A stretch of DNA of 64,000 nucleotides. Origin: an uncultured Acidobacteriota bacterium (GTDB lineage: Bacteria; Acidobacteriota; Terriglobia; Acidiferrales; UBA7541). The notes under the pieces are model-generated. The model was not told the DNA's origin. It ran no database searches and was given only the letters and a program-made list of their open reading frames with translations. The translations under genes and the position numbers were made by a program. The DNA is taken from contig CAWCQU010000004.1 in assembly GCA_963797765.1 (NCBI GenBank), forward strand, positions 444,094 through 508,093. Reading direction: 5' to 3'. Shown here one piece after another: positions 1 to 64,000 of this stretch (positions within the stretch are counted from its first letter, which is position 1; the number at the start of each line of letters is the position of its first letter).

Positions 1-1316
1 TCTTCGGGATCGTTCAATTCCGAGAAGGCATTTCCCAGCTCGAATCCGCCGGCGAAAAATTCAAAGCGCTCCGTCAAGGAGGGATCGTCTTGGCGCTGTT
101 TCGAGAGCGGAGAAATCTCCACGGGAAAATCGTAGAGGATGGTGGGCTGAATTAAATGCTCCTCAGCGACCAGTTCAAAGAGTGTCCCCGTGATCGCGCC
201 GCCGGATGTCGAGTTCAAATCATCGACTTTGGTGCGGCCTGCCGGGGCGGCCCAAGCGTTGTAGCGCTCCGCAATCGCGCGCGGTCCATCCGTCCGCGCT
301 AATTCTTCAAGGGTGGGAGGCTGACCCGCGGCAGCGGGCCAATAACGCACAATGGATTCGCGCATCGTCAAGCGCTGCCAGCGGCTGAAATCGAGTTCGT
401 GCTGTCCGAAGCGCACGGTGGTGCTGCCGCAGACTTTTTTGGCAAGAGAGGCGAGCAGTTCCTCGGTCAGGTCCATCAGGTCATGATAATCGGCATAGGC
501 CTGATAGAATTCCAGCATCGTAAACTCGGGATTATGCTGCGTCGAAATGCCTTCGTTGCGGAAATTGCGGTTGATTTCGTAAACCCGGTCGAGGCCGCCG
601 ACAATCAAACGCTTCAGGTACAGCTCGGGCGCGATGCGTAAATACAAATCGATATCCAGCGTATTGTGGTGCGTCACGAAGGGCCGCGCTGTTGCTCCGC
701 CCGCGATGGGATGCATCATCGGAGTTTCCACTTCGATGTAGCCGCGCTCGTCGAAAAACCGCCGGATCTCGCGAATCATCAGGGCGCGCTTCTGGAAAAT
801 CTCGCGCACTCGCTCGTTTGAAATCAGGTCCACGTAGCGCTGGCGGTAACGAATTTCGACGTCGGAGAGTCCGTGCCATTTTTCCGGGAGCGGCAGCAGC
901 GACTTGCTCAGTAATTCAAGGCGCTCCACCCACACCGTCAGCTCATTGGTCTTGGTGCGAAACAGGCGGCCTTCGACACCGATCACATCTCCCAGGTCGA
1001 GTAGCCGGAACAATTCGTAGCCGCCCTGGCCCACCACATCGAGCTTCACGTAGATTTGCAACCGCTGTCCCTGTCCGGCGATGTGCGCGAAACCGGCCTT
1101 GCCGTGTAAACGCATCGCTACCAATCGCCCGGCAATGCGTACTGGTGGCCGATCGGCCTCCAGCTCCGCGGTGGATTTCTCGCCGTAGCGGGAGATGGCG
1201 CCCGATGGGGTTTCGGTGAAATCAAACCTGTGTGGATAGGCCTTATGGCCCAGGGCCTCGATCTCAGACAGCTTTTTGCGCCGTTGGAGATACTGGTCGA
1301 GCGGTTCTAAGGGCAA
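1..1316 (-). CDS. lysS: Lysine--tRNA ligase (class II), 3' end truncated by window edge; starts with TTG at 1316 preceded by AAGGAAGG
   Basis: Minus-strand translation gives ...[16 protein letters not shown]...[25 protein letters not shown]...[12 protein letters not shown]...[23 protein letters not shown], the class II LysRS motifs. It is absent from the ORF track because there is no stop codon inside the window. Confidence 0.9.
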
Positions 1317-1450
1317 GCGGAAGTCCTTCCTTGTTAATTCGTTTGGCAGTATAGCGAGCGCTTTCCACGACCGTCAAGGAATCCACCTAATGAATTCCTA
1401 CCCTTGATAGTGGGATTTGTTGTAATCTCACTTCCTTTCGGAGCCCAGCG

Positions 1451-2149
1451 ATGCGACAGGATAAACCGCCGGTCACCCGGCGCCGATCGGTGAAAGAAGA
1501 CTGGATTTCCTGGCTTCCACCAAAAAAACTCACAATGTTTCAGACGGTAATCCGTCCGTGTGAAACCGCCTACACGATGCTGAGCATCACCCTGAATGAA
1601 GCCATTTCCTTGCAGAGCCAAGGCAGCCTGGTGCGCGCGAACCTATTGATTGTTAACTCGCGGATTTTGCTGGACCGGATGACGGCTCCTCTGCTGGCTT
1701 TGCTTGCCGGCATGAATTCTCACGGCCGCCACTTCGGCACGCTTTCCTCGGTGGCCGCGCTGAACCCGGAATTTTACCGGAGCGAGACAGGACAACGGGC
1801 CGCTTCCTGGAATGCTCTTCTTTCCCACGTCCTGCTGAATGACCGTTCCCGGCTGTTTCACAAACTCTGCGCGTTAAGCAATATCGTGGAAGAGCTTGCC
1901 GGGGAATACCACGAGTCTGCCGGGAGGATCGTCGAGGCGCCGTTGATAAAGGCGGAGGAATCGTGGCAGAATGTCGAAATTCTCCACTACGATTTGAATA
2001 CCTGTTTACGTGAAGCGATCGTGGTACTGAAGTCGTTCCTCTGCGCGATGCCGGAGAGCGAACTCGCCGCTCTTGAAATCGAGTTTGCGCGACCGGTTCC
2101 GATACCCGTGCGCGACGCCCGGCCCAGGGTGGTACGAGCTTCTTCGTAG
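1451..2149 (+). CDS. hypothetical protein
   Basis: 232-aa ORF with genome-typical codon usage, divergent from lysS, upstream of an ECF sigma gene. No recognisable motifs. Confidence 0.45.
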   Translation: MRQDKPPVTRRRSVKEDWISWLPPKKLTMFQTVIRPCETAYTMLSITLNEAISLQSQGSLVRANLLIVNSRILLDRMTAPLLALLAGMNSHGRHFGTLSSVAALNPEFYRSETGQRAASWNALLSHVLLNDRSRLFHKLCALSNIVEELAGEYHESAGRIVEAPLIKAEESWQNVEILHYDLNTCLREAIVVLKSFLCAMPESELAALEIEFARPVPIPVRDARPRVVRASS

Positions 2150-2315
2150 ACGTGCGGGGCAATTCCGAAGAAAATAGATTCCGTTTATCCGGCCTCCGGC
2201 AATGCCAGGCGACTTGCAAACGTCCGGCCTGTTTGAGCGTGCTGGGACGGAACGGCAAGTACAACTTCTGGAGCGAGGGGCGCATCGGAACTACTGAAGC
2301 GTCCCGATTGGGATA

Positions 2316-2960
2316 GTGGCCCGAACGAGACGAGAGGAAACGGGAGAGCTGCCGGAGGCAGAAGCGATCCGGCTGGCCCAGCACGGCGACCCAGCGGCGT
2401 TCGAACGAATCTATCAATTACACAGCCGCCGAATTTATTCGCTGTGCCTGCGCATGGTCAGCAACACCGCCGAGGCAGAGGACCTGACGCAAGAAGCGTT
2501 TCTGCAACTCTTCCGGAAAATCGCCACGTTTCGGGGTGAATCAGCTTTTTCCACCTGGCTTCACCGGTTGGCCGTAAATGTGGTGTTGATGCGCCTGCGC
2601 AAGAAAAAGGTGTTGGAATCTTCCTTGGAGGAAGTGACCGAACCGGATGAGGAAAGTGGCGGTCCGCGGCGGGATTTTGGCGGGCCGGATTTGCGGTTGA
2701 ATGGATCGATCGACCGGGTGAATTTGCAGCGAGCGATCGAGGAACTGCCTCCGGGATACAAGCAGGTGTTCGTGCTGCACGACATGCAAGGCTACGAGCA
2801 CAACGAGATCGCAGATATTATGAGTTGTTCGATTGGTAACTCGAAATCGCAGCTTCACAAAGCACGCATGCGGCTGCGCGAGTTATTGCACGAAACCCAG
2901 CGGGACCAGGCCCGATCCGCACGACAGGCCGCCGCGGGCGAACTATCGGGTGAGGAATAA
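2316..2960 (+). CDS. ECF (sigma-70 family) RNA polymerase sigma factor
   Basis: Region 2 ([26 protein letters not shown]...[19 protein letters not shown]) and region 4 ([44 protein letters not shown]). Confidence 0.85.
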
Positions 2961-2966
2961 AGGAAA

Positions 2967-3617
2967 ATGGCTACGATCGGTTGTAATCAATTTATGGAAT
3001 TGACCGCGCCCTGGCTGGAAGGCGAACACCTTCCGGAGGCGGCGGCCCACTTGCGCGGGTGTCCTCAATGCCGTTCGGTTGTGACCGACCTGGAAGCGAT
3101 CCGGGCGGCGGCTGCCCATCTGGCGACGGAGGAAGTGGAACCGCCGGCGCGCGTGTGGCTGAATTTGCGCGAGCGGCTGGAAAACGAAGGATTGATCCGC
3201 CAGCCGGGATGGAGGGAACGGCTGGCCACAATCTTTTCGACGGTGCCGCGTCCGGCGATTGCAGGCGCTTTCCTTGGACTTTTCCTGGTGGCCGGGCTGT
3301 TGCTCGGGTATCAGAGCGATATGACGGCGAATCAAGATGCCTGGCTCAGCCGGACGCAGACTTCGGCATCCTCGCTGGGCTCGCAATTGGATGCCGCCGA
3401 GAAGGGAGCCGTTTCCTCCATCCGCGAACGCAACCCGATGGTGACTGCTTCCCTGAACCAGAACCTGGCCATCGTTGACAATATGATTGCGATGTGTGAA
3501 AAAAGCGTTCGCGAGGCTCCTCAGGACGAGATGACTCGCGACTTTCTCTACCAGGCTTATCAGCAAAAAGCGGATTTACTGGCTACCATGACGGAACGTG
3601 GGGTGAACGCACAATGA
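2967..3617 (+). CDS. anti-sigma factor, zf-HC2 type, single TM
   Basis: HLRGCPQC zinc motif near the N-terminus, a TM helix (IAGAFLGLFLVAGLLLGY), and it lies 7 nt after the sigma gene. Confidence 0.8.
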   Translation: MATIGCNQFMELTAPWLEGEHLPEAAAHLRGCPQCRSVVTDLEAIRAAAAHLATEEVEPPARVWLNLRERLENEGLIRQPGWRERLATIFSTVPRPAIAGAFLGLFLVAGLLLGYQSDMTANQDAWLSRTQTSASSLGSQLDAAEKGAVSSIRERNPMVTASLNQNLAIVDNMIAMCEKSVREAPQDEMTRDFLYQAYQQKADLLATMTERGVNAQ

Positions 3618-4489
3618 TGCTCGTACGCGGCCTTTCCCGATCTTCGGCTCCCAGGGCCGCTTATGTGCTGGCCGGGGTTATCTTCCTGGCCACGCCCGCG
3701 CTCGCGCATCACCTGGAAAAGCACTTTCCGGTTGTCGCCCATCCCATCGTCACCATTCATAATCCGAGCGGGACGATTACCGTGAAATCCTGGCCCAAGC
3801 AGGAAATCGCAGTCAGCGCCGACCATTTGAGCGACAAAGTGGAAGTGGAAGCGGAGCAAGATGGAAACCGGGTGGACCTGATTACCCGCGTGACTTCTGA
3901 GAACTGCAGTCCTGCGGACCTGGAAGCCAATTACGAAGTGACCGTGCCGGAAGATGCCGAATTGCAAATCCATAATGATTCCGGAGCCGTGGCCGTCACC
4001 GATGTGCTGGGCGATATGGCCGTGGATACGGTGGCTGCAGGCATTCAACTGGAAGATACGGCGGGCTACTTGACCGTGAAAACCGTCGGAGGCTCGTTCG
4101 ATTGCTTCCGATGTGGCGGCCGCATTGAGGCCCAATCCATCAGCGGAAATCTTCGCATTTTTGAGAATCGCAGTTCCAACGTGCGATTTCAGACGTCCAC
4201 GGGAAACATCCGCTTCGAAGGTGATTTCCTTCCCAGCGGTACGTATTTGCTGAAGAATTACAGCGGCACGATTGAAGTTCGTTTCTCTCCGCAAGATTCC
4301 TTCGACCTGCACGCCACTTCGCTCTATGGAAAAGTGATCAACGAAGCCAATCCCCTGAAACCGCCGGCGCATCCCACGCGCCAATCTCCACCGTTTGCCA
4401 AGAGCTTGCTGGGCACATTCAACGCGGGCCGCGCCAAGGTGGAGATGACTTCATTCAGTGGTATAATCAGCATTCGCAAGCGTGATTAA
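3614..4489 (+). CDS. DUF4097 (LiaG-like putative adhesin, beta-helical) domain protein with signal peptide
   Basis: ATGA overlap with the anti-sigma stop. Repetitive beta-strand pattern (ITVKSW.., VAVTDVLGDMAVDTVAAGIQLEDTAGYLTVKTVGGS..) typical of the DUF4097 family. Confidence 0.7.
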   Translation: MMLVRGLSRSSAPRAAYVLAGVIFLATPALAHHLEKHFPVVAHPIVTIHNPSGTITVKSWPKQEIAVSADHLSDKVEVEAEQDGNRVDLITRVTSENCSPADLEANYEVTVPEDAELQIHNDSGAVAVTDVLGDMAVDTVAAGIQLEDTAGYLTVKTVGGSFDCFRCGGRIEAQSISGNLRIFENRSSNVRFQTSTGNIRFEGDFLPSGTYLLKNYSGTIEVRFSPQDSFDLHATSLYGKVINEANPLKPPAHPTRQSPPFAKSLLGTFNAGRAKVEMTSFSGIISIRKRD

Positions 4490-4516
4490 CGCTGCAATCC
4501 CGCGGATGAATTCTTT

Positions 4517-5077
4517 TTGACACCGATGCCGCCTTCCGGCGAGACGCGCAATCCCAAAATTCTCTGCCTGATTGGATTCATGGGCTCCGGCAAGAGCACT
4601 GTCGCGCGCCTGCTGGCCCGCCAGATCGGCTGGTATGCCGTGGATCTGGACCGCGAGATCGTGGAGCGCGCCGGCATGGCCATTCCCGAAATTTTTAAGC
4701 GCCACGGCGAGCCTGCCTTTCGCGATCTGGAATACGCAGAGTTGGGGCGCGTTCTAGGCGAATCCATGGAACAAGGAAAGCGCCTGATTCTTTCGCTGGG
4801 CGGCGGCACGACCGCGCAGCCGCGCAGCCTGGAACGCCTCCGCGAAAATAATTGCACCCTGATCTGGCTACATTGTCCGGTGGAAGAACTGCTAAGGCGA
4901 TGCGCGCGCATCACCGACCGGCCGCTTTTTCGCGACGCGGATAGCTTTCGTAAACTGTACGAAGAAAGGCAACCCTCCTACGAACTGGCGGATTACCGCA
5001 TCGAAAGCGCAGTGGAGCCGCTGCGAGTGGTGGAGCAAATCCTGAATCTCGGAATCCATGAACGGGTGCCGGCATGA
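4517..5077 (+). CDS. aroK: shikimate kinase
   Basis: P-loop GFMGSGKSTV, DLD, LSLGGGT and the overall AroK layout. Confidence 0.85.
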   Translation: MTPMPPSGETRNPKILCLIGFMGSGKSTVARLLARQIGWYAVDLDREIVERAGMAIPEIFKRHGEPAFRDLEYAELGRVLGESMEQGKRLILSLGGGTTAQPRSLERLRENNCTLIWLHCPVEELLRRCARITDRPLFRDADSFRKLYEERQPSYELADYRIESAVEPLRVVEQILNLGIHERVPA

Positions 5078-5826
5078 AAATTCCAAAACAGTTTCGAGCT
5101 TTGGCCGCTCTTGCATTCCTTGTTGGGCTGGCTGCAAATCTTGCCGCGGGCGCGCATACTCCGCGGAACGCCGCGTCGCCGCTGGCCGCGCGCGCCGGCG
5201 GACAATTGAATTCGGGTTCCATCCTGGCTGAAGACAAGGGAAAGTTTCGTGTGCTGGTGGGCGGCGCGCCGGCCGGGCAGGAACAGTTCTCGATTGCGCC
5301 GGATGGCGTCAACTGGATCGCCCGCGGCAATGCCGAGGTGCAGGCGCCCAATGCTCCGTCCACGCGCGTTACCGGGACGCTTACGCTGAAGCCCGATGGC
5401 ACTCCCGTGAAATACGAATGGACTACACAAGGCGCGAAGAAAGCTTCTGCGACAGTGGATTTTGCCGGCGGCGTGGCCACCATCGAACTTCGCATCGAGG
5501 GTCAGAAGCCTTTTACTCAGCAGTTTTTTTTCCCTTCAGCCCGCATTCTGGTGCTCGATAATAATCTTTTTCACCAGTACGCGATTGTGGCGCGCCTTTA
5601 CGACTGGCAGAAAAAAGGGGAGCAGAGTTTTGCCGTACTGGTTCCGCAGACCATGACGCCGGGCGCCGTGAAAGTGGAAGCGCTGGGCGCGCAGGCGGTG
5701 GATGGAAAACAATTGGAACTGCTGCGCGTGAAAACCGAAGACCTGGAAGTGAATCTTTATCTGGATAATCTACGCCTGGTCCGCATTGCCGTTCCCGCTT
5801 CAAGCGCCGAAGTGGTCCGGGAATAA
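5074..5826 (+). CDS. secreted hypothetical protein
   Basis: ATGA overlap with the aroK stop. Signal peptide MKIPKQFRALAALAFLVGLAANLAAGA. Confidence 0.55.
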   Translation: MKIPKQFRALAALAFLVGLAANLAAGAHTPRNAASPLAARAGGQLNSGSILAEDKGKFRVLVGGAPAGQEQFSIAPDGVNWIARGNAEVQAPNAPSTRVTGTLTLKPDGTPVKYEWTTQGAKKASATVDFAGGVATIELRIEGQKPFTQQFFFPSARILVLDNNLFHQYAIVARLYDWQKKGEQSFAVLVPQTMTPGAVKVEALGAQAVDGKQLELLRVKTEDLEVNLYLDNLRLVRIAVPASSAEVVRE

Positions 5827-5930
5827 TCCGCCGCGAAACAAGAATTCCCACACAGAAATGCATTTTCGAATGATTACCGATCCTGATGGCCCATTTCTTT
5901 GAGGGATCCAGTAGCCGCAAGGGGCACGAC

Positions 5931-6719
5931 ATGGCAATTCCGTATTACCACGTTGATGCATTCACGGGTGAGCTGTTTGCGGGTAACCCGGCGGGGGTTT
6001 GCATCCTTTCCGCGTTTCTCGCGGATAGTATCCTGCAGAAAATTGCGGTTGAGAACAGGCACAGCAACACCGCCTTTGTTGTTCCTCGAGCGGATGGTGA
6101 TTTCGACTTGCGCTGGTTTACACCCAAACTCGAGGACGACCTGTGCGGGCACGCGACCTTGGCAGCCGCCTATGTGCTCGCGCTGCGGAAGCACAACGTG
6201 TGGCCGGTTCGCTTCCACACCCGCAGCGGAATTTTAACCGTCGCCCGGGACGGAGACAGCCTTGAAATGGACTTTCCCGCCATGCCACCTCAACCCTGTG
6301 AGACGCCAGTCGGCCTTTTACCAGCTCTGGGTTTGAAAACGGCGCTGGTAACGAAATCGCGCGATTACCTTGTGGTGGTGGATCAGGCTGAGCAAGTGCG
6401 AGCGCTCTCTCCCGATTTTGCCGCTCTTGCCAAGCTGGACATCGGCCTCGCCGGAGCGATTGTTACCGCTCCCGCCGAGGGTGACGTGGATTACGTCTGC
6501 CGATTTTTTGCACCTTCGATCGGCATCGCTGAGGACCCTGCAACCGGTTCGATACACTGCACGCTGGCTCCATATTGGGCGGCGAGGCTGGGTAAGGACA
6601 CGTTGCGTGCCCAACAACTCAGTGCCCGCGTTGGATCCATGCAGTGCACAATCGGCGGCGATCGCGTGAAGATCGCCGGCAGGGCGCGCTTGTACCTTCA
6701 CGGCACGCTCGAACTCTAA
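5931..6719 (+). CDS. PhzF family phenazine biosynthesis-like isomerase
   Basis: MAIPYYHVDAFTGELFAGNPAGVCIL at the N-terminus and the PhzF-like C-terminal half. The ORF track start at 5886 is probably too long. Confidence 0.8.
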   Translation: MAIPYYHVDAFTGELFAGNPAGVCILSAFLADSILQKIAVENRHSNTAFVVPRADGDFDLRWFTPKLEDDLCGHATLAAAYVLALRKHNVWPVRFHTRSGILTVARDGDSLEMDFPAMPPQPCETPVGLLPALGLKTALVTKSRDYLVVVDQAEQVRALSPDFAALAKLDIGLAGAIVTAPAEGDVDYVCRFFAPSIGIAEDPATGSIHCTLAPYWAARLGKDTLRAQQLSARVGSMQCTIGGDRVKIAGRARLYLHGTLEL

Positions 6720-6903
6720 AGCCTCTGCCTCCAGAGCGAGAACCTGACACCCATTCCTGTCAACGAATTCGCGGCCATCTGCCTTTAAAGAGGCGACGAG
6801 GTTTTGGCGGCGGCCGGAAGACAGCACAGAAGTCCAAAAGTGTCACTCTATTATTCAATACTCGAGAGCGGCCGCAAATACCTTCTGAACTTCGCGGCGT
6901 GCG

Positions 6904-9586
6904 CTATTTAACAATCAGGGTCACTTGCGTGGATTGTGTAACTCCCTGCGCAGTGGCCGTGATTGTGAGATTGTAAGTCCCTGCCGGTGTTCGGCCCGAG
7001 GGTCCACTGGGCCCGCCGGAGCAGCCTGCGATTGCGAGCAGCACCAAGGTAACGATGGGCACCGCGATTCGCACCCGGCGATTCTTGCGCGCCGCCAGTG
7101 AGAGCAGGATCAATCCCAATCCCGCCGCCAGCCACAAGCCGGGAACGCCGTGAAATTGATCCCAGGGCAGTGGAACGCGTGGCGCCCCCCAACTGCAGAA
7201 GGTGTTCAAGGTAATCGCGGTGACCGTGGGACTTCCCGGACTGAGCGTCGCGGTGGTGGGCGCGACAGAACAAGTGATCGAAGCGGCCGAGCTGGTGCAG
7301 CCCAATCCCACCGTTCCCGCGAATCCACCACTTCCCGCAAGGGTCAGGAAGAAAATGGCGGTGTCACCGGGATTTACGGTGAGAGTAGTTGCGGTGCCCG
7401 ATTGGACGGTTAGGGTAAATGTGTTGCTCGAGCCGGTGCCTGTGAGCGGAACCGAGTGGGGGCTACCCGGCGCATTATCAACAATCGTTATGGCGCCGGA
7501 ACGAGCACCCGCTACGGTGGGCTTAAATGTAACGGAAATGGTGCAGGTGCCATTCGCCGCGATCGGAGAAGCCGTCATACATGTGGTGGTGTCGGCAAAA
7601 TCGCCGCTCGGTGTGACCGAGGTGACCGTCAGCGGTGCCGTTCCTGTATTCGTCAAAGTCACCGTTTGCGCGGGGGAAGTTCCTCCGATCGCCTGGCTGG
7701 TAAACGTCAGGCTAGTGGGCGATAGCGAGACCGCTGGGCTAGCTGCGGCCGTGGTTCCCGTGCCGGAGAGAGTGATGAAGTGCGGGCTACCGGCATCCGT
7801 ATCGTTCACGGTGGCTGTCCCGTTCACAGCTCCGAGGGCAGTGGGAGAAAACGTCACGGCAAATGTGCAGGAAGAATCGGCGGCCAAGGTATTCGGCGCC
7901 ACCGGGCAATTATTAGTGATGCCGAATCCGGCTGTGGCCGTGATGGTACTGATCGTGACGGCAGTGGCGCCGCTATTGGTTACCGTAACGGTCTGGGGCG
8001 CGCTGGTGGTGTTTTGCGCCTGGTTGCCGAACGCCAGTGTGGACGGCGCCACGGTGACCGACGAACTCACGAAGCTACCGGCTTTGATAAACACATTGGA
8101 ATCCAGTGCTTCGTCCGAAGTATCGGCGATCGCGAGCTTGATGTGATTGGTCTGTCCGGCGTTTACAGTCGCCTGAACCGTCAGCACCACCGTCAGCCCG
8201 TCCATTTCCGTGTTCAGCGGCGCCACATTGGGGATCTGAAAATCATTGTTGACGAAGAACTGCGGATTTTGCGGATTGGTTCCCAGGGGGTTGCCGCCGT
8301 TCACATTGTTGATCGAGACAATCGTGGTGGTGCCGGGCAGAAGCGCCACGTTTTTTCCGTTGACGAAGAAACCAAATACGTCGTTAAACGCGCTGTTGGC
8401 AAACTCGTTGTATTCATCGGAGCTGAATACATATTGGAAACTCACCGAGTTGCTGGCGGGAACGAAATCGAACTGCAAAACGGCGGCATCGTCCGTTGTA
8501 TTCGGCGCTACCAGAGTGTTGAGATCGGTATCCCCCGGAGTCCCATTTGCAGTCGTGATCGCGGAGCTGCAATTTGGTCCAATCACATTGGAGACCGACC
8601 CGGTGCTCAACACGATTCCGGTATTCAGGCCCAAAATCCCAGCGCCCCCCGAGAAGCTTCCCGCGGCATTGTTCGCCCCGGTGTAAGTGATATTGCTTGC
8701 GGTGACGCCGGCGCCCAAGAGCGAATTGACCAGATCATTAGGAGTAAGCGTGGTGAGGTCGCTGGTGGTCAGCCCGCCCGCGCCTGCGCCCGTGCCTTCC
8801 GTGAAAATAGAGAATGAGCCGGCGCCCACCACATCATCCGTGACGGTGATTGTCCCAGCCTGATCGCACACCTGTGTGGGCGAAAATGAGACGTTAATCG
8901 TGCAGTTGGCCCCGGCGGCGAGTGAAGCTCCACAGGTATTCGTCTGAGAAAACCCGGTGCTGGCGGTGATCGCCGTGAAGTGAATCGTGGTGGTTCCGTT
9001 GTTAGTGACGACGACGGGCTGCGACGCGCTAGTGGTGCCGATCGCTTGTTTGCCGAAGGTCACAAAACTAGTCGAGATCGTGGGAGCGATTCCAGTACCG
9101 GTGAGAGTGACTATTTGCGGACTGCCGGTGGCATTGTCGGTCACCGTGAGGCTTCCATTTAACACGCCGGTCGCGGTCGGAGCGAAGCTCACGAAAATGG
9201 TGCAAGTGGCGTTGGGAATAACAGCCACGTTCAAGCAAGAATCGCCTTCAATCAGAAAGTTGGCGGTGATTTGTTCGTTTGTCACCGTAAGGTTTACGGC
9301 ATCCGTATTGGTGATGGTGACGGCGGACGACGAGCTGATGGCCCCGACGGGAAGATTGCTGAAATTGATGCTCATGGTGGAAAAGCTGATGGCCGGCGAT
9401 TTCCCGGGCAGGTCCGCGGTTACGTTTCCGTGTTGCTGCTGTTCCCACGCTCTGCGCGCGGGCGAAGTGGCTTGCGCATGTAGGCCTCTTAGTCAGTGGC
9501 GGTTCTTGCTGCTGTTGCGCCCAAGCGAATGAGCCCGAAATCAGTGCTGCGCAGACCAACGTGGTGGAATAGAGGAAACGCATCGT
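6904..9586 (-). CDS. Giant surface protein with repeated choice-of-anchor D-like Ig domains and a central choice-of-anchor L-like domain. The signal peptide (ATG at 9586) is out of frame with the body (ATG at 9375); there is a PEP-CTERM-like motif 56 aa before the end.
   Basis: Body repeats of the pattern TVTLTNTG..L.I.SI.....F.......C...L..G.SC...V.F.PT..G...G.L...DNA.GSP. The central domain is ...LQFDFVPASNSVSFQYVFSSDEYNEFANSAFNDVFGFFVNGKN.... MRFLYSTTLVCAALISGSFAWA follows a perfect RBS (GGAAAGGAG) at 9586 but is shifted by +1 relative to the 6904..9375 ORF. Confidence 0.7.
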
Positions 9587-9683
9587 CGAACTCCTTTCCC
9601 CTGAATGCTTGGAAGACTGCCCCACGAGGGCTGGCGCGGGTATCCCAGGGAAGCTCGGCCTCCCAGTCAGAAGAATGCGCGAA

Positions 9684-9712
9684 ATTTTGTCGCCGAAGTT
9701 GCTGACTGTCAA
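9684..9712 (-). promoter_or_regulatory. putative sigma-70 promoter for the adhesin gene (TTGACA-N17-CAAAAT)
   Basis: On the minus strand: TTGACA (forward 9707-9712), a 17-nt spacer, then CAAAAT (forward 9684-9689), about 100 nt upstream of ATG 9586. Confidence 0.3.
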
Positions 9713-9834
9713 GTAAAAACAGGCTGTGCCTCGCCAGAAGCACACTAGGAGTCCCGAAACTTCAATAACACAATCGAAGTGGTTGAAAAGAAAGATCCAC
9801 CCACCGAACTTTCTGCTCCAGGGAGAACGGTTCG

Positions 9835-9868
9835 TAAAAAAAAAGACCCGGGCGATCCCGGGTCTTTT
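9835..9868. terminator. bidirectional rho-independent terminator (A9-AGACCCGGG-cgat-CCCGGGTCT-TTTT)
   Basis: Perfect 9-bp GC-rich stem flanked by an A9 run and a T run. It ends the minus-strand operon running from 15224 down to 9900. Confidence 0.75.
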
Positions 9869-9899
9869 CAAGTAATTTACAATGCGCTCTTCTGGAACT

Positions 9900-11054
9900 C
9901 TACAGCGCGGCTCGACGCGACACTCGCGAGTGTTCCGGCGGCTTGGGCGTATCGAGTTCGACGTTTACGCTGACTTGCGTGCCCTTGCGGACTACCCCAA
10001 TCGCCACCGTCTTCTGATCGCGCCTGCTGCGCAGCCGCTCCCGCAGTTGATTGACGGTTTTCACCTGCTGGTCGTCCACCTTGTAGATTATGTCTCCGGC
10101 CTTGATTCCTGCTTTTTCCGCGGGCGTTCCGGGCCGGACTTCGCGAACCAGAACCCCCTCGTCGCCCGGTGCGTCGAAATACGAGCCCAGTTGTCCGCTG
10201 ACGTCTTCCGCGCTGACGCCCAGTTGCGGCGTGATTCCCAATTCCACTCGTTGCATATCCAACCCCAAATCCATCTGCGGCATTTCCAGGATGAATGGCT
10301 TCACATCCTTCATCACTCGCGCCATCGGTGAAGTTCGGTTGCCCACTTCCACGGAAACTTTTTCCGTCTTGCCGCCGCGCCACACTTGCAGCTCAATCGA
10401 CCTGCCGGGCGGCGTCTCGCGCACCATACGGCGGAATTGTAGCGTTCCCTCGATGTCCTGCCGTTCGTAGGAAGCAATCACGTCATTGGCCTTCAGGCCC
10501 GCTTTCGCTGCCGGACTATCGGCTTCCACTTCCGTCACCAGCACCCCACGAATCGCAGGCAGGCTCAGTTCCTTGGCTTTCTCCGCGGTTACCTCGGAGA
10601 TTTCCACGCCCAGCCATCCGCTTTCGTCGCCCACTTCGATCCATAGTTTGTCGGCGTCCACTTTGGGGGTCAGCTGGGCAGCCATTTCCCGCGCTTGTTT
10701 TTCGATATCCTGCCGGTCGGACTGAATTTCCTGCTGTGCGCTGGCCATGGCCGCCCTCACTTCTTCAAGACGGGCAAGCCGATCCGGTTCCATCTCGCTC
10801 ACCTCCCGGGCTACCCGCCTTCGGATCTCTGCCATCTTTGACGCCAATTCGCTGGCAATGGTCTTGAGGTCATCCTCGGAAATCTGCCCTGAATTCGCGG
10901 GAGAAACTTCCGAAGGCGCCTGCGCCGCTGGATGGCTGGATGCCAAAGCCATAGCAGCGGATGTCTTGCCTTTACATTGGGCAGACGGCAACGCCCAAAG
11001 ACTCAGCGCCAGCGTGCCCGCACCTGCCAGTGCCACATATCCACGAATACGCAT
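9900..11054 (-). CDS. secreted protein with two PDZ domains and a coiled-coil, no protease domain
   Basis: Signal peptide MRIRGYVALAGAGTLALSLWALPSA, strong SD (TAGGAGG). PDZ-like segments GWLGVEISEV...GVLVTEVEADSPAAKAGLKANDVI and GVLVREVRPGTPAEKAGIKAGDIIYKV. Confidence 0.75.
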   Translation of the reverse strand: MRIRGYVALAGAGTLALSLWALPSAQCKGKTSAAMALASSHPAAQAPSEVSPANSGQISEDDLKTIASELASKMAEIRRRVAREVSEMEPDRLARLEEVRAAMASAQQEIQSDRQDIEKQAREMAAQLTPKVDADKLWIEVGDESGWLGVEISEVTAEKAKELSLPAIRGVLVTEVEADSPAAKAGLKANDVIASYERQDIEGTLQFRRMVRETPPGRSIELQVWRGGKTEKVSVEVGNRTSPMARVMKDVKPFILEMPQMDLGLDMQRVELGITPQLGVSAEDVSGQLGSYFDAPGDEGVLVREVRPGTPAEKAGIKAGDIIYKVDDQQVKTVNQLRERLRSRRDQKTVAIGVVRKGTQVSVNVELDTPKPPEHSRVSRRAAL

Positions 11055-11085
11055 TCGTGCCTCCTAAAGTTCCACATCCCAACCC

Positions 11086-11832
11086 TCAGAGGTTGGGCCT
11101 TTCCGTCACAACCCGGATTCGTCCGTTCACCGTGCGAATCGAGACCGCGCTGCCACCCGAGCCTAGTTGACCGTGAAACGAGCGCGCGTTGAACGTACCC
11201 TGCGAAACCACCGGCAATTCTGACAAAAAGTCGCCATTCATCGAACGGACATCGAGGTTGGCTTTCGCGTTCGAGGGAACCGCAAGCACCACCGATCCGT
11301 TCACAGTGGAGAGTTCCACCGGATCGCCTTCTGTCAGCCGCAACAATTCCAATCGCAAATTTCCGTTTGTTGTGTGAGCGCTAAATCGGCCCGTGCTGTT
11401 GAGCACTTCCACGTTTCCGTTCACCGAACGCAGCCAGCCGTTCCCTTCGACGCCTCGAATCAGCACGCTGCCATTGACGGTCGCCACTCCGCCCAGCAGC
11501 ACCCGATACGGCACGTGGATGTGGTATTCCACGGCCACGTCCACCCCGCTATTCTGCGGGTAACGGGTATGCACCGAGATATTGGAATTCCCGGCATCCA
11601 CTTCAATCTTCACTCGCTCCGCATCTGCCGGATCCTCGTGCGCCGTCTTTACCGCCACAATTTCCACTTCTTCCTTTTCCCAGCCGTCCACTTGTACAGA
11701 CCCGTTTACATTCTCGAGCGAGAACGATCCCCCGCGCGAAAGCGGGTACGTGTGATCAAACACCTGGTCCACCGCGAAAGCCGGCGCCGTTGCAACCAAA
11801 CCGAACATCAGGAACCACAGGATTCGTCGCAT
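11086..11832 (-). CDS. DUF4097 family protein with signal peptide
   Basis: MRRILWFLMFGLVATAPAFA after SD GAGGGGGAAG, then repetitive SVNG.V strands. The ORF track start at 11910 is too long. Confidence 0.75.
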   Translation of the reverse strand: MRRILWFLMFGLVATAPAFAVDQVFDHTYPLSRGGSFSLENVNGSVQVDGWEKEEVEIVAVKTAHEDPADAERVKIEVDAGNSNISVHTRYPQNSGVDVAVEYHIHVPYRVLLGGVATVNGSVLIRGVEGNGWLRSVNGNVEVLNSTGRFSAHTTNGNLRLELLRLTEGDPVELSTVNGSVVLAVPSNAKANLDVRSMNGDFLSELPVVSQGTFNARSFHGQLGSGGSAVSIRTVNGRIRVVTERPNL

Positions 11833-11944
11833 TGCTTCCCCCTCACCGAAGCGTTCCGACTCTTTTTGCTTCCTGGGACGCTGCAGCCGCCTGCAACATC
11901 CACGATCCATTTGAACTTATCCAACCACTTCTACTTGGCCCTTT

Positions 11945-13324
11945 CTAATCCGGCTTGTCTGGTTTGGCCGGCTTTGCAGCCGGAGCCGGAGCGGGCGTAG
12001 GTTCCGGCTTCTGTACAATGCGCATCTGAGTTTCTATCTGTTTTTGGAGGTGCTCCATCTGCTGCGTATAAATTTGCTTCTGCAGTTGCAGGCAGGTGTC
12101 GCTCAGGATCAGCCGGATGTTTCCGGCCACCGTTCGCAGTTTCAGAACTCCACCGCCTCCGTTGAGCAAGCCTTCGGCGTGCACTACGCGGGCGCCGCCT
12201 TCGCTGCCTACGTAACTGATCTTCAAGGGGAATGCCGGATCGGCGATCACATGATGCTCATCGCCCAGTTGAATTTGCGCGTCGATGGTCAGCGGCAGCC
12301 ATTTAGGCAGGTACACCACGATGTCGCCATCGCCCGATTCCAATTCCGACGCACTGGCAAGCTTGGCTTCGGGTACGAACCATGCCGTGATTCCGCCTGT
12401 GCCGGTGGAGGCGCGCACCGGGCTTTGCACTTGCGTCAAGTAGATGCTGCCGTCGCCTGTTTCGAGCTGTGTTGGTCCCGCGAGGCGCGCCACGCGAATC
12501 CCGCCTCCGCCAGTCTGCGCGCGGATTGCGCCCCAGGCTTCGCCCACTTCGATTTGCCCGCCGCTGGTGGTGGCCACAAGTCCCGCGCCTGCGTGTTCCA
12601 GGGATACGTTGCCTCCGCCGGTATCGAGCCGCGCGATTCCGCCAACGGATCCCAGGTGTATATGGCCACCGCCCGTATGCAAGACGGCATTGTGGCCGAT
12701 TTTGCCCACGCTGATGTGTCCGCCGCCGGTGCTGACGGTGAGATCGTCCGTAACGTCTTTTACATGGATATGTCCGCCGCCCGTTTCCAGCCGCGCGCTT
12801 CCGTTCACGTTTCCGATAGTGATATCGCCGCCCGCGGTGGTGAGCAAAACGTGGCCCGACGCGTCTTCCGCGTCGATCGAGCCCGCTCCGGTGTTTACTT
12901 CCAGGCTGTACTTCACCGGAACTGTCACGTCGTAGGTAATCCACAAGTGTTCGACATCTTCGCGCCGCACGGCTTTTCCGTGCATGAGCACGCCATCGGG
13001 CAAATTCGCCACCATCACCAAAAATGTTTTGTTTTCTTTGTTGTTTGCCGGGATGGCTCCGCTTTGATCGGTTTCCACACGCACGCGAAAGCTCACTTCA
13101 TTGGTCTGCTGCATGTGAATATGTACGTCGCCCAGTTCAGTCCCGAGCTTCAGCCGCTGTCCTTCGTGCGCCGCGAGCTTTCCTGTTTTTTCTTCCAGCA
13201 GGCGCCGCTGCGAATTTCCCGGATTCAGCGAGTGGAATTTCTGTTTCCCGAACGCCGCCGGGATCAGCAATCCGCCCGCCGCCAGCGCCGCCGCAATCCA
13301 TCGAATTGGCACACGTCGATTCAT
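11945..13324 (-). CDS. DUF4097-like beta-helical protein with about 10 TGGGHIHV-type repeats, a coiled-coil and a Pro/Ala/Lys-rich tail
   Basis: Repeats such as LTTAGGDITIGNV, LETGGGHIHVKDV, VSTGGGHISVGKI, LHTGGGHIHLGSV, LDTGGGNVSLEHA. Confidence 0.75.
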   Translation of the reverse strand: MNRRVPIRWIAAALAAGGLLIPAAFGKQKFHSLNPGNSQRRLLEEKTGKLAAHEGQRLKLGTELGDVHIHMQQTNEVSFRVRVETDQSGAIPANNKENKTFLVMVANLPDGVLMHGKAVRREDVEHLWITYDVTVPVKYSLEVNTGAGSIDAEDASGHVLLTTAGGDITIGNVNGSARLETGGGHIHVKDVTDDLTVSTGGGHISVGKIGHNAVLHTGGGHIHLGSVGGIARLDTGGGNVSLEHAGAGLVATTSGGQIEVGEAWGAIRAQTGGGGIRVARLAGPTQLETGDGSIYLTQVQSPVRASTGTGGITAWFVPEAKLASASELESGDGDIVVYLPKWLPLTIDAQIQLGDEHHVIADPAFPLKISYVGSEGGARVVHAEGLLNGGGGVLKLRTVAGNIRLILSDTCLQLQKQIYTQQMEHLQKQIETQMRIVQKPEPTPAPAPAAKPAKPDKPD

Positions 13325-13356
13325 GGTGCTTGGGTTAAATATCTCCGGGATTCAAT

Positions 13357-14445
13357 TCAGTACTTTTCGCGCGGGCCCAAATCGCGGATCACCGATGCGC
13401 TTTGGATGCGAATGTAGGGATTGGAATCCTTCTCCATTCGCTCACGCAGTACTTTCAACACATTGGGATCTTCGCGAAAGTCGCCTTTTTCGGCCATGGC
13501 GCGCAGCGCGTTCATCGCTTCAATGCGCACGCCGGGATTCGAATCGTCCGCCAGCGCATCGAGAAGTGTTTTGCGGACCAGGTCCTGCGGCTCGGCGCCG
13601 TTCAATGCTTCAAGAGCTTTCAACCGAACTGCGGCATTTCCATCGGTGCGAACCGCATCGCACAGGGCCTGGCGGATGTCCGGATCGTTGCCACGAGCCT
13701 TCAAGAGTTCCACGGAATCGAGCCTCACGTCGGGGCTGAATCGCTTGTTATTGCGCAGCACGTAAAGCAGCACGCGTTTCACGTCGTTGTTATCCACCGT
13801 GCCCTGCAGCACCACCGGCTGCGCAGCATTCATCTGCACTTCGATTTTCGGCGCTTCGTTTCCGCTGCCCGGCGTCCAGTTGATTCCCGAAACGTCCGCC
13901 GAGCGCAGCGCCTGTTCATCAAACGGAAGAGTTCCCGCGGGTTGGGCGGGCATGATTCCGTTTGTCACAGAAGTGGAAACCGCTGTGGCATCCGGCCCAG
14001 GGAGCGAGTTCGCCACCCGCACCTGCTGCCGCAGCAATCGTGGCGCCAGCGTGCCCACCGAAAATCCAACTAGCACAAATAAAGTAGCGCTCAGCGCCGG
14101 GTGCAGCGCAAACCATCGTCCGGGAAAAAGAGTTTCGGACCAGCGAGCCAACACACCGCGAAATCCCGTGCGCGATTCCGCGATCTCATCAATTTTTTCA
14201 TCCAGCGCGGTGCGGCAACTTGCCAGCAGATTCGCGGGTGGCTCTTCTGTCCCTGCCGTAGCCACCACTTCCAACAGTCGTTGCTCGCCAGCCAGTGAAA
14301 TATTGCACGCGCGACAGCCGGCAACGTGAGCTTCCACTTCACTCCGTTCCTCGCGCTCCAGTTCGTCCGCGGCATACAGCACAATCCGCTGCTCGAATTC
14401 CGGGCAGGGCGCGCCTGACGATATTCCTTTTAATTCTTCCGCCAT
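13357..14445 (-). CDS. anti-sigma factor (zf-HC2) with TM helix and C-terminal HEAT/PBS-lyase-like repeats
   Basis: HVAGCRAC zinc motif, TM WFALHPALSATLFVLVGFSVG, and C-terminal repeats NAAVRLKALEALNG / NPGVRIEAMNALRAM / NPYIRIQSASVIRDLG. Confidence 0.75.
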   Translation of the reverse strand: MAEELKGISSGAPCPEFEQRIVLYAADELEREERSEVEAHVAGCRACNISLAGEQRLLEVVATAGTEEPPANLLASCRTALDEKIDEIAESRTGFRGVLARWSETLFPGRWFALHPALSATLFVLVGFSVGTLAPRLLRQQVRVANSLPGPDATAVSTSVTNGIMPAQPAGTLPFDEQALRSADVSGINWTPGSGNEAPKIEVQMNAAQPVVLQGTVDNNDVKRVLLYVLRNNKRFSPDVRLDSVELLKARGNDPDIRQALCDAVRTDGNAAVRLKALEALNGAEPQDLVRKTLLDALADDSNPGVRIEAMNALRAMAEKGDFREDPNVLKVLRERMEKDSNPYIRIQSASVIRDLGPREKY

Positions 14446-14483
14446 TTCTTGTTCCTCACCTTCCCAGCGTTATCACGGCAATT

Positions 14484-15224
14484 TCAAATCATATGGTTCA
14501 GCCGCGCGCGCATTTTTCGCGTCGCGCGAAACAGCGAATTCTTTACCGTCTCTTCCGAAGTGCCGAGCATCTCGCCGATCACCCGCAGCTTCAGTCCCTG
14601 ATAGTGCTTTAATTCAAATACCGTCCGTTCGCGCGGCGAAAGCAAATCCAGCGCCTCATTGATGTGCTTCCCAATTTCCTGGCCCATCAAATGCCGCTCG
14701 GGATTGGCTCCAGCGCGCACTTCCGGCTGGCGATCGAAAAAATCCGACGTGGCATTTTCGCCGTCATCGGTTGCCGGAGCTTGATCTTCCCGCCGCGAAT
14801 TCTGCCGCCGCAAGTGATCCAGGCACACATTCGTCACGATCCGGTAGAGCCAGGTGTAAAAACTGCATTCGAAGCGAAACCGGTGCAGGTTGCGGTAAAC
14901 GCGCAGAAAACTTTCCTGGTAAATATCGCGGGCATCTTCCGATCCGCGCATCAGGTGCGAAGCCAGCCGCAACACTTCGCGGTCGTATTTGCGCACCAAT
15001 TCCTCAAACGCCACGCGGTCGCCCGCCTGGGCTTTGCGGACCAGAGCCTGTTCGTCTCCTGTGTCCAATGCCGCTGGCCGCGTACTGGCCTCGAACGCGA
15101 CGCTCATCCCTGTAGAATGCATAGCCGGTTGCGATCCGCTCGCCTTTGGAGTTCGTTCAACTGCCCTGGCGAAATCCGCCACCCCCCGGCAGCCCGCCTT
15201 TGTCGCTATCTCTGATGCTTCCAC
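14484..15224 (-). CDS. ECF sigma factor with an N-terminal extension of about 60 aa
   Basis: Region 2 (VAFEELVRKYDREVLRLASHLMRGSEDARDIYQESFLRVYRNLHRFRFECSFYTWLYRIVTNVCLDHLRRQ) and region 4 (LSPRERTVFELKHYQGLKLRVIGEMLGTSEETVKNSL). Confidence 0.8.
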   Translation of the reverse strand: MEASEIATKAGCRGVADFARAVERTPKASGSQPAMHSTGMSVAFEASTRPAALDTGDEQALVRKAQAGDRVAFEELVRKYDREVLRLASHLMRGSEDARDIYQESFLRVYRNLHRFRFECSFYTWLYRIVTNVCLDHLRRQNSRREDQAPATDDGENATSDFFDRQPEVRAGANPERHLMGQEIGKHINEALDLLSPRERTVFELKHYQGLKLRVIGEMLGTSEETVKNSLFRATRKMRARLNHMI

Positions 15225-15296
15225 AGATATAGACGCAATGCCGGGCCGGGGGTAAGCGTCCGTTTTCGGACAAAGACCGCGAACGGGACTAACCGG

Positions 15297-15557
15297 TCAA
15301 CCTTTCTCCACTTTACGCTGCTCGCTGGAATCTTGCCTGCGCTGCTGCAGATGCGCTCCCAGGCGAATTAACCCATATACCGCCACGCAGATAGCGAAAT
15401 CCAGCGCCCAGCCGCCATCAAATCGAAATCCTTCATGCTGCAGCCAGGGCGGCAAATGCGGCACGAACGAGTAATAATAAATGGCGTTCCCGATCACTAC
15501 CGCGACCAGGTATTCCAGCCATTTTCTTAGGCTCAATCCTGCCAGTTGACGCGCCAT
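15297..15557 (-). CDS. small membrane protein, hypothetical
   Basis: 86-aa ORF with two hydrophobic helices between the sigma gene and recG. Weak support. Confidence 0.3.
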   Translation of the reverse strand: MARQLAGLSLRKWLEYLVAVVIGNAIYYYSFVPHLPPWLQHEGFRFDGGWALDFAICVAVYGLIRLGAHLQQRRQDSSEQRKVEKG

Positions 15558-15757
15558 CGAGAGGTCTCGCCTGCTCCTGTTGTGCCGGTCCGCTGCTCAA
15601 ATCCCAAGTCGCCATCCGGTCGCTGGAGAATCTTTATCCAAATATAGGTCAGACGTCTAGGCCCAAGCAAACACCGTGTTCCTCGTTTCGGCGATCCTCC
15701 GGGCGATGATATAAAAGACTACGTGCGGCCGATTCTCCGTACACTCCTTTAGACACC

Positions 15758-17899
15758 GTGCCCGTTGCTCTCGACAATCCGGTAAAATATTTGAAAGGCG
15801 TGGGCCCGCAGCGCGCCGGACTGCTGATCGAACGCGGCATCGAAACTGTGGGAGCTCTGCTCAATTATTTTCCGTTTCGCTACGAAGATCGCATCCATTT
15901 CACGCCGATCAATCAGATTCAGCCGGGACAAACGGCCACGGTCTTGGCGCGCGTCACCACTAGCGGGCTATTGTCTTATCATCGCGGCCGCAGCGCGCTT
16001 TACCATCTCGCCGTACGCGACGACACCGGGTCTCTTTACGCCGTATTTTTTCACGGCGGGTACCTGGAGCGGCGCTTCAAGACTTTGCAGCGCATCGTGC
16101 TGCACGGCAAAGTGGAAATCGATCCCTACCGCCCCGCCCGACTGCAAATGATCAATCCGGAGTTTGAATTGATCGGCGATTCCACCGGCGAAGGAGAACC
16201 CGATTCCACGGAAGTGGGCCGTGTCGTTCCCATCTATGAGGCGATGGGCAGCATCGGCTCGCGCATGTTGCGCCGGATTATCTACAGCGTGCTGCAGAAT
16301 CTTTCCTCGACGATTCCCGATCCGCTCCCGGCCGAGCTGATCAAGAGATTCCAGTTTCCGTCACGCCACGATGCGCTGATGTACGTGCATTTCCCGCCGC
16401 CGGGCGCCGATCTGGAAACGCTCAATCAATTCCGCAGCCCGGCGCATCTGCGTTTGATTTTCGAGGAATTCTTTTTTTATCAACTGGGAATCGCGCTGCG
16501 CCGCCAGCAGCATCGCGAAGAAAAAGGAATCGCCTTTCGCGTGCGCGAAGACCGCATCCGCGACGCCGTAAAGCGCATTCTTCCTTTCAAGCCCACCGGA
16601 GCGCAAAAACGCGTGCTGGCGGAAATTGTTTCCGATCTCGAGCGCCCCATCCCCATGCATCGCTTGCTCGAAGGCGACGTTGGCAGCGGCAAAACGCTCG
16701 TGGCATTCGAAGCGGCGGCTATCGTCATCGAAAATGGCTATCAGGTTTCGCTGATGGCGCCCACGGAAATTCTCGCCGTGCAGCATTATCTTTCCGCCAA
16801 GCGCATCTTCGAGCCCGTCGGCTACAAAGTGGAAATCATCATCAGCGGAATGAAGCGCGCCGAAAAAGACGCGGCCATCGAGCGCGTCCGCACGGGCGAA
16901 GCGCAATTCATCGTCGGCACGCACGCCCTGATCGAGGATCCAGTGGCCTTTGCGAAGCTCGGCCTGGTGATCGTGGACGAGCAGCATCGGTTCGGCGTGC
17001 TGCAGCGCAAGCGCCTGATCGAAAAAGGCGCGTCGCCTCACGTCCTGGTGATGACGGCCACGCCGATTCCGCGCACGCTCGCGCTTACAGTGTTCGGCGA
17101 CCTGGATCTTTCCGTGATTGACGAAATGCCGCCGGGGCGCACGCCGGTGGTCACGCGCTGGACCGGCGAAGCGCAGCTTGCCGGAGTGTGGGAATTTCTG
17201 CGCCGCGAAATCGAGCACGGCCGCCAAGCCTACGTGATTTATCCGGTGATCGAAGAATCGAAACAAGAATTAAAAGCGGCCACGGCCGAATACGAGCGCC
17301 TGGCGAAATCCGTTTTTCCAAAATTCAAAGTCGGCCTGCTTCACGGCCGGCTCAAAAGCGTGGAAAAAGAATCGGTGATGGAAAGTTTCCGCGGCGGCGA
17401 AATCCAGGTGCTGGTTGCCACCACGGTGATCGAAGTGGGCGTGGACGTGCCCAACGCCACGGTGATGGTGATCGAACATGCCGACCGCTTCGGCCTGGCG
17501 CAATTGCACCAATTGCGCGGCCGCATCGGCCGCGGCACGGAAAAATCGCAGTGCATCCTGGTGGCGCCGAAAACCGTCACGGAAGATGCGCGCGAACGCC
17601 TGGAAATCATGGTAGCTACCACTAACGGTTTTGAAGTGGCCGAAAAAGATTTACAATTACGCGGTCCGGGAGAATTTTTCGGCACTCGCCAGAGCGGCGA
17701 TCTGTCGTTCCACGTGGCGCATCCCTTGCGCGACCGCGAATGGCTCGAGCAGGCGCGCCGGCGAAGCTTTCGCGCTGGCGGAAGATTCCGCGCGCGCCGG
17801 CGAGTTAAACGGCTTGATACAGTATCTTGGCCCCGGCTGGCAAAAGAGATATTTGCTCGCGGCGGTAGGGTAGGCCAGCCGCGAGGAAGACGCGGCTAG
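15758..17899 (+). CDS. recG: ATP-dependent DNA helicase RecG
   Basis: Wedge domain N-terminus (VKYLKGVGPQRAGLLIERGIETVGALLNYFPFRYEDR), helicase motifs (GDVGSGKTLVAF, DEQHRFGV, TATPIPRTL, QLHQLRGRIGRG). The last ~45 codons are Arg-rich and an alternative frame is open there (see findings). Confidence 0.9.
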   Translation: MPVALDNPVKYLKGVGPQRAGLLIERGIETVGALLNYFPFRYEDRIHFTPINQIQPGQTATVLARVTTSGLLSYHRGRSALYHLAVRDDTGSLYAVFFHGGYLERRFKTLQRIVLHGKVEIDPYRPARLQMINPEFELIGDSTGEGEPDSTEVGRVVPIYEAMGSIGSRMLRRIIYSVLQNLSSTIPDPLPAELIKRFQFPSRHDALMYVHFPPPGADLETLNQFRSPAHLRLIFEEFFFYQLGIALRRQQHREEKGIAFRVREDRIRDAVKRILPFKPTGAQKRVLAEIVSDLERPIPMHRLLEGDVGSGKTLVAFEAAAIVIENGYQVSLMAPTEILAVQHYLSAKRIFEPVGYKVEIIISGMKRAEKDAAIERVRTGEAQFIVGTHALIEDPVAFAKLGLVIVDEQHRFGVLQRKRLIEKGASPHVLVMTATPIPRTLALTVFGDLDLSVIDEMPPGRTPVVTRWTGEAQLAGVWEFLRREIEHGRQAYVIYPVIEESKQELKAATAEYERLAKSVFPKFKVGLLHGRLKSVEKESVMESFRGGEIQVLVATTVIEVGVDVPNATVMVIEHADRFGLAQLHQLRGRIGRGTEKSQCILVAPKTVTEDARERLEIMVATTNGFEVAEKDLQLRGPGEFFGTRQSGDLSFHVAHPLRDREWLEQARRRSFRAGGRFRARRRVKRLDTVSWPRLAKEIFARGGRVGQPRGRRG

Positions 17900-17926
17900 A
17901 CAGGTTGTGGAAAAATGCACTTGGAT

Positions 17927-17986
17927 GTCATTCCGAACGAAGCGCGTAGTTTGCGTCCCGATTGTTTTGATCGGGGCGAGGAATCC
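17927..17986. repeat. REP-like nested stem-loop element, copy A (outer ATTCC/GGAAT, inner CCCGAT-tgttttg-ATCGGGG, then CGAGGAA)
   Basis: Same architecture as copies at 21571-21618, 40136-40176, 50157-50195 and 47456-47489. Confidence 0.5.
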
Positions 17987-18086
17987 AGAATAAATCCCAC
18001 GTGCCTGAGATGTCGGGATTTTCTCCATGCCTCTTCTGGAATGCCATTCCATCGCGGAGCAATTCTTGAATTTTTCCGCAAACTGT

Positions 18087-18105
18087 AAAGCCGGCCCCTA
18101 CATAG
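18087..18105. repeat. 19-nt module TAAAGCCGGCCCCTACATA, matching 50186-50205 exactly and 33487-33504 closely
   Basis: An 18/19-nt identical string sits immediately upstream of rsmD. The same module follows the hairpin repeat at 50157-50195. Confidence 0.45.
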
Positions 18106-18119
18106 GCGCGAAGAAAAAG

Positions 18120-18683
18120 ATGCGCATCATCGCTGGAAAATTCGGCAGCCGCCGCCTGAAAGGTCCGGGCAAATTGCGCCTGCGTCCCACCAGCGACCGC
18201 CTGCGCGAAACAATTTTTAATATTCTGGGCCCAACGATCGAAGGCTCGCTGTTTCTGGACGTCTATGCGGGCACCGGCGCGATTGGAATCGAAGCGCTCA
18301 GCCGAGGGGCGCGGGAAGTTGTCTTCATCGAGAAGCACGCGGCGGCACTGACGCTTTTGCATTCAAATCTAGAACAGCTCGGGGTGCGCAGCGGCGTCGA
18401 AATCCTGGGACTTGACGCCTTGCGCGGCCTGGAGATTCTTGCCAAGCGACACTACCTCGCTGACCTGATCTTTCTTGATCCTCCCTATGAGCTGGGCGAC
18501 GAATACGAACTCTGCCTCGATTTTCTCGATGGCCCGCACCTGATCGCCCCCTCCGGCCTTGTGATCGTCGAACACTCTCGCCGCCGGGAAATGCCGGATC
18601 GACTCGCGCACCTCGAACGAACGCGCCTGGTTGAGCAGGGCGACGCCAATCTCAGTCTTTACCGCCTGGCACTGGCCGCATAG
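18120..18683 (+). CDS. rsmD: 16S rRNA (guanine966-N2)-methyltransferase RsmD
   Basis: MRIIAGKFGSRRL...LDVYAGTGAIGIEALSRGA...IFLDPPY. The ORF track start at 18027 is too long. Confidence 0.8.
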   Translation: MRIIAGKFGSRRLKGPGKLRLRPTSDRLRETIFNILGPTIEGSLFLDVYAGTGAIGIEALSRGAREVVFIEKHAAALTLLHSNLEQLGVRSGVEILGLDALRGLEILAKRHYLADLIFLDPPYELGDEYELCLDFLDGPHLIAPSGLVIVEHSRRREMPDRLAHLERTRLVEQGDANLSLYRLALAA

Positions 18684-18836
18684 ATCCGCCCCGTGTTGGA
18701 CCAGCCTGCCTGCCCACTCGCTCGTTTTCTTTGCCATCCGGCCGGAATTTCGCATCGGCGGCATCTTGGCTGATTCATCAATCCTCCTTTTCGCCGCGTG
18801 CATCTTCGAACCCCCGCAAGCGTATAATTTATCGTT

Positions 18837-21504
18837 ATGCTGTTTACGCTGGAACGGCCCCCAACGAAGACTGGCGAATCGGCCTCGAAATCTGCTCGTC
18901 CGCCGCAATTCGGCGTGGCGTGGGAATCGCCCGCGCACTCGTTCCGGGGAAGCCTGAAGGCATTCTTCACTCGGTCGAAGCCGTTCAAGGTCAGCCCGGC
19001 GGTTATGTTTCGTAACTATTATGTGCATCCCTACCGGCCGCGCCTGGCTTTCCTGGCTTCCGTCTTGTGGCATTTGGTAGTGATCTTTTTGATCGTCACT
19101 CCGCTTTGGCATTTTCCAACGAGCAGCACATCCGCTGGCTCCCGTTCGAATTGAACTGACCTGGTATCCGCCGGCGCGTGATCTGCCCCCTCTCACCTTT
19201 CCGGGCGAACCAACAACCCCAAGCCCCGCTGGTGAAGAGGACAAACCGCTGCCGCCCGGCGGCTCCGATGCCTATCATCCCAGGCAGACGATTCTTTCTC
19301 AGCAACGGAACCCCACGCATCCACGGCAAACTTTGATTCAACCGGATTCTTCGCCCGAGCCTCCCAAGATCGTCCCGCGGATGCCGAATATCGTCGAGTG
19401 GGGAAATAATGCCCATGGCGCGAGGGCGCCCCTCCGGCTAACGCCGTCCACGCTGGCGCCGCGACTGCCGCAGCGTTCTGGTGCGGGTACGAATGCCAGC
19501 GTTCCGGAGATGCCTAATCTAGGAAAAGATCCCGGCGGATTGACTCTCGCGCAGAATTCCGCTACCGAGCCGAAAATGCCGGTTAGCGGGAACGCCGCGC
19601 CGCGCGCTTCGAAACGCTCCAGGAAATCCGAAGTTGCCGCGGCTCCGAAAATCGGGACTTCGAAAAGTGCAACCCCTGCCGAGCCGCTCACAGTGGCCGG
19701 CAACACGAATCAGCAGCCGAAGATTCCGCAGGGGCCTGCCTCTGCTCCACGAGCATCGGAGCCATTTCGCCCCGAAGACGTAATGGCCCCTCGAATTGGC
19801 AATACGACGAATAATTCGTCTTCGACGGAAGCGCTGGGCGGTGCCCCGAATTCCAAGCCATCTTCCGAAGTGAAAATGCCCGTGCCGGATGTTTCAGCGC
19901 CGGTTTCGAATCGCACTCGCACGGATAAGCCGGCACCGGCGCCCGAAATCAGGAATAGCGCGCCCACGTACGGAAAAATGGCGACCACGGGGAACCAGCC
20001 GCCGGATGTTAAACTGCCCACCGGAACGGCGTCCTCGCCACGAAAAAATTCCGCGCGCCAGCCTGAGAATGCCTCCGCTCCGAATCTGAAACACAACGTC
20101 CCGGCTGGAGGAACAGTTGCTGGAAATTCGAATCAGCCGCCGGATGTAAAAATGCCCACCAGTTCCACAGCCGCGCCGAAAGCAAATTCGGCGCGCAATT
20201 CCGATGCCGGCGCCGCACCGGACATTAAACAAAACGCTCCGGCCAATGGGAATTTCGCGGGCAATTCGAATCGGCCGCCGGATGTAAGGATGCCCGGCAA
20301 CTCCGCGGCGGCGCCAAAGTTAAATTCTGCACGAAACTCCGATGCCGGCGCGCCGCCTGATATCAAAAACAACGGTCCGGAATCCGGAGCGGCGACCGGC
20401 AACAACCGCCCGCCGCGCGATGTGAAGATGCCCTCCGGCTCCGCAGCCGCTCCCAAATCAAAGCCTGCGCGCCAATCGGATGCAGATGCAGGCGCGGCCC
20501 CCGATCTTGGTACCACGATAACGGGCAACGAGTCGGACACTCGTCGTTTGATCGCCCTTTCCGCCAATCCCGCGCCAGTCTCCCCGGAAGTTAAGGTGCC
20601 TGCAGGCAATCTTTCCGCGAATCTTTCCATTTCTCCGGAAGGAAACCGGCCAGGTGTTCCGGGCGGAGCCTCGGCTGCGAATCCCACGGGAAATGGAGGC
20701 AGTTCTCGCCCCGGCGATAAAACCACCATCACCGGCGGGGCGGCGGCTAGTGGCACCGCGCCTGGCTCAGGTGGCGGCACAAAAAATTCCACGAATCCGA
20801 CAGGGGTGAGCATTTCAGGCGGCAATTCGAGCCAATCTGCGACGATTTCGGGGCCACCGGCTGCGGGTCAAGAGCCGCGCGCTCCAGGTTCAGGCGAAGT
20901 TCCGGCTGCTTCCCAGCCGACGGCAAGTCTGCCCGCACCGGCCACGCCGCCGCGAAATCCATCCGCTGCCGCCGGAACTCCTCCAGAAACATCCGCTTCT
21001 GCTGCCTTGCCGGCGGAACCGGAACCGGTTAATCCCACAAGAACGCAACCTTCCACCGGGATGGACCGCATCGACGCCACGTCGTCGCCTGAAGAAATTT
21101 TGGGATCGAAGCGGGTCTACACTCTCTATATCAATATGCCCAATCTCACCAGCGCGACGGGAAGCTGGGTGCTGAATTTTTCGGAATTGCGGACGGAAAA
21201 TATTCCCGATCAGCCGGGCGCGGGAGACGTCACCGGACCGCAGCCGGTCCGGAAAGTCGATCCGAAATATCCGCCCTCCCTGATGAACGCACACGTGGAA
21301 GGCGAGGTGGTCCTCTACGCGATCATCCGGCGCGACGGATCGGTGGACAGCATTCAATTGATGAAAGGAGTCGAGGGCCAGCTCGATCAAAACGCCATGG
21401 AAGCTTTTGCACGATGGAAGTTCCGCCCCGCCACCCGCAACGGAACCCCCGTCGAACTCGAAGCCGTAATCCACATCCCCTTCCGCGCCGCCCCACCCAT
21501 GTAG
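18837..21504 (+). CDS. TonB family protein. The N-terminal TM anchor frame (18837-19154) and the Pro-rich plus TonB_C body frame (open from 19093, TTG at 19333) are separated by a frameshift.
   Basis: Frame 1: ...MFRNYYVHPYRPRLAFLASVLWHLVVIFLIVTPLWHFPTSSTSAGSRSN*. Frame 2: ...AHPLAPVRIELTWYPPARDLPPLTFPGEPTTPSPAG... continuing into PVRKVDPKYPPSLMNAHVEGEVVLYAIIRRDGSVDSIQLMKGVEGQLDQNAMEAFARWKFRPATRNGTPVELEAVIHIPF (TonB C-terminal domain). Confidence 0.6.
19990..20515 (+). repeat. about four tandem units of roughly 138 nt (46 aa) inside the TonB Pro-rich region (G-N-S-N-x-P-P-D-V-K-M-P ... A-P-K-x-N-S-A-R-N-S-D-A-G-A-x-P-D-I-K)
   Basis: Repeated peptide units AGNSNQPPDVKMPTSSTAAPKANSARNSDAGAAPDIKQNAPANGNF / AGNSNRPPDVRMPGNSAAAPKLNSARNSDAGAPPDIKNNGPESGAAT and others, with matching DNA. 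Confidence 0.55.
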
Positions 21505-21570
21505 TTTCGGCTCGGCTTGCGAACAACAATTATCGCTAAGCACTCCCTTCTCGTGTCCACACGTATCCCC

Positions 21571-21618
21571 GTCATTCCGACAGAGCCCCGATGCCGTTTC
21601 TCGGGGCGACGAGGAATC
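21571..21618. repeat. REP-like nested stem-loop element, copy B (GTCATTCCGAcagagCCCCGAtgccgtttcTCGGGGCGACGAGGAATC)
   Basis: Between the convergent tonB-like and aminotransferase genes. Shares GTCATTCCGA...CGGGGCGAGGAATC with copy A. Confidence 0.5.
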
Positions 21619-21685
21619 TCCTTACCATTCCCACCGCACACAAAAATGAGAATCCAGGCGGACTCAAACAACTCACTCGGTTCTT

Positions 21686-22822
21686 CTACACCGACAAAAT
21701 CGAAATCAGCCGCGCCATATCGCTCTCCGTATTGTAAAGGTGCGGCGAAATCCGCAATGCTCCTTCGCGCAAGCTTACAAACACCTGCGATTCCGTCAAC
21801 TTCTTGTGCATGGCGGCGGCTTCGCCTTCCCGCCTAGTTGACACGCAGATAAACGGACCCCGGTGTTGTGCATCTTCGGGAGTAACCAAAATGCAGCGGT
21901 CGCGCGGCAACCGTTCGATCATCCCGCGAATCAGGTTTTGATTGTGATTCCAAACCGTATCCACACCCACTCGCAGCAAATATTCGAGCGAAGCTTCCAT
22001 CGCCGCCAGATTCGTGAAGCTCGCCGTCTCTGGTGCGTCCCAACGGCGTGAGCCACTTGAGAATCTCAATTCTTCCACCGCCAACGAGCTGAAATTGTCC
22101 GCTCCCTCAAGGGCCGTCCAATTGGCAGGGGCTGGGCGCATCTTCCCGATCAGATCGCGGCGAATCCAGAAGAATCCTGTCCCATAAGGACTCAGCAGCC
22201 ATTTATATCCCGCACAGGCCAGAAAATCGGCGCCCAGCGCGGCCGCGTCGATCCTCATCGCCCCAGCGCACTGGCTCACATCGATCAGCAGGTACGCGCC
22301 CACGGCGTGGCATGCGTCCGCCAATCGGCGGGCATTGATTCGAACCGCGTTATCGAAGCGCACCAAGCTGGTTGAAACAACTTTCGTGCGAGGCCCGATT
22401 TGCGCGATGAAATCTTCCGCCGTCAAAAAGCGTTCGCGCGGAATTACGCGCTTCACGTGGATGCCTTCGGATTTTTCGAGCGGCAGCCAGATGGAAAAGT
22501 GCGCCGGAAATTCCCCGCTTGCCACCAGCACTTCGTCGCCCGCCTGAAAATCAATTCCGTGGGCCACCGCGTTCAATCCCCCGGTTGCCCCAGTGGTGAT
22601 GGCAATTTCATCCGCGCTTCCGCCGATCAGCCGGGCCGCGAGGGCCCTTACACGGTCCGGTAAACCGAACAGCAATCCATCGGGAATTTGATACGGTTTC
22701 CTTTTCCACTCGAGCGCCGCCCGGGCGGCTTTGACGGAAAGATCCGGCAGAGGCCCCTGCGACGCCACGTTCAGGTAAGTGGCGCCTTCAAAATCGGCGA
22801 AGTCCGAGCGATAATCCGTCAT
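21686..22822 (-). CDS. class V aminotransferase / cysteine desulfurase-family PLP enzyme
   Basis: Fold-type I PLP layout, with the conserved lysine in CAGYKWLLSPYGTGFFW. Confidence 0.75.
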   Translation of the reverse strand: MTDYRSDFADFEGATYLNVASQGPLPDLSVKAARAALEWKRKPYQIPDGLLFGLPDRVRALAARLIGGSADEIAITTGATGGLNAVAHGIDFQAGDEVLVASGEFPAHFSIWLPLEKSEGIHVKRVIPRERFLTAEDFIAQIGPRTKVVSTSLVRFDNAVRINARRLADACHAVGAYLLIDVSQCAGAMRIDAAALGADFLACAGYKWLLSPYGTGFFWIRRDLIGKMRPAPANWTALEGADNFSSLAVEELRFSSGSRRWDAPETASFTNLAAMEASLEYLLRVGVDTVWNHNQNLIRGMIERLPRDRCILVTPEDAQHRGPFICVSTRREGEAAAMHKKLTESQVFVSLREGALRISPHLYNTESDMARLISILSV

Positions 22823-22886
22823 GTAGAAACCTGCCTCTCAATTTGTCCGGGATCACAACGAACCATTCGATGCCGGCGTGATGCGT

Positions 22887-23573
22887 TTAGAAGTGATTCT
22901 GAAGATCGCGAAAACTGGCAATGATCAGCAGTTTCCCCGTGCCGCTTTCAAGTTCCGATTTCTCGATCTCCCACGTGGCCGGATGCGGAATAAAAACCGC
23001 GTTCAATCCCGCGTGCAGCGCGGGATTGATATCGCTGCGCGGGCTATTTCCTACCATCCAACTATTCGCCTTCACCACGCGCAATTGGTGCACCACGCGT
23101 TCATACGCGGGCAAATCCTTTTCCGCCAGAATTTCAATGGCGTCAAAAAATTTCTGCAAGCCCGACCGCTCCACTTTGGCCGCCTGTTCCGCGGCTTCGC
23201 CTTTGGTCAGCAGAATCAGCCGGTGGCGGCCTTCCAGGTAGGAAAGCGTTTCGGGAACTCCGTCCAGAATTCGCGGCGGCGTGTTTTCCAGCTCCAGCGC
23301 CATGCGCTCGATTTCCTTCACCAGTTCGCGGCGCGCCATGTTTCCTGCCAGCTTCAGGTAGCAATCTTCGAGCGAGCGGCGAAAACTGCGCACTCCATAG
23401 CCGTGCTGCCGGATATTGCGCCGCTCCGTTTCGTTCAGAATTCGCCGCGCGTAGTCGCGCGTAAATCCCAGCGGCTCGATATGGCCGAGAAAACAGTCGA
23501 TGGTCTGCTCGAAGAAAATATTGCTTTCCCAGAGCGTATCGTCGGCGTCGATCAGCAATGTTTGCCGTGCCAT
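22887..23573 (-). CDS. HAD-family hydrolase
   Basis: LLIDADDTLW (DxD motif I), ILLTKG (motif II), VGNSPRSD (motif IV). Confidence 0.8.
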   Translation of the reverse strand: MARQTLLIDADDTLWESNIFFEQTIDCFLGHIEPLGFTRDYARRILNETERRNIRQHGYGVRSFRRSLEDCYLKLAGNMARRELVKEIERMALELENTPPRILDGVPETLSYLEGRHRLILLTKGEAAEQAAKVERSGLQKFFDAIEILAEKDLPAYERVVHQLRVVKANSWMVGNSPRSDINPALHAGLNAVFIPHPATWEIEKSELESGTGKLLIIASFRDLQNHF

Positions 23574-23651
23574 TCAGCGATTCCTCTCCACGTTCCCTTT
23601 TGCGGTCACACCGATTGCATTTCACAATAAAATGAGGCAACTTCCGCGAAG

Positions 23652-23879
23652 TCAGGAAGCTTTCCGCACACCCACCACAAGTTTTTCCAGAATGCCGCGA
23701 GCAATTTTCTGAACTTCGCCAAATTGGGTGAGATATTCCTGGAACTCGCGGTTCAATTCGAGCGCGTCGCCGGCATCCAGCTTCGTTCGCAGGATCATGT
23801 CTCGCAAGCGAACCGGGTGGGGCAGCGTGGCGTCATCGCGTAATTCTTCGAGCGCTGTATTCGGGTCGTAGTGATACAT
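23652..23879 (-). CDS. small hypothetical protein (75 aa), probably co-transcribed with the HAD gene
   Basis: Good SD (GGGAGGGACGC-ATG) and a helical, charged composition. Confidence 0.5.
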   Translation of the reverse strand: MYHYDPNTALEELRDDATLPHPVRLRDMILRTKLDAGDALELNREFQEYLTQFGEVQKIARGILEKLVVGVRKAS

Positions 23880-23933
23880 GCGTCCCTCCCTGGGGATTTC
23901 GCGGAATCATTGTACTGCCATTTTGAAATGGGA

Positions 23934-24260
23934 TCAGGCCGCGGCGGGGAGAAATTCGTAACGTTCGATTCGCGCAGCGACCCCTCGAAAAGGACTCTGG
24001 TCCTCCACGCGGAGCACCTTGGCGTAGCAGCGGATATGCACATCGCCCGCCAGCGTGATGCGCTGCGGCAACGTGAGGACCAGTTCGATCGAATCGCCGG
24101 TTTCTACGGAAGAATCCACCATGAAGTAAAGACCCCGGAAGCTCACGTCGCGGGTCTCCGCGGATTGCTCCACAAAACCGTTGTCGGTGGGAATTCGAAC
24201 CTTGATGGGAAGCGCCATGTTGAAGCGGCGAGCGGCGCGACGCTCAACCGAATTTTCCAT
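23934..24260 (-). CDS. PilZ domain protein (c-di-GMP receptor)
   Basis: RRAARRF ... DVSFRGLYF, i.e. RxxxR and DxSxxG. Confidence 0.7.
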   Translation of the reverse strand: MENSVERRAARRFNMALPIKVRIPTDNGFVEQSAETRDVSFRGLYFMVDSSVETGDSIELVLTLPQRITLAGDVHIRCYAKVLRVEDQSPFRGVAARIERYEFLPAAA

Positions 24261-24468
24261 TGTGCCCTGCCCCCTGGCGCGTATCTGCCGCAAACCCTAG
24301 CAAATAGCCGTTTAAAGCGCAACGAGATTTCGGAACGTGATCTTTCGCCAGCGCGCCTCAAACTACACTTCTTAGATGCGCCAGCCATCGAAATTAATTC
24401 GTCGCGGGAAAAATAAGTAAGGCCACAGGCGCGGCGTTTGACCTGACCGCCCGGTGCCGCTAGGATGA

Positions 24469-25095
24469 ATGAACATGTTTCGCGCAGCCGTGATATCGGA
24501 GCGACGGCTTCACTCGCGCGCCCAGATCGAATTGCCGGTGCGATTGCGGTGGCTCACCCCGTTCGGCTACCGGTTCGCAATCAGCCAGACGATTGATGTT
24601 TCCCGCGCTGGCTTGCTTCTTGCGCTTCCGGAGCCGTGTGATCTTGGCGCTCGCGTTTGGGTAGCCATGCCGTTCGATCCCGCCGAAACGGCGGCACAGC
24701 CGGAAACTCCCGCTCGCATAGTCCGTTCGGAATTGATTTCTTCGACGAGATATCGAGTGGCGCTCGAATTTAAATCGCCAGCTCATTCGACGCAGCGCGG
24801 AGTTAAGCTCGAGCGCCGCAAAAGCGCGCGGGTTTTGCTCGCCTTGCCGGTGACCGTCCGTCCAGCCAACACGCCGTGGCCGGAGGAGACGATGACCACG
24901 GATATCTCAGACGGCGGCCTGCGCTTCGAGACAGCGCGCTTCTATACCGCGGGCGAATCCGTGCTCATCCAATCGCATCATGGCATCCAGGCTCGCAGGG
25001 GTGAAATCGCGGCGCATGTGGTGCGAATTGAAGCGGGCGCGGGCGAAACCGAACAGCGCGCTGCCGTCCAATGGATTGAGTTGCGGGATTCGTAG
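24469..25095 (+). CDS. tandem PilZ domain protein
   Basis: ERRLHSR...DVSRAGLLL followed by ERRKSARV...DISDGGLRF. Divergent from the other PilZ gene. Confidence 0.7.
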   Translation: MNMFRAAVISERRLHSRAQIELPVRLRWLTPFGYRFAISQTIDVSRAGLLLALPEPCDLGARVWVAMPFDPAETAAQPETPARIVRSELISSTRYRVALEFKSPAHSTQRGVKLERRKSARVLLALPVTVRPANTPWPEETMTTDISDGGLRFETARFYTAGESVLIQSHHGIQARRGEIAAHVVRIEAGAGETEQRAAVQWIELRDS

Positions 25096-25142
25096 CTTCG
25101 ATTTCCTGAGAGGAGCAGGACGTCAATTTTAACGAGGAAACG

Positions 25143-25817
25143 ATGGCTGACGTTTTCCATCGCACGGTGAATCTGAACGGCTCAGCCGGGAGGCTGGAGG
25201 GGCTGCTGTGGACTTCACGTCTGGATAATCCATCCGTTGTCGCGGTGGTCTGCCATCCGCATCCCCTGTTCGGCGGGACGATGCACAATAAAGTTGTGTA
25301 CCAAGCGGCGAAAACCCTGCACCGGCGCGGAATGGCGGTGCTGCGATTTGATTTTCGCGGCGTGGGATTGAGCGAAGGCGCTCACGACAAAGGACGCGGC
25401 GAAGCGGACGACGTTCGAGCGGCACTCGATTACCTCGCGGCGGAATTTCCATCGCGGCCGGTTCTGCTGGCGGGATTCAGTTTCGGCGCGTGGGTGGGAT
25501 TGCGGGTGGGCTGCCAAGATTCGCGGGTGACGGATTTAGTGGGACTGGGAATTCCTGTAAACGATTCCGATTTCTCCTATCTGCACGATTGCGCCAAGCC
25601 GAAACTTTTTCTGATCGGAGGGCGCGACCAGTTTGCCTCGCGGAATCGCGCCGAAAAACTTTTCTTGCAACTTCCCGAGCCGAAGAAACTTTTCTTCGTG
25701 AATGACGCGGACCATTTCTTCAAAGATCATCTTCCGGAAATGGCCGCTGCGCTCGATTCCTGGCTCGCCGGGCGCTATCCGGACTTGAAGGCGCTCGCGC
25801 CGGAACACGGCGGCTGA
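25143..25817 (+). CDS. alpha/beta hydrolase (dienelactone hydrolase-like)
   Basis: Nucleophile elbow GFSFGAW, SD GAGGAAACG-ATG. Confidence 0.75.
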   Translation: MADVFHRTVNLNGSAGRLEGLLWTSRLDNPSVVAVVCHPHPLFGGTMHNKVVYQAAKTLHRRGMAVLRFDFRGVGLSEGAHDKGRGEADDVRAALDYLAAEFPSRPVLLAGFSFGAWVGLRVGCQDSRVTDLVGLGIPVNDSDFSYLHDCAKPKLFLIGGRDQFASRNRAEKLFLQLPEPKKLFFVNDADHFFKDHLPEMAAALDSWLAGRYPDLKALAPEHGG

Positions 25818-25844
25818 TCTGATTTCACGCCAGCGATGTCACGC

Positions 25845-26980
25845 TCAGCGTCCCGCCTCGAACAATTTTAGAAATTGATCGCGCGGCGCCGGTTCGACGG
25901 CGGCGAGCGCAAGATTCGCGAGCACGTGCTCCGGTTTGCTCATGCCCACAAGAACCGTGGTAATTCCCGGAGCCGAACGCGCGAACTGCAAAGCGCGTTC
26001 ACGATCATTCGCCAGCCCCAACGCTTCGGCGACAAACGGCGGCAGGCCTTTCGCCAGCTGACCCTGCAGTAACGCAGCGCTGGTGACCAGCGTGATTCCC
26101 AGCGGCCGCGCCGCCTGCACCATGGAAACCTGCCGTTCGCCAACCTTCTGATTCGGGCGGGTGAGCGCTTCGTGCATCGCCAGGTTGAACGGCAACTGCA
26201 CGAAACGAAAATGATGCGCATCGCCGCCTGCCTCGCGCGCCAGCCCCAGCATTTCCTCGAGCGAAAGATAATCCTGCGCGGATTGGTCCTGCCGGAACGC
26301 GTTCCAGGTGGCCAGGCCGTACATGCGAATCTTTCCGGCGTTCACGGCCAGTTCCAGGAACTGAAATGCGGCGCGGACGCGGCCATGGAAATCGTCGCGC
26401 GAAATTTCGCCCAATTGGGTTTCGGGATTGTGCAGGTACAAAACATCGATGCATTCGACGCCCAGATTTTTCAGGCTGCGCTCGATTTGATTTTCCAGAA
26501 AGCCCGGCGCCAGGCAATGGCAGCCTGCGGCCACTTCGTCGGTGTGAAAAATCCCGCGCTCCACGTATTCGCTTGTGAAATAGGGCAGCGGATCGGCCGG
26601 CATTTCGCCATCCGCGGTGAGAAATCCCGCCTTCGTGCACAAAATGATTTCATCGCGCGAGAATCCGGCGGCGAGCAATTGCGAAGCGCCGCGCCGACGG
26701 ATCGCTCGCTGCGCTGCAGCCGGTAATTGATCGCCGTATCGATTAAATTCGCGCTGTTTTCGACCGCCGCGATCACGGCCTCGGTGTAGCCCTGATCGGT
26801 TGCAGCATCCGGCTCGCCGAGGTAAGTGCCGATTCCGATGGAAGAGGTCTTCAATCCATTTTGTTCGCGGAAATGTCCGGCAGCGGCCTTGGCACCTATG
26901 CGCTCGACGTAGCGGCGCGTTCCTTCGGGCGTTGCATAACCCGGAATCGAAGCAGCAGGCGATGAGGCTGGTGATGGCAT
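25845..26980 (-). CDS. aldo/keto reductase, interrupted by a -1 frameshift near 26676
   Basis: The N-terminal 105 aa (..GIGTYLGEPD..IDTAINYRLQRSERSVGAAL) are in ORF 26471..26980. The remainder (LAAGFSRDEIILCTKAGF...YLHNPE...) is in ORF 25845..26678. Inserting one base in cgcaattg would give ...SVGAALRQLLAAGFSRDEII.... Confidence 0.7.
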
Positions 26981-27033
26981 GGATCCTCAGTGGCGCGAAA
27001 CCCCACGCACAAACCGGGCAGTATAGCAGATGC

Positions 27034-28239
27034 TCATGGTGCGGCGGCCTCCGCGGGCGGGTTCAAAACGCGGGAGCAGGCGCGAATGATGCGCCGGTAA
27101 GGCCAATCGCGCGCGTGGAAAAATATTTCGCCCTGGCGCGGCTTCGAATAAAACCAGCGCGTCAGCAGGGCAAGATGTTCGCCCAGAACTCCCGGGTCCT
27201 TTCGCACCATGGAATCTCCATTTTCTTTTTCAACGTGTTCGGCAGATTCAGAAACTGAATCGATCGCGGCTGGCGGCTCCAATTTCGCGCGCAAGATTTC
27301 TTCCATGGAACGCGGCTGGCTGGAAAGTTCGCCGAAACGAAGCGCAAATGGCTCGGCAATAATTCCGGCGCGAATCACGAAAACGGCGATGGCATTTTCT
27401 TCGGCGGACTTTTGCAGTATTACCGCGTCGAGTTCGTCCACGCGGCGGGCCAGTTCCGGGAATCCTTTCAAAACAGTTTCGGCCTTTTCGATTTTTTTGT
27501 GCAACGCCGCGGCGCGTTCAAAATCGAGCGCGGTGCTGGCGGCTTCGCGCTCTCGTTCCATTTCGTCCGTCAGCGCCAGACCACTGGTCGAGAGGGTGAC
27601 GAGGACCCGCGAGACTTCCGCGTCATATTCTTCTTTCGAGCAGCCCGCGAAGCAGGGGGCCAGGCACATTTTCATCTCGGAATAAATGCAGCCTGGATAC
27701 GCGGGATCACGGCGGATTTTGATCTGGCAGCGGCGGATTTTGAAGAGATTCAGAAATTCGTCGGCGAAGGATTCCGCGAATTTGCGATTGGGAAACGGGC
27801 CGAAGTAACTGCCGCCATCGGCGGAAATTCGGCGCGTGACGTAGCAGCGCGGATAGGCGTTTTTCATATTTACTTTCAGCAGCGCGGGGGGACGGACGCG
27901 CAGCCAATCGCGATATTTTCGCGGGAAGAGCCAGCGTGCGTGTGCGTAGAGGACGAGGGATTGTTCGAGTTTCGATCCGACGATGCGGTAGCGAATTTTC
28001 GCGGCGATTGCGCGCAGGTTGAGGCGCTTGCTTGCGGGATCGGGCGGACGCAAAATCCGCTCGGCGGCACGGCGCAGATCGGCTGTGCGGGCGAGATATG
28101 GTTCGGCGCCTTCGGCGCTTGATTCGACGAGGAAGACTGCAGGGCGCGCGGGCAATGCCGCGAAGAATTCTTCTTCGCGCGCAGCGTCGAATTCCTGTTC
28201 GCAATCAAGCGGTAGCATCTCCCTTCTCTTAAAGCCCAA
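27034..28239 (-). CDS. UvrC-homologous protein (degenerate GIY-YIG region, UvrC central region, 4-Cys and UVR motifs) lacking the C-terminal RNase H/HhH part. Cho-like.
   Basis: ...YFGPFPNRKFAESFADEFLNLFKIRRC...PAYPGCIYSEMKMCLAPCFAGCSKEEYDAEVSRVLVTLSTSG...TALDFERAAALHKKIEKAE. The true start may be the ATG at 28218 (MLPLDCEQ). Confidence 0.65.
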   Translation of the reverse strand: MGFKRREMLPLDCEQEFDAAREEEFFAALPARPAVFLVESSAEGAEPYLARTADLRRAAERILRPPDPASKRLNLRAIAAKIRYRIVGSKLEQSLVLYAHARWLFPRKYRDWLRVRPPALLKVNMKNAYPRCYVTRRISADGGSYFGPFPNRKFAESFADEFLNLFKIRRCQIKIRRDPAYPGCIYSEMKMCLAPCFAGCSKEEYDAEVSRVLVTLSTSGLALTDEMEREREAASTALDFERAAALHKKIEKAETVLKGFPELARRVDELDAVILQKSAEENAIAVFVIRAGIIAEPFALRFGELSSQPRSMEEILRAKLEPPAAIDSVSESAEHVEKENGDSMVRKDPGVLGEHLALLTRWFYSKPRQGEIFFHARDWPYRRIIRACSRVLNPPAEAAAP

Positions 28240-28257
28240 CTCTTAAACGCAATTTCA

Positions 28258-28290
28258 TGCCGGAACTGAAGCTCCGACCTCCTAAAAACC
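28258..28290. repeat. Conserved motif copy S1: short hairpin plus GAAGCTCCGACCTCCTAAAAACC
   Basis: Shares a 21-nt core with 34612-34632 and 40693-40713. Lies 17 nt downstream of the acyl-CoA dehydrogenase stop on the minus strand. Confidence 0.5.
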
Positions 28291-28306
28291 ATTTGTGAGA
28301 TAGCTT

Positions 28307-29452
28307 CTAATAACTTTTCAAAACCCAGGAAGCGATGACCAGGCGCTGAATTTCGCTGGTGCCTTCATAAATTTCGGTGATGCGCGCGTCGCGATAATTT
28401 CGCTCGACCGGATATTCCTGGCTGTAACCGTTGCCGCCGTGGATTTGAATGGCTTTGTGAGTGACGCGCGTGGACATTTCGCTGGCGAAAAGTTTCGCGC
28501 TGGCGGCTTCCATAGTGAAGCGCGCGCCGGCATCCTGTTTCCAGGCCGCTTTGCGAGCCAGCAGGCGGGCCGCTTCAATTTCAGTGGACATATCGGCGAG
28601 CATGAATTGAATGGCTTGAAAATCGAAGATGGGATGGCCGAAGGCTTGGCGTTCCTGCGAATATTTCAATGCCGCTTCGAACGCGCCTTGAGCGATGCCG
28701 ATAGCCTGCGAAGCGATACCGACGCGCCCGCCATCGAGAGTTGACAACGCGACTTTGTAGCCTTCGCCTTCGTTGCCGATTCGATTTGTAGCGGGAACTT
28801 CGCAATCGTTGAAGACAAGCTCGGTGCAGGCGCTGGCGTGAATGCCAAGTTTCTTTTCTTCTTTTCCGACAGCGAATCCCGGCGTACCTTTTTCCACCAC
28901 CAACGCCGTGATTCCTTTCTCTCCTTTTTCGGGATGCGTGTTCACGTAGACGATGGCGGCATCGGCAGCTCCGCCGTTGGTGATCCAGGCTTTTGTGCCG
29001 TTGATTACGTAGCGATCGCCTTTGAGAACGGCCTTGGTGCGGAGCGCGGCGGCGTTCGATCCAGCTTGCGGTTCGGTGAGCGCGTAGCATCCGATTTTTT
29101 CGCCGCGCGCGTAGGGCAGCAGAAATTTCTCTTTTTGCTCGGCGGTGCCGAAGCGATGGATCGGATCGCAGTACAGTGAATTCTGCACCGAAAGAATGAC
29201 TGAGGTGGAAGCACAGACGCGGGCGATTTCTTCAATGACGATGGTGTAGCTGATGTGGTCCATTCCCGCGCCGCCTTCTTCTTCGGGGAACGGCACGCCG
29301 GTCAGGCCGAGTTCGGCGGCTTTGTGGAAAAGGTCAAAGGGGAAATGGCCTTTTTCGTCAAGCTCGCGCGCGCGCGGCTTTACTTCGGCTTCAGCGAACT
29401 CGCGGACGCTGCGCTGGAGGAGTTGCTGTTCTTCGGTAAGGTCGAGATTCAA
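28307..29452 (-). CDS. acyl-CoA dehydrogenase; TTG start at 29452 preceded by GGAAGGAG
   Basis: LNLDLTEEQQLL...AELGLTG..., the catalytic region, and the C-terminal ...YEGTSEIQRLVIA. Confidence 0.9.
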   Translation of the reverse strand: MNLDLTEEQQLLQRSVREFAEAEVKPRARELDEKGHFPFDLFHKAAELGLTGVPFPEEEGGAGMDHISYTIVIEEIARVCASTSVILSVQNSLYCDPIHRFGTAEQKEKFLLPYARGEKIGCYALTEPQAGSNAAALRTKAVLKGDRYVINGTKAWITNGGAADAAIVYVNTHPEKGEKGITALVVEKGTPGFAVGKEEKKLGIHASACTELVFNDCEVPATNRIGNEGEGYKVALSTLDGGRVGIASQAIGIAQGAFEAALKYSQERQAFGHPIFDFQAIQFMLADMSTEIEAARLLARKAAWKQDAGARFTMEAASAKLFASEMSTRVTHKAIQIHGGNGYSQEYPVERNYRDARITEIYEGTSEIQRLVIASWVLKSY

Positions 29453-30230
29453 TTTATAGCTCCTTCCATTTGAGTGCTGGAGGGTGCGAGAGCGGAATTT
29501 TGATGGAGGTCGGAGCAAAAAACGGGAGTCGAAAAAGGCTCTCGAAAACAGACGATATAGGAGCGATTAGAAAACTGTATCTCGTTGAATTTTCGGATAG
29601 TTGCGGCTGTGCGACAGTGGTTGCTTCTGGCGATTAGCCAGGCGATTAGAAATGGGCGGCTTCGCATGTGATTGACCCGGGAAACTTCACTCGCAGAATG
29701 CATCCCATGATGGCTGCGTCGCGACTTAGCTTCCGCATTACTGGAAGCATATTCCGGAAAAGAAACGCCGCAGAATCCCAGAGAGCCACTGTTGGTAAGG
29801 TGAAACGGACTGTGGAAACTCTCTGTTTTTTGACCGTTCGGAATCTCCGCAGCAGGATTCTTTGCAAAGAAGATATTTTCGTTGATCGTATCAAACGCCG
29901 CAAACATATAACGGCAAGGGGGTTTATGGCCTTTTTGAGAGATATCAGTGCAAATCCCCCGGCCGTTTTTCGCAGCTGCTGTTGGCGCCGCAAGCATGAA
30001 ACCTTCTCCAAATTCCCAACATAACAGTGTACCACGCGAGTGCAAGCGACACGGTTTCACGGACGCTACGCGAGCAGGCTTCTCCGCCCCCTGGGCGGCG
30101 CAGCCGGACGCAGCCATTTTGGTTGTTTCACCGGCGATTTATAGAGACGAAACTGGTTCGCGAATTGTGGCTCGGTTGACAGGAAGCAGCAGAAAATTGA
30201 AGTTGTGATGCAAGCACGGGAGAATTCGAG

Positions 30231-30731
30231 ATGAATGTGGAATTGGTGATTGCTGCGGCTACTGATGAGGAGCGTGAGTGGGCAGCGCGCTTGATGGCGG
30301 GAACTGATCCGTGGATCCGGTTGGGGAGGGATTTGGAGCGGTGCCGAGTGGTTTGCAATGACCGCGAGGATTTATTGTACATCGCACATTTGAAGGATGA
30401 GGCTTGCGGGTTTTTGTTGATGCGGAGGCGCGGGGTGGCGGGGGCTCCTTATATTGTTTCGCTGGCTGTGCGAGAGGATTTGCGGGGGACGGGAGTGGGA
30501 TCGAGGATGCTGGAATTTGCGGAGGATTTTTTTCGGGGGGAGTCGCGGAATATTTTTATTTGCGTGTCTTCGTTCAATGGGAGGGCGCGGGAGTTGTATG
30601 AGCGATTGGGATATTTAGTGGTGGGGGAGTTTAAGGATTACATTGTTGACGGGGAGTCGGAGTTTTTGTTGTGGAAAGGGCTTTACCGCAGAGACGCTGA
30701 GGGCGCGGACGGAAGGAGAACGGGAAGATGA
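30231..30731 (+). CDS. GNAT family N-acetyltransferase with atypical codon usage (G/T-ending codons)
   Basis: Acetyl-CoA binding motif VSLAVREDLRGTGVGSRML. Codons GGG/GTG/TTG/GAG/TTT dominate, unlike the GC3-rich neighbours. Confidence 0.75.
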   Translation: MNVELVIAAATDEEREWAARLMAGTDPWIRLGRDLERCRVVCNDREDLLYIAHLKDEACGFLLMRRRGVAGAPYIVSLAVREDLRGTGVGSRMLEFAEDFFRGESRNIFICVSSFNGRARELYERLGYLVVGEFKDYIVDGESEFLLWKGLYRRDAEGADGRRTGR

Positions 30732-30895
30732 TTCGGGGGGGGCGGAAGAAAAAAAAGAAAGAAAGAAAAGGAACCGGAGAGATTCTTCGGGCCGGTCTTC
30801 GGCCCTCAAAATGACAATGGTGGGATTTTTGCGGGATGCCATTAAGGCTGGGAGTGCCCTTGAGATTGGAGTAGGTGGGACAGCCTAAAGGCCGT

Positions 30896-30946
30896 CCCCA
30901 CTAAAAACTTGGAGCCTCGCCTGCCGGCATCGGCGGGCGAGGCTCT
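30896..30946 (-). terminator. Terminator for the SPFH gene: GAGCCTCGCC-N11-GGCGAGGCTC then CAAGTTTTTAG, followed by a second GTGGGGACGGCC/GGCTGTCCCAC hairpin
   Basis: 10-bp perfect stem immediately after the stop codon at 30947-30949, with a T5 run downstream on the minus strand. Confidence 0.6.
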
Positions 30947-33055
30947 TTAGGTGAGTGGCCGCGGAGATTGGTTAATCGCGGGGTGGTAGGATATTTGCTG
31001 GTTTAATTTTGTCGGCCTCGTTTGTGGCCGCGGTTGCTGTTGGTGATGGTTCGGGCTTGGCGGCTGCGCCGCTGCTGCCCGGATGGTGGGTGCGCTGCCA
31101 TTACCGCCACCGTTGTTTAGGAAGCGCATGGCGGCGGAGGCCAGGCCGTCGAGTGCGCCGCCGCTGCCCGAGCTGGTCACCAGGATGTCTGGGACGAACT
31201 TGGCACGGCCTTCGGCTAACGCTGATACTACGTTTACGATGGCTGTGGCGTTGGAGCCCAGTGCTTCGACCTGGGCTCGGTAGCCGCGGGCGCGAGCGAG
31301 GCCGATCGCCTCGACTTCGGCTCCACGGGCCGTGCCGGTCTGGCGGATGAATTCGGCTTCGCCAGCAGCTTCGGCGGTGCGGGCGTCGGCGTTATTTCTT
31401 TTGATGTCGATGCCGACTTTGGAACGGGCCAGATCGGCTTGCATATCGGCTGTGCCCTTGGCGCGCTCCATTTCGATGCGTTCATCCTGCGAGGCTCGTT
31501 GTTTGCGGAACGTTTCGATTTCCTGATTGGCGATTTCGCGGTGGGTCAGAACGATGACCATGTCCTCCGGCAGGATCACGTCCTGAATGTAAACGCCCTT
31601 GGTTTCCACCTGATATTGCTCAAGCTGCTGCCGGATGTGGGAGAAAGCATCCTCCTGCACCTGGCGGCGCGTCTCGATGAAGCGAATCGCGGGCATGCTT
31701 TGCAAGGTGTCGCGGAAATGATTGCCGACGGCGGCCTGCAAGACTTCGTTGACCAGGTTCTTCATGGTGCCGACCATCGAAATAACGCGCGGCGCCTTGG
31801 TATCGGGCACATGGATCTGCACCTGCAAATCGATCTTGAAGACGAATCCCTCCTTGCTCTTGGCGACGATTTGCTGCAGTTGCTTATCGAGATTATGCGC
31901 TTCGGAAACCGCGTCGGCCCAGTTCAGATTCAGGATCGCGGTCGGCACGATTTCCGGCTCGTAACAGCGCGGGTTGAGTGGATACTTCCCGGTGCGCAGC
32001 GGTTCCTGCCAGATGCCGCGGTGTCCGGGATGAACCAGCGAGCCATATTTGAAATCGGTTCCTGAAGTATCCTCCGTGGGCAGGCCAACGTAAGCCTTGA
32101 TCACGGCAACTTCGCCTTGATTGACGACGAGCATCGGAACGAGTTCGACGCTGACGAGAAACGGATTCAAGGCGTAGGCGCCGTAGAGCAACGGATCGTG
32201 CTGCAAACCAATGCGGCCGCCGTTATCCAGGAAGGCCTGGAAATCCTGGTAATTGTTGTGGAGATGATTTTTGTTTCCGAGCAAGCGCTCGATCACTTCG
32301 GCGTCGCCGGCTTTTTTGCTTTCCATTTCGGAAACGTCAGCGAAACCGCCGAGACGGCTGGCGATGTCTCCCGAAGGCAGAGGGTCGCCTTCGTAAGTGG
32401 TGACGATGCCGATGGAGTCGAAGGTGAGACTGTCCTTGGCCACGCGCGGCTGAGGCTCGATGCGCTTCAATTCCAGCTGATCGGGACGAAGGCCGAGCGC
32501 CTCGGGAGTAAGGCGAGTGGTCCTGCCCATCTTGGCGCGTAATTCGGGAGAGACGGGGAGGCCGTAAACCTGGCTGCGGGTGATGACCATAAATCCCACC
32601 GGATGAATCGGAACCAGAGTTCCGGGAGGAAGCACGGGCCGCTGCACACCTTTTTGGCCGCCCAGCTGAACGAAGCTGCGCAGGTTGGAGAAATTAGCGA
32701 ATTCCTTGCGATAGACAGCGGACTTCGCGCCGATCGGAAGGGACTGGCCGACCTGGGCGATGACCACTCCGATTTCGCCGGCGGGGATTTGCACCCAGGG
32801 ATATTTTTCGACGGAATAGGTGTAGCACAACTTCCAACGCAGTCCGGGCATTAGAAGATCGGCCTGGTAGCCGGGCTCTCCATCGAAAGCGATGGGATTA
32901 TCCTTCGAGAGCTTCTTCCACGAGAATCGCTTGGTGACTAGGCCCACTTCCGTGGGGCCGATTCTGTGGATGGAAGCGAGGATCGTGTAAAGAAACACGA
33001 ACAACACCACAACCGCGAGCAACGTGATGGAACTGAACAGTGTGTCGCTAAACAT
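30947..33055 (-). CDS. SPFH/band-7 (flotillin / YqiK-like) membrane protein with a large N-terminal region
   Basis: N-terminal TM (ITLLAVVVLFVFLYTILA), then a flotillin-like PHB plus coiled-coil (...IETRRQVQEDAF...EIETFRKQRASQDERIEMERAKGTADMQADLARSK...EAAGEAEFIRQTGTARGAEVEAIGLARARGY). Confidence 0.75.
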   Translation of the reverse strand: MFSDTLFSSITLLAVVVLFVFLYTILASIHRIGPTEVGLVTKRFSWKKLSKDNPIAFDGEPGYQADLLMPGLRWKLCYTYSVEKYPWVQIPAGEIGVVIAQVGQSLPIGAKSAVYRKEFANFSNLRSFVQLGGQKGVQRPVLPPGTLVPIHPVGFMVITRSQVYGLPVSPELRAKMGRTTRLTPEALGLRPDQLELKRIEPQPRVAKDSLTFDSIGIVTTYEGDPLPSGDIASRLGGFADVSEMESKKAGDAEVIERLLGNKNHLHNNYQDFQAFLDNGGRIGLQHDPLLYGAYALNPFLVSVELVPMLVVNQGEVAVIKAYVGLPTEDTSGTDFKYGSLVHPGHRGIWQEPLRTGKYPLNPRCYEPEIVPTAILNLNWADAVSEAHNLDKQLQQIVAKSKEGFVFKIDLQVQIHVPDTKAPRVISMVGTMKNLVNEVLQAAVGNHFRDTLQSMPAIRFIETRRQVQEDAFSHIRQQLEQYQVETKGVYIQDVILPEDMVIVLTHREIANQEIETFRKQRASQDERIEMERAKGTADMQADLARSKVGIDIKRNNADARTAEAAGEAEFIRQTGTARGAEVEAIGLARARGYRAQVEALGSNATAIVNVVSALAEGRAKFVPDILVTSSGSGGALDGLASAAMRFLNNGGGNGSAPTIRAAAAQPPSPNHHQQQPRPQTRPTKLNQQISYHPAINQSPRPLT

Positions 33056-33329
33056 AAAATTTTTCTCCGCTGGTGCGGGCACACTTCCACGCCCGCCGTC
33101 TGCCGCGCGCTCGCCGGGGTATAACATGGAACGCCTTGAGCAGGCGCGCGAATTCCTTCATCAGAACTGGGTGATGTGTGGAAAACGGTTGGAGCTAGTT
33201 TTTGGTGTGGGCCCTCGCAAGCCCGAATGCGGCGCGCGACGCTTCTAGGACAAACGTGCGCGGCGCGGACCTGAGATACTCTGCTCAATTATCGGATGCA
33301 GGCGTCTGGGGAAGGATTCGGGAATCGAA

Positions 33330-33450
33330 TGGTAATGGTAGTACCAAGATTTGTTACGTAAGTGATTTGTTATGTTTGTGGGATGTTCGTGAAGTAGGGG
33401 GAGTTCGTTTTTACCGCAGAGACGCAGAGGTCGCCGACGGAGAGTGAATG
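33330..33450 (+). pseudogene. Degenerate duplicate of the GNAT gene 3' end, about 110 nt, matching 30620-30725
   Basis: Nucleotide similarity (TTACCGCAGAGACGCAGAGGTCGCCGACGGAG versus TTACCGCAGAGACGCTGAGGGCGCGGACGGAAGG). Translated match ...YVSDLLCLWDVREVGGVRFYRRDAEVADGE versus ...YIVDGESEFLLWKGLYRRDAEGADG. Confidence 0.5.
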
Positions 33451-33454
33451 GAGC

Positions 33455-33505
33455 GCGGGCGAGGCCCTTCGAGGCTCAGGATAGACGGAAGCCGGCTCCT
33501 ACAAC
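33455..33505. repeat. Mosaic repeat module R1 (GGGCGAGGCCCTTCGAGGCTCAGGATAGA ... GGAAGCCGGCTCCTACAA)
   Basis: Related to 39624-39670 and 50115-50205. Overlaps the HIT gene stop codon. Confidence 0.45.
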
Positions 33506-33993
33506 TGCACTGTGAGGGCGCGGTGGAGTTTTTCGTAGGTGGTGGGGAGGTCTTCTGGTTCCATGCGGGTTTCGGCGATTGTGGTCATGAAATTGGCGTC
33601 GCCATTCCAGCGGGGTAGGACGTGGAGATGCAGGTGGCCGGTTACGCCTGCGCCTGCCGAGCGGCCTAGATTCATACCGAGGTTGAAACCGTTGGGTTGG
33701 TAGATTTCGGCCAGGGCGGCTTGGACTCGTTGGGCCAGGCGGATATTTTCGCACATGGTGTCGGGATCGGCGGCGGCGAAATCGGAGATGTGGGCGTAGG
33801 GAACGATCATTACGTGGCCGGTGGTGTAAGGAAAGCGATTGAGGATAATGAAATTTTTTTCGGCGCGCAGGACGATCTGAGTACGGACGTCGTCATTGAG
33901 AGCGATGGCGTCGCAAAAAATGCAGCGGTCGCCGTCGTCTTTTTTGGCTTCCGCGATGTAGCGGTAGCGCCAGGGAGTCCAGAGGAAGTCCAT
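33499..33993 (-). CDS. HIT family hydrolase
   Basis: HLHLHVLPR histidine triad. Confidence 0.85.
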   Translation of the reverse strand: MDFLWTPWRYRYIAEAKKDDGDRCIFCDAIALNDDVRTQIVLRAEKNFIILNRFPYTTGHVMIVPYAHISDFAAADPDTMCENIRLAQRVQAALAEIYQPNGFNLGMNLGRSAGAGVTGHLHLHVLPRWNGDANFMTTIAETRMEPEDLPTTYEKLHRALTVQL

Positions 33994-34004
33994 CCCTTTG
34001 GAGG

Positions 34005-34361
34005 TCAGCTCCGGGGAGATTCGCCGGCGGGAGGCGGAGTGGGCGGAGGCGGAGCTGCTTCCGCGGCTTTGGCGATGTTGACGAAATCTTTTAATTCCTT
34101 GCTGGGCTTGAAGAAGGGAATTTTCTTCGGCGGAACGTCGACTTTGGCGCCGGTCTTGGGATTGCGGCCGATGCGGCCGCGGCGCTGGCGAGTGCGGAAG
34201 CTGCCGAAGCCGCGAATTTCGATTTTGTCGCTGTGCTGCAGCGCTTGAATGATGGAGTCGAAAATGGTTTCGACGACCATTTCGGATTCCTTGCGCGGCA
34301 ATTCGGTAACCTTGGTCACTTCCTCGACCAAGTCAGCCTTCGTCATGGTGTGCTCAGTCAT
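34005..34361 (-). CDS. ihfB: IHF/HU family DNA-binding protein (IHF-beta-like) with a Pro-rich tail
   Basis: ..GFGSFRTRQRRGRIGRNPKTGAKVDVPPKKIPFFKPSKELKD.. arm motif. Directly downstream of rpsA, as in E. coli rpsA-ihfB. Confidence 0.7.
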   Translation of the reverse strand: MTEHTMTKADLVEEVTKVTELPRKESEMVVETIFDSIIQALQHSDKIEIRGFGSFRTRQRRGRIGRNPKTGAKVDVPPKKIPFFKPSKELKDFVNIAKAAEAAPPPPTPPPAGESPRS

Positions 34362-34600
34362 TGCTCTCGGCTCCTCGCGAGACTGCGCGGATTAGCGCGC
34401 GAAAATCACCGTTCCGGGCTGGTGCAGAACCGGTGGGGCGATGGACTGCCTGTGCATATCACTAATCTGCCTGCAAGGTAAATGAAATTTACGAGCGGCG
34501 GGTTCCGGCGGCACACAAGGTTGAAGGTGCAAACCGCCGCAACGCTCCTTCTGATCGGAAGCTTCAGGGGCTAAAGCCCGCTTCTCTTGCAAACGCAAAT

Positions 34601-34632
34601 GTCGGAGCTAAAGCTCCGACCCCCTAAGAACC
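34601..34632. repeat. Conserved motif copy S2: GTCGGAGCtaaaGCTCCGAC hairpin plus CCCCTAAGAACC
   Basis: Between rpsA and ihfB. Shares the AAGCTCCGACCCCCTAAGAAC core. Confidence 0.5.
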
Positions 34633-34713
34633 TGGGCTAATCTCAAATCGGGACCCCATTCAAATTCGGGTGCTGTACAAACTCCAAATGCTGAGACACG
34701 CAGCAGGGACAAG

Positions 34714-36762
34714 CTAAGAGGTCCCCCGCTTGGCCATAATGGCATCACCGATGGTTGCATTGGGCGACGACTTGGAGGAACGATACTCTTCCATGTCGCG
34801 GCGTTCGACCTGCTTTACGGCGGCGCGATAGCTCAAACTGATCTTGTGCTGGTCCTTATCCAGACGGATTACTTTGAAATCGTATTCCTGGCCAGGTTCG
34901 AGCTTTGTGGCGGACGATTTGCCGGCGCCGCCGCGAGGCTGATTCTGCTGTTGCTGGCGATCACCCTTGTGCTTGCGCTCTTCGATTTCGGAAATGTGGC
35001 AGAGGCCTTCGATACCTTCGGCCAAGGTGATGAAGACGCCGAATTCAGCGGCGCGGGCGACTTTGCCGCGGACCACGTCATTCAACTTATGGGATTGGAA
35101 CCAATTGGCCCAAATGTCGTTGAGCTGCTTGATGCCGAGAGAGAGGCGGCGATGCTCGGCATCTACTTTGATGACCTTGGCTTCGACCGTGTCACCCTTT
35201 TTGAATTTTTCGCTGGGGTGTTTGATGCGTTCGGTCCAGCTCATATCGCTGATGTGGATGAGGCCTTCGACACCTTCTTCGATTTCGACGAAGGCGCCGA
35301 ATTCGGTCATATTGCGGACGCGGCCGGTGACGACCGTGCCGGCGGGATATTTATCGACTACATCCTGCCAGGGATCGGGCGAAGTTTGTTTCAGGCCGAG
35401 CGAAATGCGGTGCTGATCGGGCTTCACTTCGAGGACCACGACGTCCACTTCGTCGCCCGCGTTGACGATTTTCGAAGGATGCTTCATGCGCTTCGACCAG
35501 CTCATTTCGCTGACGTGGACCAAACCTTCGACGCCCGGTTCGAGCTGGACGAACGCGCCGTAATCGGTGACGCCGACTACTTTACCCTTCAGGCGAGTGC
35601 CCACCGCGAAACGCTCGGGGACCGTGGCCCAGGGATCTTCCAGAAGTTGTTTGCGGCCGAGCGAGATGCGCATTTTTTCGCGGTCGAATTTCAGGACTTT
35701 GACCTGGATATCGTCGCCGGGCTTGACAACTTCTGAAGGGTGCTTGACGCGTCCCCAGACGAGATCGCTGATGTGCAGCAGGCCGTCCAGTCCGCCGAGA
35801 TCGACGAAGACGCCGTAATCAGTGACGTTTTTTACTTTGCCTGTAGTAACCGCGCCTTCGGAAATGGTTGAGAGCAGAGCCTCGCGCTGGGTTTTTAACT
35901 CTTCTTCGAGAATCGCGCGGCGGCTGACCACTACGTTGCCGCGCTTGCGATTTACTTTGAGGACGCGACAGGTGATTTCTTTTCCCTTCCAGGCGTCGAG
36001 ATCATGTGTGGGGCGCACGTCCAGCTGAGAGGCGGGCAAAAATGCCCGAAGGCCGATATCGACGACCAGGCCGCCTTTGATGCGATCCACCGCGCGGCCG
36101 GTGATGGTGGTGTGGTCGCGATAGGATTTTTCAATATTCTCCCAGACGCGGCGGCGGCGGGCGCGCACATGCGACAAGATCACGTAGCCATCTTTGTGTT
36201 CGTGAGTGCGCTCGACTTCAATGGTCTGGCCGGACTGGAAGGGGATGCCGCCGAATTCGACAAATTCCTGGGCGGGGACCAGGCCTTCCGTTTTGGCGCC
36301 GAAATCCACGACCACGCCGTGCTCATTCACCGCGACTACATGGCCCTCAATTGTTTCGCCTTCCGTTGGCGCTGCTTGGGGCTCGGAATACTGCTCAATC
36401 AACTGCTCCATCTGCTCATTGGACTCGGAGGTGTCAGCCGAATCAGCATGCTCGGGCGGCGCGGGTGCGACGGAATCAGCCACGGCAGCGGCAGAGGAAG
36501 ATTCGACGGACGGGGCTGGATGAATTTCGGCTTGGGCGGAGGGATCGAGTTCGGTGGAACGCGGTTCGGAGTGTTCCGTATCGGCAACCGCAGCTTGAGC
36601 AGAGTCGTGATGGTGGTCCGATGGATTCTCGACGGCGCCGGAGCCGGGTTCGGTAGCGACGGCGGTAGCAGCGGCGGCCATAGCCGGGGCTACGGAGGCA
36701 GTGGCGCCCAAATCGGCGGCTGCGGAAAGTTGTTGGTCTTGGTTTTCCATCTCTGGCAGCAT
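34714..36762 (-). CDS. rpsA: 30S ribosomal protein S1 (six S1 domains) with an acidic/Ala-rich N-terminal extension of about 150 aa
   Basis: Six S1 repeats (GHVVAVNEHGVVVDFG..., ...). Start assigned to ATG 36762 (GGGGAG, 7 nt, ATG); the ORF track start at 36819 is also possible. Confidence 0.9.
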   Translation of the reverse strand: MLPEMENQDQQLSAAADLGATASVAPAMAAAATAVATEPGSGAVENPSDHHHDSAQAAVADTEHSEPRSTELDPSAQAEIHPAPSVESSSAAAVADSVAPAPPEHADSADTSESNEQMEQLIEQYSEPQAAPTEGETIEGHVVAVNEHGVVVDFGAKTEGLVPAQEFVEFGGIPFQSGQTIEVERTHEHKDGYVILSHVRARRRRVWENIEKSYRDHTTITGRAVDRIKGGLVVDIGLRAFLPASQLDVRPTHDLDAWKGKEITCRVLKVNRKRGNVVVSRRAILEEELKTQREALLSTISEGAVTTGKVKNVTDYGVFVDLGGLDGLLHISDLVWGRVKHPSEVVKPGDDIQVKVLKFDREKMRISLGRKQLLEDPWATVPERFAVGTRLKGKVVGVTDYGAFVQLEPGVEGLVHVSEMSWSKRMKHPSKIVNAGDEVDVVVLEVKPDQHRISLGLKQTSPDPWQDVVDKYPAGTVVTGRVRNMTEFGAFVEIEEGVEGLIHISDMSWTERIKHPSEKFKKGDTVEAKVIKVDAEHRRLSLGIKQLNDIWANWFQSHKLNDVVRGKVARAAEFGVFITLAEGIEGLCHISEIEERKHKGDRQQQQNQPRGGAGKSSATKLEPGQEYDFKVIRLDKDQHKISLSYRAAVKQVERRDMEEYRSSKSSPNATIGDAIMAKRGTS

Positions 36763-36877
36763 CGAAATTCTCCCCGCGGTCTCGACTGTTCGCCGCGGAT
36801 ACTTCCTCGAAGATTCCACCCCTGAGGGATAGAGGGAAACGGGGATCCAGCGGCAGTAATGAATGATCTCGACACGG

Positions 36878-36907
36878 ATGATACGCGCCCGTGCGAGGGG
36901 TTGTCAA
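36878..36907 (-). promoter_or_regulatory. putative rpsA promoter TTGACA-N18-TATCAT
   Basis: Minus strand cgTTGACAacccctcgcacgggcgcgTATCATccg, about 110 nt upstream of the start. Confidence 0.45.
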
Positions 36908-36946
36908 CGGTACGGCCTGTGGAGTTTTGGATGGCAGGAGCGGCTA

Positions 36947-37852
36947 TTAGGCGCGAAAACGGCTGGCCTGGCGGATCTCCTTGCGGTAATCGGGCGCGGC
37001 CATTTCGATGGTGCGGCACATTTCATAGAGGCGGGAGCGAATGCGCTTGCCAATCCGATCGGTGAGGGAATCTTCGATGGCGGACGGGCGGCTGGAAGAA
37101 GATTGCGGAGCGGCGGCGGGATCGCCGTCGAGAAAATTAGTTGTGATTATGGTGATGCGCTTTTCGTTATAGCGGGTGTTTAAGATGTGGCCGACGGTTT
37201 CGAGGGCCCACGGGGATGGTTTGCTGGCTCCCAGATCGTCGAGCAACAGCACATCGGTGGTGAGGACAGGCTCAAGGACACCCATTTCGGTGGCTTGGTT
37301 TACCGGACTGTAGCTGGCCTGAATTTCCTTGAGCAGTTCGCGATAGTCGTAAAAAAGTCCGGTATGCCCGCGCAAGACGATCTGGCGCAGAGCGGCGACG
37401 GCCAGATGAGTTTTACCGATGCCGCACGAGCCCATCAAGAGCAAACCATGCTCGACGCCGACTGGAAAATCGCGCGCGAAACCTTCCACAACCAGCTTGG
37501 CTTGCGCCAGGCTGCGATTCCAGTTTGCTACTTCTTTTTGGGCGTCATGATCGTACTGTAAATCGGTGTCAAAACTTTCGAAGTCGCAATGAAGATAGCG
37601 CTGCGGAAGGCGAGTTCGTTCGAGCGTTCTTGAGTCGCGGTCTTCCGCTCCGCAATCGCAACGAACTGCGATGCGCGGCGCGCCTTGGGAAAATCCTGGC
37701 TTAGGATCGAGTACGAAAGCTTTGACGCCGTCGTCTTCAGCCCGTTTGGCGGCCGCTGCGGGAACGGGATGTTGAGATGCGGGGACGGAAACTTCGCCTT
37801 CGACAATTTTCCAACCCATGCCGCCGCACAAAGGACAATCGGGTCGCGCCAT
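36947..37852 (-). CDS. DnaC/IstB-family AAA+ ATPase with an N-terminal Cys4 zinc ribbon (putative helicase loader); no transposase nearby
   Basis: CPLCGG...CDCG; Walker A GSCGIGKTHLAVA; Walker B VLLLDDLG; ITIITTN. Confidence 0.65.
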   Translation of the reverse strand: MARPDCPLCGGMGWKIVEGEVSVPASQHPVPAAAAKRAEDDGVKAFVLDPKPGFSQGAPRIAVRCDCGAEDRDSRTLERTRLPQRYLHCDFESFDTDLQYDHDAQKEVANWNRSLAQAKLVVEGFARDFPVGVEHGLLLMGSCGIGKTHLAVAALRQIVLRGHTGLFYDYRELLKEIQASYSPVNQATEMGVLEPVLTTDVLLLDDLGASKPSPWALETVGHILNTRYNEKRITIITTNFLDGDPAAAPQSSSSRPSAIEDSLTDRIGKRIRSRLYEMCRTIEMAAPDYRKEIRQASRFRA

Positions 37853-38007
37853 GAAGCAAGCATAGGCGGCTCGTGGTTCCGACGCAAGTTGACTGGGCTG
37901 TGCAAGGCTGTGCGTCCTGTGGATAAGGGGAGGGACCTCGAACTTATCTTTCTGTGAAGTTAACGGAATTCACGGGATATTTTTGAACTTGCCGGCCCGA
38001 ATTTAGT

Positions 38008-38045
38008 TTGAGAAAAAGCACACAGCCAGGAGTGGCTGTGCTACT
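38008..38045 (-). terminator. Rho-independent terminator of the dnaJ-hspR transcript: AGCACAGCCActccTGGCTGTGTGCT then TTTTT, overlapping the hspR stop codon
   Basis: Minus-strand hairpin followed by T5. The same hairpin sequence recurs at 53531-53552. Confidence 0.6.
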
Positions 38046-38448
38046 GGGTGGATTTTTCTACGCGGATTACCTTGGGCGGGACGGCGCGAACGATGGCGGT
38101 GCGGGAGTGGCGTTGCTGCGCAGCGCCGAAGGTGCGGGCAAGCTCGTGACGGACGAAGCCGGTGAATTGTTCCATTTGCGATTGCATTTCGGCCATTTTG
38201 TCGCGCATGTTGAGGATCACTTCGATACCGGCGAGATTCACTCCCAGCTCGCGGGTGAGGGTGAGAATTACTTCCAGGCGCTCGAGATCCTGATCGGTGT
38301 AAAGCCGGGTGTTGCCTTGCGAGCGGGAAGGCTTGAGCAATCCGACGCGTTCATAGAGGCGCAACGTCTGGGGATGAATTTTGTATAGGTCGGCGACGAC
38401 GCTGATCATGTAACCCGCGCGCGATTTCTTTTTGGCCCGGATCGGCAT
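38041..38448 (-). CDS. hspR: MerR-family heat-shock repressor HspR
   Basis: MerR HTH (YMISVVADLYKIHPQTLRLYERVGLLKPSRSQGNTRLYTDQDLERLEVI). Lies 11 nt downstream of dnaJ. Confidence 0.75.
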   Translation of the reverse strand: MPIRAKKKSRAGYMISVVADLYKIHPQTLRLYERVGLLKPSRSQGNTRLYTDQDLERLEVILTLTRELGVNLAGIEVILNMRDKMAEMQSQMEQFTGFVRHELARTFGAAQQRHSRTAIVRAVPPKVIRVEKSTQ

Positions 38449-38458
38449 GATTCCCTCC

Positions 38459-39613
38459 TTACAACGCGGCGCGCGAAAATAGTTCCTTGCGAGGATCTTC
38501 CGGTGCGAGCTTGGATAGTTCGCGCAGCATATTGCGGACGCGCTCATCCTCGGGCCGCGGCACCACCACCTGGACTTCGACGTATTGATCGCCGCGCTTG
38601 CCCTGATGGCGCGCGACGGGAGCGCCTTTCTCGCGCAGACGGAATTTCTTGCCGCTATCGGTGCCCGGAGGGATGCGCACCAGCGCGCGGCCGTCTATGG
38701 TGGGAACTTCCACCTTGGCGCCGAGGGCGGCTTCTGAAACCGTGATGGGAACCACCGTGTAAAGATCGTCTCCGCGACGCTCGAAAAATGGATGAGGCTG
38801 CACGCGGATCAAAATGTAGAGGTCGCCCGCGGGTCCGCCCATAACTCCGGCGTTGCCATGAGCGGCGACGCGGACGCGAGAGCCCGTTTGCGCGCCTGGC
38901 GGGATTCGGACGTCAATCGTTTCGGCGCGGCGCACGCGGCCTTCGCCGCCGCACGTGCGGCAGACGGTGCGCAAGCGGCCAGAGCCGCCGCAGCGCGAGC
39001 AGGCCATCTGGAAGCGCATTTTGCCGCTGACTTCAGTGACTCGCCCACTGCCATTGCAGGCGGGACAAACTTGCTGTCCCGCGCCGCCGGCCGCGCCGGT
39101 GCCCCGGCAATCGGTGCAGGTATCGAGCCGGGTGATGGTGATTTTCTTTACCGTGCCGCGCATGGCTTCGGGAAAAGTGATGTCGATCTGGTATTCGAGA
39201 TCGGTACCGCGCTCCGGCTGCGGCGCGGCTTGCGCGGCATTCTGGCCGCGGAAAAATTGGCCGAACAAATCACGGAAACTGGTGCCGCCCGAGCCGCCAA
39301 AATCGAAGCCGCCAAAATCGAATTGTGCGCCGTCATCGCCTTGCCCCGCGGAAGGTCCGGGCGTAGGACCACCTGCGGAACCGGGTCCGGCAAATCCAAA
39401 CTGGTCGTACATCTGGCGTTTCTTGGTGTCGGAGAGGACTTCGTAGGCTTCCTGGATCTGCTTGAATTTCTCTTCGGAGGACTTGTCGCCGGGATTGAGA
39501 TCCGGATGATATTTTCTAGCAAGCTTGCGATAGGCTTGGCGAATTTCCTTGAGCGGCGCTTTGCGCGCCACGCCGAGCAATTCGTAATAATCCTGTTTAG
39601 TGGTTGTTGCCAT
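38459..39613 (-). CDS. dnaJ: molecular chaperone DnaJ
   Basis: J-domain with HPD ([14 protein letters not shown]), G/F region, four CxxCxGxG zinc motifs. Confidence 0.9.
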
Positions 39614-39623
39614 TTTTATCTAG

Positions 39624-39670
39624 CGGGACGCGGCCCTTCGAAGCTCAGGGTAAACGGGTGGCGCCCCATT
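39624..39670. repeat. Mosaic repeat module R2 (GGGACGCGGCCCTTCGAAGCTCAGGGTAAACGGGTGGCGCCCC) immediately upstream of the dnaJ start
   Basis: 27-nt core shared with 33455-33482; related to 50115-50143. Contains the palindrome CTTCGAAG. Confidence 0.45.
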
Positions 39671-39700
39671 TGTTTTATTCTCGTGCCGAATGCGCTCGAT

Positions 39701-40081
39701 CTACAGCTTGGCCCAACGCGCGTTTAGCTCGGACAGCTCCTGCTGCTCGCGCGCAAGATCCTCGCGGCGCTGGCGCTGCTCTTCCGAGCGAACGCCCATG
39801 GCCGCTTCTTTTGTGTTCGCTTTTTCGATCCAGCCGTCGACCCAGGCCACTTTTTGCTCGACGCTCGCGGAGTCGGAGCGAAAACGGAAAAACGTGCCGG
39901 AAATTTCTACCGAGCGTGGCGGAAAATCGGGTGGCGTATCACGCTGCATGTCGTAAAACAGACGGCGCCAGTCGGCGCTGGGTGATTCCGAAATCTGGAC
40001 CTGAATCAGATAATAATTGTCGCGAACTTTTTGGACCGCCTGCGGCGCACTAACCCGCCGAATACCGGTTGTCGTCGTCAA
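39701..40081 (-). CDS. hypothetical protein (126 aa) with a C-terminal coiled-coil, in the position where grpE would be expected
   Basis: TTG start with a GGAGAG SD. Protein-like composition, ...EEQRQRREDLAREQQELSELNARWAKL. No GrpE similarity is apparent. Confidence 0.5.
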   Translation of the reverse strand: MTTTTGIRRVSAPQAVQKVRDNYYLIQVQISESPSADWRRLFYDMQRDTPPDFPPRSVEISGTFFRFRSDSASVEQKVAWVDGWIEKANTKEAAMGVRSEEQRQRREDLAREQQELSELNARWAKL

Positions 40082-40135
40082 GACCGCTCTCCGATAAAAC
40101 CTCTGTCGAACGTCTCCCTGCTTGGTTCTAAAGAT

Positions 40136-40176
40136 GCCGCCCTCCCGACAGAATTCGTCGGGCGAGGAAGGGCAGC
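40136..40176. repeat. REP-like nested stem-loop element, copy G (GCCCT-CCCGACagaattcGTCGGG-CGAGGAAGGGC)
   Basis: Inner 6-bp hairpin plus the CGAGGAA tail; outer GCCCT/AGGGC pairing. Confidence 0.45.
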
Positions 40177-40203
40177 GCTACACGACCCCTATGACTTAGC
40201 AGA

Positions 40204-40395
40204 CTAGTTTACGAATTCCGGCGAGCAGCGGTGCTCCGCCGCGTGCGCTTTCAAACGGATCAGAGCCAAAATTCCCTGTTTTTTCAGTTCTGTCTGTTCT
40301 CCAGGAACCGGTTTTTCCACGCGAGCAAGGTCAAGCTCTCGTGAGCGGATTCCGATGAGGTTCAATTCGAGTTGTCTATATTCAGGGCAAATCAT
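40204..40395 (-). CDS. small hypothetical protein (63 aa; ATG 40395 after AGAAGGAAAA)
   Basis: MICPEYRQLELNLIGIRSRELDLARVEKPVPGEQTELKKQGILALIRLKAHAAEHRCSPEFVN. Good SD; the longer track ORF beginning at 40533 is unlikely. Confidence 0.4.
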   Translation of the reverse strand: MICPEYRQLELNLIGIRSRELDLARVEKPVPGEQTELKKQGILALIRLKAHAAEHRCSPEFVN

Positions 40396-40649
40396 AAGAG
40401 TTTTCCTTCTAAAATGTTTCCGGCGAAAACCCAAGAATCGAGCCCGCCGGTTTGCTGTTCGCGGGGCGGAGCGAGGTATGAAGGCAGCGTATGAACGCTC
40501 CGCCCGCCGGACAGATGTGCCGAAGCCGGACATTCAAACTCCTCTTACAAATACCACGACAAGTTTGCCGGCCTCAGTTCCAGGACTTTCCGACCAAAGA
40601 GTCGGAACGCCAAAGACGCATAAGCCCACTTTTTCTGGGACTTCTAATG

Positions 40650-40713
40650 CCGGAGCTTCCCGATCGAACACATCGGGACACAAACCGCGCGGAAGCTCCG
40701 ACCCCCTAAAAAC
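40650..40713. repeat. Conserved motif copy S3: nested hairpin (GGAGCTTCC[CCCGATcgaacacATCGGG]...GGAAGCTCC) plus GACCCCCTAAAAAC
   Basis: Starts 5 nt downstream of the dnaK stop (40718). Confidence 0.5.
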
Positions 40714-40717
40714 GATC

Positions 40718-42667
40718 CTAATTCGGCTTCTTTGATTCGTCGACGTCCACGAACTCGGCGTCGACTACATCTCCTTCTTTGTGGGGCGCGGGACCGGAAT
40801 CCTGGCCGGGCACCCCGGCTGAGCCACCGCCCGCGGGGCCGGCTCCAGCGGCCGCACCCTGCGCAGCCGTGGAGCGATAAAGCGCCTCGGCTACTTTGTG
40901 AGATGCGCGGGTAAGCTTTTCAGTGGCCGCATTAATTTTTTCCGTGCCTCCTTCGGAAAGCGCGCGCTTGGATTGTTCGAGGGCTTCTTCGACTTCCTTG
41001 ATGTCACCCTCGGCCAGCTTCTCGCGGTTTTCGTTCAAAACCTTTTCGGTTTGGTAGACCAGATTGTCGGCCCGGTTACGCGCTTCGACTTCAGTGAGCC
41101 GCACCTTGTCTTCCGAAGCGTGGGCTTCGGCTTCCTGGCGCATTTTTTCGGCTTCGTCCTTGCTCAGACCGGTGGAAGAAGTGATGGTGATCTTCTGTTC
41201 GCGGTTTGTAGCACGGTCCTTGGCCGCCACATTGAGGATGCCGTTGGCGTCGATGTCAAAGGTGACCTCAACTTGCGGAGTGCCGCGCGGCGCCGGAGGA
41301 ATTCCATCGAGATGGAATTTTCCGAGAGTGCGGTTTCCGCTGGCTACGGGACGTTCGCCCTGCAGCACGTGAATTTCGACGGACGGCTGATTATCCGCCG
41401 CGGTGGAGAACGTTTCCGCCTTGCGCGTTGGGATGGTGGTGTTGCGCGGGATCAGCGTGGTCATCACGCCTCCCAGCGTTTCCACACCCAGCGAAAGAGG
41501 AGTTACGTCGAGCAGCAGAATGTCCTTCACTTCGCCGCCCAACACTCCGCCTTGAATCGCAGCGCCGACCGCGACCACTTCGTCGGGATTCACGCCCTTG
41601 TGCGGCTCTTTCCCGCCGAATAGGCCTTTCACGATTTGCACCACGCGCGGAATGCGTGTCGAACCGCCGACCAGCACCACTTCGTCGATTTTTTCCGGCG
41701 GCAAGCTGGCATCGTTCAATGCCTGCTTCACCGGGCCGACGGTGCGTTGCAGCAGCGGTTCCATCAATTGTTCGAGCTTGGCGCGGGACATTTTCTGCTG
41801 CAGGTGCTTCGGTCCCGAGGCGTCGGCAGTGATGAAGGGAAGATTGATTTCCGTCTCCATCAATTGCGAAAGTTCGATCTTGGCTTTTTCGGCCGCTTCC
41901 TTGAGCCGCTGGATGGCCATGCGGTCTTTGCTGAGATCGATGCCCTGCTCTTTTTTGAACTCGGCAACCAGGAAGTCGATGATCACGTGATCGATATCGT
42001 CGCCACCCAGGTGAGTATCGCCATTGGTGGACTTCACTTCCACGACGCCTTCGCCCACTTCCAGGATGGAAATATCGAAGGTGCCGCCGCCCAAATCGTA
42101 CACGGCGATGGTTTCGTCTTTCTTTTTATCGAGGCCGTAAGCGAGCGCGGCGGCCGTGGGCTCGTTGATGATGCGCAGCACTTCAAGCCCCGCGATTTCG
42201 CCGGCTTGCTTGGTGGCCTGGCGCTGGCCGTCATTGAAATATGCCGGGACAGTGATCACAGCCTTGGTGACTTTCTCACCCAGGAAGTCCTCGGCGGCGG
42301 TCTTCAGCTTTTGAAGAATCATGGCGGAAATTTCCGCTGGGCTATACGATTTGCCGGAAATTTCGACGCGGGCATCGTCGTGCGGCCCACGGACCACTTT
42401 ATAGGGGACGCGCTTTATTTCTTCAGAAACTTCGTCATAGCGGCGCCCCATGAATCGCTTAATCGAATAAACTGTGTTTTCCGGGTTGGTGATCGCTTGC
42501 CGCTTGGCCACCTGCCCCACCAGGCGTTCGCCAGTTTTAGTGATCGCGACGACCGAAGGGGTCGTGCGCGCACCTTCTTGGTTGGGGATGACAACCGGCT
42601 CGCCGCCTTGCATGACGGAGACGACCGAATTGGTCGTACCCAGGTCAATTCCAATAATCTTACTCAT
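40718..42667 (-). CDS. dnaK: molecular chaperone DnaK (Hsp70)
   Basis: [14 protein letters not shown]..., DLGGGTFD, full Hsp70. Start at ATG 42667 after GGAGGAACAGGGCCG, not the longer track ORF. Confidence 0.95.
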
Positions 42668-42731
42668 CGGCCCTGTTCCTCCACTGGGTAGCCGCAGTCT
42701 GCGGTCCCGCTTTGCAAATCGAAACAAGGCG

Positions 42732-42762
42732 AGTATACACATTGAGTGTGCTATTGTCAAGT
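42732..42762 (-). promoter_or_regulatory. dnaK promoter (TTGACA-N17-TATACT) overlapped by a HAIR-like HspR operator (CTTGACA-N7-ACTCAAT)
   Basis: Minus strand cTTGACAatagcacACTCAATgtgTATACTcgcc, 60 nt upstream of the dnaK ATG. Confidence 0.5.
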
Positions 42763-43102
42763 TCCTTGCACATCCGTAAGTTTATGATAATACATGGTTA
42801 CATTGTACTTTAGGAGGTTTTTCCGAAAGGTTGGCCTGGCAGGGGGAGAATTGCTTGCTGGATGGCCTGGTGGGCCACTATGGATAAGAGTGCGCTGGAT
42901 CCCTGTCCCGCCATTGGCGGGATTGGGATGACTGCAAGTCCTGACAATTGCGAGTTCCAGGGATTTGCAATCTGCAGGGAACCCGAAACGAGGAGTTTGC
43001 ATCGGAGTTGGGGAGGCTTGCAAGATCGGCAATCGAGCTCGAAACTGGTGAGCAAACCGGGGCAAAAACGGGTTAGAATGAATTTTTAACCTGCACTAAA
43101 TC

Positions 43103-43852
43103 TTGGAGGAGAACTTGTCGCGCTCATTTCTTAAGGCGTCCACCTTTTTGCTCTGCCTGGCAGCCGCGATGCTCGTACTGGGGGCTACGCGAAGAGACCC
43201 GGCCCAACCGAAGAGCGCGTCGCTGGCGCTGCCGCCGGCCGATACGGCTCCCAATAAGACGGTGGGATCGTCAACCGCACCGATCACGCTGGTGGTCTAT
43301 AGCGACTTCGAATGCCCCGCGTGCCGGGCATTGTACGAGGACACGCTGAAGCCGTTGATGAGCGATTATATTGCCTCTGGCAAAGTTTATTTGGTGCACA
43401 AGGATTTTCCGCTGCAGATGCACAAGTATTCCCACGAAGCGGCACGCTATGCCAATGCGGCCGCGCATATGGGGAAATACGAGCAAGTGGCGGGAATTTT
43501 GTTTGATAATCAACAGACTTGGGCGGCGGATGGGAACGTGGTGAAATTCGTGTCACAAGCATTGCCGCCGGCGGAAATGAAGCGGGTGCAGGCGATGGTG
43601 GATAGCTGCCATGAAGGAAGCCCGACAACCGCGAAGGTGAAACCTACGAGCCTGAATGCCGCGGCGCAAACCGGCGGCGGGACCTGCCAAATCGATAAAT
43701 CGATTGATGAAGATGTGGAATCGGGAAAAGGCATCGCGGTGAACCAGACTCCCACGCTGCTGATCATCCATGCGGGCCACACGGATCGAATTGCGGGAGT
43801 GGTGAGCTACCCGGTGCTGAAAGCTTATTTCGATCAACTGCTCGGACACTAG
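43103..43852 (+). CDS. DsbA-family thiol:disulfide oxidoreductase
   Basis: Signal anchor, CPAC active site (FECPACRALYE). Confidence 0.8.
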   Translation: MEENLSRSFLKASTFLLCLAAAMLVLGATRRDPAQPKSASLALPPADTAPNKTVGSSTAPITLVVYSDFECPACRALYEDTLKPLMSDYIASGKVYLVHKDFPLQMHKYSHEAARYANAAAHMGKYEQVAGILFDNQQTWAADGNVVKFVSQALPPAEMKRVQAMVDSCHEGSPTTAKVKPTSLNAAAQTGGGTCQIDKSIDEDVESGKGIAVNQTPTLLIIHAGHTDRIAGVVSYPVLKAYFDQLLGH

Positions 43853-43863
43853 TTTTAATAATA

Positions 43864-44376
43864 ATGAGCGCGGAAAACAGGGCGAAGATTGGCCGCATTC
43901 TCCTGCTGCTGGGGCGGCTGGGGATGGGCGGAATTTTTCTTTACGCCGCGTACTCGAAGCTTTGGCCGCTGACGACCGTGAAGACCAACCTGGCGTTCTT
44001 CGCGATGCAGGTGGATTCGTATCAATTGCTGCCGTCTTCGATGGTGATGTTTGTGGCGAAGACGCTGCCGTGGTTTGAACTGGCGCTCGGGCTGGGATTG
44101 GTGATTGGATGGCCGTTGCGGCTGATCAGCAGCGCTGCGAGTGCGCTAATTCTGGGATTTTTTATCGTGATTGTTCGCAGCTATGCGATGGGATTGCAGA
44201 TTAATTGCGGCTGTTTTGGGCAGAGCGAAAAGTTGGATTTCACTAAGGTAATTCTGGATGGTTTGATGCTCGCGCTCACGCTGGCGGTGACCATCGGAGC
44301 GTTTCTGCGTCATCGCAGAATGATTAACGGCAGCTCCGCGGTTCCCCTTACTTCTCCTCAACTGAAAACAGAGTAG
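43864..44376 (+). CDS. DoxX/MauE-like membrane protein
   Basis: Four TM helices, a CGCFG motif, paired with the DsbA-like gene. Confidence 0.65.
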   Translation: MSAENRAKIGRILLLLGRLGMGGIFLYAAYSKLWPLTTVKTNLAFFAMQVDSYQLLPSSMVMFVAKTLPWFELALGLGLVIGWPLRLISSAASALILGFFIVIVRSYAMGLQINCGCFGQSEKLDFTKVILDGLMLALTLAVTIGAFLRHRRMINGSSAVPLTSPQLKTE

Positions 44377-44428
44377 AATTGTTCGCGGTTCAAATTTTTC
44401 GCGGATCAAGCCAACAGGCGGTATCCAC

Positions 44429-45007
44429 ATGAAAAGTCTTGAGGAATATCTTGTGCTTGCGGAAGAAGTGCACGGACATCTTTGCGCGGGGCAAGTGCTG
44501 GGAGTGCGCCTGGCGATGTATGGGGTGCGGGAATTGGGGATCGAAGATCCGATTCGCGAGCGGAAGCGGCTGGTGACGTTTGTCGAGATCGACCGCTGCG
44601 TGACGGACGCTGTGGCGCTGGTGGCCAATTGCCGGCTCGGCAAACGCGCGCTGAAATTTTTGGACTGGGGAAAAGTGGCGGCGACGTTCGTGGATTTGCA
44701 GACGAGACGCGCGGTGCGGATTGTAGCCACGGAGAAATCGAAGTCGCTGGCGCGGGAAATGTTTCCGGAGCTTGAAAAAGAGCCTGGGCAGCAGAAGGCT
44801 TACCAGCTTTTGCCGGACGATGAACTCTTTGAGAAACAGTGGGTGCAGGTGGAATTGCGTCCCGAGGATTTGCCCGGCTACAAAGGGCCCCGAGTAGTTT
44901 GCGCCGAGTGCGGGGAAGGAATTAATTTTAAACGCGAAGTGATTCAAGACGGGCGCACGCTTTGCCGCGGGTGCGCCGGCGAACGATATTGGAAACCACT
45001 GGAGTAA
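44429..45007 (+). CDS. FmdE/FwdE-family protein with a C-terminal zinc ribbon
   Basis: HGHLCAGQVLGVR...VEIDRCVTDAV... and CAECGEGIN...CRGCAG. Confidence 0.65.
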   Translation: MKSLEEYLVLAEEVHGHLCAGQVLGVRLAMYGVRELGIEDPIRERKRLVTFVEIDRCVTDAVALVANCRLGKRALKFLDWGKVAATFVDLQTRRAVRIVATEKSKSLAREMFPELEKEPGQQKAYQLLPDDELFEKQWVQVELRPEDLPGYKGPRVVCAECGEGINFKREVIQDGRTLCRGCAGERYWKPLE

Positions 45008-45129
45008 GCCTACCCCGGCTAATCCCGAAGTCTTAATAAGCCATAACCGTGCCGGCCTGAAGGCCGGCGCTACATTGCATTTCCAGTTGATTGCGCGGCG
45101 GAGTAGAATGCCGCGTTCCCTTGGAGGAT

Positions 45130-47399
45130 CGAATGCATCGTTCCCCTGAAAAAGGAAGGCGATTTGCGTTTGCAATTATTCCGATTGCTGCATTTGCAAT
45201 TTTTTTGCGGGTGCGGATGTTGCGCGCGCGCAGGGCGGCGGTAAAGAACTGACTGTAGAGCGCATCGCGAGCCATCCGAGCTTGAGCGGGACAAATTTGG
45301 AAGGCTTAGAGTGGGCGCCGGACGGCAAGCGGTTGAGCTATTTTCACCGGTTGGGCGAAGGGCGCGGTTCTCGCAACGAACTTTGGGTAGTGGATGCCGC
45401 CACGGGACAACACAGCGTGTTGGTGGACGCGGACAAGCTTTCGTCACTGCTGCCGCCTTCGAAATCCGCGCCTTCGCAGGCCACTGGCCTGGCGCGCGTG
45501 CAGGCTGACCGCTATCTATGGGCGCCGAACGGAAGAGCATTGCTATTTAGCAGCGATGAAGGGTTGGTTTGGCTCGATCTGAACACTCATGAAACGAAAA
45601 CCTTGATCACTTCGGATTCACCGGTGGCGGATGCAAGGATTTCGCCCAACGGCGAGTGGGTGAGCTTCGTGCGCGATCACAATCTGTGGACGATCGATCT
45701 TTTGACGCGAAAGGAGACGCAAGTCACGCGCGGCGGGAATAGCGAATTTTTGGAGGGCGAACTCGACTGGGTGTATCCCGAAGAACTGGCGCTGCACGAA
45801 GCGTATTGGTGGTCACCTGATTCGACACATATCGCCTATTTGGAGATGGATGAACGGCAGGTGACGAAATATCCGATCGTGGACTATCTCTCCTACACCG
45901 GCGCGATGCGAACGATGTTCTATCCCAAGGCGGGCGATGCGAATCCGATTGTGCGCGTGGGAGTGGTGGCGGCTACCGGCGGCAAGACGCAATGGATGAC
46001 AACCGGATCGAACACGGATATTTACATTCCGCGGGTGAATTGGCTGCCCGACAGCAAGCGCCTGGCAATCCAGCGGCTGAACCGCGCGCAAAACAAACTG
46101 GAACTGCTGCTGGCGGATTCGGAAGGCGGGACTTCGCAAGTGATCCTGACCGATTCGGACAGGTATTGGATCAACGTGAGCGACGATCTTTATTTTTTCA
46201 AGGACGGGAAGCGATTTCTGTGGTCGAGCGAGCGCACGGGATACCGGCACTTTTATATTTACGATCTCAGCGGCAATCAGATGGATCAGCTTACATCCGG
46301 GGACTGGCACATCATCGGCACACAGGGATTCGGCCCGGGCGCGGTGAACGAGCCCGCTGTGGACGAGGCGAGCGGCTACGTTTATTTTCTTTCGAACAAG
46401 GAGAGCCCCATCGAAACGCAGCTTTATCGAGTTTCGTTGAAGGACAAGCAGGTCACGCGCATCACGAGAGAGGCCGGGGCGCACTCGGTGCATTTTTCTC
46501 CGACGGCCAGTGCGTTCGTGGACAGCTACTCGAACGCGATGACTCCGCCGCGGCAGGACTTGTATCACGCCGACGGCGCGAGGATCGCGGTGCTGAATGA
46601 AAATGTCGTGGCGGAGCTGAATGAATATCATCTGGTGCCGCCGCAATTCATCGTTATTCCCGGAGCGGACGGCACGCCTCTTGAGGCGGCGGTGATTCGT
46701 CCGCCGGATTTCAGCGGCGCGAAAAAGTATCCGGTAATTTTGCACGTATACGGCGGACCGGGCGCGCAAACGGTGCGAAATGCCTGGGAGGGCGCGAATT
46801 TTCTGTGGCATCAAATAATGGCGCAGAAGGGATTCATCATTTTGGAGCTGGACACGCGCGGAACGGCGGGGAGGGGACATGCTTTCGAAACGCCGATCTA
46901 TCATCATTTCGGCGATCCCGAACTTGCCGACGAACTGGCCGCTGCCAAATATTTGAAGTCGCTCGATTATGTGGATGGCTCGCGAATCGGGATATGGGGA
47001 TGGAGTTTCGGCGGATTCATGACGGTGACGACGATGTTCAAGGCCGGGGACGTGTTTAAGGCTGGATTTGCTGGATCGCCGGTTACGGATTGGCGGCAGT
47101 ACGACACGATTTATACGGAACGCTATATGGGGAAGCCCCAGGACGATCCGGAGGGGTATCGGGATTGCTCTCCAGTGAATTTCGCCGCGCAGCTCTCCGG
47201 GAAACTCTTGATTGCAGCGGGCACGGGCGATGACAACGTTCATTTCGGCAATACAGTGGAGCTCGCGGAAAAGCTGATTCAAGCGGACCGCTACGCTGAG
47301 ATTGCGATCTATCCTGGGCGGGGACACGGCATCAGCGATCCGCCGGCACGGATCCAATTGTTTCAGCGGGTGACGAAATTCTTTCTTGATAATTTGTGA
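45130..47399 (+). CDS. S9 family dipeptidyl-peptidase (DPP IV-like). The signal peptide is out of frame with the body at a T7 run (45200-45206).
   Basis: C-terminal peptidase_S9 (GWSFGGFMT, ...D..H). Upstream frame MHRSPEKGRRFAFAIIPIAAFAIF... after AAGGAAGG. Adding one T to the T7 run gives ...AFAIFFAGADVARAQGGGKELTVERIASHPSLSGTNLEGLEWAPDGKRLSY. Confidence 0.8.
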
Positions 47400-47455
47400 G
47401 GCGAGCCTGAATCGAGGCGGCAGCTGTTCGTGGGGGACATTGAACTCTGGATCCC

Positions 47456-47489
47456 TCGTCCCGGTTAACAACATCGGGACGCAGAAGGC
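47456..47489. repeat. Possible degenerate REP-like copy H (GTCCCGgttaacaacaTCGGGAC-GCAGAAGG)
   Basis: Inner hairpin and a CGCAGAAGG tail that resembles CGAGGAA. Confidence 0.3.
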
Positions 47490-47860
47490 GCGCTGACGCT
47501 CGGGATGACACCATGAAGACATGTGACGCTGCGGATTCACAAGTTCAACGCCTTAACGGGTAATCCGGTTTTCAAAACATGAAAATTTGAATTCGCGCGG
47601 GGATGCGATGCAGTCTTCAAGCCCGCGTATCCAAGGTTTGCAGAGAGCCTTGATCGCCGCGATCCATCGTCGATCGCGGCTTGGCATCCCAACCCAAAGG
47701 CCATCAAGATTGTTTGGGCTAGCGGCACTTCTGGAGTAGTCTCAGGTCGGAAATTCCAGTCCGCCAGCGGATGGGGCAATTGGAACGACTTGTGTCACCG
47801 ATTCCGTGGAACCTCCGACAGGCCCGGTGAGTCTAATCCGAATAAGGATGAATCGAAACA

Positions 47861-48451
47861 TTGCCCGGGAAAAATAGATTCCGTGCCGCGATTTTCGCGA
47901 TTTTGCTGGGGAGCGCATGTATTGCGAGTGCGCGCGCGGAAAAGCGGGAAATCGATGTAGCGCACTCGATAATGAAAGTGCGTGTCTACAAAACTGGATT
48001 GTTTTCCGGGTTCGCGCACGACCACGAAATTTCCGCCCCGATTGCAAAGGGGACCGTTGAAGATTCGTCGAGCGCGAGCGTGGACCTGACTGTGGATGCA
48101 GGCAAGCTGCACGTGGAAGATCCGGACGTATCCGAGAAGGATCGCGCGCAAATCCAGCAAACCATGCAGGGGCCGCAGGTGCTGGATAGCGCGCAATTCC
48201 CGGAGATTCGATTTCATTCCACGCGCGTGCAGGCGGCGGGGAACGACCGCTGGACCGTTGAAGGGAATCTGACCCTGCACGGACAGACGCATCCCGTTCA
48301 ACTTACGGTTACGAAAAAAGAGAGAAAGTTCGAAGGATCAGCCGTGTTCAAGCAACGCGCCTTCGGAATCACTCCTGTGAGTGTGGCCGGCGGCACCGTG
48401 AAAGTGAAAGATGAAGTGAAAATCGAATTTCAAATCGTACTTGAGCACTAA
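47861..48451 (+). CDS. YceI family periplasmic (lipid/polyisoprenoid-binding) protein
   Basis: Signal peptide plus YceI-like fold (..VRVYKTGLFSGFAHDHEI...). TTG start. Confidence 0.75.
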   Translation: MPGKNRFRAAIFAILLGSACIASARAEKREIDVAHSIMKVRVYKTGLFSGFAHDHEISAPIAKGTVEDSSSASVDLTVDAGKLHVEDPDVSEKDRAQIQQTMQGPQVLDSAQFPEIRFHSTRVQAAGNDRWTVEGNLTLHGQTHPVQLTVTKKERKFEGSAVFKQRAFGITPVSVAGGTVKVKDEVKIEFQIVLEH

Positions 48452-48463
48452 GGGGATTCTCCC

Positions 48464-49540
48464 ATGAGCACTCTAGACGCAGTTCGCTCCGGGCCTTCCA
48501 TCGCCGCAACCGCCACGGCCGTCCCTCCTTACCTGATGTCGCGCGAGCAGGTGAAGACCTATTTTGAAAAAGCGTTCACGCTCGATCCACGGCGGCTGAA
48601 CGGCATTCATGCGGTGGTGGACAATTCGCAGATTGAAAATCGATTCAGCGTTTTCCCGCTGGATTATTTTATCGAGCAGCGGTCGCTGGCCCAGATCAGC
48701 CTGGAATATTCGGAGTGCGCGATCCGCCTAGGCCGCCAGGTGACGGAGGAGTGCCTGGAGCGCGCTGGTTTGAAAGCCACTGATATCGACATGTTTATCA
48801 CCGTCTCCTGCACCGGCGTGATGATTCCGTCGCTGGACGCGCACCTGATGAACCAGCTTGGATTCCGCTCCGACGTTCGCCGGTTGCCGATCACAGAATT
48901 GGGCTGCGCGGCGGGCGCCGCTGCGTTCACGCGCGCCTGGGAGTATTTGCGCGCTTATCCGGATCGCAATGTATTAATTGTGGCTGTAGAACTGCCAACC
49001 CTGACGTTTCAACGCGGCGATTTGTCGCAGGCAAACCTGGTTTCCTGCGCGCTGTTTGGAGATGGAGCGGGGGCGGCGATTGTGACCGGGCGGCCGACGG
49101 GCGGTCCGCAGATATTGGCTTCGGAAAGTTACCTGTTTCCGGATTCGATTGCGGCAATGGGATTCGATTTGCGGGATACGGGATTCCACATTGTGCTGTC
49201 GCGAGATGTGCCGCAATTAATCCGCAGCAAAATCAAGGGATTGGTAAACGGATTTCTGGAACAAAACGAGATTTCGCGCGAGCAGATTTCCGCGTTCATT
49301 CTCCACCCCGGCGGGCAAAAACTGCTGGCATACCTGGAAGAAGAATTGGGGCTTTGCCGCTGCGAGACACAGATTTCCTGGGATGTGTTGCGCGAGTACG
49401 GAAATTTATCGAGCGCGACGATTCTATTCGTGTTGCACGATTGGCTGACGAAAAAAACGATTGCCGCGGGGCAATTTGGCTTGATGGCGGCGTTTGGCCC
49501 CGGGTTCAGTTCGGAGATGCTGCTGCTGCAATGGAAATGA
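48464..49540 (+). CDS. type III polyketide synthase (chalcone/stilbene synthase family)
   Basis: Active-site Cys in VSCTGVMIPSLDA, GCAAGAAA, and the C-terminal HPGGQKLL...GFGPG. Confidence 0.9.
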   Translation: MSTLDAVRSGPSIAATATAVPPYLMSREQVKTYFEKAFTLDPRRLNGIHAVVDNSQIENRFSVFPLDYFIEQRSLAQISLEYSECAIRLGRQVTEECLERAGLKATDIDMFITVSCTGVMIPSLDAHLMNQLGFRSDVRRLPITELGCAAGAAAFTRAWEYLRAYPDRNVLIVAVELPTLTFQRGDLSQANLVSCALFGDGAGAAIVTGRPTGGPQILASESYLFPDSIAAMGFDLRDTGFHIVLSRDVPQLIRSKIKGLVNGFLEQNEISREQISAFILHPGGQKLLAYLEEELGLCRCETQISWDVLREYGNLSSATILFVLHDWLTKKTIAAGQFGLMAAFGPGFSSEMLLLQWK

Positions 49541-50142
49541 GCGCTGCTATTTACACCGCGTTTCTGGCACTGGTGGGCGTGGGACGGCTGATCGAGCTGC
49601 GCATTTCGCGGCGAAATCAGCAACGGCTGCTGGAACGCGGTGCGGAACGGGTGGTTGATCCGAATTTCCGGTGGATGGTGGCGCTGCACACAGGAATTCT
49701 GGTATGTGCGGCACTGGAAGTCTGGCTACTGCGCAGGCCGTTCATTCCGGCGCTGGCGGCGAGCATGGCGGTGCTTTTCGTAGCGGCGAACGCGGTGCGC
49801 TGGTGGGTGATTGCAACCCTGGCGGGCCATTGGAATGTGCAGGTGGTGTCGTCCACTCGATTGGGCGTGATTTCGAGTGGACCTTATCGCTGGGTGCGGC
49901 ATCCAAACTATGCGGCTGTTTTTGTGGAAATGATCGCGCTGCCAATGATTTATACGGCCTGGGTGACGGCTTTGTTGGGAGCGATTGCGCATTTATTTGT
50001 GCTGAGGGCGCGGCTGCGGGTGGAGGATGGGGCGCTGCTGGCCGATCCTGCGTATCGCGCCGCGATGGGCGACAAGCCGAGATTTTTCCCTAATTTCTTC
50101 GTGAGCGACAAAAAGGGCGCAGCCCTGCGAGGCTCAGGGTAG
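49531..50142 (+). CDS. ICMT/PEMT-family membrane methyltransferase (SrsB/BpsB-like), translationally coupled to the PKS
   Basis: GPYRWVRHPNY motif, multiple TM helices. Start overlaps the PKS stop (ATGGAAATGA). Confidence 0.8.
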   Translation: MEMSAAIYTAFLALVGVGRLIELRISRRNQQRLLERGAERVVDPNFRWMVALHTGILVCAALEVWLLRRPFIPALAASMAVLFVAANAVRWWVIATLAGHWNVQVVSSTRLGVISSGPYRWVRHPNYAAVFVEMIALPMIYTAWVTALLGAIAHLFVLRARLRVEDGALLADPAYRAAMGDKPRFFPNFFVSDKKGAALRGSG

Positions 50143-50205
50143 AAAGAAAAGGGCGCGGCTCCCCGATAAAATTCATCGGGGGCAGGAAAGCCGGCCCCTA
50201 CATAC
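50115..50205. repeat. Composite repeat: R3 module (GGGCGCAGCCCTGCGAGGCTCAGGGTAGA), then REP-like hairpin copy F (CCCCGATaaaattcATCGGGGG-CAGGAA), then the AAGCCGGCCCCTACATA module
   Basis: Joins in one place the modules that occur separately at 33455-33505, 39624-39670, 17927-17986 and 18087-18105. Confidence 0.5.
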
Positions 50206-50255
50206 AGACGAGGCGGGCAGAAGGTGATGGGCGCATCCAAGCGCGGAGTGAATCA

Positions 50256-51560
50256 ATGACGGACGTGCTCATTGCCGGAGGCGGGATCGCGGGTTCAGCG
50301 CTGGCCATCCTGCTTGGCCGGCAGGGATTATCGGTGGAACTGTTCGAGCGCGGAAGTTTTCCGAAAGAAAAACCATGCGGGGAAGGCTTGATGCCTGGCG
50401 GCATTGCCGTGCTGCAACGGCTGAGGCTGGCACAGGCCGTGGGTGGGACCCCTTTTTTCGGAGTTCGATATCACTCCGGAGAGCGGACGGCGGAAGGACG
50501 ATTCCCGAAAGTTGAGGGGTATCCCACGTTCGGACGCGGACAGCGCCGCAAAATTCTGGACGAAACACTTTTCAGCGCGGCGGCAGAGACCGACGGAGTC
50601 TCGGCGCATACGGGGACGCAGGTGACTTCGCTGCTGTGGGAAAATGGACGCGTGGCGGGAGTGGAGGTGGATGGCGAGCCGCATCGCGCCGCCCTGGTGG
50701 TGGCAGCAGACGGTGTGCATTCGAAACTGCGACACCTGGCGGGACTTGAAACGTCGTCGAAGCGCAAACGAGTGGCAGTGTGCACGCACTTCCGTCTGGC
50801 AGAAGGACAGGAACCGGCACCGTGGGTGGATATATTCCTGGGGGACAGGCACGAGCTGTATGTTACGCCACTGCCGAAGCGCGAAATTCTGGTGGCCGCG
50901 CTGGCAGATGCCCGATCGCTGAAAGAGCATCAGGCGGATGGCGTGGCCGCATCAATCGATCAAATTTTTCGCGGATGGTGGCAGGCGCAGCCCTCGCTGG
51001 CGAGACGACTGGAAGGCGCGGAACAGATTTCGGCGCTTCTCACTACATCGCCACTTGCCGGGGAAGCACGCGCTGCCGTGGCTCCGGGAATTGTGTTGCT
51101 GGGAGATGCCGCCGGCTTCACCGATCCAATCACCGGCGGCGGAATGACGCAGGCGCTGATGACCAGCGAGTTGCTGGCGCAAATGATTGTGCGGGGCTTG
51201 GCGGAGGACCGGGAGTGGCTTTCGGATGATTCTTGGATGGCGGCGTTTGATCGGCGGCGGCGGGCGATGCTGCGCGATTACCAGATTGTGACGCGGATGG
51301 TTTTGTGGCTGGCGGATCATCCGCGAATCGCGGCCCGCGCTTTCTCCGCGGTTCGTTCATGGCCCACGTTTCTCTCGCATTTAATCGGTGTGACCAGTGG
51401 TGCGCGCGGTTTACTGGGCGGGAGGGTTCGCGCACCCGCGCGCTTGCCCGTGGTGACGTTTACTAAAAGCTCTTTGTCCAAAAAGAAAGGCTCGGCTCCG
51501 TGGATCCCCGAAATCGGAGGACGTAGCATCCCTTCAGTCCGCGCGGATCATGCCGACTGA
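50256..51560 (+). CDS. FAD-dependent oxidoreductase (geranylgeranyl reductase / flavoprotein hydroxylase family; SrsC-like)
   Basis: N-terminal GGGIAGSA Rossmann motif, GD..G FAD motif (LLGDAAGFTDPITGGG). The C-terminal ~45 aa are low-complexity and overlap the next gene. Confidence 0.8.
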   Translation: MTDVLIAGGGIAGSALAILLGRQGLSVELFERGSFPKEKPCGEGLMPGGIAVLQRLRLAQAVGGTPFFGVRYHSGERTAEGRFPKVEGYPTFGRGQRRKILDETLFSAAAETDGVSAHTGTQVTSLLWENGRVAGVEVDGEPHRAALVVAADGVHSKLRHLAGLETSSKRKRVAVCTHFRLAEGQEPAPWVDIFLGDRHELYVTPLPKREILVAALADARSLKEHQADGVAASIDQIFRGWWQAQPSLARRLEGAEQISALLTTSPLAGEARAAVAPGIVLLGDAAGFTDPITGGGMTQALMTSELLAQMIVRGLAEDREWLSDDSWMAAFDRRRRAMLRDYQIVTRMVLWLADHPRIAARAFSAVRSWPTFLSHLIGVTSGARGLLGGRVRAPARLPVVTFTKSSLSKKKGSAPWIPEIGGRSIPSVRADHAD

Positions 51561-52443
51561 CAAGGTTCACAAGAAAAAATCGATGCGAAAGTTTTTTTAT
51601 AAGGCGATAGCTGTGTTCCTGCTTGCGTCCGTGCACGCGAGCGGAGTGGCAGCGGGATCGGAGGCGCTGCAGCCGCAGGCGCTGCTCGAGCAAGGCTATC
51701 ACGCCATGTACGAGCTGAAGTTCGATGCAGCGCGGCGGACATTTTCCGAATACATGGCCGCGCATCCTGAAGATCCGCTGGGCGATGCGTCGCTGGCGGC
51801 CAGTTACCTGTTTGAAGAATTCAACAGCAAGGGCGTGTTCACTTCGGAATTTTTCCTGGATGACAAGAAACTTCTGGGAGGCGTGGAGGGCCCGCCGGAT
51901 GAAGCGCGGCGCACGGGATTCTTCGCCGCTAATGGCCGGGCGCGCGAAAGGGCTCAACAAATCCTGAAGTCGAATTCACGCGATGCCAATGCATTGTTCG
52001 CTTTGACGATTGCCGACGGCATGGAATCGGACTATGACGCCCTGATTGCCAAGCACCAGCTTGCCAGCTTGAAATTGATGCGCCAGGCGGACGCGAGCGC
52101 GACGCTGTTGCTGGCGATCGATCCCAGCGCGCAGGATGCCAACGTGGCGCTGGGAGCCGCTACCTACGTGATCGGCTGCATGCCCAGTTACAAACGCGCG
52201 TTTCTTTGGATGGGCGGAGTACACGGAGACCGCGAGCGTGGGATGAGCCTGATGGAGCAGGCGGCGCTGCACGGGCATTACTTGCAGCCGTTTGCGAAAG
52301 CGATGCTGGCGCTGGCTTCGTTGCGCGAAAAACAGCCGGAGCGGGCGCGATCGCTGTTTGCGGGACTGGTGCAGGAATTTCCAGAGAATACCGTGTTTGT
52401 ACGCGAACTGGCGCTGGCCGAAAAAAGAGTTGCCCGGCAATAG
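51550..52443 (+). CDS. secreted helical-repeat (TPR-like) hypothetical protein
   Basis: Signal peptide (MRKFFYKAIAVFLLASVHASG from 51583), helical composition. Confidence 0.5.
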   Translation: MPTDKVHKKKSMRKFFYKAIAVFLLASVHASGVAAGSEALQPQALLEQGYHAMYELKFDAARRTFSEYMAAHPEDPLGDASLAASYLFEEFNSKGVFTSEFFLDDKKLLGGVEGPPDEARRTGFFAANGRARERAQQILKSNSRDANALFALTIADGMESDYDALIAKHQLASLKLMRQADASATLLLAIDPSAQDANVALGAATYVIGCMPSYKRAFLWMGGVHGDRERGMSLMEQAALHGHYLQPFAKAMLALASLREKQPERARSLFAGLVQEFPENTVFVRELALAEKRVARQ

Positions 52444-52482
52444 AGACCTGACGCAGGATTCTGGTCCCAGGAGAGTGTTGCC

Positions 52483-53473
52483 ATGATGCTGCGCAAGGTG
52501 GCTGTGGTTCTTGTGTTTGCGTTTTGTGTCGGCTTGATTCCCACGCATTGGATTTGCGCAGGATGCCGCTGCGCCTGCCCCGTTGCCATTCACTTTGCAT
52601 GAAGTGGGTAGCGGAGTGTGGGCGGCGATTGCGCTGCCACAGGGGAAAGCGGGATCGAATGCCGGATTTGTGATTGGAAGCGACAGCGTGGCAGTGGTGG
52701 ATACGTTTGTGACGGCAGATGCGGCGAAGGCCCTGCTGGCTGAGATTCGCAAGAAGACGAATTTGCCGATCCGGTTCGTGGTGAACACGCACTACCATTT
52801 GGACCATACCGCGGGGAACGGCGTTTTTGCGGAAGCGGGAGCGATGATCGTTGCGCAACGAAACGTGGCGCCGTGGCTGCGGACTGAAAATTTGAAATTT
52901 TTTGGTCCGAATCCGAAGCCGGAACAGAAAGCCATGGTGGAATCGCTGGCGCTGCCGCAGATTGTTTACGACCGTGGCGTTGATTTGTTTTTGGGGACAC
53001 GGCGGATTTCCGTGCGATTCCAGCCGGGCCATACAGGCGGAGATTCGGTGGTGGTGATTCCGGATGCGAGCGTGGTGTTCTGCGGCGATTTATTCTGGAA
53101 GCACACTTTGCCGAATTTGATCGATGCGACGACTTCGGATTGGATTGGGACGCTTGACCGGATCACCAAGACCGAGCAGACGGCGACATTTATTCCCGGG
53201 CATGGAGAAATCGGGAAGGTGGCGGATGTGGAACAATTTCGCGATTACCTGACGGCGCTGCGGAAGGCGGTGGGCAATGCGCAGGCCTCCGGAAAATCCG
53301 GGGACGCGATGGTGGAGACAGTGCTCCCGGTGATGAAGGAAAAGTATGGGGACTGGAATTTTTTCGATCATTTCTCGAAGCCGAATATCGCGCAGACTGC
53401 AGCGGAATTGAAGGGTGAGAAGAAAGTTCCGGTTGCCGCGGAGAAGTGGTTCACGTTTGATGGGCCGAATTGA
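52483..53473 (+). CDS. MBL-fold metallo-hydrolase (secreted). The signal peptide frame (ATG 52483) is shifted relative to the mature domain (TTG 52583) near 52553-52562.
   Basis: HYHLDHTAGN motif. Frame 1: MMLRKVAVVLVFAFCVGLIPTHWICA.... Frame 2: ...IGFAQDAAAPAPLPFTLHEVGSG.... A single base restores ...HWICAQDAAAPAPLPFTLHEV.... Confidence 0.7.
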
Positions 53474-53562
53474 GGCGGGGGTAGCACAGGCACTCTTGCC
53501 TGTGTAATTGAACACGCGGACAGTAAAACCACACAGCCAGGAGTGGCCGTGCTACTTGAAAA

Positions 53563-53594
53563 GGGCGGAGAGCGATCTCCGCCCCTTTTTTATT
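53563..53594. terminator. Bidirectional rho-independent terminator GGGCGGAGAgcgaTCTCCGCCC then TTTTTTATT, preceded by an AAAA run. Two more hairpins lie upstream (53485-53504, 53531-53552).
   Basis: 9-bp GC stem, T6 run. Lies between convergent genes. Confidence 0.75.
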
Positions 53595-53613
53595 GAGTGC
53601 GAACGAACGCGGC

Positions 53614-55116
53614 TTACCAGTGGACACGCACGCGATACGTTAGAGTTGAGGTGCCGTCTTTTTCGACTGGCACGTTGAAACCCAGCGCGAAGGCATCCAG
53701 CTTGATCCATTTGTAATTCGAGCTCAACACTTCCCAATCGCCGCCGATTGGTTCCTTCACTTCCACTGTCACGGGCGTGGTCTTGTGATTGCGAATGGTG
53801 ATTTGATATTCCATTTCGGAGACGCGGTCGCTGATGCGGCGGTAGTCCATTTGCTTGCGTTCGGAGACGATATCGAACGCGTTGCCGATGTGGAGATCGA
53901 GTTTTTCGTCCTTGGGAGTGTGGGTGATATTGGATTCGCCGACGAATTGCAGGCTGCCTTTTGAATCGGCCTGATAGACGCGTACGGTGCCGGCGGGAAG
54001 GGGCATGCCGAGCCCGGATTTTTCTTCGTTCTTGAAGCGGTAGTAAACCTGAACCGGTTCCTTGATGGGCGCGCCGATGGATTGGGAGTTGCGGAAGTAA
54101 TACTGCTGACCTTCGACCACGAATGCTTTTTCAACCGGGATTCCGGTGCCGTTCAACAGGCTGATTTGCTTTGACTCGCTGTTGCGGATGGATGTACGCC
54201 GCTGCAGGGAATAGAGATGATATTCGGAAAAAGATTCCTGCGCGAAAGCCTCTTCCTTGGACACCATCACCTTATCCATCATTCTGCCGTTCATGGGCGC
54301 GGCTTGAGGCGATGGAACTCGATTGACTTCCCCGGCGACCAGTTGCAATTTTGCGTTCTTGAATGCGGCGCCGCTGTTGTTGATAAGGGTGACCCAGCCG
54401 TCGATGTCAGCGGATTTTTCGTCGCGAGTGACTGTGAGAACGTAATCGGCGTTCCAATTCATTCCCGCGGTTAGATAGGAAGCCTCGACGCGCTGGGCTT
54501 GCGAGCCTTTGTTATCGAGAGACCAGACCAGAGTGGGTACGCTGTAGAGATTTTCCGGTAGTTCCGGGAAGCTATATCCATTCGTGGAAACTCCGGTGAC
54601 GATCTGGTTGCCGATTTTCCACACGGGGCCGTTATTATCGGCGAGCAGAGTGGCCTTCACTTCCTCCCACGTGACATCTTTCCCGGAGTAGACCGGCCTG
54701 GTTAAAGTGACCTCGCGGCCCACGTATTTCTGGAGCAGCTTTTGCGGATCGAGCAGGTCGTATTCGTAATTCTGTTCGAGCACGCCAAGTTTATCCGGCT
54801 CGGTGAGAGAACGGATGTGCACGGTGGCGGGATTGATGGCCGCGGCGACGTCTTCAAATCGCAGTGGGAATAAGCCGGCAGGCAAATTGAGCTGGCGGGT
54901 ATCGCGGATGAGGGCCAGGTTTGAGTTGTAGACCGTGACAGCCAGATCGATCTGATCTTTTTGAGTTGTGGCGGCGATGCCGTCCGGACTCTCCGCGGGG
55001 GCGGCATGAGCTTTCGCCAATAGATGACTGGCGAAAGGCGCGATCGTCAAAATCAAGGCCACCGCCGCAAGCAACAACGCTCTTTTCCACGTTTTGTCCA
55101 TCCATGCGTTTCGCAT
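53614..55116 (-). CDS. DUF4139 (with N-terminal DUF4140-like) domain protein, secreted
   Basis: Signal peptide LLLAAVALILTIAPFASHLLAKAHA and the DUF4139 family layout. Last gene of the sigma/anti-sigma operon. Confidence 0.7.
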   Translation of the reverse strand: MRNAWMDKTWKRALLLAAVALILTIAPFASHLLAKAHAAPAESPDGIAATTQKDQIDLAVTVYNSNLALIRDTRQLNLPAGLFPLRFEDVAAAINPATVHIRSLTEPDKLGVLEQNYEYDLLDPQKLLQKYVGREVTLTRPVYSGKDVTWEEVKATLLADNNGPVWKIGNQIVTGVSTNGYSFPELPENLYSVPTLVWSLDNKGSQAQRVEASYLTAGMNWNADYVLTVTRDEKSADIDGWVTLINNSGAAFKNAKLQLVAGEVNRVPSPQAAPMNGRMMDKVMVSKEEAFAQESFSEYHLYSLQRRTSIRNSESKQISLLNGTGIPVEKAFVVEGQQYYFRNSQSIGAPIKEPVQVYYRFKNEEKSGLGMPLPAGTVRVYQADSKGSLQFVGESNITHTPKDEKLDLHIGNAFDIVSERKQMDYRRISDRVSEMEYQITIRNHKTTPVTVEVKEPIGGDWEVLSSNYKWIKLDAFALGFNVPVEKDGTSTLTYRVRVHW

Positions 55117-55320
55117 TGTTTTTCCTCTCGCGATGCAATTGTGTTGCTCTTCCCATGTTAGAACGAAGCTGGTTCATTTTCTTGCAGGTGATTTGTTGAG
55201 ATGAGATCGCCATTCTCCTGAATAGCGTTTTGTCCGGCGCCAATCGGGAGATTGGCGTTCCCGGAAAACCGGCGCGTGCAGGATTATGGCGGAGGTTGTA
55301 ATGGCTTTGAAAATTGTGAG

Positions 55321-56679
55321 TTACTTCGGTTGCCAGGTTTTGCCGCCATCTTTCGTGGAATACATACTCCCGTCGGATACGGTTACGTCAGCATGTTTGG
55401 CGTCCTTGGCCATCACGTTCACCAAATCCATGCTTGTGGGCGCGGAGAGAGTCTTCCATTTGGCGCCATCCGTCGTAAGCATCACAAGGCCCGCATGGCC
55501 CACCACCCAACAGATGCTTGTGGAAGGGGCTTGGGCAGCGGTAAAGACCCGCTTCGCATCCACAAACTGTTCCTGCCAATTCCGGCCCGCGTCCTTGGAT
55601 ATTTCGATTCGTCCTTGACCGGAGATGCGCCACATCACCTTGAGGTCGGGAGAATACACGATAAGTTGAATTGCGCGAGAGTCCGCGGAGGCGCGGCTTC
55701 CCTCGACCGTTGGGGCTTGCGATGTGGATTGCGGGAGCCGGCCGGCGAACACACCTTGCCTGGCGGTCTTCTGCGCTTCCGATTCCCTTGCGACCGGTGC
55801 ATTTGTGCTGTCCGCGGATTTCAGATTATTTCCGTTTGTCATCGCAGCGATTGCGGCTGGCGGGGGCGGTTGCGGCGCGGTCATGGGCGGAGGCGGTGCA
55901 GGCGCGGGCACAGGCGCGCTGGATGCTCCGCGCGCGACGGGCGCTGCGGGCGCCGCGGACGATTCAAGCGTGGCCATGCTTGTGGCTTGCTGCGCACTGG
56001 CGGACGGCGCCCCGGATGTGTGCTGCTTTTCCTCGTCGCGACGTTTGGCGAACATCGCGCCGCCGGCTGTGCCGCGAGTGCTTTCTGATTCACCTCCGAC
56101 GGAAGCGGAATTCGAGAAAGCAGACTTCGGTTTGGCGGTAGGCTCTTTTTCTCGCGCTTCATTCTTGGAAAGAAGCGGAACGGATGTGCGATCGAGTTTC
56201 TTCTGCGGCGCGGATGCGCCGGGCGCAAGTTGCAACAACTGGTCGGTGCTTCTTCCGTTCAGCGGCAGCGATTTCGAGTCCTTGAGCGGCGCATCCTGAA
56301 ATTGCGCGACTTCCGTTGCCGCCGGTTTTTCTTTCGCCGTCTTTAGCGACGGCCGCGCAATCAAAATTACGAACACTGCCGCGGCCACGGCCAACGGCGT
56401 CACCCAAAGGGAAACCAAGCGCCAGTTCCAAACTCTGGCTTTCGTTTTATCCTGAGGCGGCTCGGCGCGAACCATCACCGCAAGGTATTGCTGGCACTGC
56501 GCACAATTTGCGAAATGTTGTTCGACGCGCGTTGTCTCGGAATCGTTCAAGGACCGGTCGTAGTATGCGGCGAGAAGATCCGGATCAGGGCAGCTCTCCT
56601 GCCTTGCATCCGATGCGGGCACAATTGATTTCCGGAGCAGCCCGGTGAGCGTCTTCTCTACTTTGTGTTGCTCTGGCAT
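55321..56679 (-). CDS. anti-sigma factor (zf-HC2) with TM, a long disordered Pro/Ala/Ser-rich periplasmic linker and a C-terminal BNR/Asp-box beta-propeller-like domain
   Basis: HFANCAQCQQ; TM LWVTPLAVAAAVFVILIA; BNR-like SKDAGRNWQ, TTDGAKWKT, TKDGGKTWQ. Confidence 0.7.
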   Translation of the reverse strand: MPEQHKVEKTLTGLLRKSIVPASDARQESCPDPDLLAAYYDRSLNDSETTRVEQHFANCAQCQQYLAVMVRAEPPQDKTKARVWNWRLVSLWVTPLAVAAAVFVILIARPSLKTAKEKPAATEVAQFQDAPLKDSKSLPLNGRSTDQLLQLAPGASAPQKKLDRTSVPLLSKNEAREKEPTAKPKSAFSNSASVGGESESTRGTAGGAMFAKRRDEEKQHTSGAPSASAQQATSMATLESSAAPAAPVARGASSAPVPAPAPPPPMTAPQPPPPAAIAAMTNGNNLKSADSTNAPVARESEAQKTARQGVFAGRLPQSTSQAPTVEGSRASADSRAIQLIVYSPDLKVMWRISGQGRIEISKDAGRNWQEQFVDAKRVFTAAQAPSTSICWVVGHAGLVMLTTDGAKWKTLSAPTSMDLVNVMAKDAKHADVTVSDGSMYSTKDGGKTWQPK

Positions 56680-56734
56680 CCATGCTCCTTCTCTTAGAAC
56701 GCTGCGCGCGGCGTTTCTTGCATCGCCGGCCGCG

Positions 56735-57715
56735 TCATTCTCCGCTGGAAAGAACTTTCGCCAAATCGAACGGCCATTCTTCCTTGGCGTATTCGTAACA
56801 GAGCTTCACTTGCGCATCGCTTAAGCGTTTTTTGACGCGCAGCGCCTGGTCGACCTGCGCGCGCAGATCACGCCGCAAGCGGTCGAGTCTGCGCGAGACA
56901 GTCGCTTCGTGCTCGCCCAGCAGGCGCCCGATTTCGGCCAGCGTCAGTTCCTGAATGTAATAGCACGAAAGCCGCAAGCGATCCCCCGCGTCGAGGGCGG
57001 CGAGAGCTGAAGACAGCTCCGCCTGCAAGATGGCCAGATATTTTGCGCGTTCCGAATCCGGCGCTTCGAACGTTGCAGGGTCGGGCAATTCGCGCGGGGG
57101 ATCGCCTTCCGCGCTTTCGTCCAGGGAATCCGTGCGCCGAGTGCGGCGCAGTTCGTCCACGTGACGCTGCGCCAGAACCGCGCGCAGCCACGTGGTCAGC
57201 TTGCTGCGCCCGTAAAAATAATCGAACAGAGAGCGCCGCTGCCCATCGCGTTCCGCCAAGCCGTACAATTGCGCATAGAGAGAATCGGCCAGTTCGCGGC
57301 CTTGCGAATCGCCCGCGATGGCGCGCGCCGCCCGGTAGAGTTCCGGCCTGTATTCTTTCATGAAGTGTTCCCATGCCAATTCATTACCATCGCTGCAGGC
57401 GCAAGCCAGCGCCAGATCGTGCAAGCGTAGCGAATCGAAATAGGCGGCCAGCGACCCTGGCGCCGCTCCTTCGCCACAAAACCGCTGTGACTTCGCAGCG
57501 CTGCGCTCGAGGGCCAGCCCAAATCGCTCGACCGTTAGTCCCCACTCCGAAGGCACAGCCGCTTTGGCATAAAAAGTTTTGACGAGTGCAGAAGGAAGAT
57601 GCGGCGGCTCACTTTCCGGCACTTCTGGGGGCACTCCTGTACGCACTTCGCCGTCAAGCCCGCCCCGGCGGGCTGTACCAGTTCGATCGGACTGGAGAGG
57701 TCGGTAGTTGAGCAT
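56735..57715 (-). CDS. ECF sigma factor with an N-terminal extension of about 100 aa
   Basis: Region 2 (ELAWEHFMKEYRPELYRAARAIAGD...LFDYFYGRSKLTTWLRAVLAQRHVDELRR) and region 4 (LSCYYIQELTLAEIGRLLGEHEATVSRRLDRLRRDL). Confidence 0.8.
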   Translation of the reverse strand: MLNYRPLQSDRTGTARRGGLDGEVRTGVPPEVPESEPPHLPSALVKTFYAKAAVPSEWGLTVERFGLALERSAAKSQRFCGEGAAPGSLAAYFDSLRLHDLALACACSDGNELAWEHFMKEYRPELYRAARAIAGDSQGRELADSLYAQLYGLAERDGQRRSLFDYFYGRSKLTTWLRAVLAQRHVDELRRTRRTDSLDESAEGDPPRELPDPATFEAPDSERAKYLAILQAELSSALAALDAGDRLRLSCYYIQELTLAEIGRLLGEHEATVSRRLDRLRRDLRAQVDQALRVKKRLSDAQVKLCYEYAKEEWPFDLAKVLSSGE

Positions 57716-57992
57716 TGCCAGAGCCGGCGCCGTGAATGCGGCCCTTTCTAGAATGATACCCGAATCCGAGGCTCGAGTTGCTTAACAGGTTGGGCGAATT
57801 GTTCCGATGATTCCTTCGAACTCTTTTGAAACGTGGAACGCCCAACCCGCATCTGCTACTTTGACAAGCTGGTCGTACAAACCTATGATTGACGCGCACT
57901 CGTGATCGGAGTCAGGCCAGTGATTTCCCGGCTACGTTCAACCCGAAATACTCCTTCAACATTCCGCATAATTTTATTTGGGAGGCCATTGT

Positions 57993-58691
57993 ATGTCAGA
58001 CATTGAAAAGCCGCGGCCGGGGAAGGGCGTGCTGGAAGCGGATGAGCGAACGTCCGGACCGTCCACGAATGGCGACGGACCAGGCGGGTTTTCGCGACGG
58101 GCATTTATTCGCGGCACGGGAATCGCGGGAATCGCGGCTTCGGCGGGGGTGTTGATCGGAGAAGAGATTCTGAAGGCGAGCACCGGGGCAGCGGGCGGAG
58201 TGGTGGGGCCGGGAGCGGTGGCGATCACTCTGAATGTGAATGGGCAAGCGCACCAGTTGAATTTGGAGCCGCGGGTGACGCTGCTGGATGCATTGCGGGA
58301 CCGGCTGGATTTAACCGGGGCGAAGAATGTTTGTGATCGTGGGACGTGCGGGGCTTGCACGGTGATCGCGGATGGTAAGGCGATTTATTCGTGCACCACT
58401 TTAGCGATTGATGCCGAAGGGCAGCGGATCGAGACGATTGAGAGTTTGGCGCCGGAGGGACATCTGCATCCGGTCTCGCAGGCGTTTGTGGATAATGACG
58501 CGCAACAGTGCGGATTTTGCACGCCTGGATTTGTGATGGCGTGCAAAGCGCATCTCGATCACGAGCCGCATCCGACGGCGGAAACGATGCATCGCGCGCT
58601 GGGCGGGAATCTGTGCCGCTGCGGAACCTACATTGGGATGCGCAAAGCAGTGCTGGAAGCCGCGACGAAAATGAAAGGAGGGCGAGCCTAA
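57993..58691 (+). CDS. (2Fe-2S)-binding small subunit of a xanthine dehydrogenase / aldehyde oxidoreductase-family enzyme, with a TAT signal
   Basis: SRRAFIRGTGIAGIAASAGV twin-arginine signal; CDRGTCGACTV and CGFCTPGFVM...CRCGTY cluster motifs. Confidence 0.85.
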   Translation: MSDIEKPRPGKGVLEADERTSGPSTNGDGPGGFSRRAFIRGTGIAGIAASAGVLIGEEILKASTGAAGGVVGPGAVAITLNVNGQAHQLNLEPRVTLLDALRDRLDLTGAKNVCDRGTCGACTVIADGKAIYSCTTLAIDAEGQRIETIESLAPEGHLHPVSQAFVDNDAQQCGFCTPGFVMACKAHLDHEPHPTAETMHRALGGNLCRCGTYIGMRKAVLEAATKMKGGRA

Positions 58692-60826
58692 TGGCTGACT
58701 ATCACTGGCCGCCGGCTGACAAACGCAGCCTGATCGGCAAACGAATCTCGCGCATTGACGGGCCGTGGAAAGCTTCCGGCCGCGCAAAATATTCTTTTGA
58801 CGTGAACCGGCCGGGAATGCTCTACGGCAAGATGCTGTTTTCGCCGTACGCGCACGCGGTGGTGGTGAAACTCGATACCACGGAAGCGGAAAAAATGCCG
58901 GGCGTGAAAGCAATTCACAAATTCCTCGAAGGCGGAACAGATACGGATGTGAAGTGGCAGGGCCAGGAAATCGTGGCGGTGGCCGCTGAAACGGAAGAGC
59001 AGGCGCGCGATGCGGTGCGAAAGATTCACATCGAGTTTGCGCCGCTTTCGTTTTTAGTGGCGGATACGGATCCCGAAAAGGCCGGCAAGGAATATACGCA
59101 AGCGAGCGCCGAACAGACCACCGGCGATCCCGCGAAAGGATTCCAGGAAGCCGAGGTGACCATCGAAGGGCACTATGGCGCGCGCGTGATCACCCATTGC
59201 TGCCTGGAATCGCACGGCCAGGTGACGGAATGGGAAGGCGACACGCTCAACGTTTGGGCCTCGACTCAGAACCTGACTGGTATCGCCGGAGAATATGCCG
59301 GAGCGCTCAAGATCCCCGCGAATAAAGTTCACATTGTGACGCCGGTGATGGGCGGCGGATTTGGAAGCAAATTTCCGGCGGATAGCTGGGGAATCGCGTG
59401 CGCGCAGTTGGCGAAAAAAACGGGGCGGCCGGTGAAGATGATGCTCGAGCGCGACCAGGAGTTGCTGGCGGCGGGAGCGCGTCCTTCGCTGCACGCTCGC
59501 GTGAAAGTGGGCGCGAAAAGCGATGGCACGCTGACCGCGTGGGAATCGCGGTCGTGGGGAACGGGCGGAGTGATCGATGCGGGAGCGCCGAATCTTCCGT
59601 ATGTGTTTCGCGTGCCGAATCGCAGCTCGCAACATACTATCGTGCGCACCAATATCGGTCCGGCTCGCGCGTGGCGGGCGCCGAATCACCCGCAAATGTG
59701 TTTGATCACCATGTCGGCGCTTGATGATCTGGCGGCGAAACTAAAGATGGATCCGGTGGATTTCTATCAGAAGAACATTGCGATCACCGGGGACCGTGCG
59801 TCGAATTACGCGGAAGAACTGGTGAAGGCTTCCGAAATCATGGAATGGAAGAAGAAATGGCACCCGCGCGGCGACACGGCGAGCGGGCCGATCAAGCGCG
59901 GTATGGGCGTTTCGATTCATACCTGGGGAGGTCGCGGACACCAGAGCAATTGCGCAGCGCTGATTCATTCGGATGGCTCGGCGGAGGTTTCCCTCGCAAG
60001 CCAAGACCTGGGCACGGGTACGCGCACGGTGATCGGAATCGTGGCGGCGGAATCGTTTGGCCTGCCGCTCGAAGCGGTGAAAGTAAATATCGGCGACAGC
60101 CGCTATCCGCCTTCCGGCCCTTCGGGCGGTTCGACCACGGTGGGCGGGGTTAGTTCCTCGACGCGGCGCGCCTCGATTGATGCGTTGAATCAACTCTTTG
60201 AGAAAGTTGCGCCGTCGCTGGACACGAAGCCCGATCAACTGGAAGCGGTGGGCGGCCGGGTGCGCGTGATTGGGAATCCGGCTAAGAGTATGACCTGGAA
60301 GCAGGCCTGCGCGAAGATCGGCACCACGCCGATCACGGGAACGGGCAAGACCAGCCCGGATTTGATTTCAAGCAGCGTGGGCGGCGTGCAAATGGCGGAA
60401 GTGACCGTGGATACGGAAACGGGAATCGTACACATGGAAAAAATGGTTGCGGTGCAGGATTGCGGATTGGTGATCGACGCGAAGACGGCGGAGAGCCAGG
60501 TGTTCGGCGCTTGCATCATGGGCGTGACGTACTCTTTGTTCGAAGAGAAAATCATGGATGACCTGACCGGGAAATGCCTGAATCCGAATATGGAGTTTTA
60601 CAAGCTGGCCGGGATCGCCGACGTGGGAGAAATTGTGGTGCACATGATGAGCGGGCCGGGCTACGACGATCGCGGAGTGATTGGACTGGGCGAGCCGCCA
60701 ACGATTTCACCGGGCGCGGCGATTTCAAACGCCGTCGCGAACGCGATCGGAGTGCGCGTGCCGGAACTGCCGATCACGCCCGAGCGCGTGCTGGCCGCGC
60801 TGGAAGCGAAAGGAGGCGCTGCTTAA
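58691..60826 (+). CDS. molybdopterin-binding large subunit of the same enzyme
   Basis: Start ATG overlaps the small-subunit stop (TAATG). Aldehyde oxidase/XDH a/b hammerhead and Moco domains. Confidence 0.9.
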   Translation: MADYHWPPADKRSLIGKRISRIDGPWKASGRAKYSFDVNRPGMLYGKMLFSPYAHAVVVKLDTTEAEKMPGVKAIHKFLEGGTDTDVKWQGQEIVAVAAETEEQARDAVRKIHIEFAPLSFLVADTDPEKAGKEYTQASAEQTTGDPAKGFQEAEVTIEGHYGARVITHCCLESHGQVTEWEGDTLNVWASTQNLTGIAGEYAGALKIPANKVHIVTPVMGGGFGSKFPADSWGIACAQLAKKTGRPVKMMLERDQELLAAGARPSLHARVKVGAKSDGTLTAWESRSWGTGGVIDAGAPNLPYVFRVPNRSSQHTIVRTNIGPARAWRAPNHPQMCLITMSALDDLAAKLKMDPVDFYQKNIAITGDRASNYAEELVKASEIMEWKKKWHPRGDTASGPIKRGMGVSIHTWGGRGHQSNCAALIHSDGSAEVSLASQDLGTGTRTVIGIVAAESFGLPLEAVKVNIGDSRYPPSGPSGGSTTVGGVSSSTRRASIDALNQLFEKVAPSLDTKPDQLEAVGGRVRVIGNPAKSMTWKQACAKIGTTPITGTGKTSPDLISSSVGGVQMAEVTVDTETGIVHMEKMVAVQDCGLVIDAKTAESQVFGACIMGVTYSLFEEKIMDDLTGKCLNPNMEFYKLAGIADVGEIVVHMMSGPGYDDRGVIGLGEPPTISPGAAISNAVANAIGVRVPELPITPERVLAALEAKGGAA

Positions 60827-61840
60827 ATGAAAGCTTTCGCATATGCAAGTCCATCGTCGCTGGCGGATGCGTTTCCGTTGCTGGGTTCGAATTGGGGCGC
60901 GACGGAAGTGATGGCCGGCGGCACCGACCTGATCAGCTTGATGAAGGAAAATGTTGCGCTGCCGGACCGCGTGGTCAACATCAAAAAGATTCGCGAACTC
61001 GAAGGGATTCGTGAAACCAAGGAAGGACTGCGGATCGGGGCGCTGGTGAAGTTCGAAGAGCTTGAAGCGAACAAAACCATCGCCGCGGAATATCCGGCGC
61101 TGCACCAAGCGATTCGCGAAGTGGCCAGCCCGCAGATTCGCAATATGGGCACGATTGGAGGGAATCTGTGCCAGCGGCCGCGGTGCTGGTATTACCGCGC
61201 GGGATTTGGATTGCTGGCGCGCGATGAGCAGGGGAAAGCTCTGGTGCCCGACGGCGACAATCGTTATCACGCGATTTTCGGAAATTCGGGGCCCGCGTAT
61301 TTCGTGAGTCCTTCGACCGTCGCGCCAGTGTGGATTGCACTGGGAGCGAAACTGCGGATTGCGGGGCCGGGCGGGGTGCGGACGATTCCGGTGGAAAAGT
61401 TCTTCGTGATCCCGAAAAGCGAGACCGAGCGTGAACACGCCATTGCGCCGAATGAAATCATCACCGAAATTGTGATTCCATCGTCCTCACGTGGATTGCG
61501 CAGCGCCACGTACGAGGTGCGGCAGAAGGAACAATTCGATTGGCCGCTCGCCATGGCGACTGTGGCTCTGCGGATGAAGGGCGAGACGGTTGAGAGCGCT
61601 CGCATTGTGATGGGACATGTGGCGCCGATTCCGTGGGTGGCGACCGATGCAGAGCAGTGGCTGGCGGGAAAAACGCTGAACGAGGCGAATTCCGCGAAGG
61701 CAGCGGACGCGGCAGTTGCGAATGCCACGCCGCTGAGCCGCAATCGCTATAAAGTGCAACTCGCTCGCGTAGCTGTGAAGCGCGCGCTGATCGCGGCATC
61801 CGCACATCACGCTGCAGCCGCCGCGAAGGGAGGCGAATAA
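60827..61840 (+). CDS. FAD-binding subunit (CoxM/PaoB-like) of the same enzyme
   Basis: FAD-binding PCMH-type domain (AGGTDLISLMK..), CO dehydrogenase flavoprotein C-terminal domain. Confidence 0.85.
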   Translation: MKAFAYASPSSLADAFPLLGSNWGATEVMAGGTDLISLMKENVALPDRVVNIKKIRELEGIRETKEGLRIGALVKFEELEANKTIAAEYPALHQAIREVASPQIRNMGTIGGNLCQRPRCWYYRAGFGLLARDEQGKALVPDGDNRYHAIFGNSGPAYFVSPSTVAPVWIALGAKLRIAGPGGVRTIPVEKFFVIPKSETEREHAIAPNEIITEIVIPSSSRGLRSATYEVRQKEQFDWPLAMATVALRMKGETVESARIVMGHVAPIPWVATDAEQWLAGKTLNEANSAKAADAAVANATPLSRNRYKVQLARVAVKRALIAASAHHAAAAAKGGE

Positions 61841-61842
61841 TC

Positions 61843-62094
61843 ATGCCGTTCGATCCCACCACTAAGCCCGGCACGGCCGGGCGGCCCGGCTTGATCGCGT
61901 TGATTCGCGAAGGCGAAGTGTGCCGCTGTTTGCGCTCAAAGAAGATTTTTTATCAAACGGAAGCGGACGAAGCGGAAGCGGCGAGTGGCGCACCTTTCTG
62001 GTGCCAGTTGACGCAGACTGTGATTGGGCCGGATCGACAGATTGTGGGCCTTGACCATTGCCGGCCTGGACGCAGTTGCTGCGAGACTGCTTAG
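61843..62094 (+). CDS. small Cys-rich hypothetical protein (83 aa), start coupled to the stop of the FAD subunit
   Basis: TAATCATG junction. Seven Cys residues (CRC...C...C...CC). Confidence 0.4.
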   Translation: MPFDPTTKPGTAGRPGLIALIREGEVCRCLRSKKIFYQTEADEAEAASGAPFWCQLTQTVIGPDRQIVGLDHCRPGRSCCETA

Positions 62095-62185
62095 GCAGTG
62101 CCTCAAGATAACAACCGCTGCAATCGCGATTTGATTCGACTGTCTTAGAGTGGGAAAATGAAGGTTCGATCTTGGGAGGTATGCC

Positions 62186-62860
62186 ATGAATGTAAAAGCA
62201 ATTTTAACCGTGCTGGCTGTGGCGTTTTTGATTCCGGCGGTTTCATTTGCCGCGCCGGGCGCGACGATCTCCGGCAGCTACGTGGAATTCCGCAACGCGG
62301 ACGTCTACACCGGGCCTTGCTTTGCCATGGGCGAAGTTGGATTGACGGGACAGGAAGCGGTGCTGGCCTGGCACATTGCCGAAGGCAATTGGTCTGGAGT
62401 CTCGATTGAAGGACTGAATGTTGTGGCCGTGGTCCGCGCAAGTGCGACGATCGGCGATCCTTATGCGAATCCGCTTCCCGCCCGCGCCGTGATGTTGCTT
62501 GACGCTCGCGCAAATGACGCCCAACGCGCCGCTTTGGTTGAGTTCGCGCAAGCTCAGTCTCCCGCCCTGCTTGGCAATATCATCGCGGTGGAATCGCAGC
62601 CGATCACGTTCACCGCTGGCGCGCAGCACGGCGCTGTCTCCGTCACCGCCGGCAACTTGCTCCAGCTTTCCACCCGATCACTAAACGAAGGCGATGCGAT
62701 CTGCCACAACGAAGCGGTGTTCTACCAGCCGCTCGCCGCCCACCTAGTCCACTCGATGCCGGTAGTCGAAACCTCGAGCACCTATAACGGCAATCATCTT
62801 GGAGTCACCTGGAACGATTCCGGCCGGCGCAGCTCCTTCGTCGGCTCCTTCGCCGAATAG
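62186..62860 (+). CDS. secreted hypothetical protein
   Basis: Signal peptide MNVKAILTVLAVAFLIPAVSFA; SD GGGAGG. Confidence 0.55.
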   Translation: MNVKAILTVLAVAFLIPAVSFAAPGATISGSYVEFRNADVYTGPCFAMGEVGLTGQEAVLAWHIAEGNWSGVSIEGLNVVAVVRASATIGDPYANPLPARAVMLLDARANDAQRAALVEFAQAQSPALLGNIIAVESQPITFTAGAQHGAVSVTAGNLLQLSTRSLNEGDAICHNEAVFYQPLAAHLVHSMPVVETSSTYNGNHLGVTWNDSGRRSSFVGSFAE

Positions 62861-63096
62861 CGGATTCGAACAAATTGTTCATCGTCGCTCCCCAGGCGGA
62901 GAGCTCTGCGATTTTTGCGCGGGTGCTAAATTCAAAAACCAGTTGAAAGAACTTGCATTGGCCGGTTGTTCCGGGCGTAGATTTGTTGTGGAGGTTACTT
63001 TCTGGAAGCGAGGTCGCCAGCGAGTGACTCCTGCAGAAACCACTCTCAGGATTCAGTTGCACCGGAGCCCGAACCCGTCGTTCAATTGAATCCTCC

Positions 63097-63636
63097 ATGT
63101 ATGTCTGCCCAAAATGCGAGCAATCGATCAACCAGGCCAGCGAACTGTGCCCCTATTGTGGCGCCGACCTTACCGCGGTAGAAGAACCGGAAGCGCAAAC
63201 GGGAAAGAAACGCAGCTTGGCCAAAGCGCTGATTCTGTGGGGAGTGGCGATCGGTTTCCTGTGGCTAATGGTGTGGATCGCGCTGCCATTGCGCATGCTG
63301 AATCCGACCATGCAGTCGGAAAGCCACGCGCTGGAAGCTCTGAAAAACCTACGCGCTTCACTTTCGGACTATTCCGGATCGGAAGGCGCTTACCCTCCGT
63401 CGCTCGATGCGATGGGCAATTCCGCGGCGCACGCCGCCGCTCAATGGGCGCTGAGCGCCGGATACCAAATGCAATACACTCCCGCGCAGCCGGGCGATGA
63501 CGGGCGCGTGCATGGCTACACGCTTGTTGCCCGGCCGAGCAATTACGGATTCCGCAGCTTTTTCTGCGACGAAACGGGCATTGTGCGTTACACGCGCGAA
63601 GACCGGCCCGCCACCGCGCAAGATCCCCCCATCTAG
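63097..63636 (+). CDS. membrane protein with an N-terminal zinc ribbon (CPKC...CPYC) and one TM helix
   Basis: MYVCPKCEQSINQASELCPYCGADL, TM ALILWGVAIGFLWLMVWIALPL. Confidence 0.5.
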   Translation: MYVCPKCEQSINQASELCPYCGADLTAVEEPEAQTGKKRSLAKALILWGVAIGFLWLMVWIALPLRMLNPTMQSESHALEALKNLRASLSDYSGSEGAYPPSLDAMGNSAAHAAAQWALSAGYQMQYTPAQPGDDGRVHGYTLVARPSNYGFRSFFCDETGIVRYTREDRPATAQDPPI

Positions 63637-63695
63637 CTATCACCGTGTGCCCACTCGAAAATCATCGCTCGCGAATAAGCCTTGCCACCAGGCGC

Positions 63696-64000
63696 GTGAG
63701 CGCAATCTTGTTCGCGATCTTGTGCTTTTCTCTGCTCGCCGGTGCGCAGCAATCGAGCAAAGATGAACCAGGCGGGCAGACGACTTCACAAACTTCAAGC
63801 CAAAATACCGAACAGCAAAAAAAAGACGACATGCAGGACATGCCCGGAATGGATCATCACCGCATGGCCGGCGCACCGGCGGGCCAGCACGATCGAATGC
63901 ACAAGCACCAGGAAACTTTTCTTCAGGAAATTGTTCATCACGGTACTTCGGGCACAAGCGCGGAGCCCAATTCCACTCCGCATGACATGCTGATGACCAG
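63696..64000 (+). CDS. Partial (runs off the right edge) secreted His/Met-rich protein with a CopB/PcoB-like N-terminal MDHH motif
   Basis: GTG/TTG start, signal peptide SAILFAILCFSLLAGAQQ, then ...MQDMPGMDHHRMAG...DRMHKHQ.... Not in the ORF track because the window edge truncates it. Confidence 0.35.
   Translation, partial: MSAILFAILCFSLLAGAQQSSKDEPGGQTTSQTSSQNTEQQKKDDMQDMPGMDHHRMAGAPAGQHDRMHKHQETFLQEIVHHGTSGTSAEPNSTPHDMLMT

Follow-up and report, generated by a model that had tools for sequence, protein, structure and literature searches.

A putative lipo-invert anchoring module set within the last Ig-like repeat of an acidobacterial choice-of-anchor protein

How is the C-terminal end of a large surface protein to be understood when the segment that looks like its membrane anchor is followed by a further 56 residues that themselves resemble a lipoprotein precursor? 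This question is raised by a gene on the minus strand of a 64,000-nucleotide stretch of DNA (64 kb, here called the window) from an uncultured soil bacterium of the Acidobacteriota (class Terriglobia). The tail maps within an open reading frame (ORF) at 6904..9375 (-) that encodes a surface protein of 823 aa counted from the first ATG, with the frame still open upstream to about 9492, and that closes with a TAG stop codon (6904..6906 (-)) whose position is the same in all orthologs. An NCBIfam search of the 823-aa product returned a choice-of-anchor L domain (choice_anch_L, NF038133; 8071..8736 (-), aa 214-435; 257 bits, cutoff 27), four choice-of-anchor D stretches (choice_anch_D, an ASH/Cep192-like Ig domain), and a match to invert_tail; the choice-of-anchor D model, NF012200, scored 188.1 bits, above its cutoff of 45, and the best of the four stretches lies at 7465..7776 (-) (aa 534-637). 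A preliminary description of the locus had read the end of this protein as a PEP-CTERM-like sorting signal with a lipoprotein-like extension, and had proposed three origins for the extension: a lost stop codon fusing the gene to a downstream lipoprotein gene, an overlapping nested gene, or a new type of C-terminal processing.

The segment reported as motif, transmembrane helix and basic cluster is present near the C-terminal end of the 823-aa ORF as FHGVPGLWLAAGLGLILLSLAARKNRR (aa 741-767, 7075..7155 (-)), its upper boundary lying 6 nt beyond the 7149 originally given, and it is followed, just as had been counted, by exactly 56 residues (VRIAV…TLIVK, aa 768-823, 6907..7074); the GTG codon from which the tail had been read is indeed found at 7074..7072 (-). 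From N- to C-terminus, the region comprises a proline-rich spacer (CSWGAPRVPLPWDQFHGV, 7144..7197 (-), aa 727-744), a predicted stop-transfer helix, TM1 (PGLWLAAGLGLILLSLAA, 7090..7143 (-), aa 745-762; mean Kyte-Doolittle hydrophobicity 1.88), a basic loop, RKNRRVR (7069..7089 (-), aa 763-769), which is predicted to be cytoplasmic and holds the GTG, and a second helix, TM2, whose h-region (IAVPIVTLVLLAIAG, 7024..7068 (-), aa 770-784; mean hydrophobicity 2.68) runs into a lipobox, I-A-G-C. The lipobox cysteine, Cys785 (7021..7023 (-)), is where diacylglyceryl attachment and LspA cleavage are predicted to take place. It is followed by a Gly/Ser/Pro tether, SGGPSGPSGR (6991..7020 (-), aa 786-795), and by a terminal beta-hairpin (TPAGTYNLTITATAQGVTQSTQVTLIVK, 6907..6990 (-), aa 796-823) that represents the final third of a split Ig-like repeat.

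A positive n-region, a hydrophobic h-region and the lipobox pattern [LVI][ASTVI][GAS]C are thus all found in succession (RKNRRVR / IAVPIVTLVLLA / I-A-G-C), with the basic loop predicted to double as the n-region of an internal signal peptide, and the 56-residue tail does, as initially noted, resemble a type II (lipoprotein) signal peptide to which a portion of an Ig-like domain is joined. Type II signal peptides are N-terminal, however, and this signal-like segment occupies aa 763-785 of 823. Moreover, where a single Ig strand had been proposed to follow the cysteine, AlphaFold models place two beta-strands forming a hairpin. A disulfide role for Cys785 is unlikely because the cysteine ends TM2 and lies in a lipobox context.

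Could TM1 and the basic loop nevertheless form a PEP-CTERM signal recognized by an exosortase, with the extra residues being removed or irrelevant? An Arg/Lys cluster does lie behind a transmembrane helix near the C-terminus, and choice-of-anchor domains are found with various C-terminal sorting signals, the association from which their NCBIfam name derives. However, the PEP motif is absent, the sequence before TM1 being RVPLPWDQFHGV, and the corresponding stretch in 102 family members is proline-rich only, with no fixed motif; nor are the helix and basic cluster C-terminal, given the 56 conserved residues beyond them. Models for PEP-CTERM and other sorting signals gave no match to the whole protein at E<=0.1 or to the isolated TM1+RR segment at E<=10, and there is no exosortase gene among the genes of the window. 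Scanning all six frames of the window with regular expressions likewise revealed no PEP-CTERM-like protein end, and no second protein with a similar tail. We regard a PEP-CTERM signal as very improbable.

A different explanation would make the tail an artifact of gene structure. Read from GTG 7074, it looks like a complete lipoprotein precursor, which could have become fused to the adhesin by loss of a stop codon or could be the product of a nested lipoprotein gene, an idea that the nested Rz1 gene of phage spanins (Rz/Rz1) resembles (PMC6139136). Four orthologs, 73-94% identical and from Acidobacteriota/Terriglobia metagenome-assembled genomes, have the same protein end (a genome search with full-length alignment returned only three close orthologs), and aligning the ortholog ends, a check put forward in the preliminary description, showed the extension to be present uniformly in all four. 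In comparisons of the orthologs, pN/pS was 0.05-0.12 in the tail and 0.18-0.25 in the helix hairpin, indicating strong purifying selection on the tail. The putative GTG start is GCG (Ala) in ortholog L006, and the bases upstream of it (AAGAATCGCCGG) contain no Shine-Dalgarno ribosome-binding site. Because the protein end is shared by four orthologs and is under purifying selection, and because the GTG is replaced in L006, the sequence evidence rules out loss of a stop codon and weighs heavily against a nested gene. Furthermore, the fused layout recurs in more than 100 diverse proteins, and the tail, far from being an independent protein, is by homology the closing part of the interrupted repeat, which completes the Ig-like domain before it. 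An artifactual origin is scarcely credible, and of the three options only a new type of C-terminal processing survives, with its novelty reduced by the fact that the layout is already catalogued, as NCBIfam family NF058595.

The repeat into which the tail fits is a 97-residue Ig-like unit that occurs commonly in surface proteins of Acidobacteriota. No Pfam model scored above threshold for its consensus (the best, DUF11, reached 21.8 bits, below the cutoff of 24.6). Among PDB sequences, a profile search turned up no relative. A profile built from 300 uninterrupted copies matches the window protein in two collinear pieces: profile positions 7-67 correspond to aa 661-722 (23.8 bits, E 2.6e-9), within the N-terminal two thirds of the last repeat (7198..7422 (-), aa 652-726), and positions 69-97 to aa 794-822. 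The two matches are parted by a 71-aa insert, placed in the loop ahead of the last two strands of the repeat and consisting, in order, of the proline-rich spacer, TM1, the basic loop, TM2 with its canonical lipobox cysteine, and the Gly/Ser/Pro tether. The position of the split along the profile is roughly constant across 82 relatives, whose inserts have a median length of 71 aa. AlphaFold modeled the window protein, and a relative belonging to a different phylum, as a beta part followed by two helices and then a beta-hairpin (mean pLDDT about 85), and in these models both repeat halves fold together. In the 172-residue model of the window protein, strands lie within residues 1-74 (aa 652-725; pLDDT mostly >90), TM1 is a helix at residues 94-113 and TM2 at residues 115-132, and pLDDT is low in the tether region, at residues 135-147.

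NF058595 (invert_tail) is described by NCBIfam as the "lipo-invert putative C-terminal anchoring domain", and its 113-position model has a cutoff of 37 bits, which plain uninterrupted repeats can also exceed. The model matches the window protein at 61.5 bits (E 8.7e-17; model positions 6-113, aa 722-823, the C-terminal 102 residues) and the isolated 103-residue segment at 68.6 bits; the match reaches the last residue, at the extreme C-terminus of a larger protein whose orthologs carry an N-terminal signal peptide. Two hydrophobic helices, a short basic loop and a lipobox cysteine ending the second helix, defining features that we took from the family name and members rather than from the curators' text, are found in the window protein and in the family alike, and by these matches the window protein is a member of NF058595. 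Given the E value of 8.7e-17 and the recurrence of the layout in 104 other retrieved proteins, the arrangement is far beyond chance. The model also matches the ortholog and 8 diverse relatives tested, including members of Longimicrobiales, Eremiobacteraceae, Verrucomicrobiae and Sulfotelmatobacter. Positions 73-112 of the model share homology with the final 40 residues of the ordinary Ig-like repeat in its uninterrupted form, so that the module is, judging from this homology, an insertion into that repeat; the layout was already known as NF058595, and its identity as an insertion is what our comparison adds.

An unbiased census of split domains supports this picture. The cysteine stands directly before the C-terminal piece in every case (104/104), and 101 of the 104 domains have at least two TM-like segments, an even number, as is required for both repeat halves to sit on the same side of the membrane. 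Across the family, the loop between the helices has a median length of 7 aa and a net charge of +3, the lipobox consensus is L-A/V/T-G/A/S-C-G-G-G, the residue following the cysteine is Gly or Ser and never Asp, and Lys/Arg are scarce after the cysteine. Among the proteins retrieved, which reach about 2,500 residues in length and come from Acidobacteriota, Gemmatimonadota, Eremiobacterota and Verrucomicrobiota, soil phyla that are difficult to study, the module is frequent. Our literature search found no paper or experiment on the NF058595 family or on this tail architecture, and NCBI's own label for the function of the family is "putative". Of two similar small stand-alone candidates, P0063 and P0064, the one examined as a potential two-gene version, P0063, was rejected because it is a gene cut by a contig end.

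How would such a tail work? The explanation that we moderately favor is that it forms a conserved NF058595 membrane-anchoring module inside the final Ig-like repeat of a choice-of-anchor D/L protein exported by Sec, in which TM2 would act as an internal lipoprotein signal and Cys785 would be lipidated. The N-terminal signal peptide would take the passenger across the inner membrane, and TM1 would then stop transfer, leaving the N-terminus outside and the C-terminus inside, with RKNRRVR remaining cytoplasmic. TM2 would re-insert as an internal type II signal peptide, bringing the last 38 residues to the passenger's side of the membrane, where Lgt would lipidate Cys785 and LspA would probably cut between Gly784 and Cys785. 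The resulting lipidated beta-hairpin of 38-39 residues would give the Ig domain its two missing strands and so complete the fold, perhaps as a chain of its own once LspA has cut, tying the passenger to a lipid anchor. Neither lgt nor lspA occurs within the 64-kb window; both genes are near-universal in bacteria. No recurrent dedicated processing enzyme was found beside four different family loci (the window and three distant members). Our literature search found no protein for which lipidation or LspA cleavage had been shown at an internal signal behind a stop-transfer helix. Counting against the favored reading, LspA cleavage would leave the passenger covalently attached to both helices, so that the benefit of the lipid is hard to see without a further cleavage.

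Such a further cleavage is part of a two-chain version of the same idea, an "inverted" lipoprotein, which we put forward tentatively as possible. Here, LspA would cleave the precursor within the loop of the last Ig-like domain, and the lipidated 39-residue peptide would stay bound, held by the last two strands that it donates to that domain. A second cut, made ahead of TM1 or inside it by, for example, a rhomboid-type protease, would release the passenger from the helix hairpin. A large adhesin would in this way be held at its C-terminus by a lipid anchor of the ordinary N-terminal type and could take lipoprotein trafficking to the outer membrane or the cell surface. That the insert lies strictly within a folded domain, and not after it, is best accounted for by this two-chain reading.

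The helices might also suffice by themselves. Stable membrane insertion requires no more than two hydrophobic helices and a positive loop, the two parts of the Ig domain would come together at the outer face even without cleavage, and lipidation of Cys785 is so far a prediction; the last Ig-like domain could then be held on the inner membrane by a plain two-helix hairpin, with the cysteine unlipidated, uncleaved and conserved for some other reason. Such an anchor, however, has no need of an invariant cysteine or of a folded piece behind the helices, whereas a cysteine is found at the TM2 exit in all 104 split domains, positions -3 to -1 fit a lipobox, and the Gly-rich tether typical of lipoproteins comes next. 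We consider this simpler arrangement unlikely.

The start of the gene requires separate comment. An N-terminal Sec signal peptide, MRFLYSTTLVCAALISGSFAWAQQQQ, is encoded at 9506..9583 (-), starting with ATG 9583 behind an upstream AAGGAG, in a frame different from that of the gene body. In the orthologs P0148, L004 and L005, the signal peptide is in frame, and a crude hydrophobicity test detected one in 16 of the 30 family members that begin with Met and are 450 aa or longer. The frames part at 9469..9487 (-), where the window sequence contains one extra base relative to the in-frame ortholog L004 (AGGCCTACATGCGC). Since the signal peptide is out of frame, export of the copy in the window, as assembled, may fail altogether, and the gene could be a decaying pseudogene whose tail, like the rest of it, is non-functional in this organism. 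On the other hand, the other 857 codons are intact, 94% identical to L004 and low in pN/pS, and an ENA contig 99.6% identical to the window has a different indel at the same spot, lacking one base relative to L004, and this discrepancy is indicative of an assembly error. Decay of the gene is therefore improbable, and a genuine frameshift would leave the identity of the tail unchanged.

Parts of the proposed architecture have counterparts in known systems. Phage spanins (Rz/Rz1, and the unimolecular type) likewise bring an inner-membrane helix and a lipoprotein element together in one locus or chain (PMC6139136). In contrast to them, the tail has no conserved internal start and no phage context, and its order of elements is the reverse of that in unimolecular spanins. 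Like type II lipoprotein signal peptides, the substrates of Lgt, LspA and Lnt, it has a positive n-region, a 15-residue h-region, I-A-G-C and a Gly/Ser-rich tether, but its signal lies about 60 residues from the C-terminus, behind an 890-residue passenger and a stop-transfer helix, and only 39 residues would make up its predicted lipidated mature form. With PEP-CTERM/exosortase, GlyGly-CTERM/rhombosortase and LPXTG/sortase systems it shares a C-terminal TM helix and basic cluster on large surface proteins, including those with choice-of-anchor domains. Unlike them, it has no signature motif or model match and no dedicated sorting enzyme nearby, and beyond its basic cluster come another helix, a lipobox and a folded piece. 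Compared with donor-strand complementation in chaperone-usher pili, the two pieces come from one precursor and the donor would be a lipid-bearing two-strand hairpin, in a two-chain state that we infer.

Diderm bacteria fix large surface proteins by N-terminal lipidation, by beta-barrels, or by C-terminal sorting through exosortase, rhombosortase or the type IX secretion system (T9SS). The NF058595 module suggests another route, in which the universal lipoprotein machinery would be used for the C-terminal end of a protein by means of an internal lipoprotein signal set in the loop of an Ig-like domain. For annotation, this implies that NF058595-type tails should not be taken for fusions, read-through products or PEP-CTERM signals. 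Should the two-chain model be true, the module would constitute a natural split-domain anchoring device and its precursors a new class of LspA substrates.

The adhesin is encoded by a minus-strand ORF (6904..9375; 823 aa counted from the first ATG) and combines Pfam ASH/Cep192/HYDIN-type Ig-like domains with one choice-of-anchor L domain (aa 214-435) and four choice-of-anchor D stretches, both from NCBIfam. The preliminary description read its C-terminus correctly: the segment FHGVPGLWLAAGLGLILLSLAARKNRR (aa 741-767) is followed by exactly 56 residues, VRIAVPIVTLVLLAIAGCSGGPSGPSGRTPAGTYNLTITATAQGVTQSTQVTLIVK, and then by TAG. The sequence of this segment stands as given there, but the upper coordinate bound of 7149 falls 6 nt short, the true span being 7075..7155. 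NF058595, the NCBIfam "lipo-invert putative C-terminal anchoring domain", matches aa 722-823 with 61.5 bits (cutoff 37, E 8.7e-17), so that the layout consisting of a first helix (TM1, aa 745-762), a basic RKNRRVR loop, a second helix (TM2, aa 770-784), a lipobox at Cys785 and a C-terminal hairpin is already covered by a curated model. The tail feature is real and the adhesin belongs to this curated family; a full-text literature search found no paper on an architecture of the NF058595 type.

We compared the adhesin with three orthologous loci from Acidobacteriota/Terriglobia MAGs (protein identity 94% for L004, 76% for L006, 73% for L005). The preliminary description had proposed checking where orthologues terminate, having listed a lost stop codon, with fusion to a small downstream lipoprotein gene, as one option; L004, L005 and L006 (protein P0148) all carry the 56-aa extension and end in the same helix-RR-helix-lipobox-tail with the same TAG, which contradicts such an origin. 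Pairwise pN/pS among the orthologues was 0.05-0.12 from Cys785 to the end, 0.18-0.25 across the spacer and helix hairpin, and 0.06-0.20 in the Ig part preceding the spacer. These low values, together with the common end, indicate that the tail is translated in the adhesin frame under constraint at least equal to that on the rest. A nested gene starting from the minus-strand codon at 7074-7072 was another suggestion: this codon is GTG in the window, but GCG (Ala) in L006, and the bases before it, AAGAATCGCCGG, contain no ribosome-binding site. As for an exosortase-type PEP-CTERM-like signal, the PEP motif is absent, sorting-signal models matched neither the whole adhesin at E<=0.1 nor the TM1 and RR segment alone at E<=10, and across 102 relatives the residues leading up to TM1 are only rich in proline and show no fixed motif. 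Thus, the PEP-CTERM, stop-loss and nested-gene readings of the tail are not supported. The genes of the 64-kb window comprise ECF sigma/anti-sigma pairs, DUF4097 proteins, a PDZ protein, PhzF, a tRNA synthetase, a DEAD helicase, S1, DnaK/DnaJ and DPP-IV, among others, with no exosortase, lgt or lspA.

Profile comparison indicates instead that an Ig-like repeat is split and that the adhesin tail forms its end. We built a 97-position profile of this repeat from 300 uninterrupted copies (consensus DFSLSASPSSQTVAAGSSATYTVTVTALNGFSGSVSLSVSGLPAGATASFSPASVTGSGSSTLTVTTSSSTPAGTYTLTITGTSGSLTHSATVTLTV), and it matches the adhesin in two collinear pieces, positions 7-67 at aa 661-722 (23.8 bits) and positions 69-97 at aa 794-822 (21.4 bits), separated by a 71-residue insert. 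In 82 relatives the repeat is interrupted at roughly the same point of the profile; their inserts have a median length of 71 aa (range 47-158), and the cysteine is followed by a median of 42 residues. This layout is common to homologues of the last 172 adhesin residues, a few matches having an uninterrupted domain instead. Positions 73-112 of NF058595 match the uninterrupted consensus with 40.2 bits, which identifies the end of that model as the end of the 97-residue repeat. This plain consensus, devoid of helices and cysteine, also exceeds the 37-bit cutoff, and proteins with nothing more than an intact repeat at their end can therefore be mislabelled by the model. No Pfam model reaches its threshold on the repeat itself; the best-scoring one is DUF11 (21.8 bits vs a 24.6-bit cutoff). 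Immediately beyond the N-terminal piece of the split repeat, the adhesin has an extra cysteine at aa 727 (window 7195-7197, motif NTFCSW), common to the orthologues and the retrieved proteins P0001 and P0040 and absent from the wider family.

AlphaFold, run on the last 172 residues with a 55-sequence alignment, gave a mean pLDDT of 85.7 and predicted strands at model residues 1-74 (aa 652-725), helices at 94-113 and 115-132, a low-confidence tether at 135-147, and strands at 148-158 and 161-171 with pLDDT about 97. The tail strands probably belong to the same sandwich as the Ig part, which extends over more than the 75 residues preceding the insert; Foldseek was concordant, and P0024, a Candidatus Eremiobacteraceae relative, gave the same picture (pLDDT 85.1).

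A full-library search with the profile (E<=0.001) yielded 24,218 representative proteins, the majority of which were hit through tandemly arrayed plain repeats, with as many as 65 copies in one protein; this Ig-like repeat family is very abundant (retrieved examples P0089-P0235). Among 149 retrieved proteins whose C-terminus coincides with a repeat end, the last repeat is intact in 42 and split in 104. At least two TM-like segments occur in 101 of the 104 split forms, and a cysteine lies within the 32 residues preceding the last piece in all 104. Between the helices lies a loop of median length 7 aa with a net charge of +3 (at least +2 in 97/102), and Lys and Arg are scarce downstream of the cysteine. 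The family lipobox reads L-A/V/T-G/A/S-C, its -1 position being partly fixed by the search pattern used, and G-G-G comes next; the first position behind the cysteine is occupied by G in 86 members, by S in 9 and by D in none. Passengers are diverse (choice-of-anchor D, Big_3_5, FG-GAP, PKD and one subtilase annotation), and named sources include Acidobacteriota, Gemmatimonadota (Longimicrobiales), Eremiobacterota and Verrucomicrobiota. A crude hydrophobicity test finds a classical N-terminal signal peptide in 16 of the 30 Met-starting members of at least 450 aa; the remainder look like truncated gene calls. In three metagenome contigs (L007 4175-7068, L008 597-3273, L009 4242-6972), a same-strand ORF encoding passenger domains of the same type lies 8-50 nt before a short tail-bearing call, and each pair is probably one large gene that a frameshift or the gene-calling software has broken up.

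The real start of the adhesin gene is ATG 9583 on the minus strand, preceded by AAGGAG and a promoter-like site (9712-9684) and encoding the signal peptide MRFLYSTTLVCAALISGSFAWAQQQQ; in the window it is out of frame with the gene body. At 9469-9487 (minus strand) the window reads AGGCCTACATGCGC, with 1 nt more than the 94%-identical orthologue L004 (about 5,990; AGGCCCGTAGCGC), which is in frame, and the 99.6%-identical ENA contig (L001, about 11,480-11,500) reads AGGCCTAAGCGC, with 1 nt less at the same spot. Different indels at one site in two such similar assemblies suggest a consensus or assembly error hotspot rather than a pseudogene. Overall, the window and this metagenome contig, which carries the same genes (ERZ25039458:contig_4901, 940 kb; pieces L001-L003), are 99.3-99.6% identical with 7-12 gap openings per 20 kb, identity falling to 96% across 62,930-64,000, so the window derives from an assembly or strain closely related to the contig. 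The contig has two calls, of 479 and 235 aa, in place of the 705-aa DPP-IV/peptidase S9 ORF that is continuous in the window (45282-47399, plus strand), again suggesting indel differences between assemblies. A 301-aa ORF (36947-37852, minus strand) that encodes an IstB/IS21-like ATPase domain and lies between dnaJ and the gene for ribosomal protein S1 may be a mobile-element remnant or a DnaC-like protein. A secreted PDZ protein is encoded directly upstream of the adhesin, which is flanked by two similar gene sets (about 2316-5077, plus strand, and 9900-15224, minus strand), each with an ECF-type sigma factor, a small protein (a zf-HC2 anti-sigma factor on one side) and DUF4097 "putative adhesin" proteins; these sets may have a regulatory connection to the adhesin. 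Around four different loci of the NF058595 family, no recurrent gene stands out as a candidate partner enzyme.

In the anatomy observed and conserved here, both halves of the Ig domain must share one side of the membrane, a requirement satisfied by the even number of helices between them. Sec topology (positive-inside) and lipoprotein maturation by Lgt, LspA and Lnt follow established rules, on which the steps proposed here are based. TM1 would act as a stop-transfer helix, and RKNRRVR would remain cytoplasmic, serving at the same time as n-region for TM2, which would form an internal type II signal peptide; the last 38 residues would be exported, Cys785 lipidated, and the chain cleaved by LspA between G784 and C785. 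That the insert lies within a folded domain and not behind it would be best explained if cleavage occurs and the fold then has to keep the lipidated hairpin attached. The main rival explanation is a plain two-helix anchor without lipidation. The split-Ig anatomy thereby supplies a concrete, testable mechanism.

Follow-up and report, generated by a model that had tools for sequence, protein, structure and literature searches.

Hairpin repeats in an Acidobacteriota genome segment probably form two tagged REP families, one of them apparently related to Ssn motifs

Introduction

Short nested hairpins lie between the genes of a 64-kb window from the genome of an uncultured soil acidobacterium (the window being the whole stretch of DNA analysed here). 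What kind of repeat do they represent, do they form one family, and which enzyme would act on them? The first-pass annotation described a single REP-like family of five copies, one of them degenerate, with the consensus CCCGAY-N7-RTCGGG(G)-CGAGGAA. The evidence presented below suggests that the flagged hairpins probably belong to two tagged REP families with a common lineage-specific tip, namely an Ssn-type family (copies A, B, E and F) and a GTAG-tagged family (G, H and the 45051 copy).

Hairpin repeats in the window

Sequence inspection of the window revealed hairpins as described at all five sites, and all copies are intergenic. The five sites are flanked by unrelated housekeeping genes (recG/rsmD, tonB-like/aminotransferase, the dnaK-dnaJ spacer, DPP-IV/yceI and ICMT/oxidoreductase), which rules out an origin as a by-product of gene paralogy. 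The inner hairpin CCCGRY-N7-RYCGGG was observed five times in the window against 0.26 expected, and none of 100 shuffled sequences contained five or more. Thus, the window hairpins are real, non-random REP-like repeats. No T-run or U-tract follows any of the copies, in agreement with the earlier exclusion of intrinsic terminators.

The nested structure was recovered by RNA folds, but individual z-scores were weak. The predicted ssDNA folding energies of the elements were likewise unremarkable (z from -0.4 to -2.8), folding free energies being a poor discriminator for hairpins this short. Integron attC sites, CRISPR repeats, hammerhead-like three-way junctions and K-turns were dropped on anatomy alone, given the lack of an array and of matching core motifs and the dispersal among housekeeping genes. 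Rfam covariance models gave no match at the gathering score across the whole window and only noise around copy A at E up to 10. A literature text search with the repeat sequence string returned unrelated primer matches only.

The view of a single family had to be abandoned. A shell tagged with (T/C)GTC is common to copies A, B and E; it is absent from G and H, which have a TGTAG head instead, on the minus strand. The proposed consensus joins the variable tip to one half of the true shell and lumps two differently tagged REP families. Its count of five was also incomplete, since F (30779-30816, minus strand), an "empty" copy (45051-45073, minus strand) and a half copy (18085-18105, minus strand) are present in the same window. 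The REP-like designation is retained for dispersed intergenic palindromes, but not in its specifics (consensus, single family and the partner enzyme of A, B, E and F).

Anatomy and conservation of the shell elements

The window contains the following shell elements:

Copy A, 17926..17987, plus strand: TGTC shell, long form, between recG and rsmD
Copy B, 21570..21620, plus strand: CGTC shell, between convergent tonB-like and aminotransferase genes
Copy F, 30779..30816, minus strand: missed by the first-pass annotation, between convergent GNAT and SPFH-domain genes
Copy E, 47448..47510, minus strand: TGTC shell, long form, between DPP-IV and yceI

All four share the arrangement (T/C)GTC-AT-xyz-GA-[variable tip]-GA-z'y'x'-AT-C, in which the outer shell is the conserved unit and the inner hairpin is the variable tip. 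Copy A has the layout TGTC-ATTCC-GA-[ACGAAG + GCGC-N7-GCGT hairpin + CCCGAT-N7-ATCGGG hairpin]-GA-GGAAT-CCA, and copy F the layout TGTC-ATTTT-GA-[GGGCCG-AAGAC-CGGCCC]-GA-AGAAT-CTC. The sequence common to A and B (GTCATTCCGA...CGAGGAATC, with the outer stem ATTCC/GGAAT) had been recognised correctly, and the tip of B is a single hairpin, CCCCGA-N9-TCGGGG. The copy at 47456-47489, previously taken for degenerate, is actually E, which occupies 47448-47510 on the minus strand, has its full length of 63 nt, can be aligned with A from end to end over 60 nt and has a compensatory outer stem (ATCCC/GGGAT) and the same two-hairpin tip. The tag is TGTC in A, E and F and CGTC in B, and the tail is CCA in A and E and CTC in B and F. 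None of the four copies has lost GTC, the GA/GA mismatch or the 3' C, and all of them start their stem with A-T, T-A. Copies A, B and F are oriented like their upstream gene and E is antisense to both neighbours; the genes flanking the window copies are unidirectional or convergent (0 divergent).

Turnover of the tip is evident at orthologous sites in related contigs. The A ortholog in L199 (about 90% nucleotide identity) is a 25-nt short form, GTCATTCCGAACGAAGTGAGGAATC, at the same place, with a precise 34-nt indel inside the loop. Orthologs of B were found in L199, L200 (two in tandem) and L201, and their tips differ, with an extra nested palindrome in the first L200 copy and in L201; one of the L200 tandem copies carries a perfect CCCCGAT-N7-ATCGGGG. 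In some B orthologs the shell is partly decayed and, therefore, individual copies may be neutral. At the E site, the element of L334 (YceI 94% identical) is a short form, GTCATCCCGAGCCCGCGAGGGATC, that of L336 is degenerate and differs in its tip, and L333 and L340 lack an element. L197 represents the same strain (99% identity) and is uninformative for gain or loss.

The shell is widespread in environmental contigs. In IMG/VR, exact matches to the 25-nt short form GTCATYCYGA-GCGAAG-CGARGRATC were found at 76 loci, and long forms occupy at least 120 loci. The short form comprises five Watson-Crick pairs, two G·A pairs and two Watson-Crick pairs round a 3-nt loop. Tips are 17-42 nt long in the window copies and range from 5 to over 80 nt in the family. 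The commonest tip is GCGAAGC or a GNA-loop variant of it (GCGTAGC, GCGCAGC, ACGAAGT, GCCGAAGGC), and the GCGAAGC-type tip shows compensatory changes in both of its pairs.

The stem of the shell covaries strongly. The three variable stem positions were fully Watson-Crick in 276 of 298 shell candidates from protein-selected loci, with about 1.6% expected by chance. Among 38 distinct short forms, 97.7% of cells were paired and double compensatory changes occurred in five of the seven pairs; their covariation score was reached by none of 500 shuffles, and slid controls were 17-52% paired. A relaxed scan, which allowed mismatches at the "fixed" positions, returned 141 matches versus 0 in shuffled loci. 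In these matches, it is mostly the two initial stem pairs that vary, and they do so in a compensatory manner (A-T to G-C eight times, T-A to C-G nine times). Three changes affect the GTC tag and one the G·A/A·G mismatch, and the 3' C is never altered. Across the wider family, GTC is preceded by T in 75-89% of copies and by C in 6-17%, and the majority 3' tail is C-TC. The distribution of G·T versus C·A favoured the tag strand by 14 to 2 in protein-selected loci, an asymmetry that was not seen in the pattern-selected viral set.

A second family with a GTAG tag

Other repeats belong to a different type, represented in the window by three complete copies and one half copy:

Copy G, 40136..40181, minus strand: GTAG-C-GCTGCCCT-[TCCTCG + CCCGAC-N7-GTCGGG]-AGGGCGGC
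Copy H, 50151..50201, minus strand: GTAG-GGGCCGGCT-[TTCCTGC + CCCCGAT-N7-ATCGGGG]-AGCCGCGCC
45051 copy ("empty"), 45051..45073, minus strand: GTAG-C-GCCGGCCT-TC-AGGCCGGC, missed by the first-pass annotation
H-type half copy, 18085..18105, minus strand: TATGTAGGGGCCGGCTTT, identical to H over 18 nt, 3' arm absent

On the minus strand, G, H, the 45051 copy and the element at L333:7253 can be aligned with a TGTAG head common to all, albeit in a small sample, and the stems of G, H and the 45051 copy covary (GCCCT/AGGGC, GGCT/AGCC, GCCGGCCT/AGGCCGGC). Judged from these sequences, these three copies probably make up another REP family, whose minus-strand GTAG tag makes an analogy with REP/RAYT systems plausible. 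Copy G sits in about 75 nt of spacer that is absent from the syntenic L333, and the H site in the syntenic L340 is a 31-nt spacer with no element. At the locus of the 45051 copy, the element of L333 is the same except for a 25-nt inner-hairpin module inserted at the tip. A search of IMG/VR for the G/H hairpin returned one match, in coding-like sequence lacking the surrounding structure, which was judged to be due to chance. A generic scan for GTAG plus a hairpin gave fewer matches in the window than in shuffles, this filter being too permissive for statistics. The window also contains a third GTAG-tagged REP, including an inverted doublet.

The inner hairpin as a tip module

The inner hairpin recurs in both families and in one further element:

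Inner hairpin, 17957..17975, strand not applicable: CCCGRY-N7-RYCGGG, tip module common to both families and S3
Further inner-hairpin copies: 21587-21606, 40144-40162, 40659-40677, 47460-47478 and 50162-50180
S3, 40650..40702, minus strand: outer stem GGAGCTTCC/GGAAGCTCC round the two-hairpin tip of A and E

As noted before, S3 also holds the inner hairpin; it has no valid tag or tail and lies within about 190 nt of spacer that is absent from L333. The module was seen on TGTC-tagged shells (A, B and E being counted here), on GTAG REPs (G, H and L333:7253) and in S3, in some cases with a GCGC-N7-GCGY hairpin in front of it. Close relatives differ in whether they have the module at three orthologous sites. 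Thus, the inner hairpin is a lineage-specific tip module which is gained and lost between close relatives. An unlikely extension of this finding is that the module (CCCGAY-N7-RTCGGG + CGAGG) might be a discrete unit of 25-35 nt copied into the apical loops of pre-existing hairpins of any family. If true, it would represent either a "hairpin-in-hairpin" parasite or a side product of nuclease cleavage and repair by template switching at tips, and copying into hairpin tips would be a mode of sequence spread undescribed for REPs.

Association of the shell with a GIY-YIG nuclease gene

Among 80 metagenome loci fetched by GIY-YIG protein alignment (protein similarity alone), a shell lies within 250 nt of the gene for a GIY-YIG protein of about 100 aa in 71 and on both sides of it in 52. 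Shell density reached 10.35 per 10 kb in the GIY-YIG loci versus 0.02-0.07 in control loci. Near these genes, neighbouring shells within 150 nt were inverted in 92 cases versus direct in 35, and the window copies are all singletons. In the acidobacterial relative L331, which is syntenic with the window at dnaK-ORF-dnaJ-merR-istB, the GIY-YIG gene is bracketed by two shells. The GIY-YIG clade comprises more than 3,500 environmental protein clusters.

The lead to this protein came from one weak match to an E. coli YhbQ probe and was then confirmed independently by Pfam, the associated protein matching PF01541 with E=3e-12. No match was found in PDB or NCBIfam, and an IMG/VR locus search with a single protein returned the query's own contig only. 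A tblastn search revealed a 94-codon ORF of N. gonorrhoeae (E=9e-17) embedded in seven exact NTS repeats. Pairwise BLASTP to the gonococcal protein, the ortholog sequence being taken from two chromosomes filed as plasmids, showed 43% identity (E=1e-25) with invariant Tyr/Tyr/Glu positions. Repeats also accompany other homologs: canonical CGTCATCCCCGCGAAGGCGGGGATCCAG pairs flank the A. lipoferum homolog, tandem-GA shells flank the Planktothrix homolog, and related copies occur beside homologs in a cyanobacterial plasmid and beside a protein named as from Verrucomicrobiae. The 64-kb window itself has no GIY-YIG gene and its 940,369-nt source contig is absent among the best 120 homologs of the GIY-YIG protein P0061; therefore, the elements here could be orphans.

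Evaluation of alternative explanations

The possibility of chance GC-rich hairpins in a genome of 58% G+C can be regarded as refuted. It would account for the weak individual folding z-scores and for the generic GTAG scan, which was poorer in the window than in shuffled sequence; it is contradicted by the excess of inner hairpins (5 versus 0.26 expected), by the alignment of A and E over 60 nt, and by the relaxed scan with 0 matches in shuffled loci. Moreover, the further copies and covariation on which the first-pass annotation had made its proposal depend were both found, in the form of hundreds of shells elsewhere with strong compensatory covariation. We also consider it improbable that a RAYT spread and maintained all of the copies as classical REP/BIME elements. 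Such an origin would suit dispersed intergenic palindromes with an unpaired tag, the GTAG head on the minus strand of G, H and the 45051 copy and the third GTAG-tagged REP with its inverted doublet, and Y1-transposase classes are known in Acidobacteria (PMC6006769). However, the tag of A, B, E and F is (T/C)GTC rather than GTAG, and in a published survey CGTC REPs were without an adjacent tyrosine transposase (PMC3733652). The GIY-YIG gene adjoining the shell in 71 of 80 protein-selected loci also contradicts a RAYT for these four copies.

Tandem G·A pairs are common in RNA, and the elements might act mainly as RNA, namely as 3'-UTR stabilisers, processing sites or terminators devoid of a U-tract, with the shell serving as an RNA-protein motif. 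The orientation of A, B and F like the upstream gene, the nested structure in RNA folds and the bias of G·T/G·U wobbles to the tag strand (14 versus 2 in protein-selected loci) fit this explanation, as do the exclusively unidirectional or convergent neighbours, which have been taken as a sign of transcription (PMC3733652). It is nevertheless quite unlikely, since E runs antisense to the genes on either side, no Rfam family was detected in the window or, at E up to 10, around copy A, the U-tract is absent, and the strongest conservation falls in unpaired flanks beside a DNA nuclease gene, with SsnA ignoring an RNA site (PMC11893778). In addition, orthologous copies are decayed or missing in close relatives, which argues against a gene-specific regulatory role.

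Proposed nuclease partner and mechanism

We therefore favour two tagged REP families, in which A, B, E and F appear to be a variant, new for Acidobacteriota, of CGTC-tagged REPs and Ssn-related motifs, because the shell is widespread and covarying, keeps a fixed tag and lies beside a GIY-YIG gene homologous to that of SsnA. Gene neighbourhood and homology point to a small GIY-YIG nuclease, a homolog of Neisseria SsnA, and not to a RAYT, as the probable partner enzyme of A, B and E (and possibly F). The elements would then be single-strand-DNA hairpin repeats consisting of a 5' tag, a stem, a tandem G·A/A·G, a free tip and a 3' C(C/T)(A/C) tail. Binding and cleavage by the nuclease of this clade are inferred from published Neisseria and Wolbachia enzymology. 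By analogy with SsnA, the cognate enzyme of about 100 aa would bind the tag strand folded up in single-stranded DNA, reading the 3' C and the stem for binding and GTC for cutting, and would nick a few nucleotides upstream. The tip may be irrelevant to recognition, which would explain its quick turnover. The nuclease gene bracketed by shells could represent an IS-like unit and the likely source of shell spread.

These results would extend the Ssn/hairpin-repeat system, which was characterised in 2025 mainly in Proteobacteria, to soil Acidobacteriota and to a very large environmental clade. The predicted recognition hairpin of this clade differs in architecture by its tandem G·A mismatch, its GNA mini-hairpin and its nested tips. 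Since this variant escapes the published search expression, current abundance estimates may be too low. The natural variation provides a mutagenesis-like map, with covarying pairs and a fixed tag, G·A pairs and 3' C, which could guide the engineering of ssDNA nucleases with new specificities. For annotation, the repeats described here account for many of the spurious short ORFs and broken assemblies of soil metagenomes.

Comparison with known systems

The commonest shell tip is exactly GCGAAGC or a GNA-loop variant. Biophysical work by Hirao and co-workers in the 1990s reportedly identified d(GCGAAGC) as an extraordinarily stable DNA mini-hairpin; to our knowledge, it has not been linked to shell repeats. 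GTAG-tagged REPs and REPINs associated with RAYTs were reportedly described by Nunvar (2010) and by Bertels and Rainey (2011). Like these elements, G, H and the 45051 copy combine an unpaired GTAG head with a GC-rich palindrome behind it, whose stems covary; GTAG is the tag typical of RAYT-associated REPs (PMC3733652). They differ from them in that only three and a half copies were seen, two with an inserted inner hairpin and a 6-7-nt bulge.

The CGTC-tagged REP superfamily (Di Nocera, De Gregorio and Rocco 2013, BMC Genomics, PMC3733652) has a CGTC or TGTC tag, an AT stem start, a stem of 8-9 bp with at most one mismatch, a loop of 4-5 nt (exceptional loops in some species) and a 3-nt tail close to CCA, and occurs predominantly as inverted dimers. 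The A, B, E and F copies resemble it in their tag, AT start, 3-nt unpaired tail and intergenic location between unidirectional or convergent genes. In contrast, the shell has five Watson-Crick pairs, two G·A pairs and a variable tip, which place its stem and loop outside the published ranges, and the four window copies are singletons. CGTC REPs were reported from Proteobacteria, Chlorobi, Bacteroidetes, Spirochaetes and Thermotogae (PMC3733652), and Acidobacteria are absent from these phyla.

The Ssn-related motifs (NTS/dRS3 in Neisseria) and the GIY-YIG ssDNA nuclease SsnA were described by Chenal et al. (2025, Nat Commun, PMC11893778). SsnA acts on ssDNA only and on the tag strand only, requires 3 nt upstream of the palindrome for cleavage and the C just after it for binding, does not bind an RNA version of its site, and tolerates loss or extension of the loop (PMC11893778). 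Unlike these motifs, the shell stem continues after five pairs into a conserved tandem G·A/A·G mismatch, its commonest tip is a GCGAAGC-type GNA mini-hairpin, its long forms nest hairpins of 17-42 nt or more, and its hosts here are Acidobacteriota. The expression HGTCWYN(0-2)YYVSBRHN(0-5)WNVSBRGN(0-2)RNCYNB recognises the NTS positive control but none of the short forms and none of copies A, B, E and F. As in Ssn-related motifs, an unpaired HGTC tag immediately precedes the hairpin of the shell, the stem of which starts with A-T, T-A; an invariant C comes right after this hairpin, and the tip is free to vary. At the family level, shells likewise bracket a single-domain GIY-YIG gene of about 100 aa, whose 3' end overlaps the downstream copy, and the encoded protein is an SsnA homolog (43% identity, E=1e-25) within the published limit of E<1e-10 (PMC11893778).

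Hairpin repeats in the window

The first-pass annotation had grouped five nested hairpins into one family. The hairpins are present at every position it gave, and the window contains five instances of the inner motif CCCGRY-N7-RYCGGG, where 0.26 would be expected; none of 100 shuffles had as many. A search of Rfam matched no family. The genes adjoining the copies are mutually unrelated housekeeping genes (recG, rsmD, a TonB-C protein, an aminotransferase, dnaK/dnaJ, DPP-IV, yceI, a type III PKS and an FAD oxidoreductase), which rules out an origin of the repeats as by-products of paralogous genes. The grouping into a single family did not hold, as the frame GTC-AT-xyz-GA...GA-z'y'x'-AT-C is absent from two of the copies, G and H. 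A script requiring this frame, referred to here as the shell, found exactly four tagged copies in the window, one of them (F) new.

Shell copies in the window (frame scan)
17926-17987, plus strand: copy A
21570-21620, plus strand: copy B
47448-47510, minus strand: copy E
30779-30816, minus strand: copy F, new, with an unrelated hairpin (GGGCCG-AAGAC-CGGCCC) as its tip

Copy E had been regarded as degenerate (47456-47489), but its minus-strand reading is a full-length counterpart of A (TGTCATCCCGA...CGAGGGATCCA versus TGTCATTCCGA...CGAGGAATCCA in A) with the outer stem altered on both arms, from ATTCC/GGAAT in A to ATCCC/GGGAT in E. A homopurine run on the plus strand, GGGGGGGGCGGAAGAAAAAAAAGAAAGAAAGAAAAGG (30730-30780), directly adjoins copy F, and a terminator-like (intrinsic) hairpin with a T-run lies 3' of the SPFH gene (~30895-30945, minus strand). 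In all four copies (at 17.9, 21.6, 30.8 and 47.5 kb) the tag is on whichever strand is richer in C locally. GC skew ranges from about zero to negative values over ~10-24 kb (+0.01 in the bin of A), where A and B have their tags on the plus strand, and is positive above 24 kb, where F and E have theirs on the minus strand. If skew reflects replication, the strand cuttable by the nuclease discussed below would avoid the lagging-strand template, which is only a hint from four copies and is confounded by gene orientation.

Copies G and H, read on the minus strand as (A/G)TGTAG-(C/G)GC-palindrome, form a second, GTAG-tagged REP family together with an 'empty' copy. The outer stems of the G/H family covary, and a putative REP-associated tyrosine transposase (RAYT) is a plausible partner. 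A third REP family, GTAG-CACAG(C/G)CACTC(C/T)TG(G/C)CTGTG, is also present in the window.

GTAG-tagged copies in the window
45051-45073, minus strand: 'empty' copy of the second family, GTAG-C-GCCGGCCT-TC-AGGCCGGC
18085-18105: half copy of the second family
38021-38044, minus strand: third family
53481-53504, plus strand: third family
53532-53555, minus strand: third family

The last two copies form an inverted doublet (53481-53555) with tags outward and a 27-nt spacer, an arrangement that can be likened to a REPIN; CACAGSC-N6-GSCTGTG has two exact matches in the window against 0.00 expected. At the position of the 'empty' copy, the syntenic relative L333 carries the same element with a 25-nt tip insert, TCCTCGT-CCCGAT-N7-ATCGGGA. 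Read on the minus strand, the S3 element encloses the two-hairpin tip of A and E in an outer stem of another kind, and such tips were also found in unrelated viral-labelled contigs. The spacer DNA around G, S3 and H is missing from syntenic relatives. Thus, the inner hairpin noted earlier is real, but since it is seen in shells, in the GTAG family and in S3, it represents a common tip module of three kinds of outer hairpin and not the core of one family.

Covariation and conserved bases of the shell

The 25-mer GTCATYCYGA-GCGAAG-CGARGRATC matched 76 exact loci in IMG/VR, where long forms of the shell gave over 120 matches. The most frequent tip is GCGAAGC, with variants GCGGAGC, GCGCAGC, ACGAAGT and GCCGAAGGC, and the flanks (T at -1; T, C at +1, +2) are mutually non-complementary. 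Of 474 shell matches, 392 show full complementarity at the three variable positions, a condition that the search patterns never imposed, and in loci chosen by protein alone the triplet is fully Watson-Crick in 276 of 298 candidates, with six triplet types. Across 38 different short forms, pairing holds in 97.7% of cells, with double compensatory changes in five of seven pairs; the covariation score was reached by 0 of 500 shuffles, and slid controls drop to 17-52%.

The tag, the AT pairs, the GA/GA mismatch and the C had been kept constant in the first search expression, so the scan was relaxed to permit two mismatches at these positions, giving 141 matches versus none in shuffled loci. The variation was nearly all compensatory and located in the first two stem pairs, whereas there were three changes in GTC, one in the G·A/A·G mismatch and none at the 3' C. 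The pairing, compensatory changes and relaxed scan therefore show that paired shell positions are constrained by structure and the unpaired or non-canonical ones by sequence, a pattern mirroring the mutagenesis of SsnA, a Neisseria GIY-YIG nuclease (PMC11893778).

Orthologous sites in relatives

A 940-kb contig of an ENA metagenome assembly matches the window, and orthologous rsmD loci put the window in Acidobacteriota/Terriglobia, near 'Ca. Acidiferrales'. At site A, the closest relative (L199, ~90% nucleotide identity) carries a 25-nt short form, GTCATTCCGAACGAAGTGAGGAATC; a clean 34-nt indel within the loop separates it from the window copy. The recG-rsmD spacer (17874-18112, ~240 nt) exists in these two only, and the genes abut in L200-L203. 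This spacer is a mosaic of shell A, a hairpin AAATCCC-N16-GGGATTT (~17992-18021) and the half GTAG-type REP; rsmD probably starts near 18114, versus a long ORF call from 18027. At site B, four genomes retain both the shell and the inner hairpin's base but have differing tips, and some shells have decayed. One of these genomes (L200, ~13290-13434) shows a tandem duplication of the shell with ~45 nt of 3' flank (GCACGCAAAAATRAAAATC...), and since this flank is conserved in all four relatives, the repeat unit there may be larger than the hairpin. At site E, a short form stands exactly in place of the long form in a relative whose YceI is 94% identical. The tip is different again in a 78% relative, and more distantly related genomes have no element. 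These comparisons show that the element base is retained while the tip turns over fast, and that individual copies are gained and lost.

In the ENA assembly of the same organism (L195/L196, contig_4901), dnaK and DPP-IV are split (331 aa; 479+235 aa); in the window they are intact ORFs of 680 and 705 aa, and contig_4901 probably carries indel errors. Two small ORFs between dnaK and dnaJ (39701-40081, 126 aa, and ~40204-40395, ~63 aa, both minus strand) had no match in a Pfam search. They are positionally conserved (both in L333; a 127-aa ORF only in L331) and are probably real genes of the dnaK operon.

A GIY-YIG gene beside the shells

On a viral contig (L065), two shells flank a GIY-YIG ORF (PF01541, E=3e-12), whose protein family comprises 3,597 clusters (E up to 1e-5), most of them of 100-111 aa. 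In 80 metagenome loci retrieved by protein alignment alone, a shell lies within 250 nt of the gene in 71 and on both sides in 52, usually with one shell ~55-80 nt upstream and an inverted one overlapping or just past the stop codon. Shell density was 10.35 per 10 kb in GIY-YIG loci, compared with 0.62 in the window and with 0.07 and 0.02 in two sets of control loci.

The acidobacterial contig L331, syntenic with the window across dnaK-ORF-dnaJ-merR-istB, carries a GIY-YIG gene that is preceded by a short-form shell and overlapped at its 3' end by a shell with a hairpin tip. Such genes run into the downstream inverted shell (L331 10313-10352, L332, alignments A5/A8), and translation of GATTCTTCGCTTCGCTCAGAATGA gives C-termini such as ...RDSSLRSE*, which puts the stop codon within the repeat. 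Likewise, in N. gonorrhoeae the repeat dRS3 overlaps the 3' end of ssnA. In the two acidobacterial contigs L331 and L332 (10001-10351 and flanks) the gene occupies one shared place, by an RNase E/G-rodA-pbp2-mreD-mreC(-mreB) cluster, which suggests a stable, vertically inherited (domesticated) location rather than a freely hopping element.

A tblastn search of a plasmid collection matched two N. gonorrhoeae chromosomes (E=9e-17, 45% identity, 92% coverage, 94 codons). Seven exact NTS repeats surround the matched ORF, which identifies it as the ssnA locus. The acidobacterial and gonococcal proteins align end to end (43% identity, E=1e-25), and the Tyr, Tyr and Glu mutated in PMC11893778 are invariant. 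Homologues from A. lipoferum and Planktothrix (59% identity) are flanked by canonical CGTC REP pairs and by tandem-GA shells, respectively.

Relation to published systems

The anatomy, covariation, conservation of tag, G·A and 3' C, tip turnover, GIY-YIG association and SsnA homology are shown directly by these data. The finding is real, but most of it is accounted for by a system known from papers of 2013 and 2025. CGTC-tagged REPs, which include Neisseria dRS3, have no associated transposase, permit TGTC, and have stems starting with AT and a 3-nt tail near CCA (Di Nocera et al. 2013, PMC3733652). SsnA, a 94-aa nuclease acting on ssDNA only and on one strand only, binds and cuts NTS (CGTCATTCCCGCGMAVGCGGGAATCYRG), an extended dRS3 (Chenal et al. 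2025, PMC11893778). Cleavage needs the three bases preceding the palindrome and binding the C directly after it, the loop tolerates removal or extension, and ssn genes are usually bracketed by their own motifs (PMC11893778). In Neisseria, the system limits transformation by NTS-bearing DNA. The requirements for the three bases and the C, with a free loop, predict the conservation pattern of the shell. By the published enzymology, the tag strand would fold once single-stranded, and the nuclease would bind the stem and the 3' C and would cut a few bases 5' of GTC. By analogy only, the repeats may have spread from an IS-like unit, shell-ssn-shell.

The published expression for the Ssn-related motif (SRM; Chenal 2025) matches NTS but no shell form, the window copies have stems and loops outside the ranges that the 2013 survey gives in its Table 1, and the phyla of that survey do not include Acidobacteria (PMC3733652). 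The shell is therefore a variant of the SRM/CGTC-REP kind and not a plain member, and the new elements are its hairpin architecture, the host phylum, the miss by the published search expression and the shared tip module.

Follow-up and report, generated by a model that had tools for sequence, protein, structure and literature searches.

The REPtron of Escherichia coli, made up of REP/BIME repeats and a RAYT transposase, was reportedly described by Nunvar in 2010. Its transposase, TnpA-REP (Ton-Hoang 2012, PMC3333891; Messing 2012, PDB 4ER8, PMC3479197; Corneloup 2021, PMC8266576), binds folded single-stranded REPs, depends on a conserved motif at the base of the hairpin, and cuts single strands and joins them again. 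Binding and cleavage of a single-stranded repeat have been demonstrated for the E. coli, S. maltophilia and Marinomonas systems only (PMC3333891, PMC8266576). According to Di Nocera et al. 2013 (PMC3733652), tyrosine transposases with long inverted flanking repeats (TIRYTs, or "TIRtrons") are most sharply defined in an acidobacterial group, and ORF1552 of Koribacter versatilis is a tyrosine transposase lying between long inverted repeats of a repeated family. The REPIN-RAYT system of Pseudomonas fluorescens SBW25 (Bertels & Rainey 2011, PMC3116915; Bertels 2017, PMC5581495) also served for comparison.

Three short intergenic repeats, here named S1 to S3, were found in the window, i.e., the whole 64-kb stretch of acidobacterial DNA analysed (G+C of about 58%), and are very probably copies of one REP-type family belonging to a REP/RAYT system (REPtron or "TIRtron"). 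The 21-nt motif AAGCTCCGACCYCCTAARAAC by which they stand out forms the conserved end of a REP-type repeat, rather than a 3'-UTR or ribosome-binding signal in its own right. It matched exactly on the plus strand at 28269-28289, 34611-34631 and 40693-40713, had no further match in the window even with three mismatches, and did not occur in 100 dinucleotide-preserving shuffles. Read on the minus strand, each site displays GTTYTTAGGRGG followed by a GGAGC/GCTCC hairpin. The preliminary description of this DNA had reported three conserved copies with such a hairpin beside each, next to genes for an acyl-CoA dehydrogenase, ribosomal protein S1 (rpsA), IhfB (an HU/IHF-family protein) and an Hsp70 protein (dnaK), and the copies, the hairpins and the gene neighbours were all confirmed. 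All three copies are sense to their flanking genes, at 4-83 nt from the stop codons; the GTTTTT start lies 17 nt past the acyl-CoA dehydrogenase stop at S1, as had been stated, and 4 nt (not 5, as first given) past the dnaK stop at S3. The units and their parts were located as follows.

28226..28290, minus strand: S1, a REP unit cut off inside hairpin 2 (nhmmer E 6.6e-11, model positions 1-61)
28278-28289, minus strand: head of S1, GTTTTTAGGAGG
28261-28276, minus strand: hairpin 1 of S1, CGGAGC-TTCA-GTTCCG, with one G.U/G.T pair
within 28226-28239, minus strand: hairpin 2 of S1, of which the 5' half alone is left, TTGGGCTTTA
29498..29516, plus strand: possible relic of a head and hairpin 1 5' arm, in the opposite orientation, TTTTGATGGAGGTCGGAGC
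34562..34632, minus strand: S2, a complete 71-nt REP unit (nhmmer E 5.3e-19, model positions 1-71)
34620-34631, minus strand: head of S2, GTTCTTAGGGGG
34601-34620, minus strand: hairpin 1 of S2, GTCGGAGC-TTTA-GCTCCGAC
34562-34579, minus strand: hairpin 2 and tail of S2, GGGCTTTAGCCCCTGAAG
34632..34657, minus strand: left flank of S2, GGGGTCCCGATTTGAGATTAGCCCAG, resembling the left terminal arm GGTGCTGTCCTAATTTGAAATTAGCCTAG of a class C composite element
40572..40714, minus strand: S3, a REP unit with a nested insert of about 34 nt in each hairpin loop (nhmmer E 7e-08)
40702-40713, minus strand: head of S3, GTTTTTAGGGGG
40693-40701 and 40647-40657, minus strand: arms of hairpin 1 of S3
40658..40692, minus strand: nested palindromic insert of about 34 nt in the loop of hairpin 1 of S3 (CTTY^AG), CCGCGCGGTTTGTG-TCCCGAT-GTGTTCG-ATCGGGA
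40622-40629 and 40577-40587, minus strand: arms of hairpin 2 of S3
40588..40621, minus strand: second such insert, more diverged, in the loop of hairpin 2 of S3, ATGCGTCTTTGGCG-TTCCGAC-TCTTTG-GTCGGAA
40572-40576, minus strand: tail of S3, TGAGG

The motif proved to be conserved, intergenic and 3' of genes as first described, but it forms only the head end of a conserved unit of 70-72 nt with two hairpins. When the 119 copies among the matches listed were oriented so that the motif reads GTTYTT, the order was a head (GTTYTTAGGGGG), hairpin 1 (consensus GTCGGAGC-TTCA-GCTCCGAC, 8 bp), ATAAAG, a variable spacer of about 20 nt, hairpin 2 (consensus GGGGC-TTTA-GCCCC or GGGGTT-TT-AACCCC, 5 bp) and the tail TGAGG. 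The length, one preceding base included, was 70-72 nt in 57 of the 59 canonical copies, and the stem pairs of the hairpins were preserved in 55-59 of these 59 sequences. The 12-nt head is unpaired and conserved, abuts hairpin 1, and contains TTAG and a G-run but not GTAG. Its conservation is partly by construction, the loci having been fetched with the head as query; units beside RAYT genes fetched by protein also carry a head of the GTTYTTAGGGGG type. In the consensus fold, UUUAG of the head pairs with CUGAG of the tail in a helix with an invariant U.G pair, and the inverted ends are short (TTAGGGG / CCCCTGA).

The three window copies depart from this consensus in different ways. S2 is complete and folds with a minimum free energy of -29.8 kcal/mol (z -2.6). 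S1 is directly followed by a ribosome-binding site and the ATG (28216-28218) of the next gene. S3, with a minimum free energy of -54.8 kcal/mol, carries the CCCGAT/ATCGGG hairpin that had been noticed inside its GGAGC/GCTCC stem, and this is the nested insert, found at the identical loop position of hairpin 1 in loci L008, L038 and L106; the hairpin 2 insert is present also in L006, L038, L046 and L105. The profile search with nhmmer gave S1 to S3 alone in the window, plus palindromic self-hits, and a search with hairpin 2 by itself found the S2 copy alone. The candidate relic at 29498..29516, upstream of the acyl-CoA dehydrogenase gene, was unseen by the profile search and may be due to chance.

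This anatomy resembles the E. coli REPtron in its multicopy, short intergenic palindromes and in an unpaired, apparently conserved motif beside a hairpin. It differs in that the tag is the 12-nt GTTYTTAGGGGG rather than GTAG, and in that two different hairpins of a fixed 71-nt length stand in place of one bulged 35-nt palindrome; the host is an acidobacterium, whereas that of the E. coli system belongs to the Gammaproteobacteria. With the REPIN-RAYT system of SBW25, the family shares a non-autonomous two-palindrome unit in intergenic DNA and a RAYT at a mostly conserved chromosomal place. In a REPIN, one long hairpin arises from the same REP present twice in inverted orientation, whereas the hairpins here are different and placed in series. 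The unit is not a REPIN, since its modules differ and inverted ends are shared only as the short TTAGGGG...CCCCTGA.

Clustering of the proteins encoded beside the copies returned one recurrent family. A tblastn search with E. coli YafM (a RAYT) detected these same ORFs, coding for Y1 transposases, adjoining the motif in five assemblies (L019, L035, L044, L087 and L091). These proteins of about 180 aa scored 124-128 bits against the NCBIfam model NF047646, "REP-associated tyrosine transposase" (cutoff 80), and passed Pfam Y1_Tnp, but failed the IS200 model with 26-29 bits (cutoff 55). Their sole PDB match was E. coli TnpA-REP (4ER8, E 8e-12), and the alignment with it displayed invariant H60, H62, Y120 and N124-P125-V126 (HUH; Tyr-x-x-x-NPV). 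A protein search yielded 1406 homologues at E <= 1e-10, some of them already named "REP-associated tyrosine transposase".

Complete 71-nt units flanked the RAYT gene on both sides, inverted and with heads outward, in 9 of 9 loci from different assemblies of related genomes, which recalls the single Y1/HUH gene between inverted repeat copies of the E. coli REPtron. The upstream unit ends in ...GCCCCTGAGG, and its TGAGG tail lies 4-8 nt ahead of the start codon, where the ribosome-binding site of the RAYT gene would be expected from the sequence. On the other side, the 3' end of the ORF runs into the downstream unit, which encodes the C-terminal ...SGAKAP...(S)ELKLRPPKN or ...AKAPTP*. Because the first five loci had come via the motif, the test was also run in reverse, with four homologues fetched by protein similarity alone (five loci, L191, L192/L193, L194 and L195): all 4 genes had both inverted units at equal distances (nhmmer E 1e-16 to 1e-19). 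The RAYT gene stands directly upstream of mutL in 7 of the 9 loci, with aspS upstream where visible, and elsewhere in L191 and L195; the aspS-mutL placement may reflect a fixed, vertically inherited RAYT locus. No RAYT gene was found by tblastn inside the 64-kb window, so that the RAYT link for its genome, which presumably encodes one, is drawn from relatives.

The described system closest to this arrangement is that of Koribacter. Identity between the RAYT and ORF1552 is 40% (E 4e-33), and the C-terminus of ORF1552 contains ..AGAKAP.., a peptide for which the inverted hairpin 2 codes here. According to the TIRtron report (PMC3733652), TIRtrons share with the present family an acidobacterial Y1 transposase and long, partly self-complementary inverted repeats that are also dispersed in the genome, and the G-run motif is alike, GGGGWSAS in the TIRYT flanks and GGGGTCGG in the head here, with agreement at 7 of 8 positions. 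The DNA repeat is likely the same as that flanking ORF1552, the two systems having been compared at the protein level. The Koribacter family is presented in that report as moderately abundant in one cultured strain, against at least 55 uncultured assemblies here.

Those assemblies came from an exact-pattern scan covering one genome per species, in which the motif was detected in at least 110 stretches from at least 55 assemblies, with several copies per contig. Nearly all of the assemblies were labelled Acidobacteriota, Terriglobia or Candidatus Acidoferrales/Acidiferrales. Of the 119 copies among the matches listed, 8 lay inside predicted ORFs, and several of these apparently overlap RAYT 3' ends. 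The motif is distributed throughout the lineage and is not kept at orthologous positions. The unit was absent after dnaK in all 80 related metagenome loci inspected (DnaK identity 69-86%), and most of the inspected close relatives had a plain GC-rich hairpin where S3 sits; in L018, another species, it was likewise missing between rpsA and ihfB. Two weak unit matches were seen elsewhere in the 80 dnaK loci. Units appear to be gained or lost between relatives, as in REP/RAYT systems, and the absence at orthologous sites could also reflect loss.

Solo units displayed no target-site duplication above the permutation expectation (k = 2-5), as would be expected of HUH/Y1 elements and as in the E. 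coli REPtron. The same trait is found in the IS200/IS605 elements (IS608, ISDra2), which further share with this family an HUH/Y1 enzyme, subterminal hairpins with a short recognition sequence, and an orientation strongly biased with respect to replication. The family differs from IS200/IS605 in that its protein fails the IS200 model, tnpB is lacking, and the gene is located between aspS and mutL in seven of the nine loci, the small units being what repeats.

The asymmetry of the unit allows its orientation to be read. Among the matches listed, the head-first strand had negative GC skew (C-rich) in 104 of 114 copies (91%, p 7e-21), with a mean GC skew of -0.070 and a GC3 skew of -0.16, and the rule was obeyed in 49 of 52 assemblies. 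The polarity persisted whether the neighbouring genes were sense or antisense, and coding strands overall had no net skew; unit orientation tracks replication-strand asymmetry far more closely than gene direction. In the window, the plus-strand skew around S1 to S3 is +0.08 to +0.13 and it is on the minus strand that the units read, in keeping with the rule, so that their common orientation is explained by the replication strand (GC skew) and not by the genes. Such a strongly strand-polarised, asymmetric unit is unlike the E. coli REP. On the G-rich strand, which by the usual convention is the lagging-strand template, the hairpins come first and then ...CCCCCTAAAAAC, which places the tag 3' of the hairpins, whereas the strand processed in E. 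coli has its tag 5' of the hairpin.

The strand polarity fits a single-strand RAYT mechanism. By analogy with E. coli TnpA-REP, the RAYT would bind the folded hairpin in single-stranded DNA, would read the conserved head beside it, and would then cut and rejoin single strands. Mobilisation of the unit by the RAYT, acting on the unit's single-stranded DNA, may be deduced from the same analogy. Units would be copied or moved without target-site duplication, probably at replication forks, and S1 to S3 would be solo units in short spacers 3' of genes, places tolerant of their landing or their survival. To our knowledge, strand-specific spread at replication forks has so far been no more than a hypothesis for REPs. 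That the present family records RAYT-driven spread of REPs on one specific strand at forks, and that the host has in addition put the polarised and very strongly conserved 21-mer to use, either as an mRNA 3'-end element or as a replichore-oriented signal, is a tentative proposal which seems to us possible but rather unlikely.

A primary role at the RNA level, the unit being a 3'-UTR element that blocks 3'-5' exonucleases, attenuates transcription or acts as an sRNA, is the strongest of the alternatives and still improbable. The sense orientation of the three window copies, 4-83 nt past stop codons, speaks for such a role, as does the predominance of sense (42) over antisense copies (21) in tandem contexts (p 0.011) and of convergent over divergent spacers (28:9), both determined with a crude gene caller. 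A convergent and sense excess of this kind is usual for repeats that persist most readily 3' of genes, and the two ratios together suggest selection on where copies survive, so that some host-level effect is possible. One third of the tandem-context copies are antisense, and GC skew predicts orientation far better than genes do, even amid antisense genes. Hairpin 1 of S1 is fully paired on the minus-strand reading alone, through its G.U pair, and the predicted head-tail helix contains the invariant U.G pair; single-stranded DNA could form G.T pairs just as well. E. coli REPs are known to stabilise or attenuate upstream mRNA, and the stabilisation, cited in PMC3479197 and PMC3733652, was counted in favour of an RNA role. 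Against it stand the absence of the unit after dnaK or rpsA in relatives, the persistence of both the truncated S1 and the insert-bearing S3, and the flanking of a transposase gene by the unit. No Rfam family matched anywhere in the window at the gathering score, nor, at E up to 10 across 28000-41000, at the three sites; tRNA, tmRNA and rRNA genes were likewise absent from the 64-kb window. A 3'-UTR stabiliser or sRNA, as suggested in the preliminary description, was not upheld as the main role, given the antisense third, the orientation led by skew and the lack of orthologous conservation. Under the REP/RAYT reading, an effect on mRNA 3' ends is possible as a secondary side effect, by analogy with E. 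coli.

About one third of the copies lie within longer elements with inverted outer arms, while the other two thirds are armless. In class C composites, the arms (GGTGCTGTCCTAATTTG..) are bordered by 8-bp direct duplications (GGCTATTC in L076 and AACTCGAG in L108), and in class A composites the arms (CAGGYTGCGGAAAA) have flanking YTAR/TTTA-like tetranucleotides. These armed copies, with their duplications and tetranucleotides, are what favours a classical MITE moved by a DDE transposase via terminal inverted repeats, a reading that is very unlikely for this family. The outer arms vary by class while the inner 71-nt unit is constant, the reverse of the MITE family pattern; two thirds of the copies lack arms, and the Y1 RAYT is the only transposase consistently adjoining. 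For the unit itself, a DDE-type MITE is excluded because neither duplication nor constant terminal repeats occur. The composites are better read as REP units riding inside other small, MITE-like elements. The left flank of S2 resembles an arm of the class C element, which carries the REP unit in other genomes, and the search of the window turned up no right arm to go with it.

Two other readings of these flanks were abandoned. Class-specific left flanks (..TCCTAATTTGAAATTAGCCTAG) had suggested copies downstream of one gene, rpsA, across species, which was refuted by tblastn and by clustering of the flanking proteins; such flanks belong to the larger composite elements. The outer arms were also considered as P1-helix covariation of a structured RNA, which was dropped because they are discrete repeated classes, some with duplicated targets, and are absent from two thirds of the copies. 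The Correia repeats of Neisseria and the ERIC/IRU MITEs are comparable to the unit as intergenic hairpin repeats of 70-150 nt favoured 3' of genes, and are often co-transcribed. They differ by their conserved terminal inverted repeats, by the TA duplication of Correia, where solo units here have none, and by having no cognate Y1 transposase.

A family of unusual or bidirectional transcription terminators spread by duplication has as little to commend it as the MITE. A simple scan flagged hairpin 1 of S2 (GTCGGAGCTTTAGCTCCGAC then ATTTGCGTTT), S2 being the only copy so flagged, and the plain hairpin at the place of S3 in close dnaK relatives is compatible with a terminator. Terminator-like sites in the region numbered 18, against 19.7 expected from shuffles, and one third of the copies are antisense. 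In the consensus, hairpin 1 is followed by ATAAAG and hairpin 2 by TGAGG, and the run of Ts precedes the hairpin. With no U-run after its hairpins, the unit is excluded as an intrinsic terminator, as the preliminary description had recognised.

The proposal that the minus-strand AGGAGGU acts as a Shine-Dalgarno sequence, or that the plus-strand ACCUCCU mimics the 16S rRNA 3' end, can practically be discarded: AGGAGGT is indeed present in S1, and the majority form AGGGGGT could pair with CCUCC via one G.U, but GGAGG is a minority form (7 of 119 copies, against GGGGG in 112), hairpin 1 occupies the 5-12 nt downstream where no ATG, GTG or TTG is found, the sequence resembling a ribosome-binding site at the RAYT gene is the TGAGG tail at the opposite end from the head, copies occur in both orientations relative to genes, and the G-run matches the GGGGWSAS-type motif of the repeats flanking tyrosine transposases (PMC3733652).

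The REP/RAYT family recognised here is not previously catalogued, is spread throughout its lineage, and is otherwise an ordinary member, of the TIRtron flavour, of a known class of selfish or domesticated repeats. Seen as a REP-type repeat, a striking conserved intergenic motif finds its explanation, which averts annotation as a regulatory RNA or a ribosome-binding signal, and the exact 21-mer marks the lineage and can serve to spot wrongly binned contigs in metagenome-assembled genomes. A DNA partner is also defined for a RAYT family abundant in the uncultured Acidobacteria of soil, some members of which already bore the name "REP-associated tyrosine transposase" without a REP having been described. 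The mechanism of REP dissemination is still called poorly understood (PMC8266576), and an asymmetric, strand-polarised family could help to test it.

Hairpin loops of the REP unit (the 71-nt palindromic repeat that carries the 21-nt motif at its head end) harbored a second small palindromic element of about 34 nt, CGCGCSNNTTGYG-TCCCGAY-loop-RTCGGGA, which was also found at loci L006, L008, L038, L046, L105 and L106 from other assemblies. Its insertion point was identical across several genomes (CTTY^AG, in the loop of hairpin 1 or hairpin 2). The element looks like a loop-targeting nested repeat and is possibly itself a GTAG-type REP. Copies in the window were as follows, the free-standing one at 17941 reading GCGTAGTTTGCG...:

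40658-40692 and 40588-40621, minus strand: insert of about 34 nt in loops of the REP unit
17941-17989 and 47446-47494: 49-nt inverted pair related to this insert

Another type of insert, within or beside the REP hairpins of L023, L028, L033, L098 and L081, included GTGTAGCGCCRCCC-TTYA-GGGYGGCAT, i.e., a GTAG tag with a palindrome, and TTYA was common to the hairpin loops of several repeat families in these genomes.

REP units were also embedded in larger composite elements having inverted arms of their own, which suggests that they hitch-hike in MITE-like elements mobilised by other transposases. Two classes of composites and a solitary arm were distinguished:

L002, L004, L027, L040, L045, L047, L083, L092 and others: class A composite, arms CAGGYTGCGGAAAA
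L076, L108 and L090: class C composite, arms GGTGCTGTCCTAATTTG..
Window 17896-17917: solitary class-A-like arm (CTAGACAGGTTGTGGAAAAATG)

Class A composites were flanked by YTAR/TTTA-like sequence and reached several copies per MAG in CAVOOP and CAWKDI; class C composites displayed 8-bp direct duplications (GGCTATTC in L076 and AACTCGAG in L108).

Direct duplications of host sequence bracketed the unit of the REP-associated tyrosine transposase (RAYT) in L192, L194 and L087. In L087 the duplicated part was about 51 nt from the 3' end of the upstream gene. In the two others the 5' end of mutL was duplicated over about 55 nt (ATGAGCAGGATTCGCATACTCGC...AAGATCGCGGCGGG):

L192, about 9860-9920 and 10549-10610: mutL 5'-end duplication
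L194, about 9870-9925 and 10543-10600: mutL 5'-end duplication

The arrangement looks as though the REPtron (the RAYT gene with its inverted flanking REP units) had entered the end of a gene and a duplication had afterwards rebuilt that end.

A different Y1_Tnp protein of 178 aa (Pfam 52.9 bits) was encoded in L109 (1710-2246, minus strand), where its gene did not adjoin the 21-nt motif. Among the proteins aligned in PMC3733652, those of the second TIRYT group from acidobacteria (aba 3477 / tsa 392) are similar to it, and these genomes may therefore hold more than one tyrosine-transposase/repeat pair.

The small repeats of the window fall into four or more families that are unrelated to one another; further ones are listed below. 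A classical-looking GTAG REP, which reads AGTAG-CACAGCCA-CTCC-TGGCTGTG-CTTTTT on the reverse strand, was flagged as terminator-like by a simple terminator scan. The GTCATTCCGARCGAAGCG...AGGAATC repeat lay 3' of dnaK in two metagenome relatives (L140, L117) and adjoined the 17941 palindrome in the window.

38011-38045 and 53522-53556: GTAG REP, two copies, 91% identical
33457-33490, 39626-39659 and 50115-50148: intergenic repeat, GGGCGMGGCCCTTCGAGGCTCAGGGTAGA...
30682-30723 and 33410-33451: intergenic repeat, TTTACCGCAGAGACGC.GAGG...
17925-17990 (L140, about 3500-3700; L117, about 2150-2330): widespread repeat, core GTCATTCCGARCGAAGCG...AGGAATC

Motif-bearing contigs L063, L082, L091 and L093 were filed in MAGs labelled Baltobacteraceae, Limnocylindrales, Methylomirabilota and Thermoplasmata archaeon (record titles). 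L091 holds the acidobacterial RAYT-mutL locus despite its MAG label. As all four are probably mis-binned acidobacterial contigs, the 21-mer could serve to flag contamination in MAGs.

Cumulative G-C in the window reached its minimum near 25 kb and then rose steadily to 63 kb. Replication origins show skew switches like this one (about 20000-28000). If it is real, transcription of rpsA and dnaK would oppose replication.
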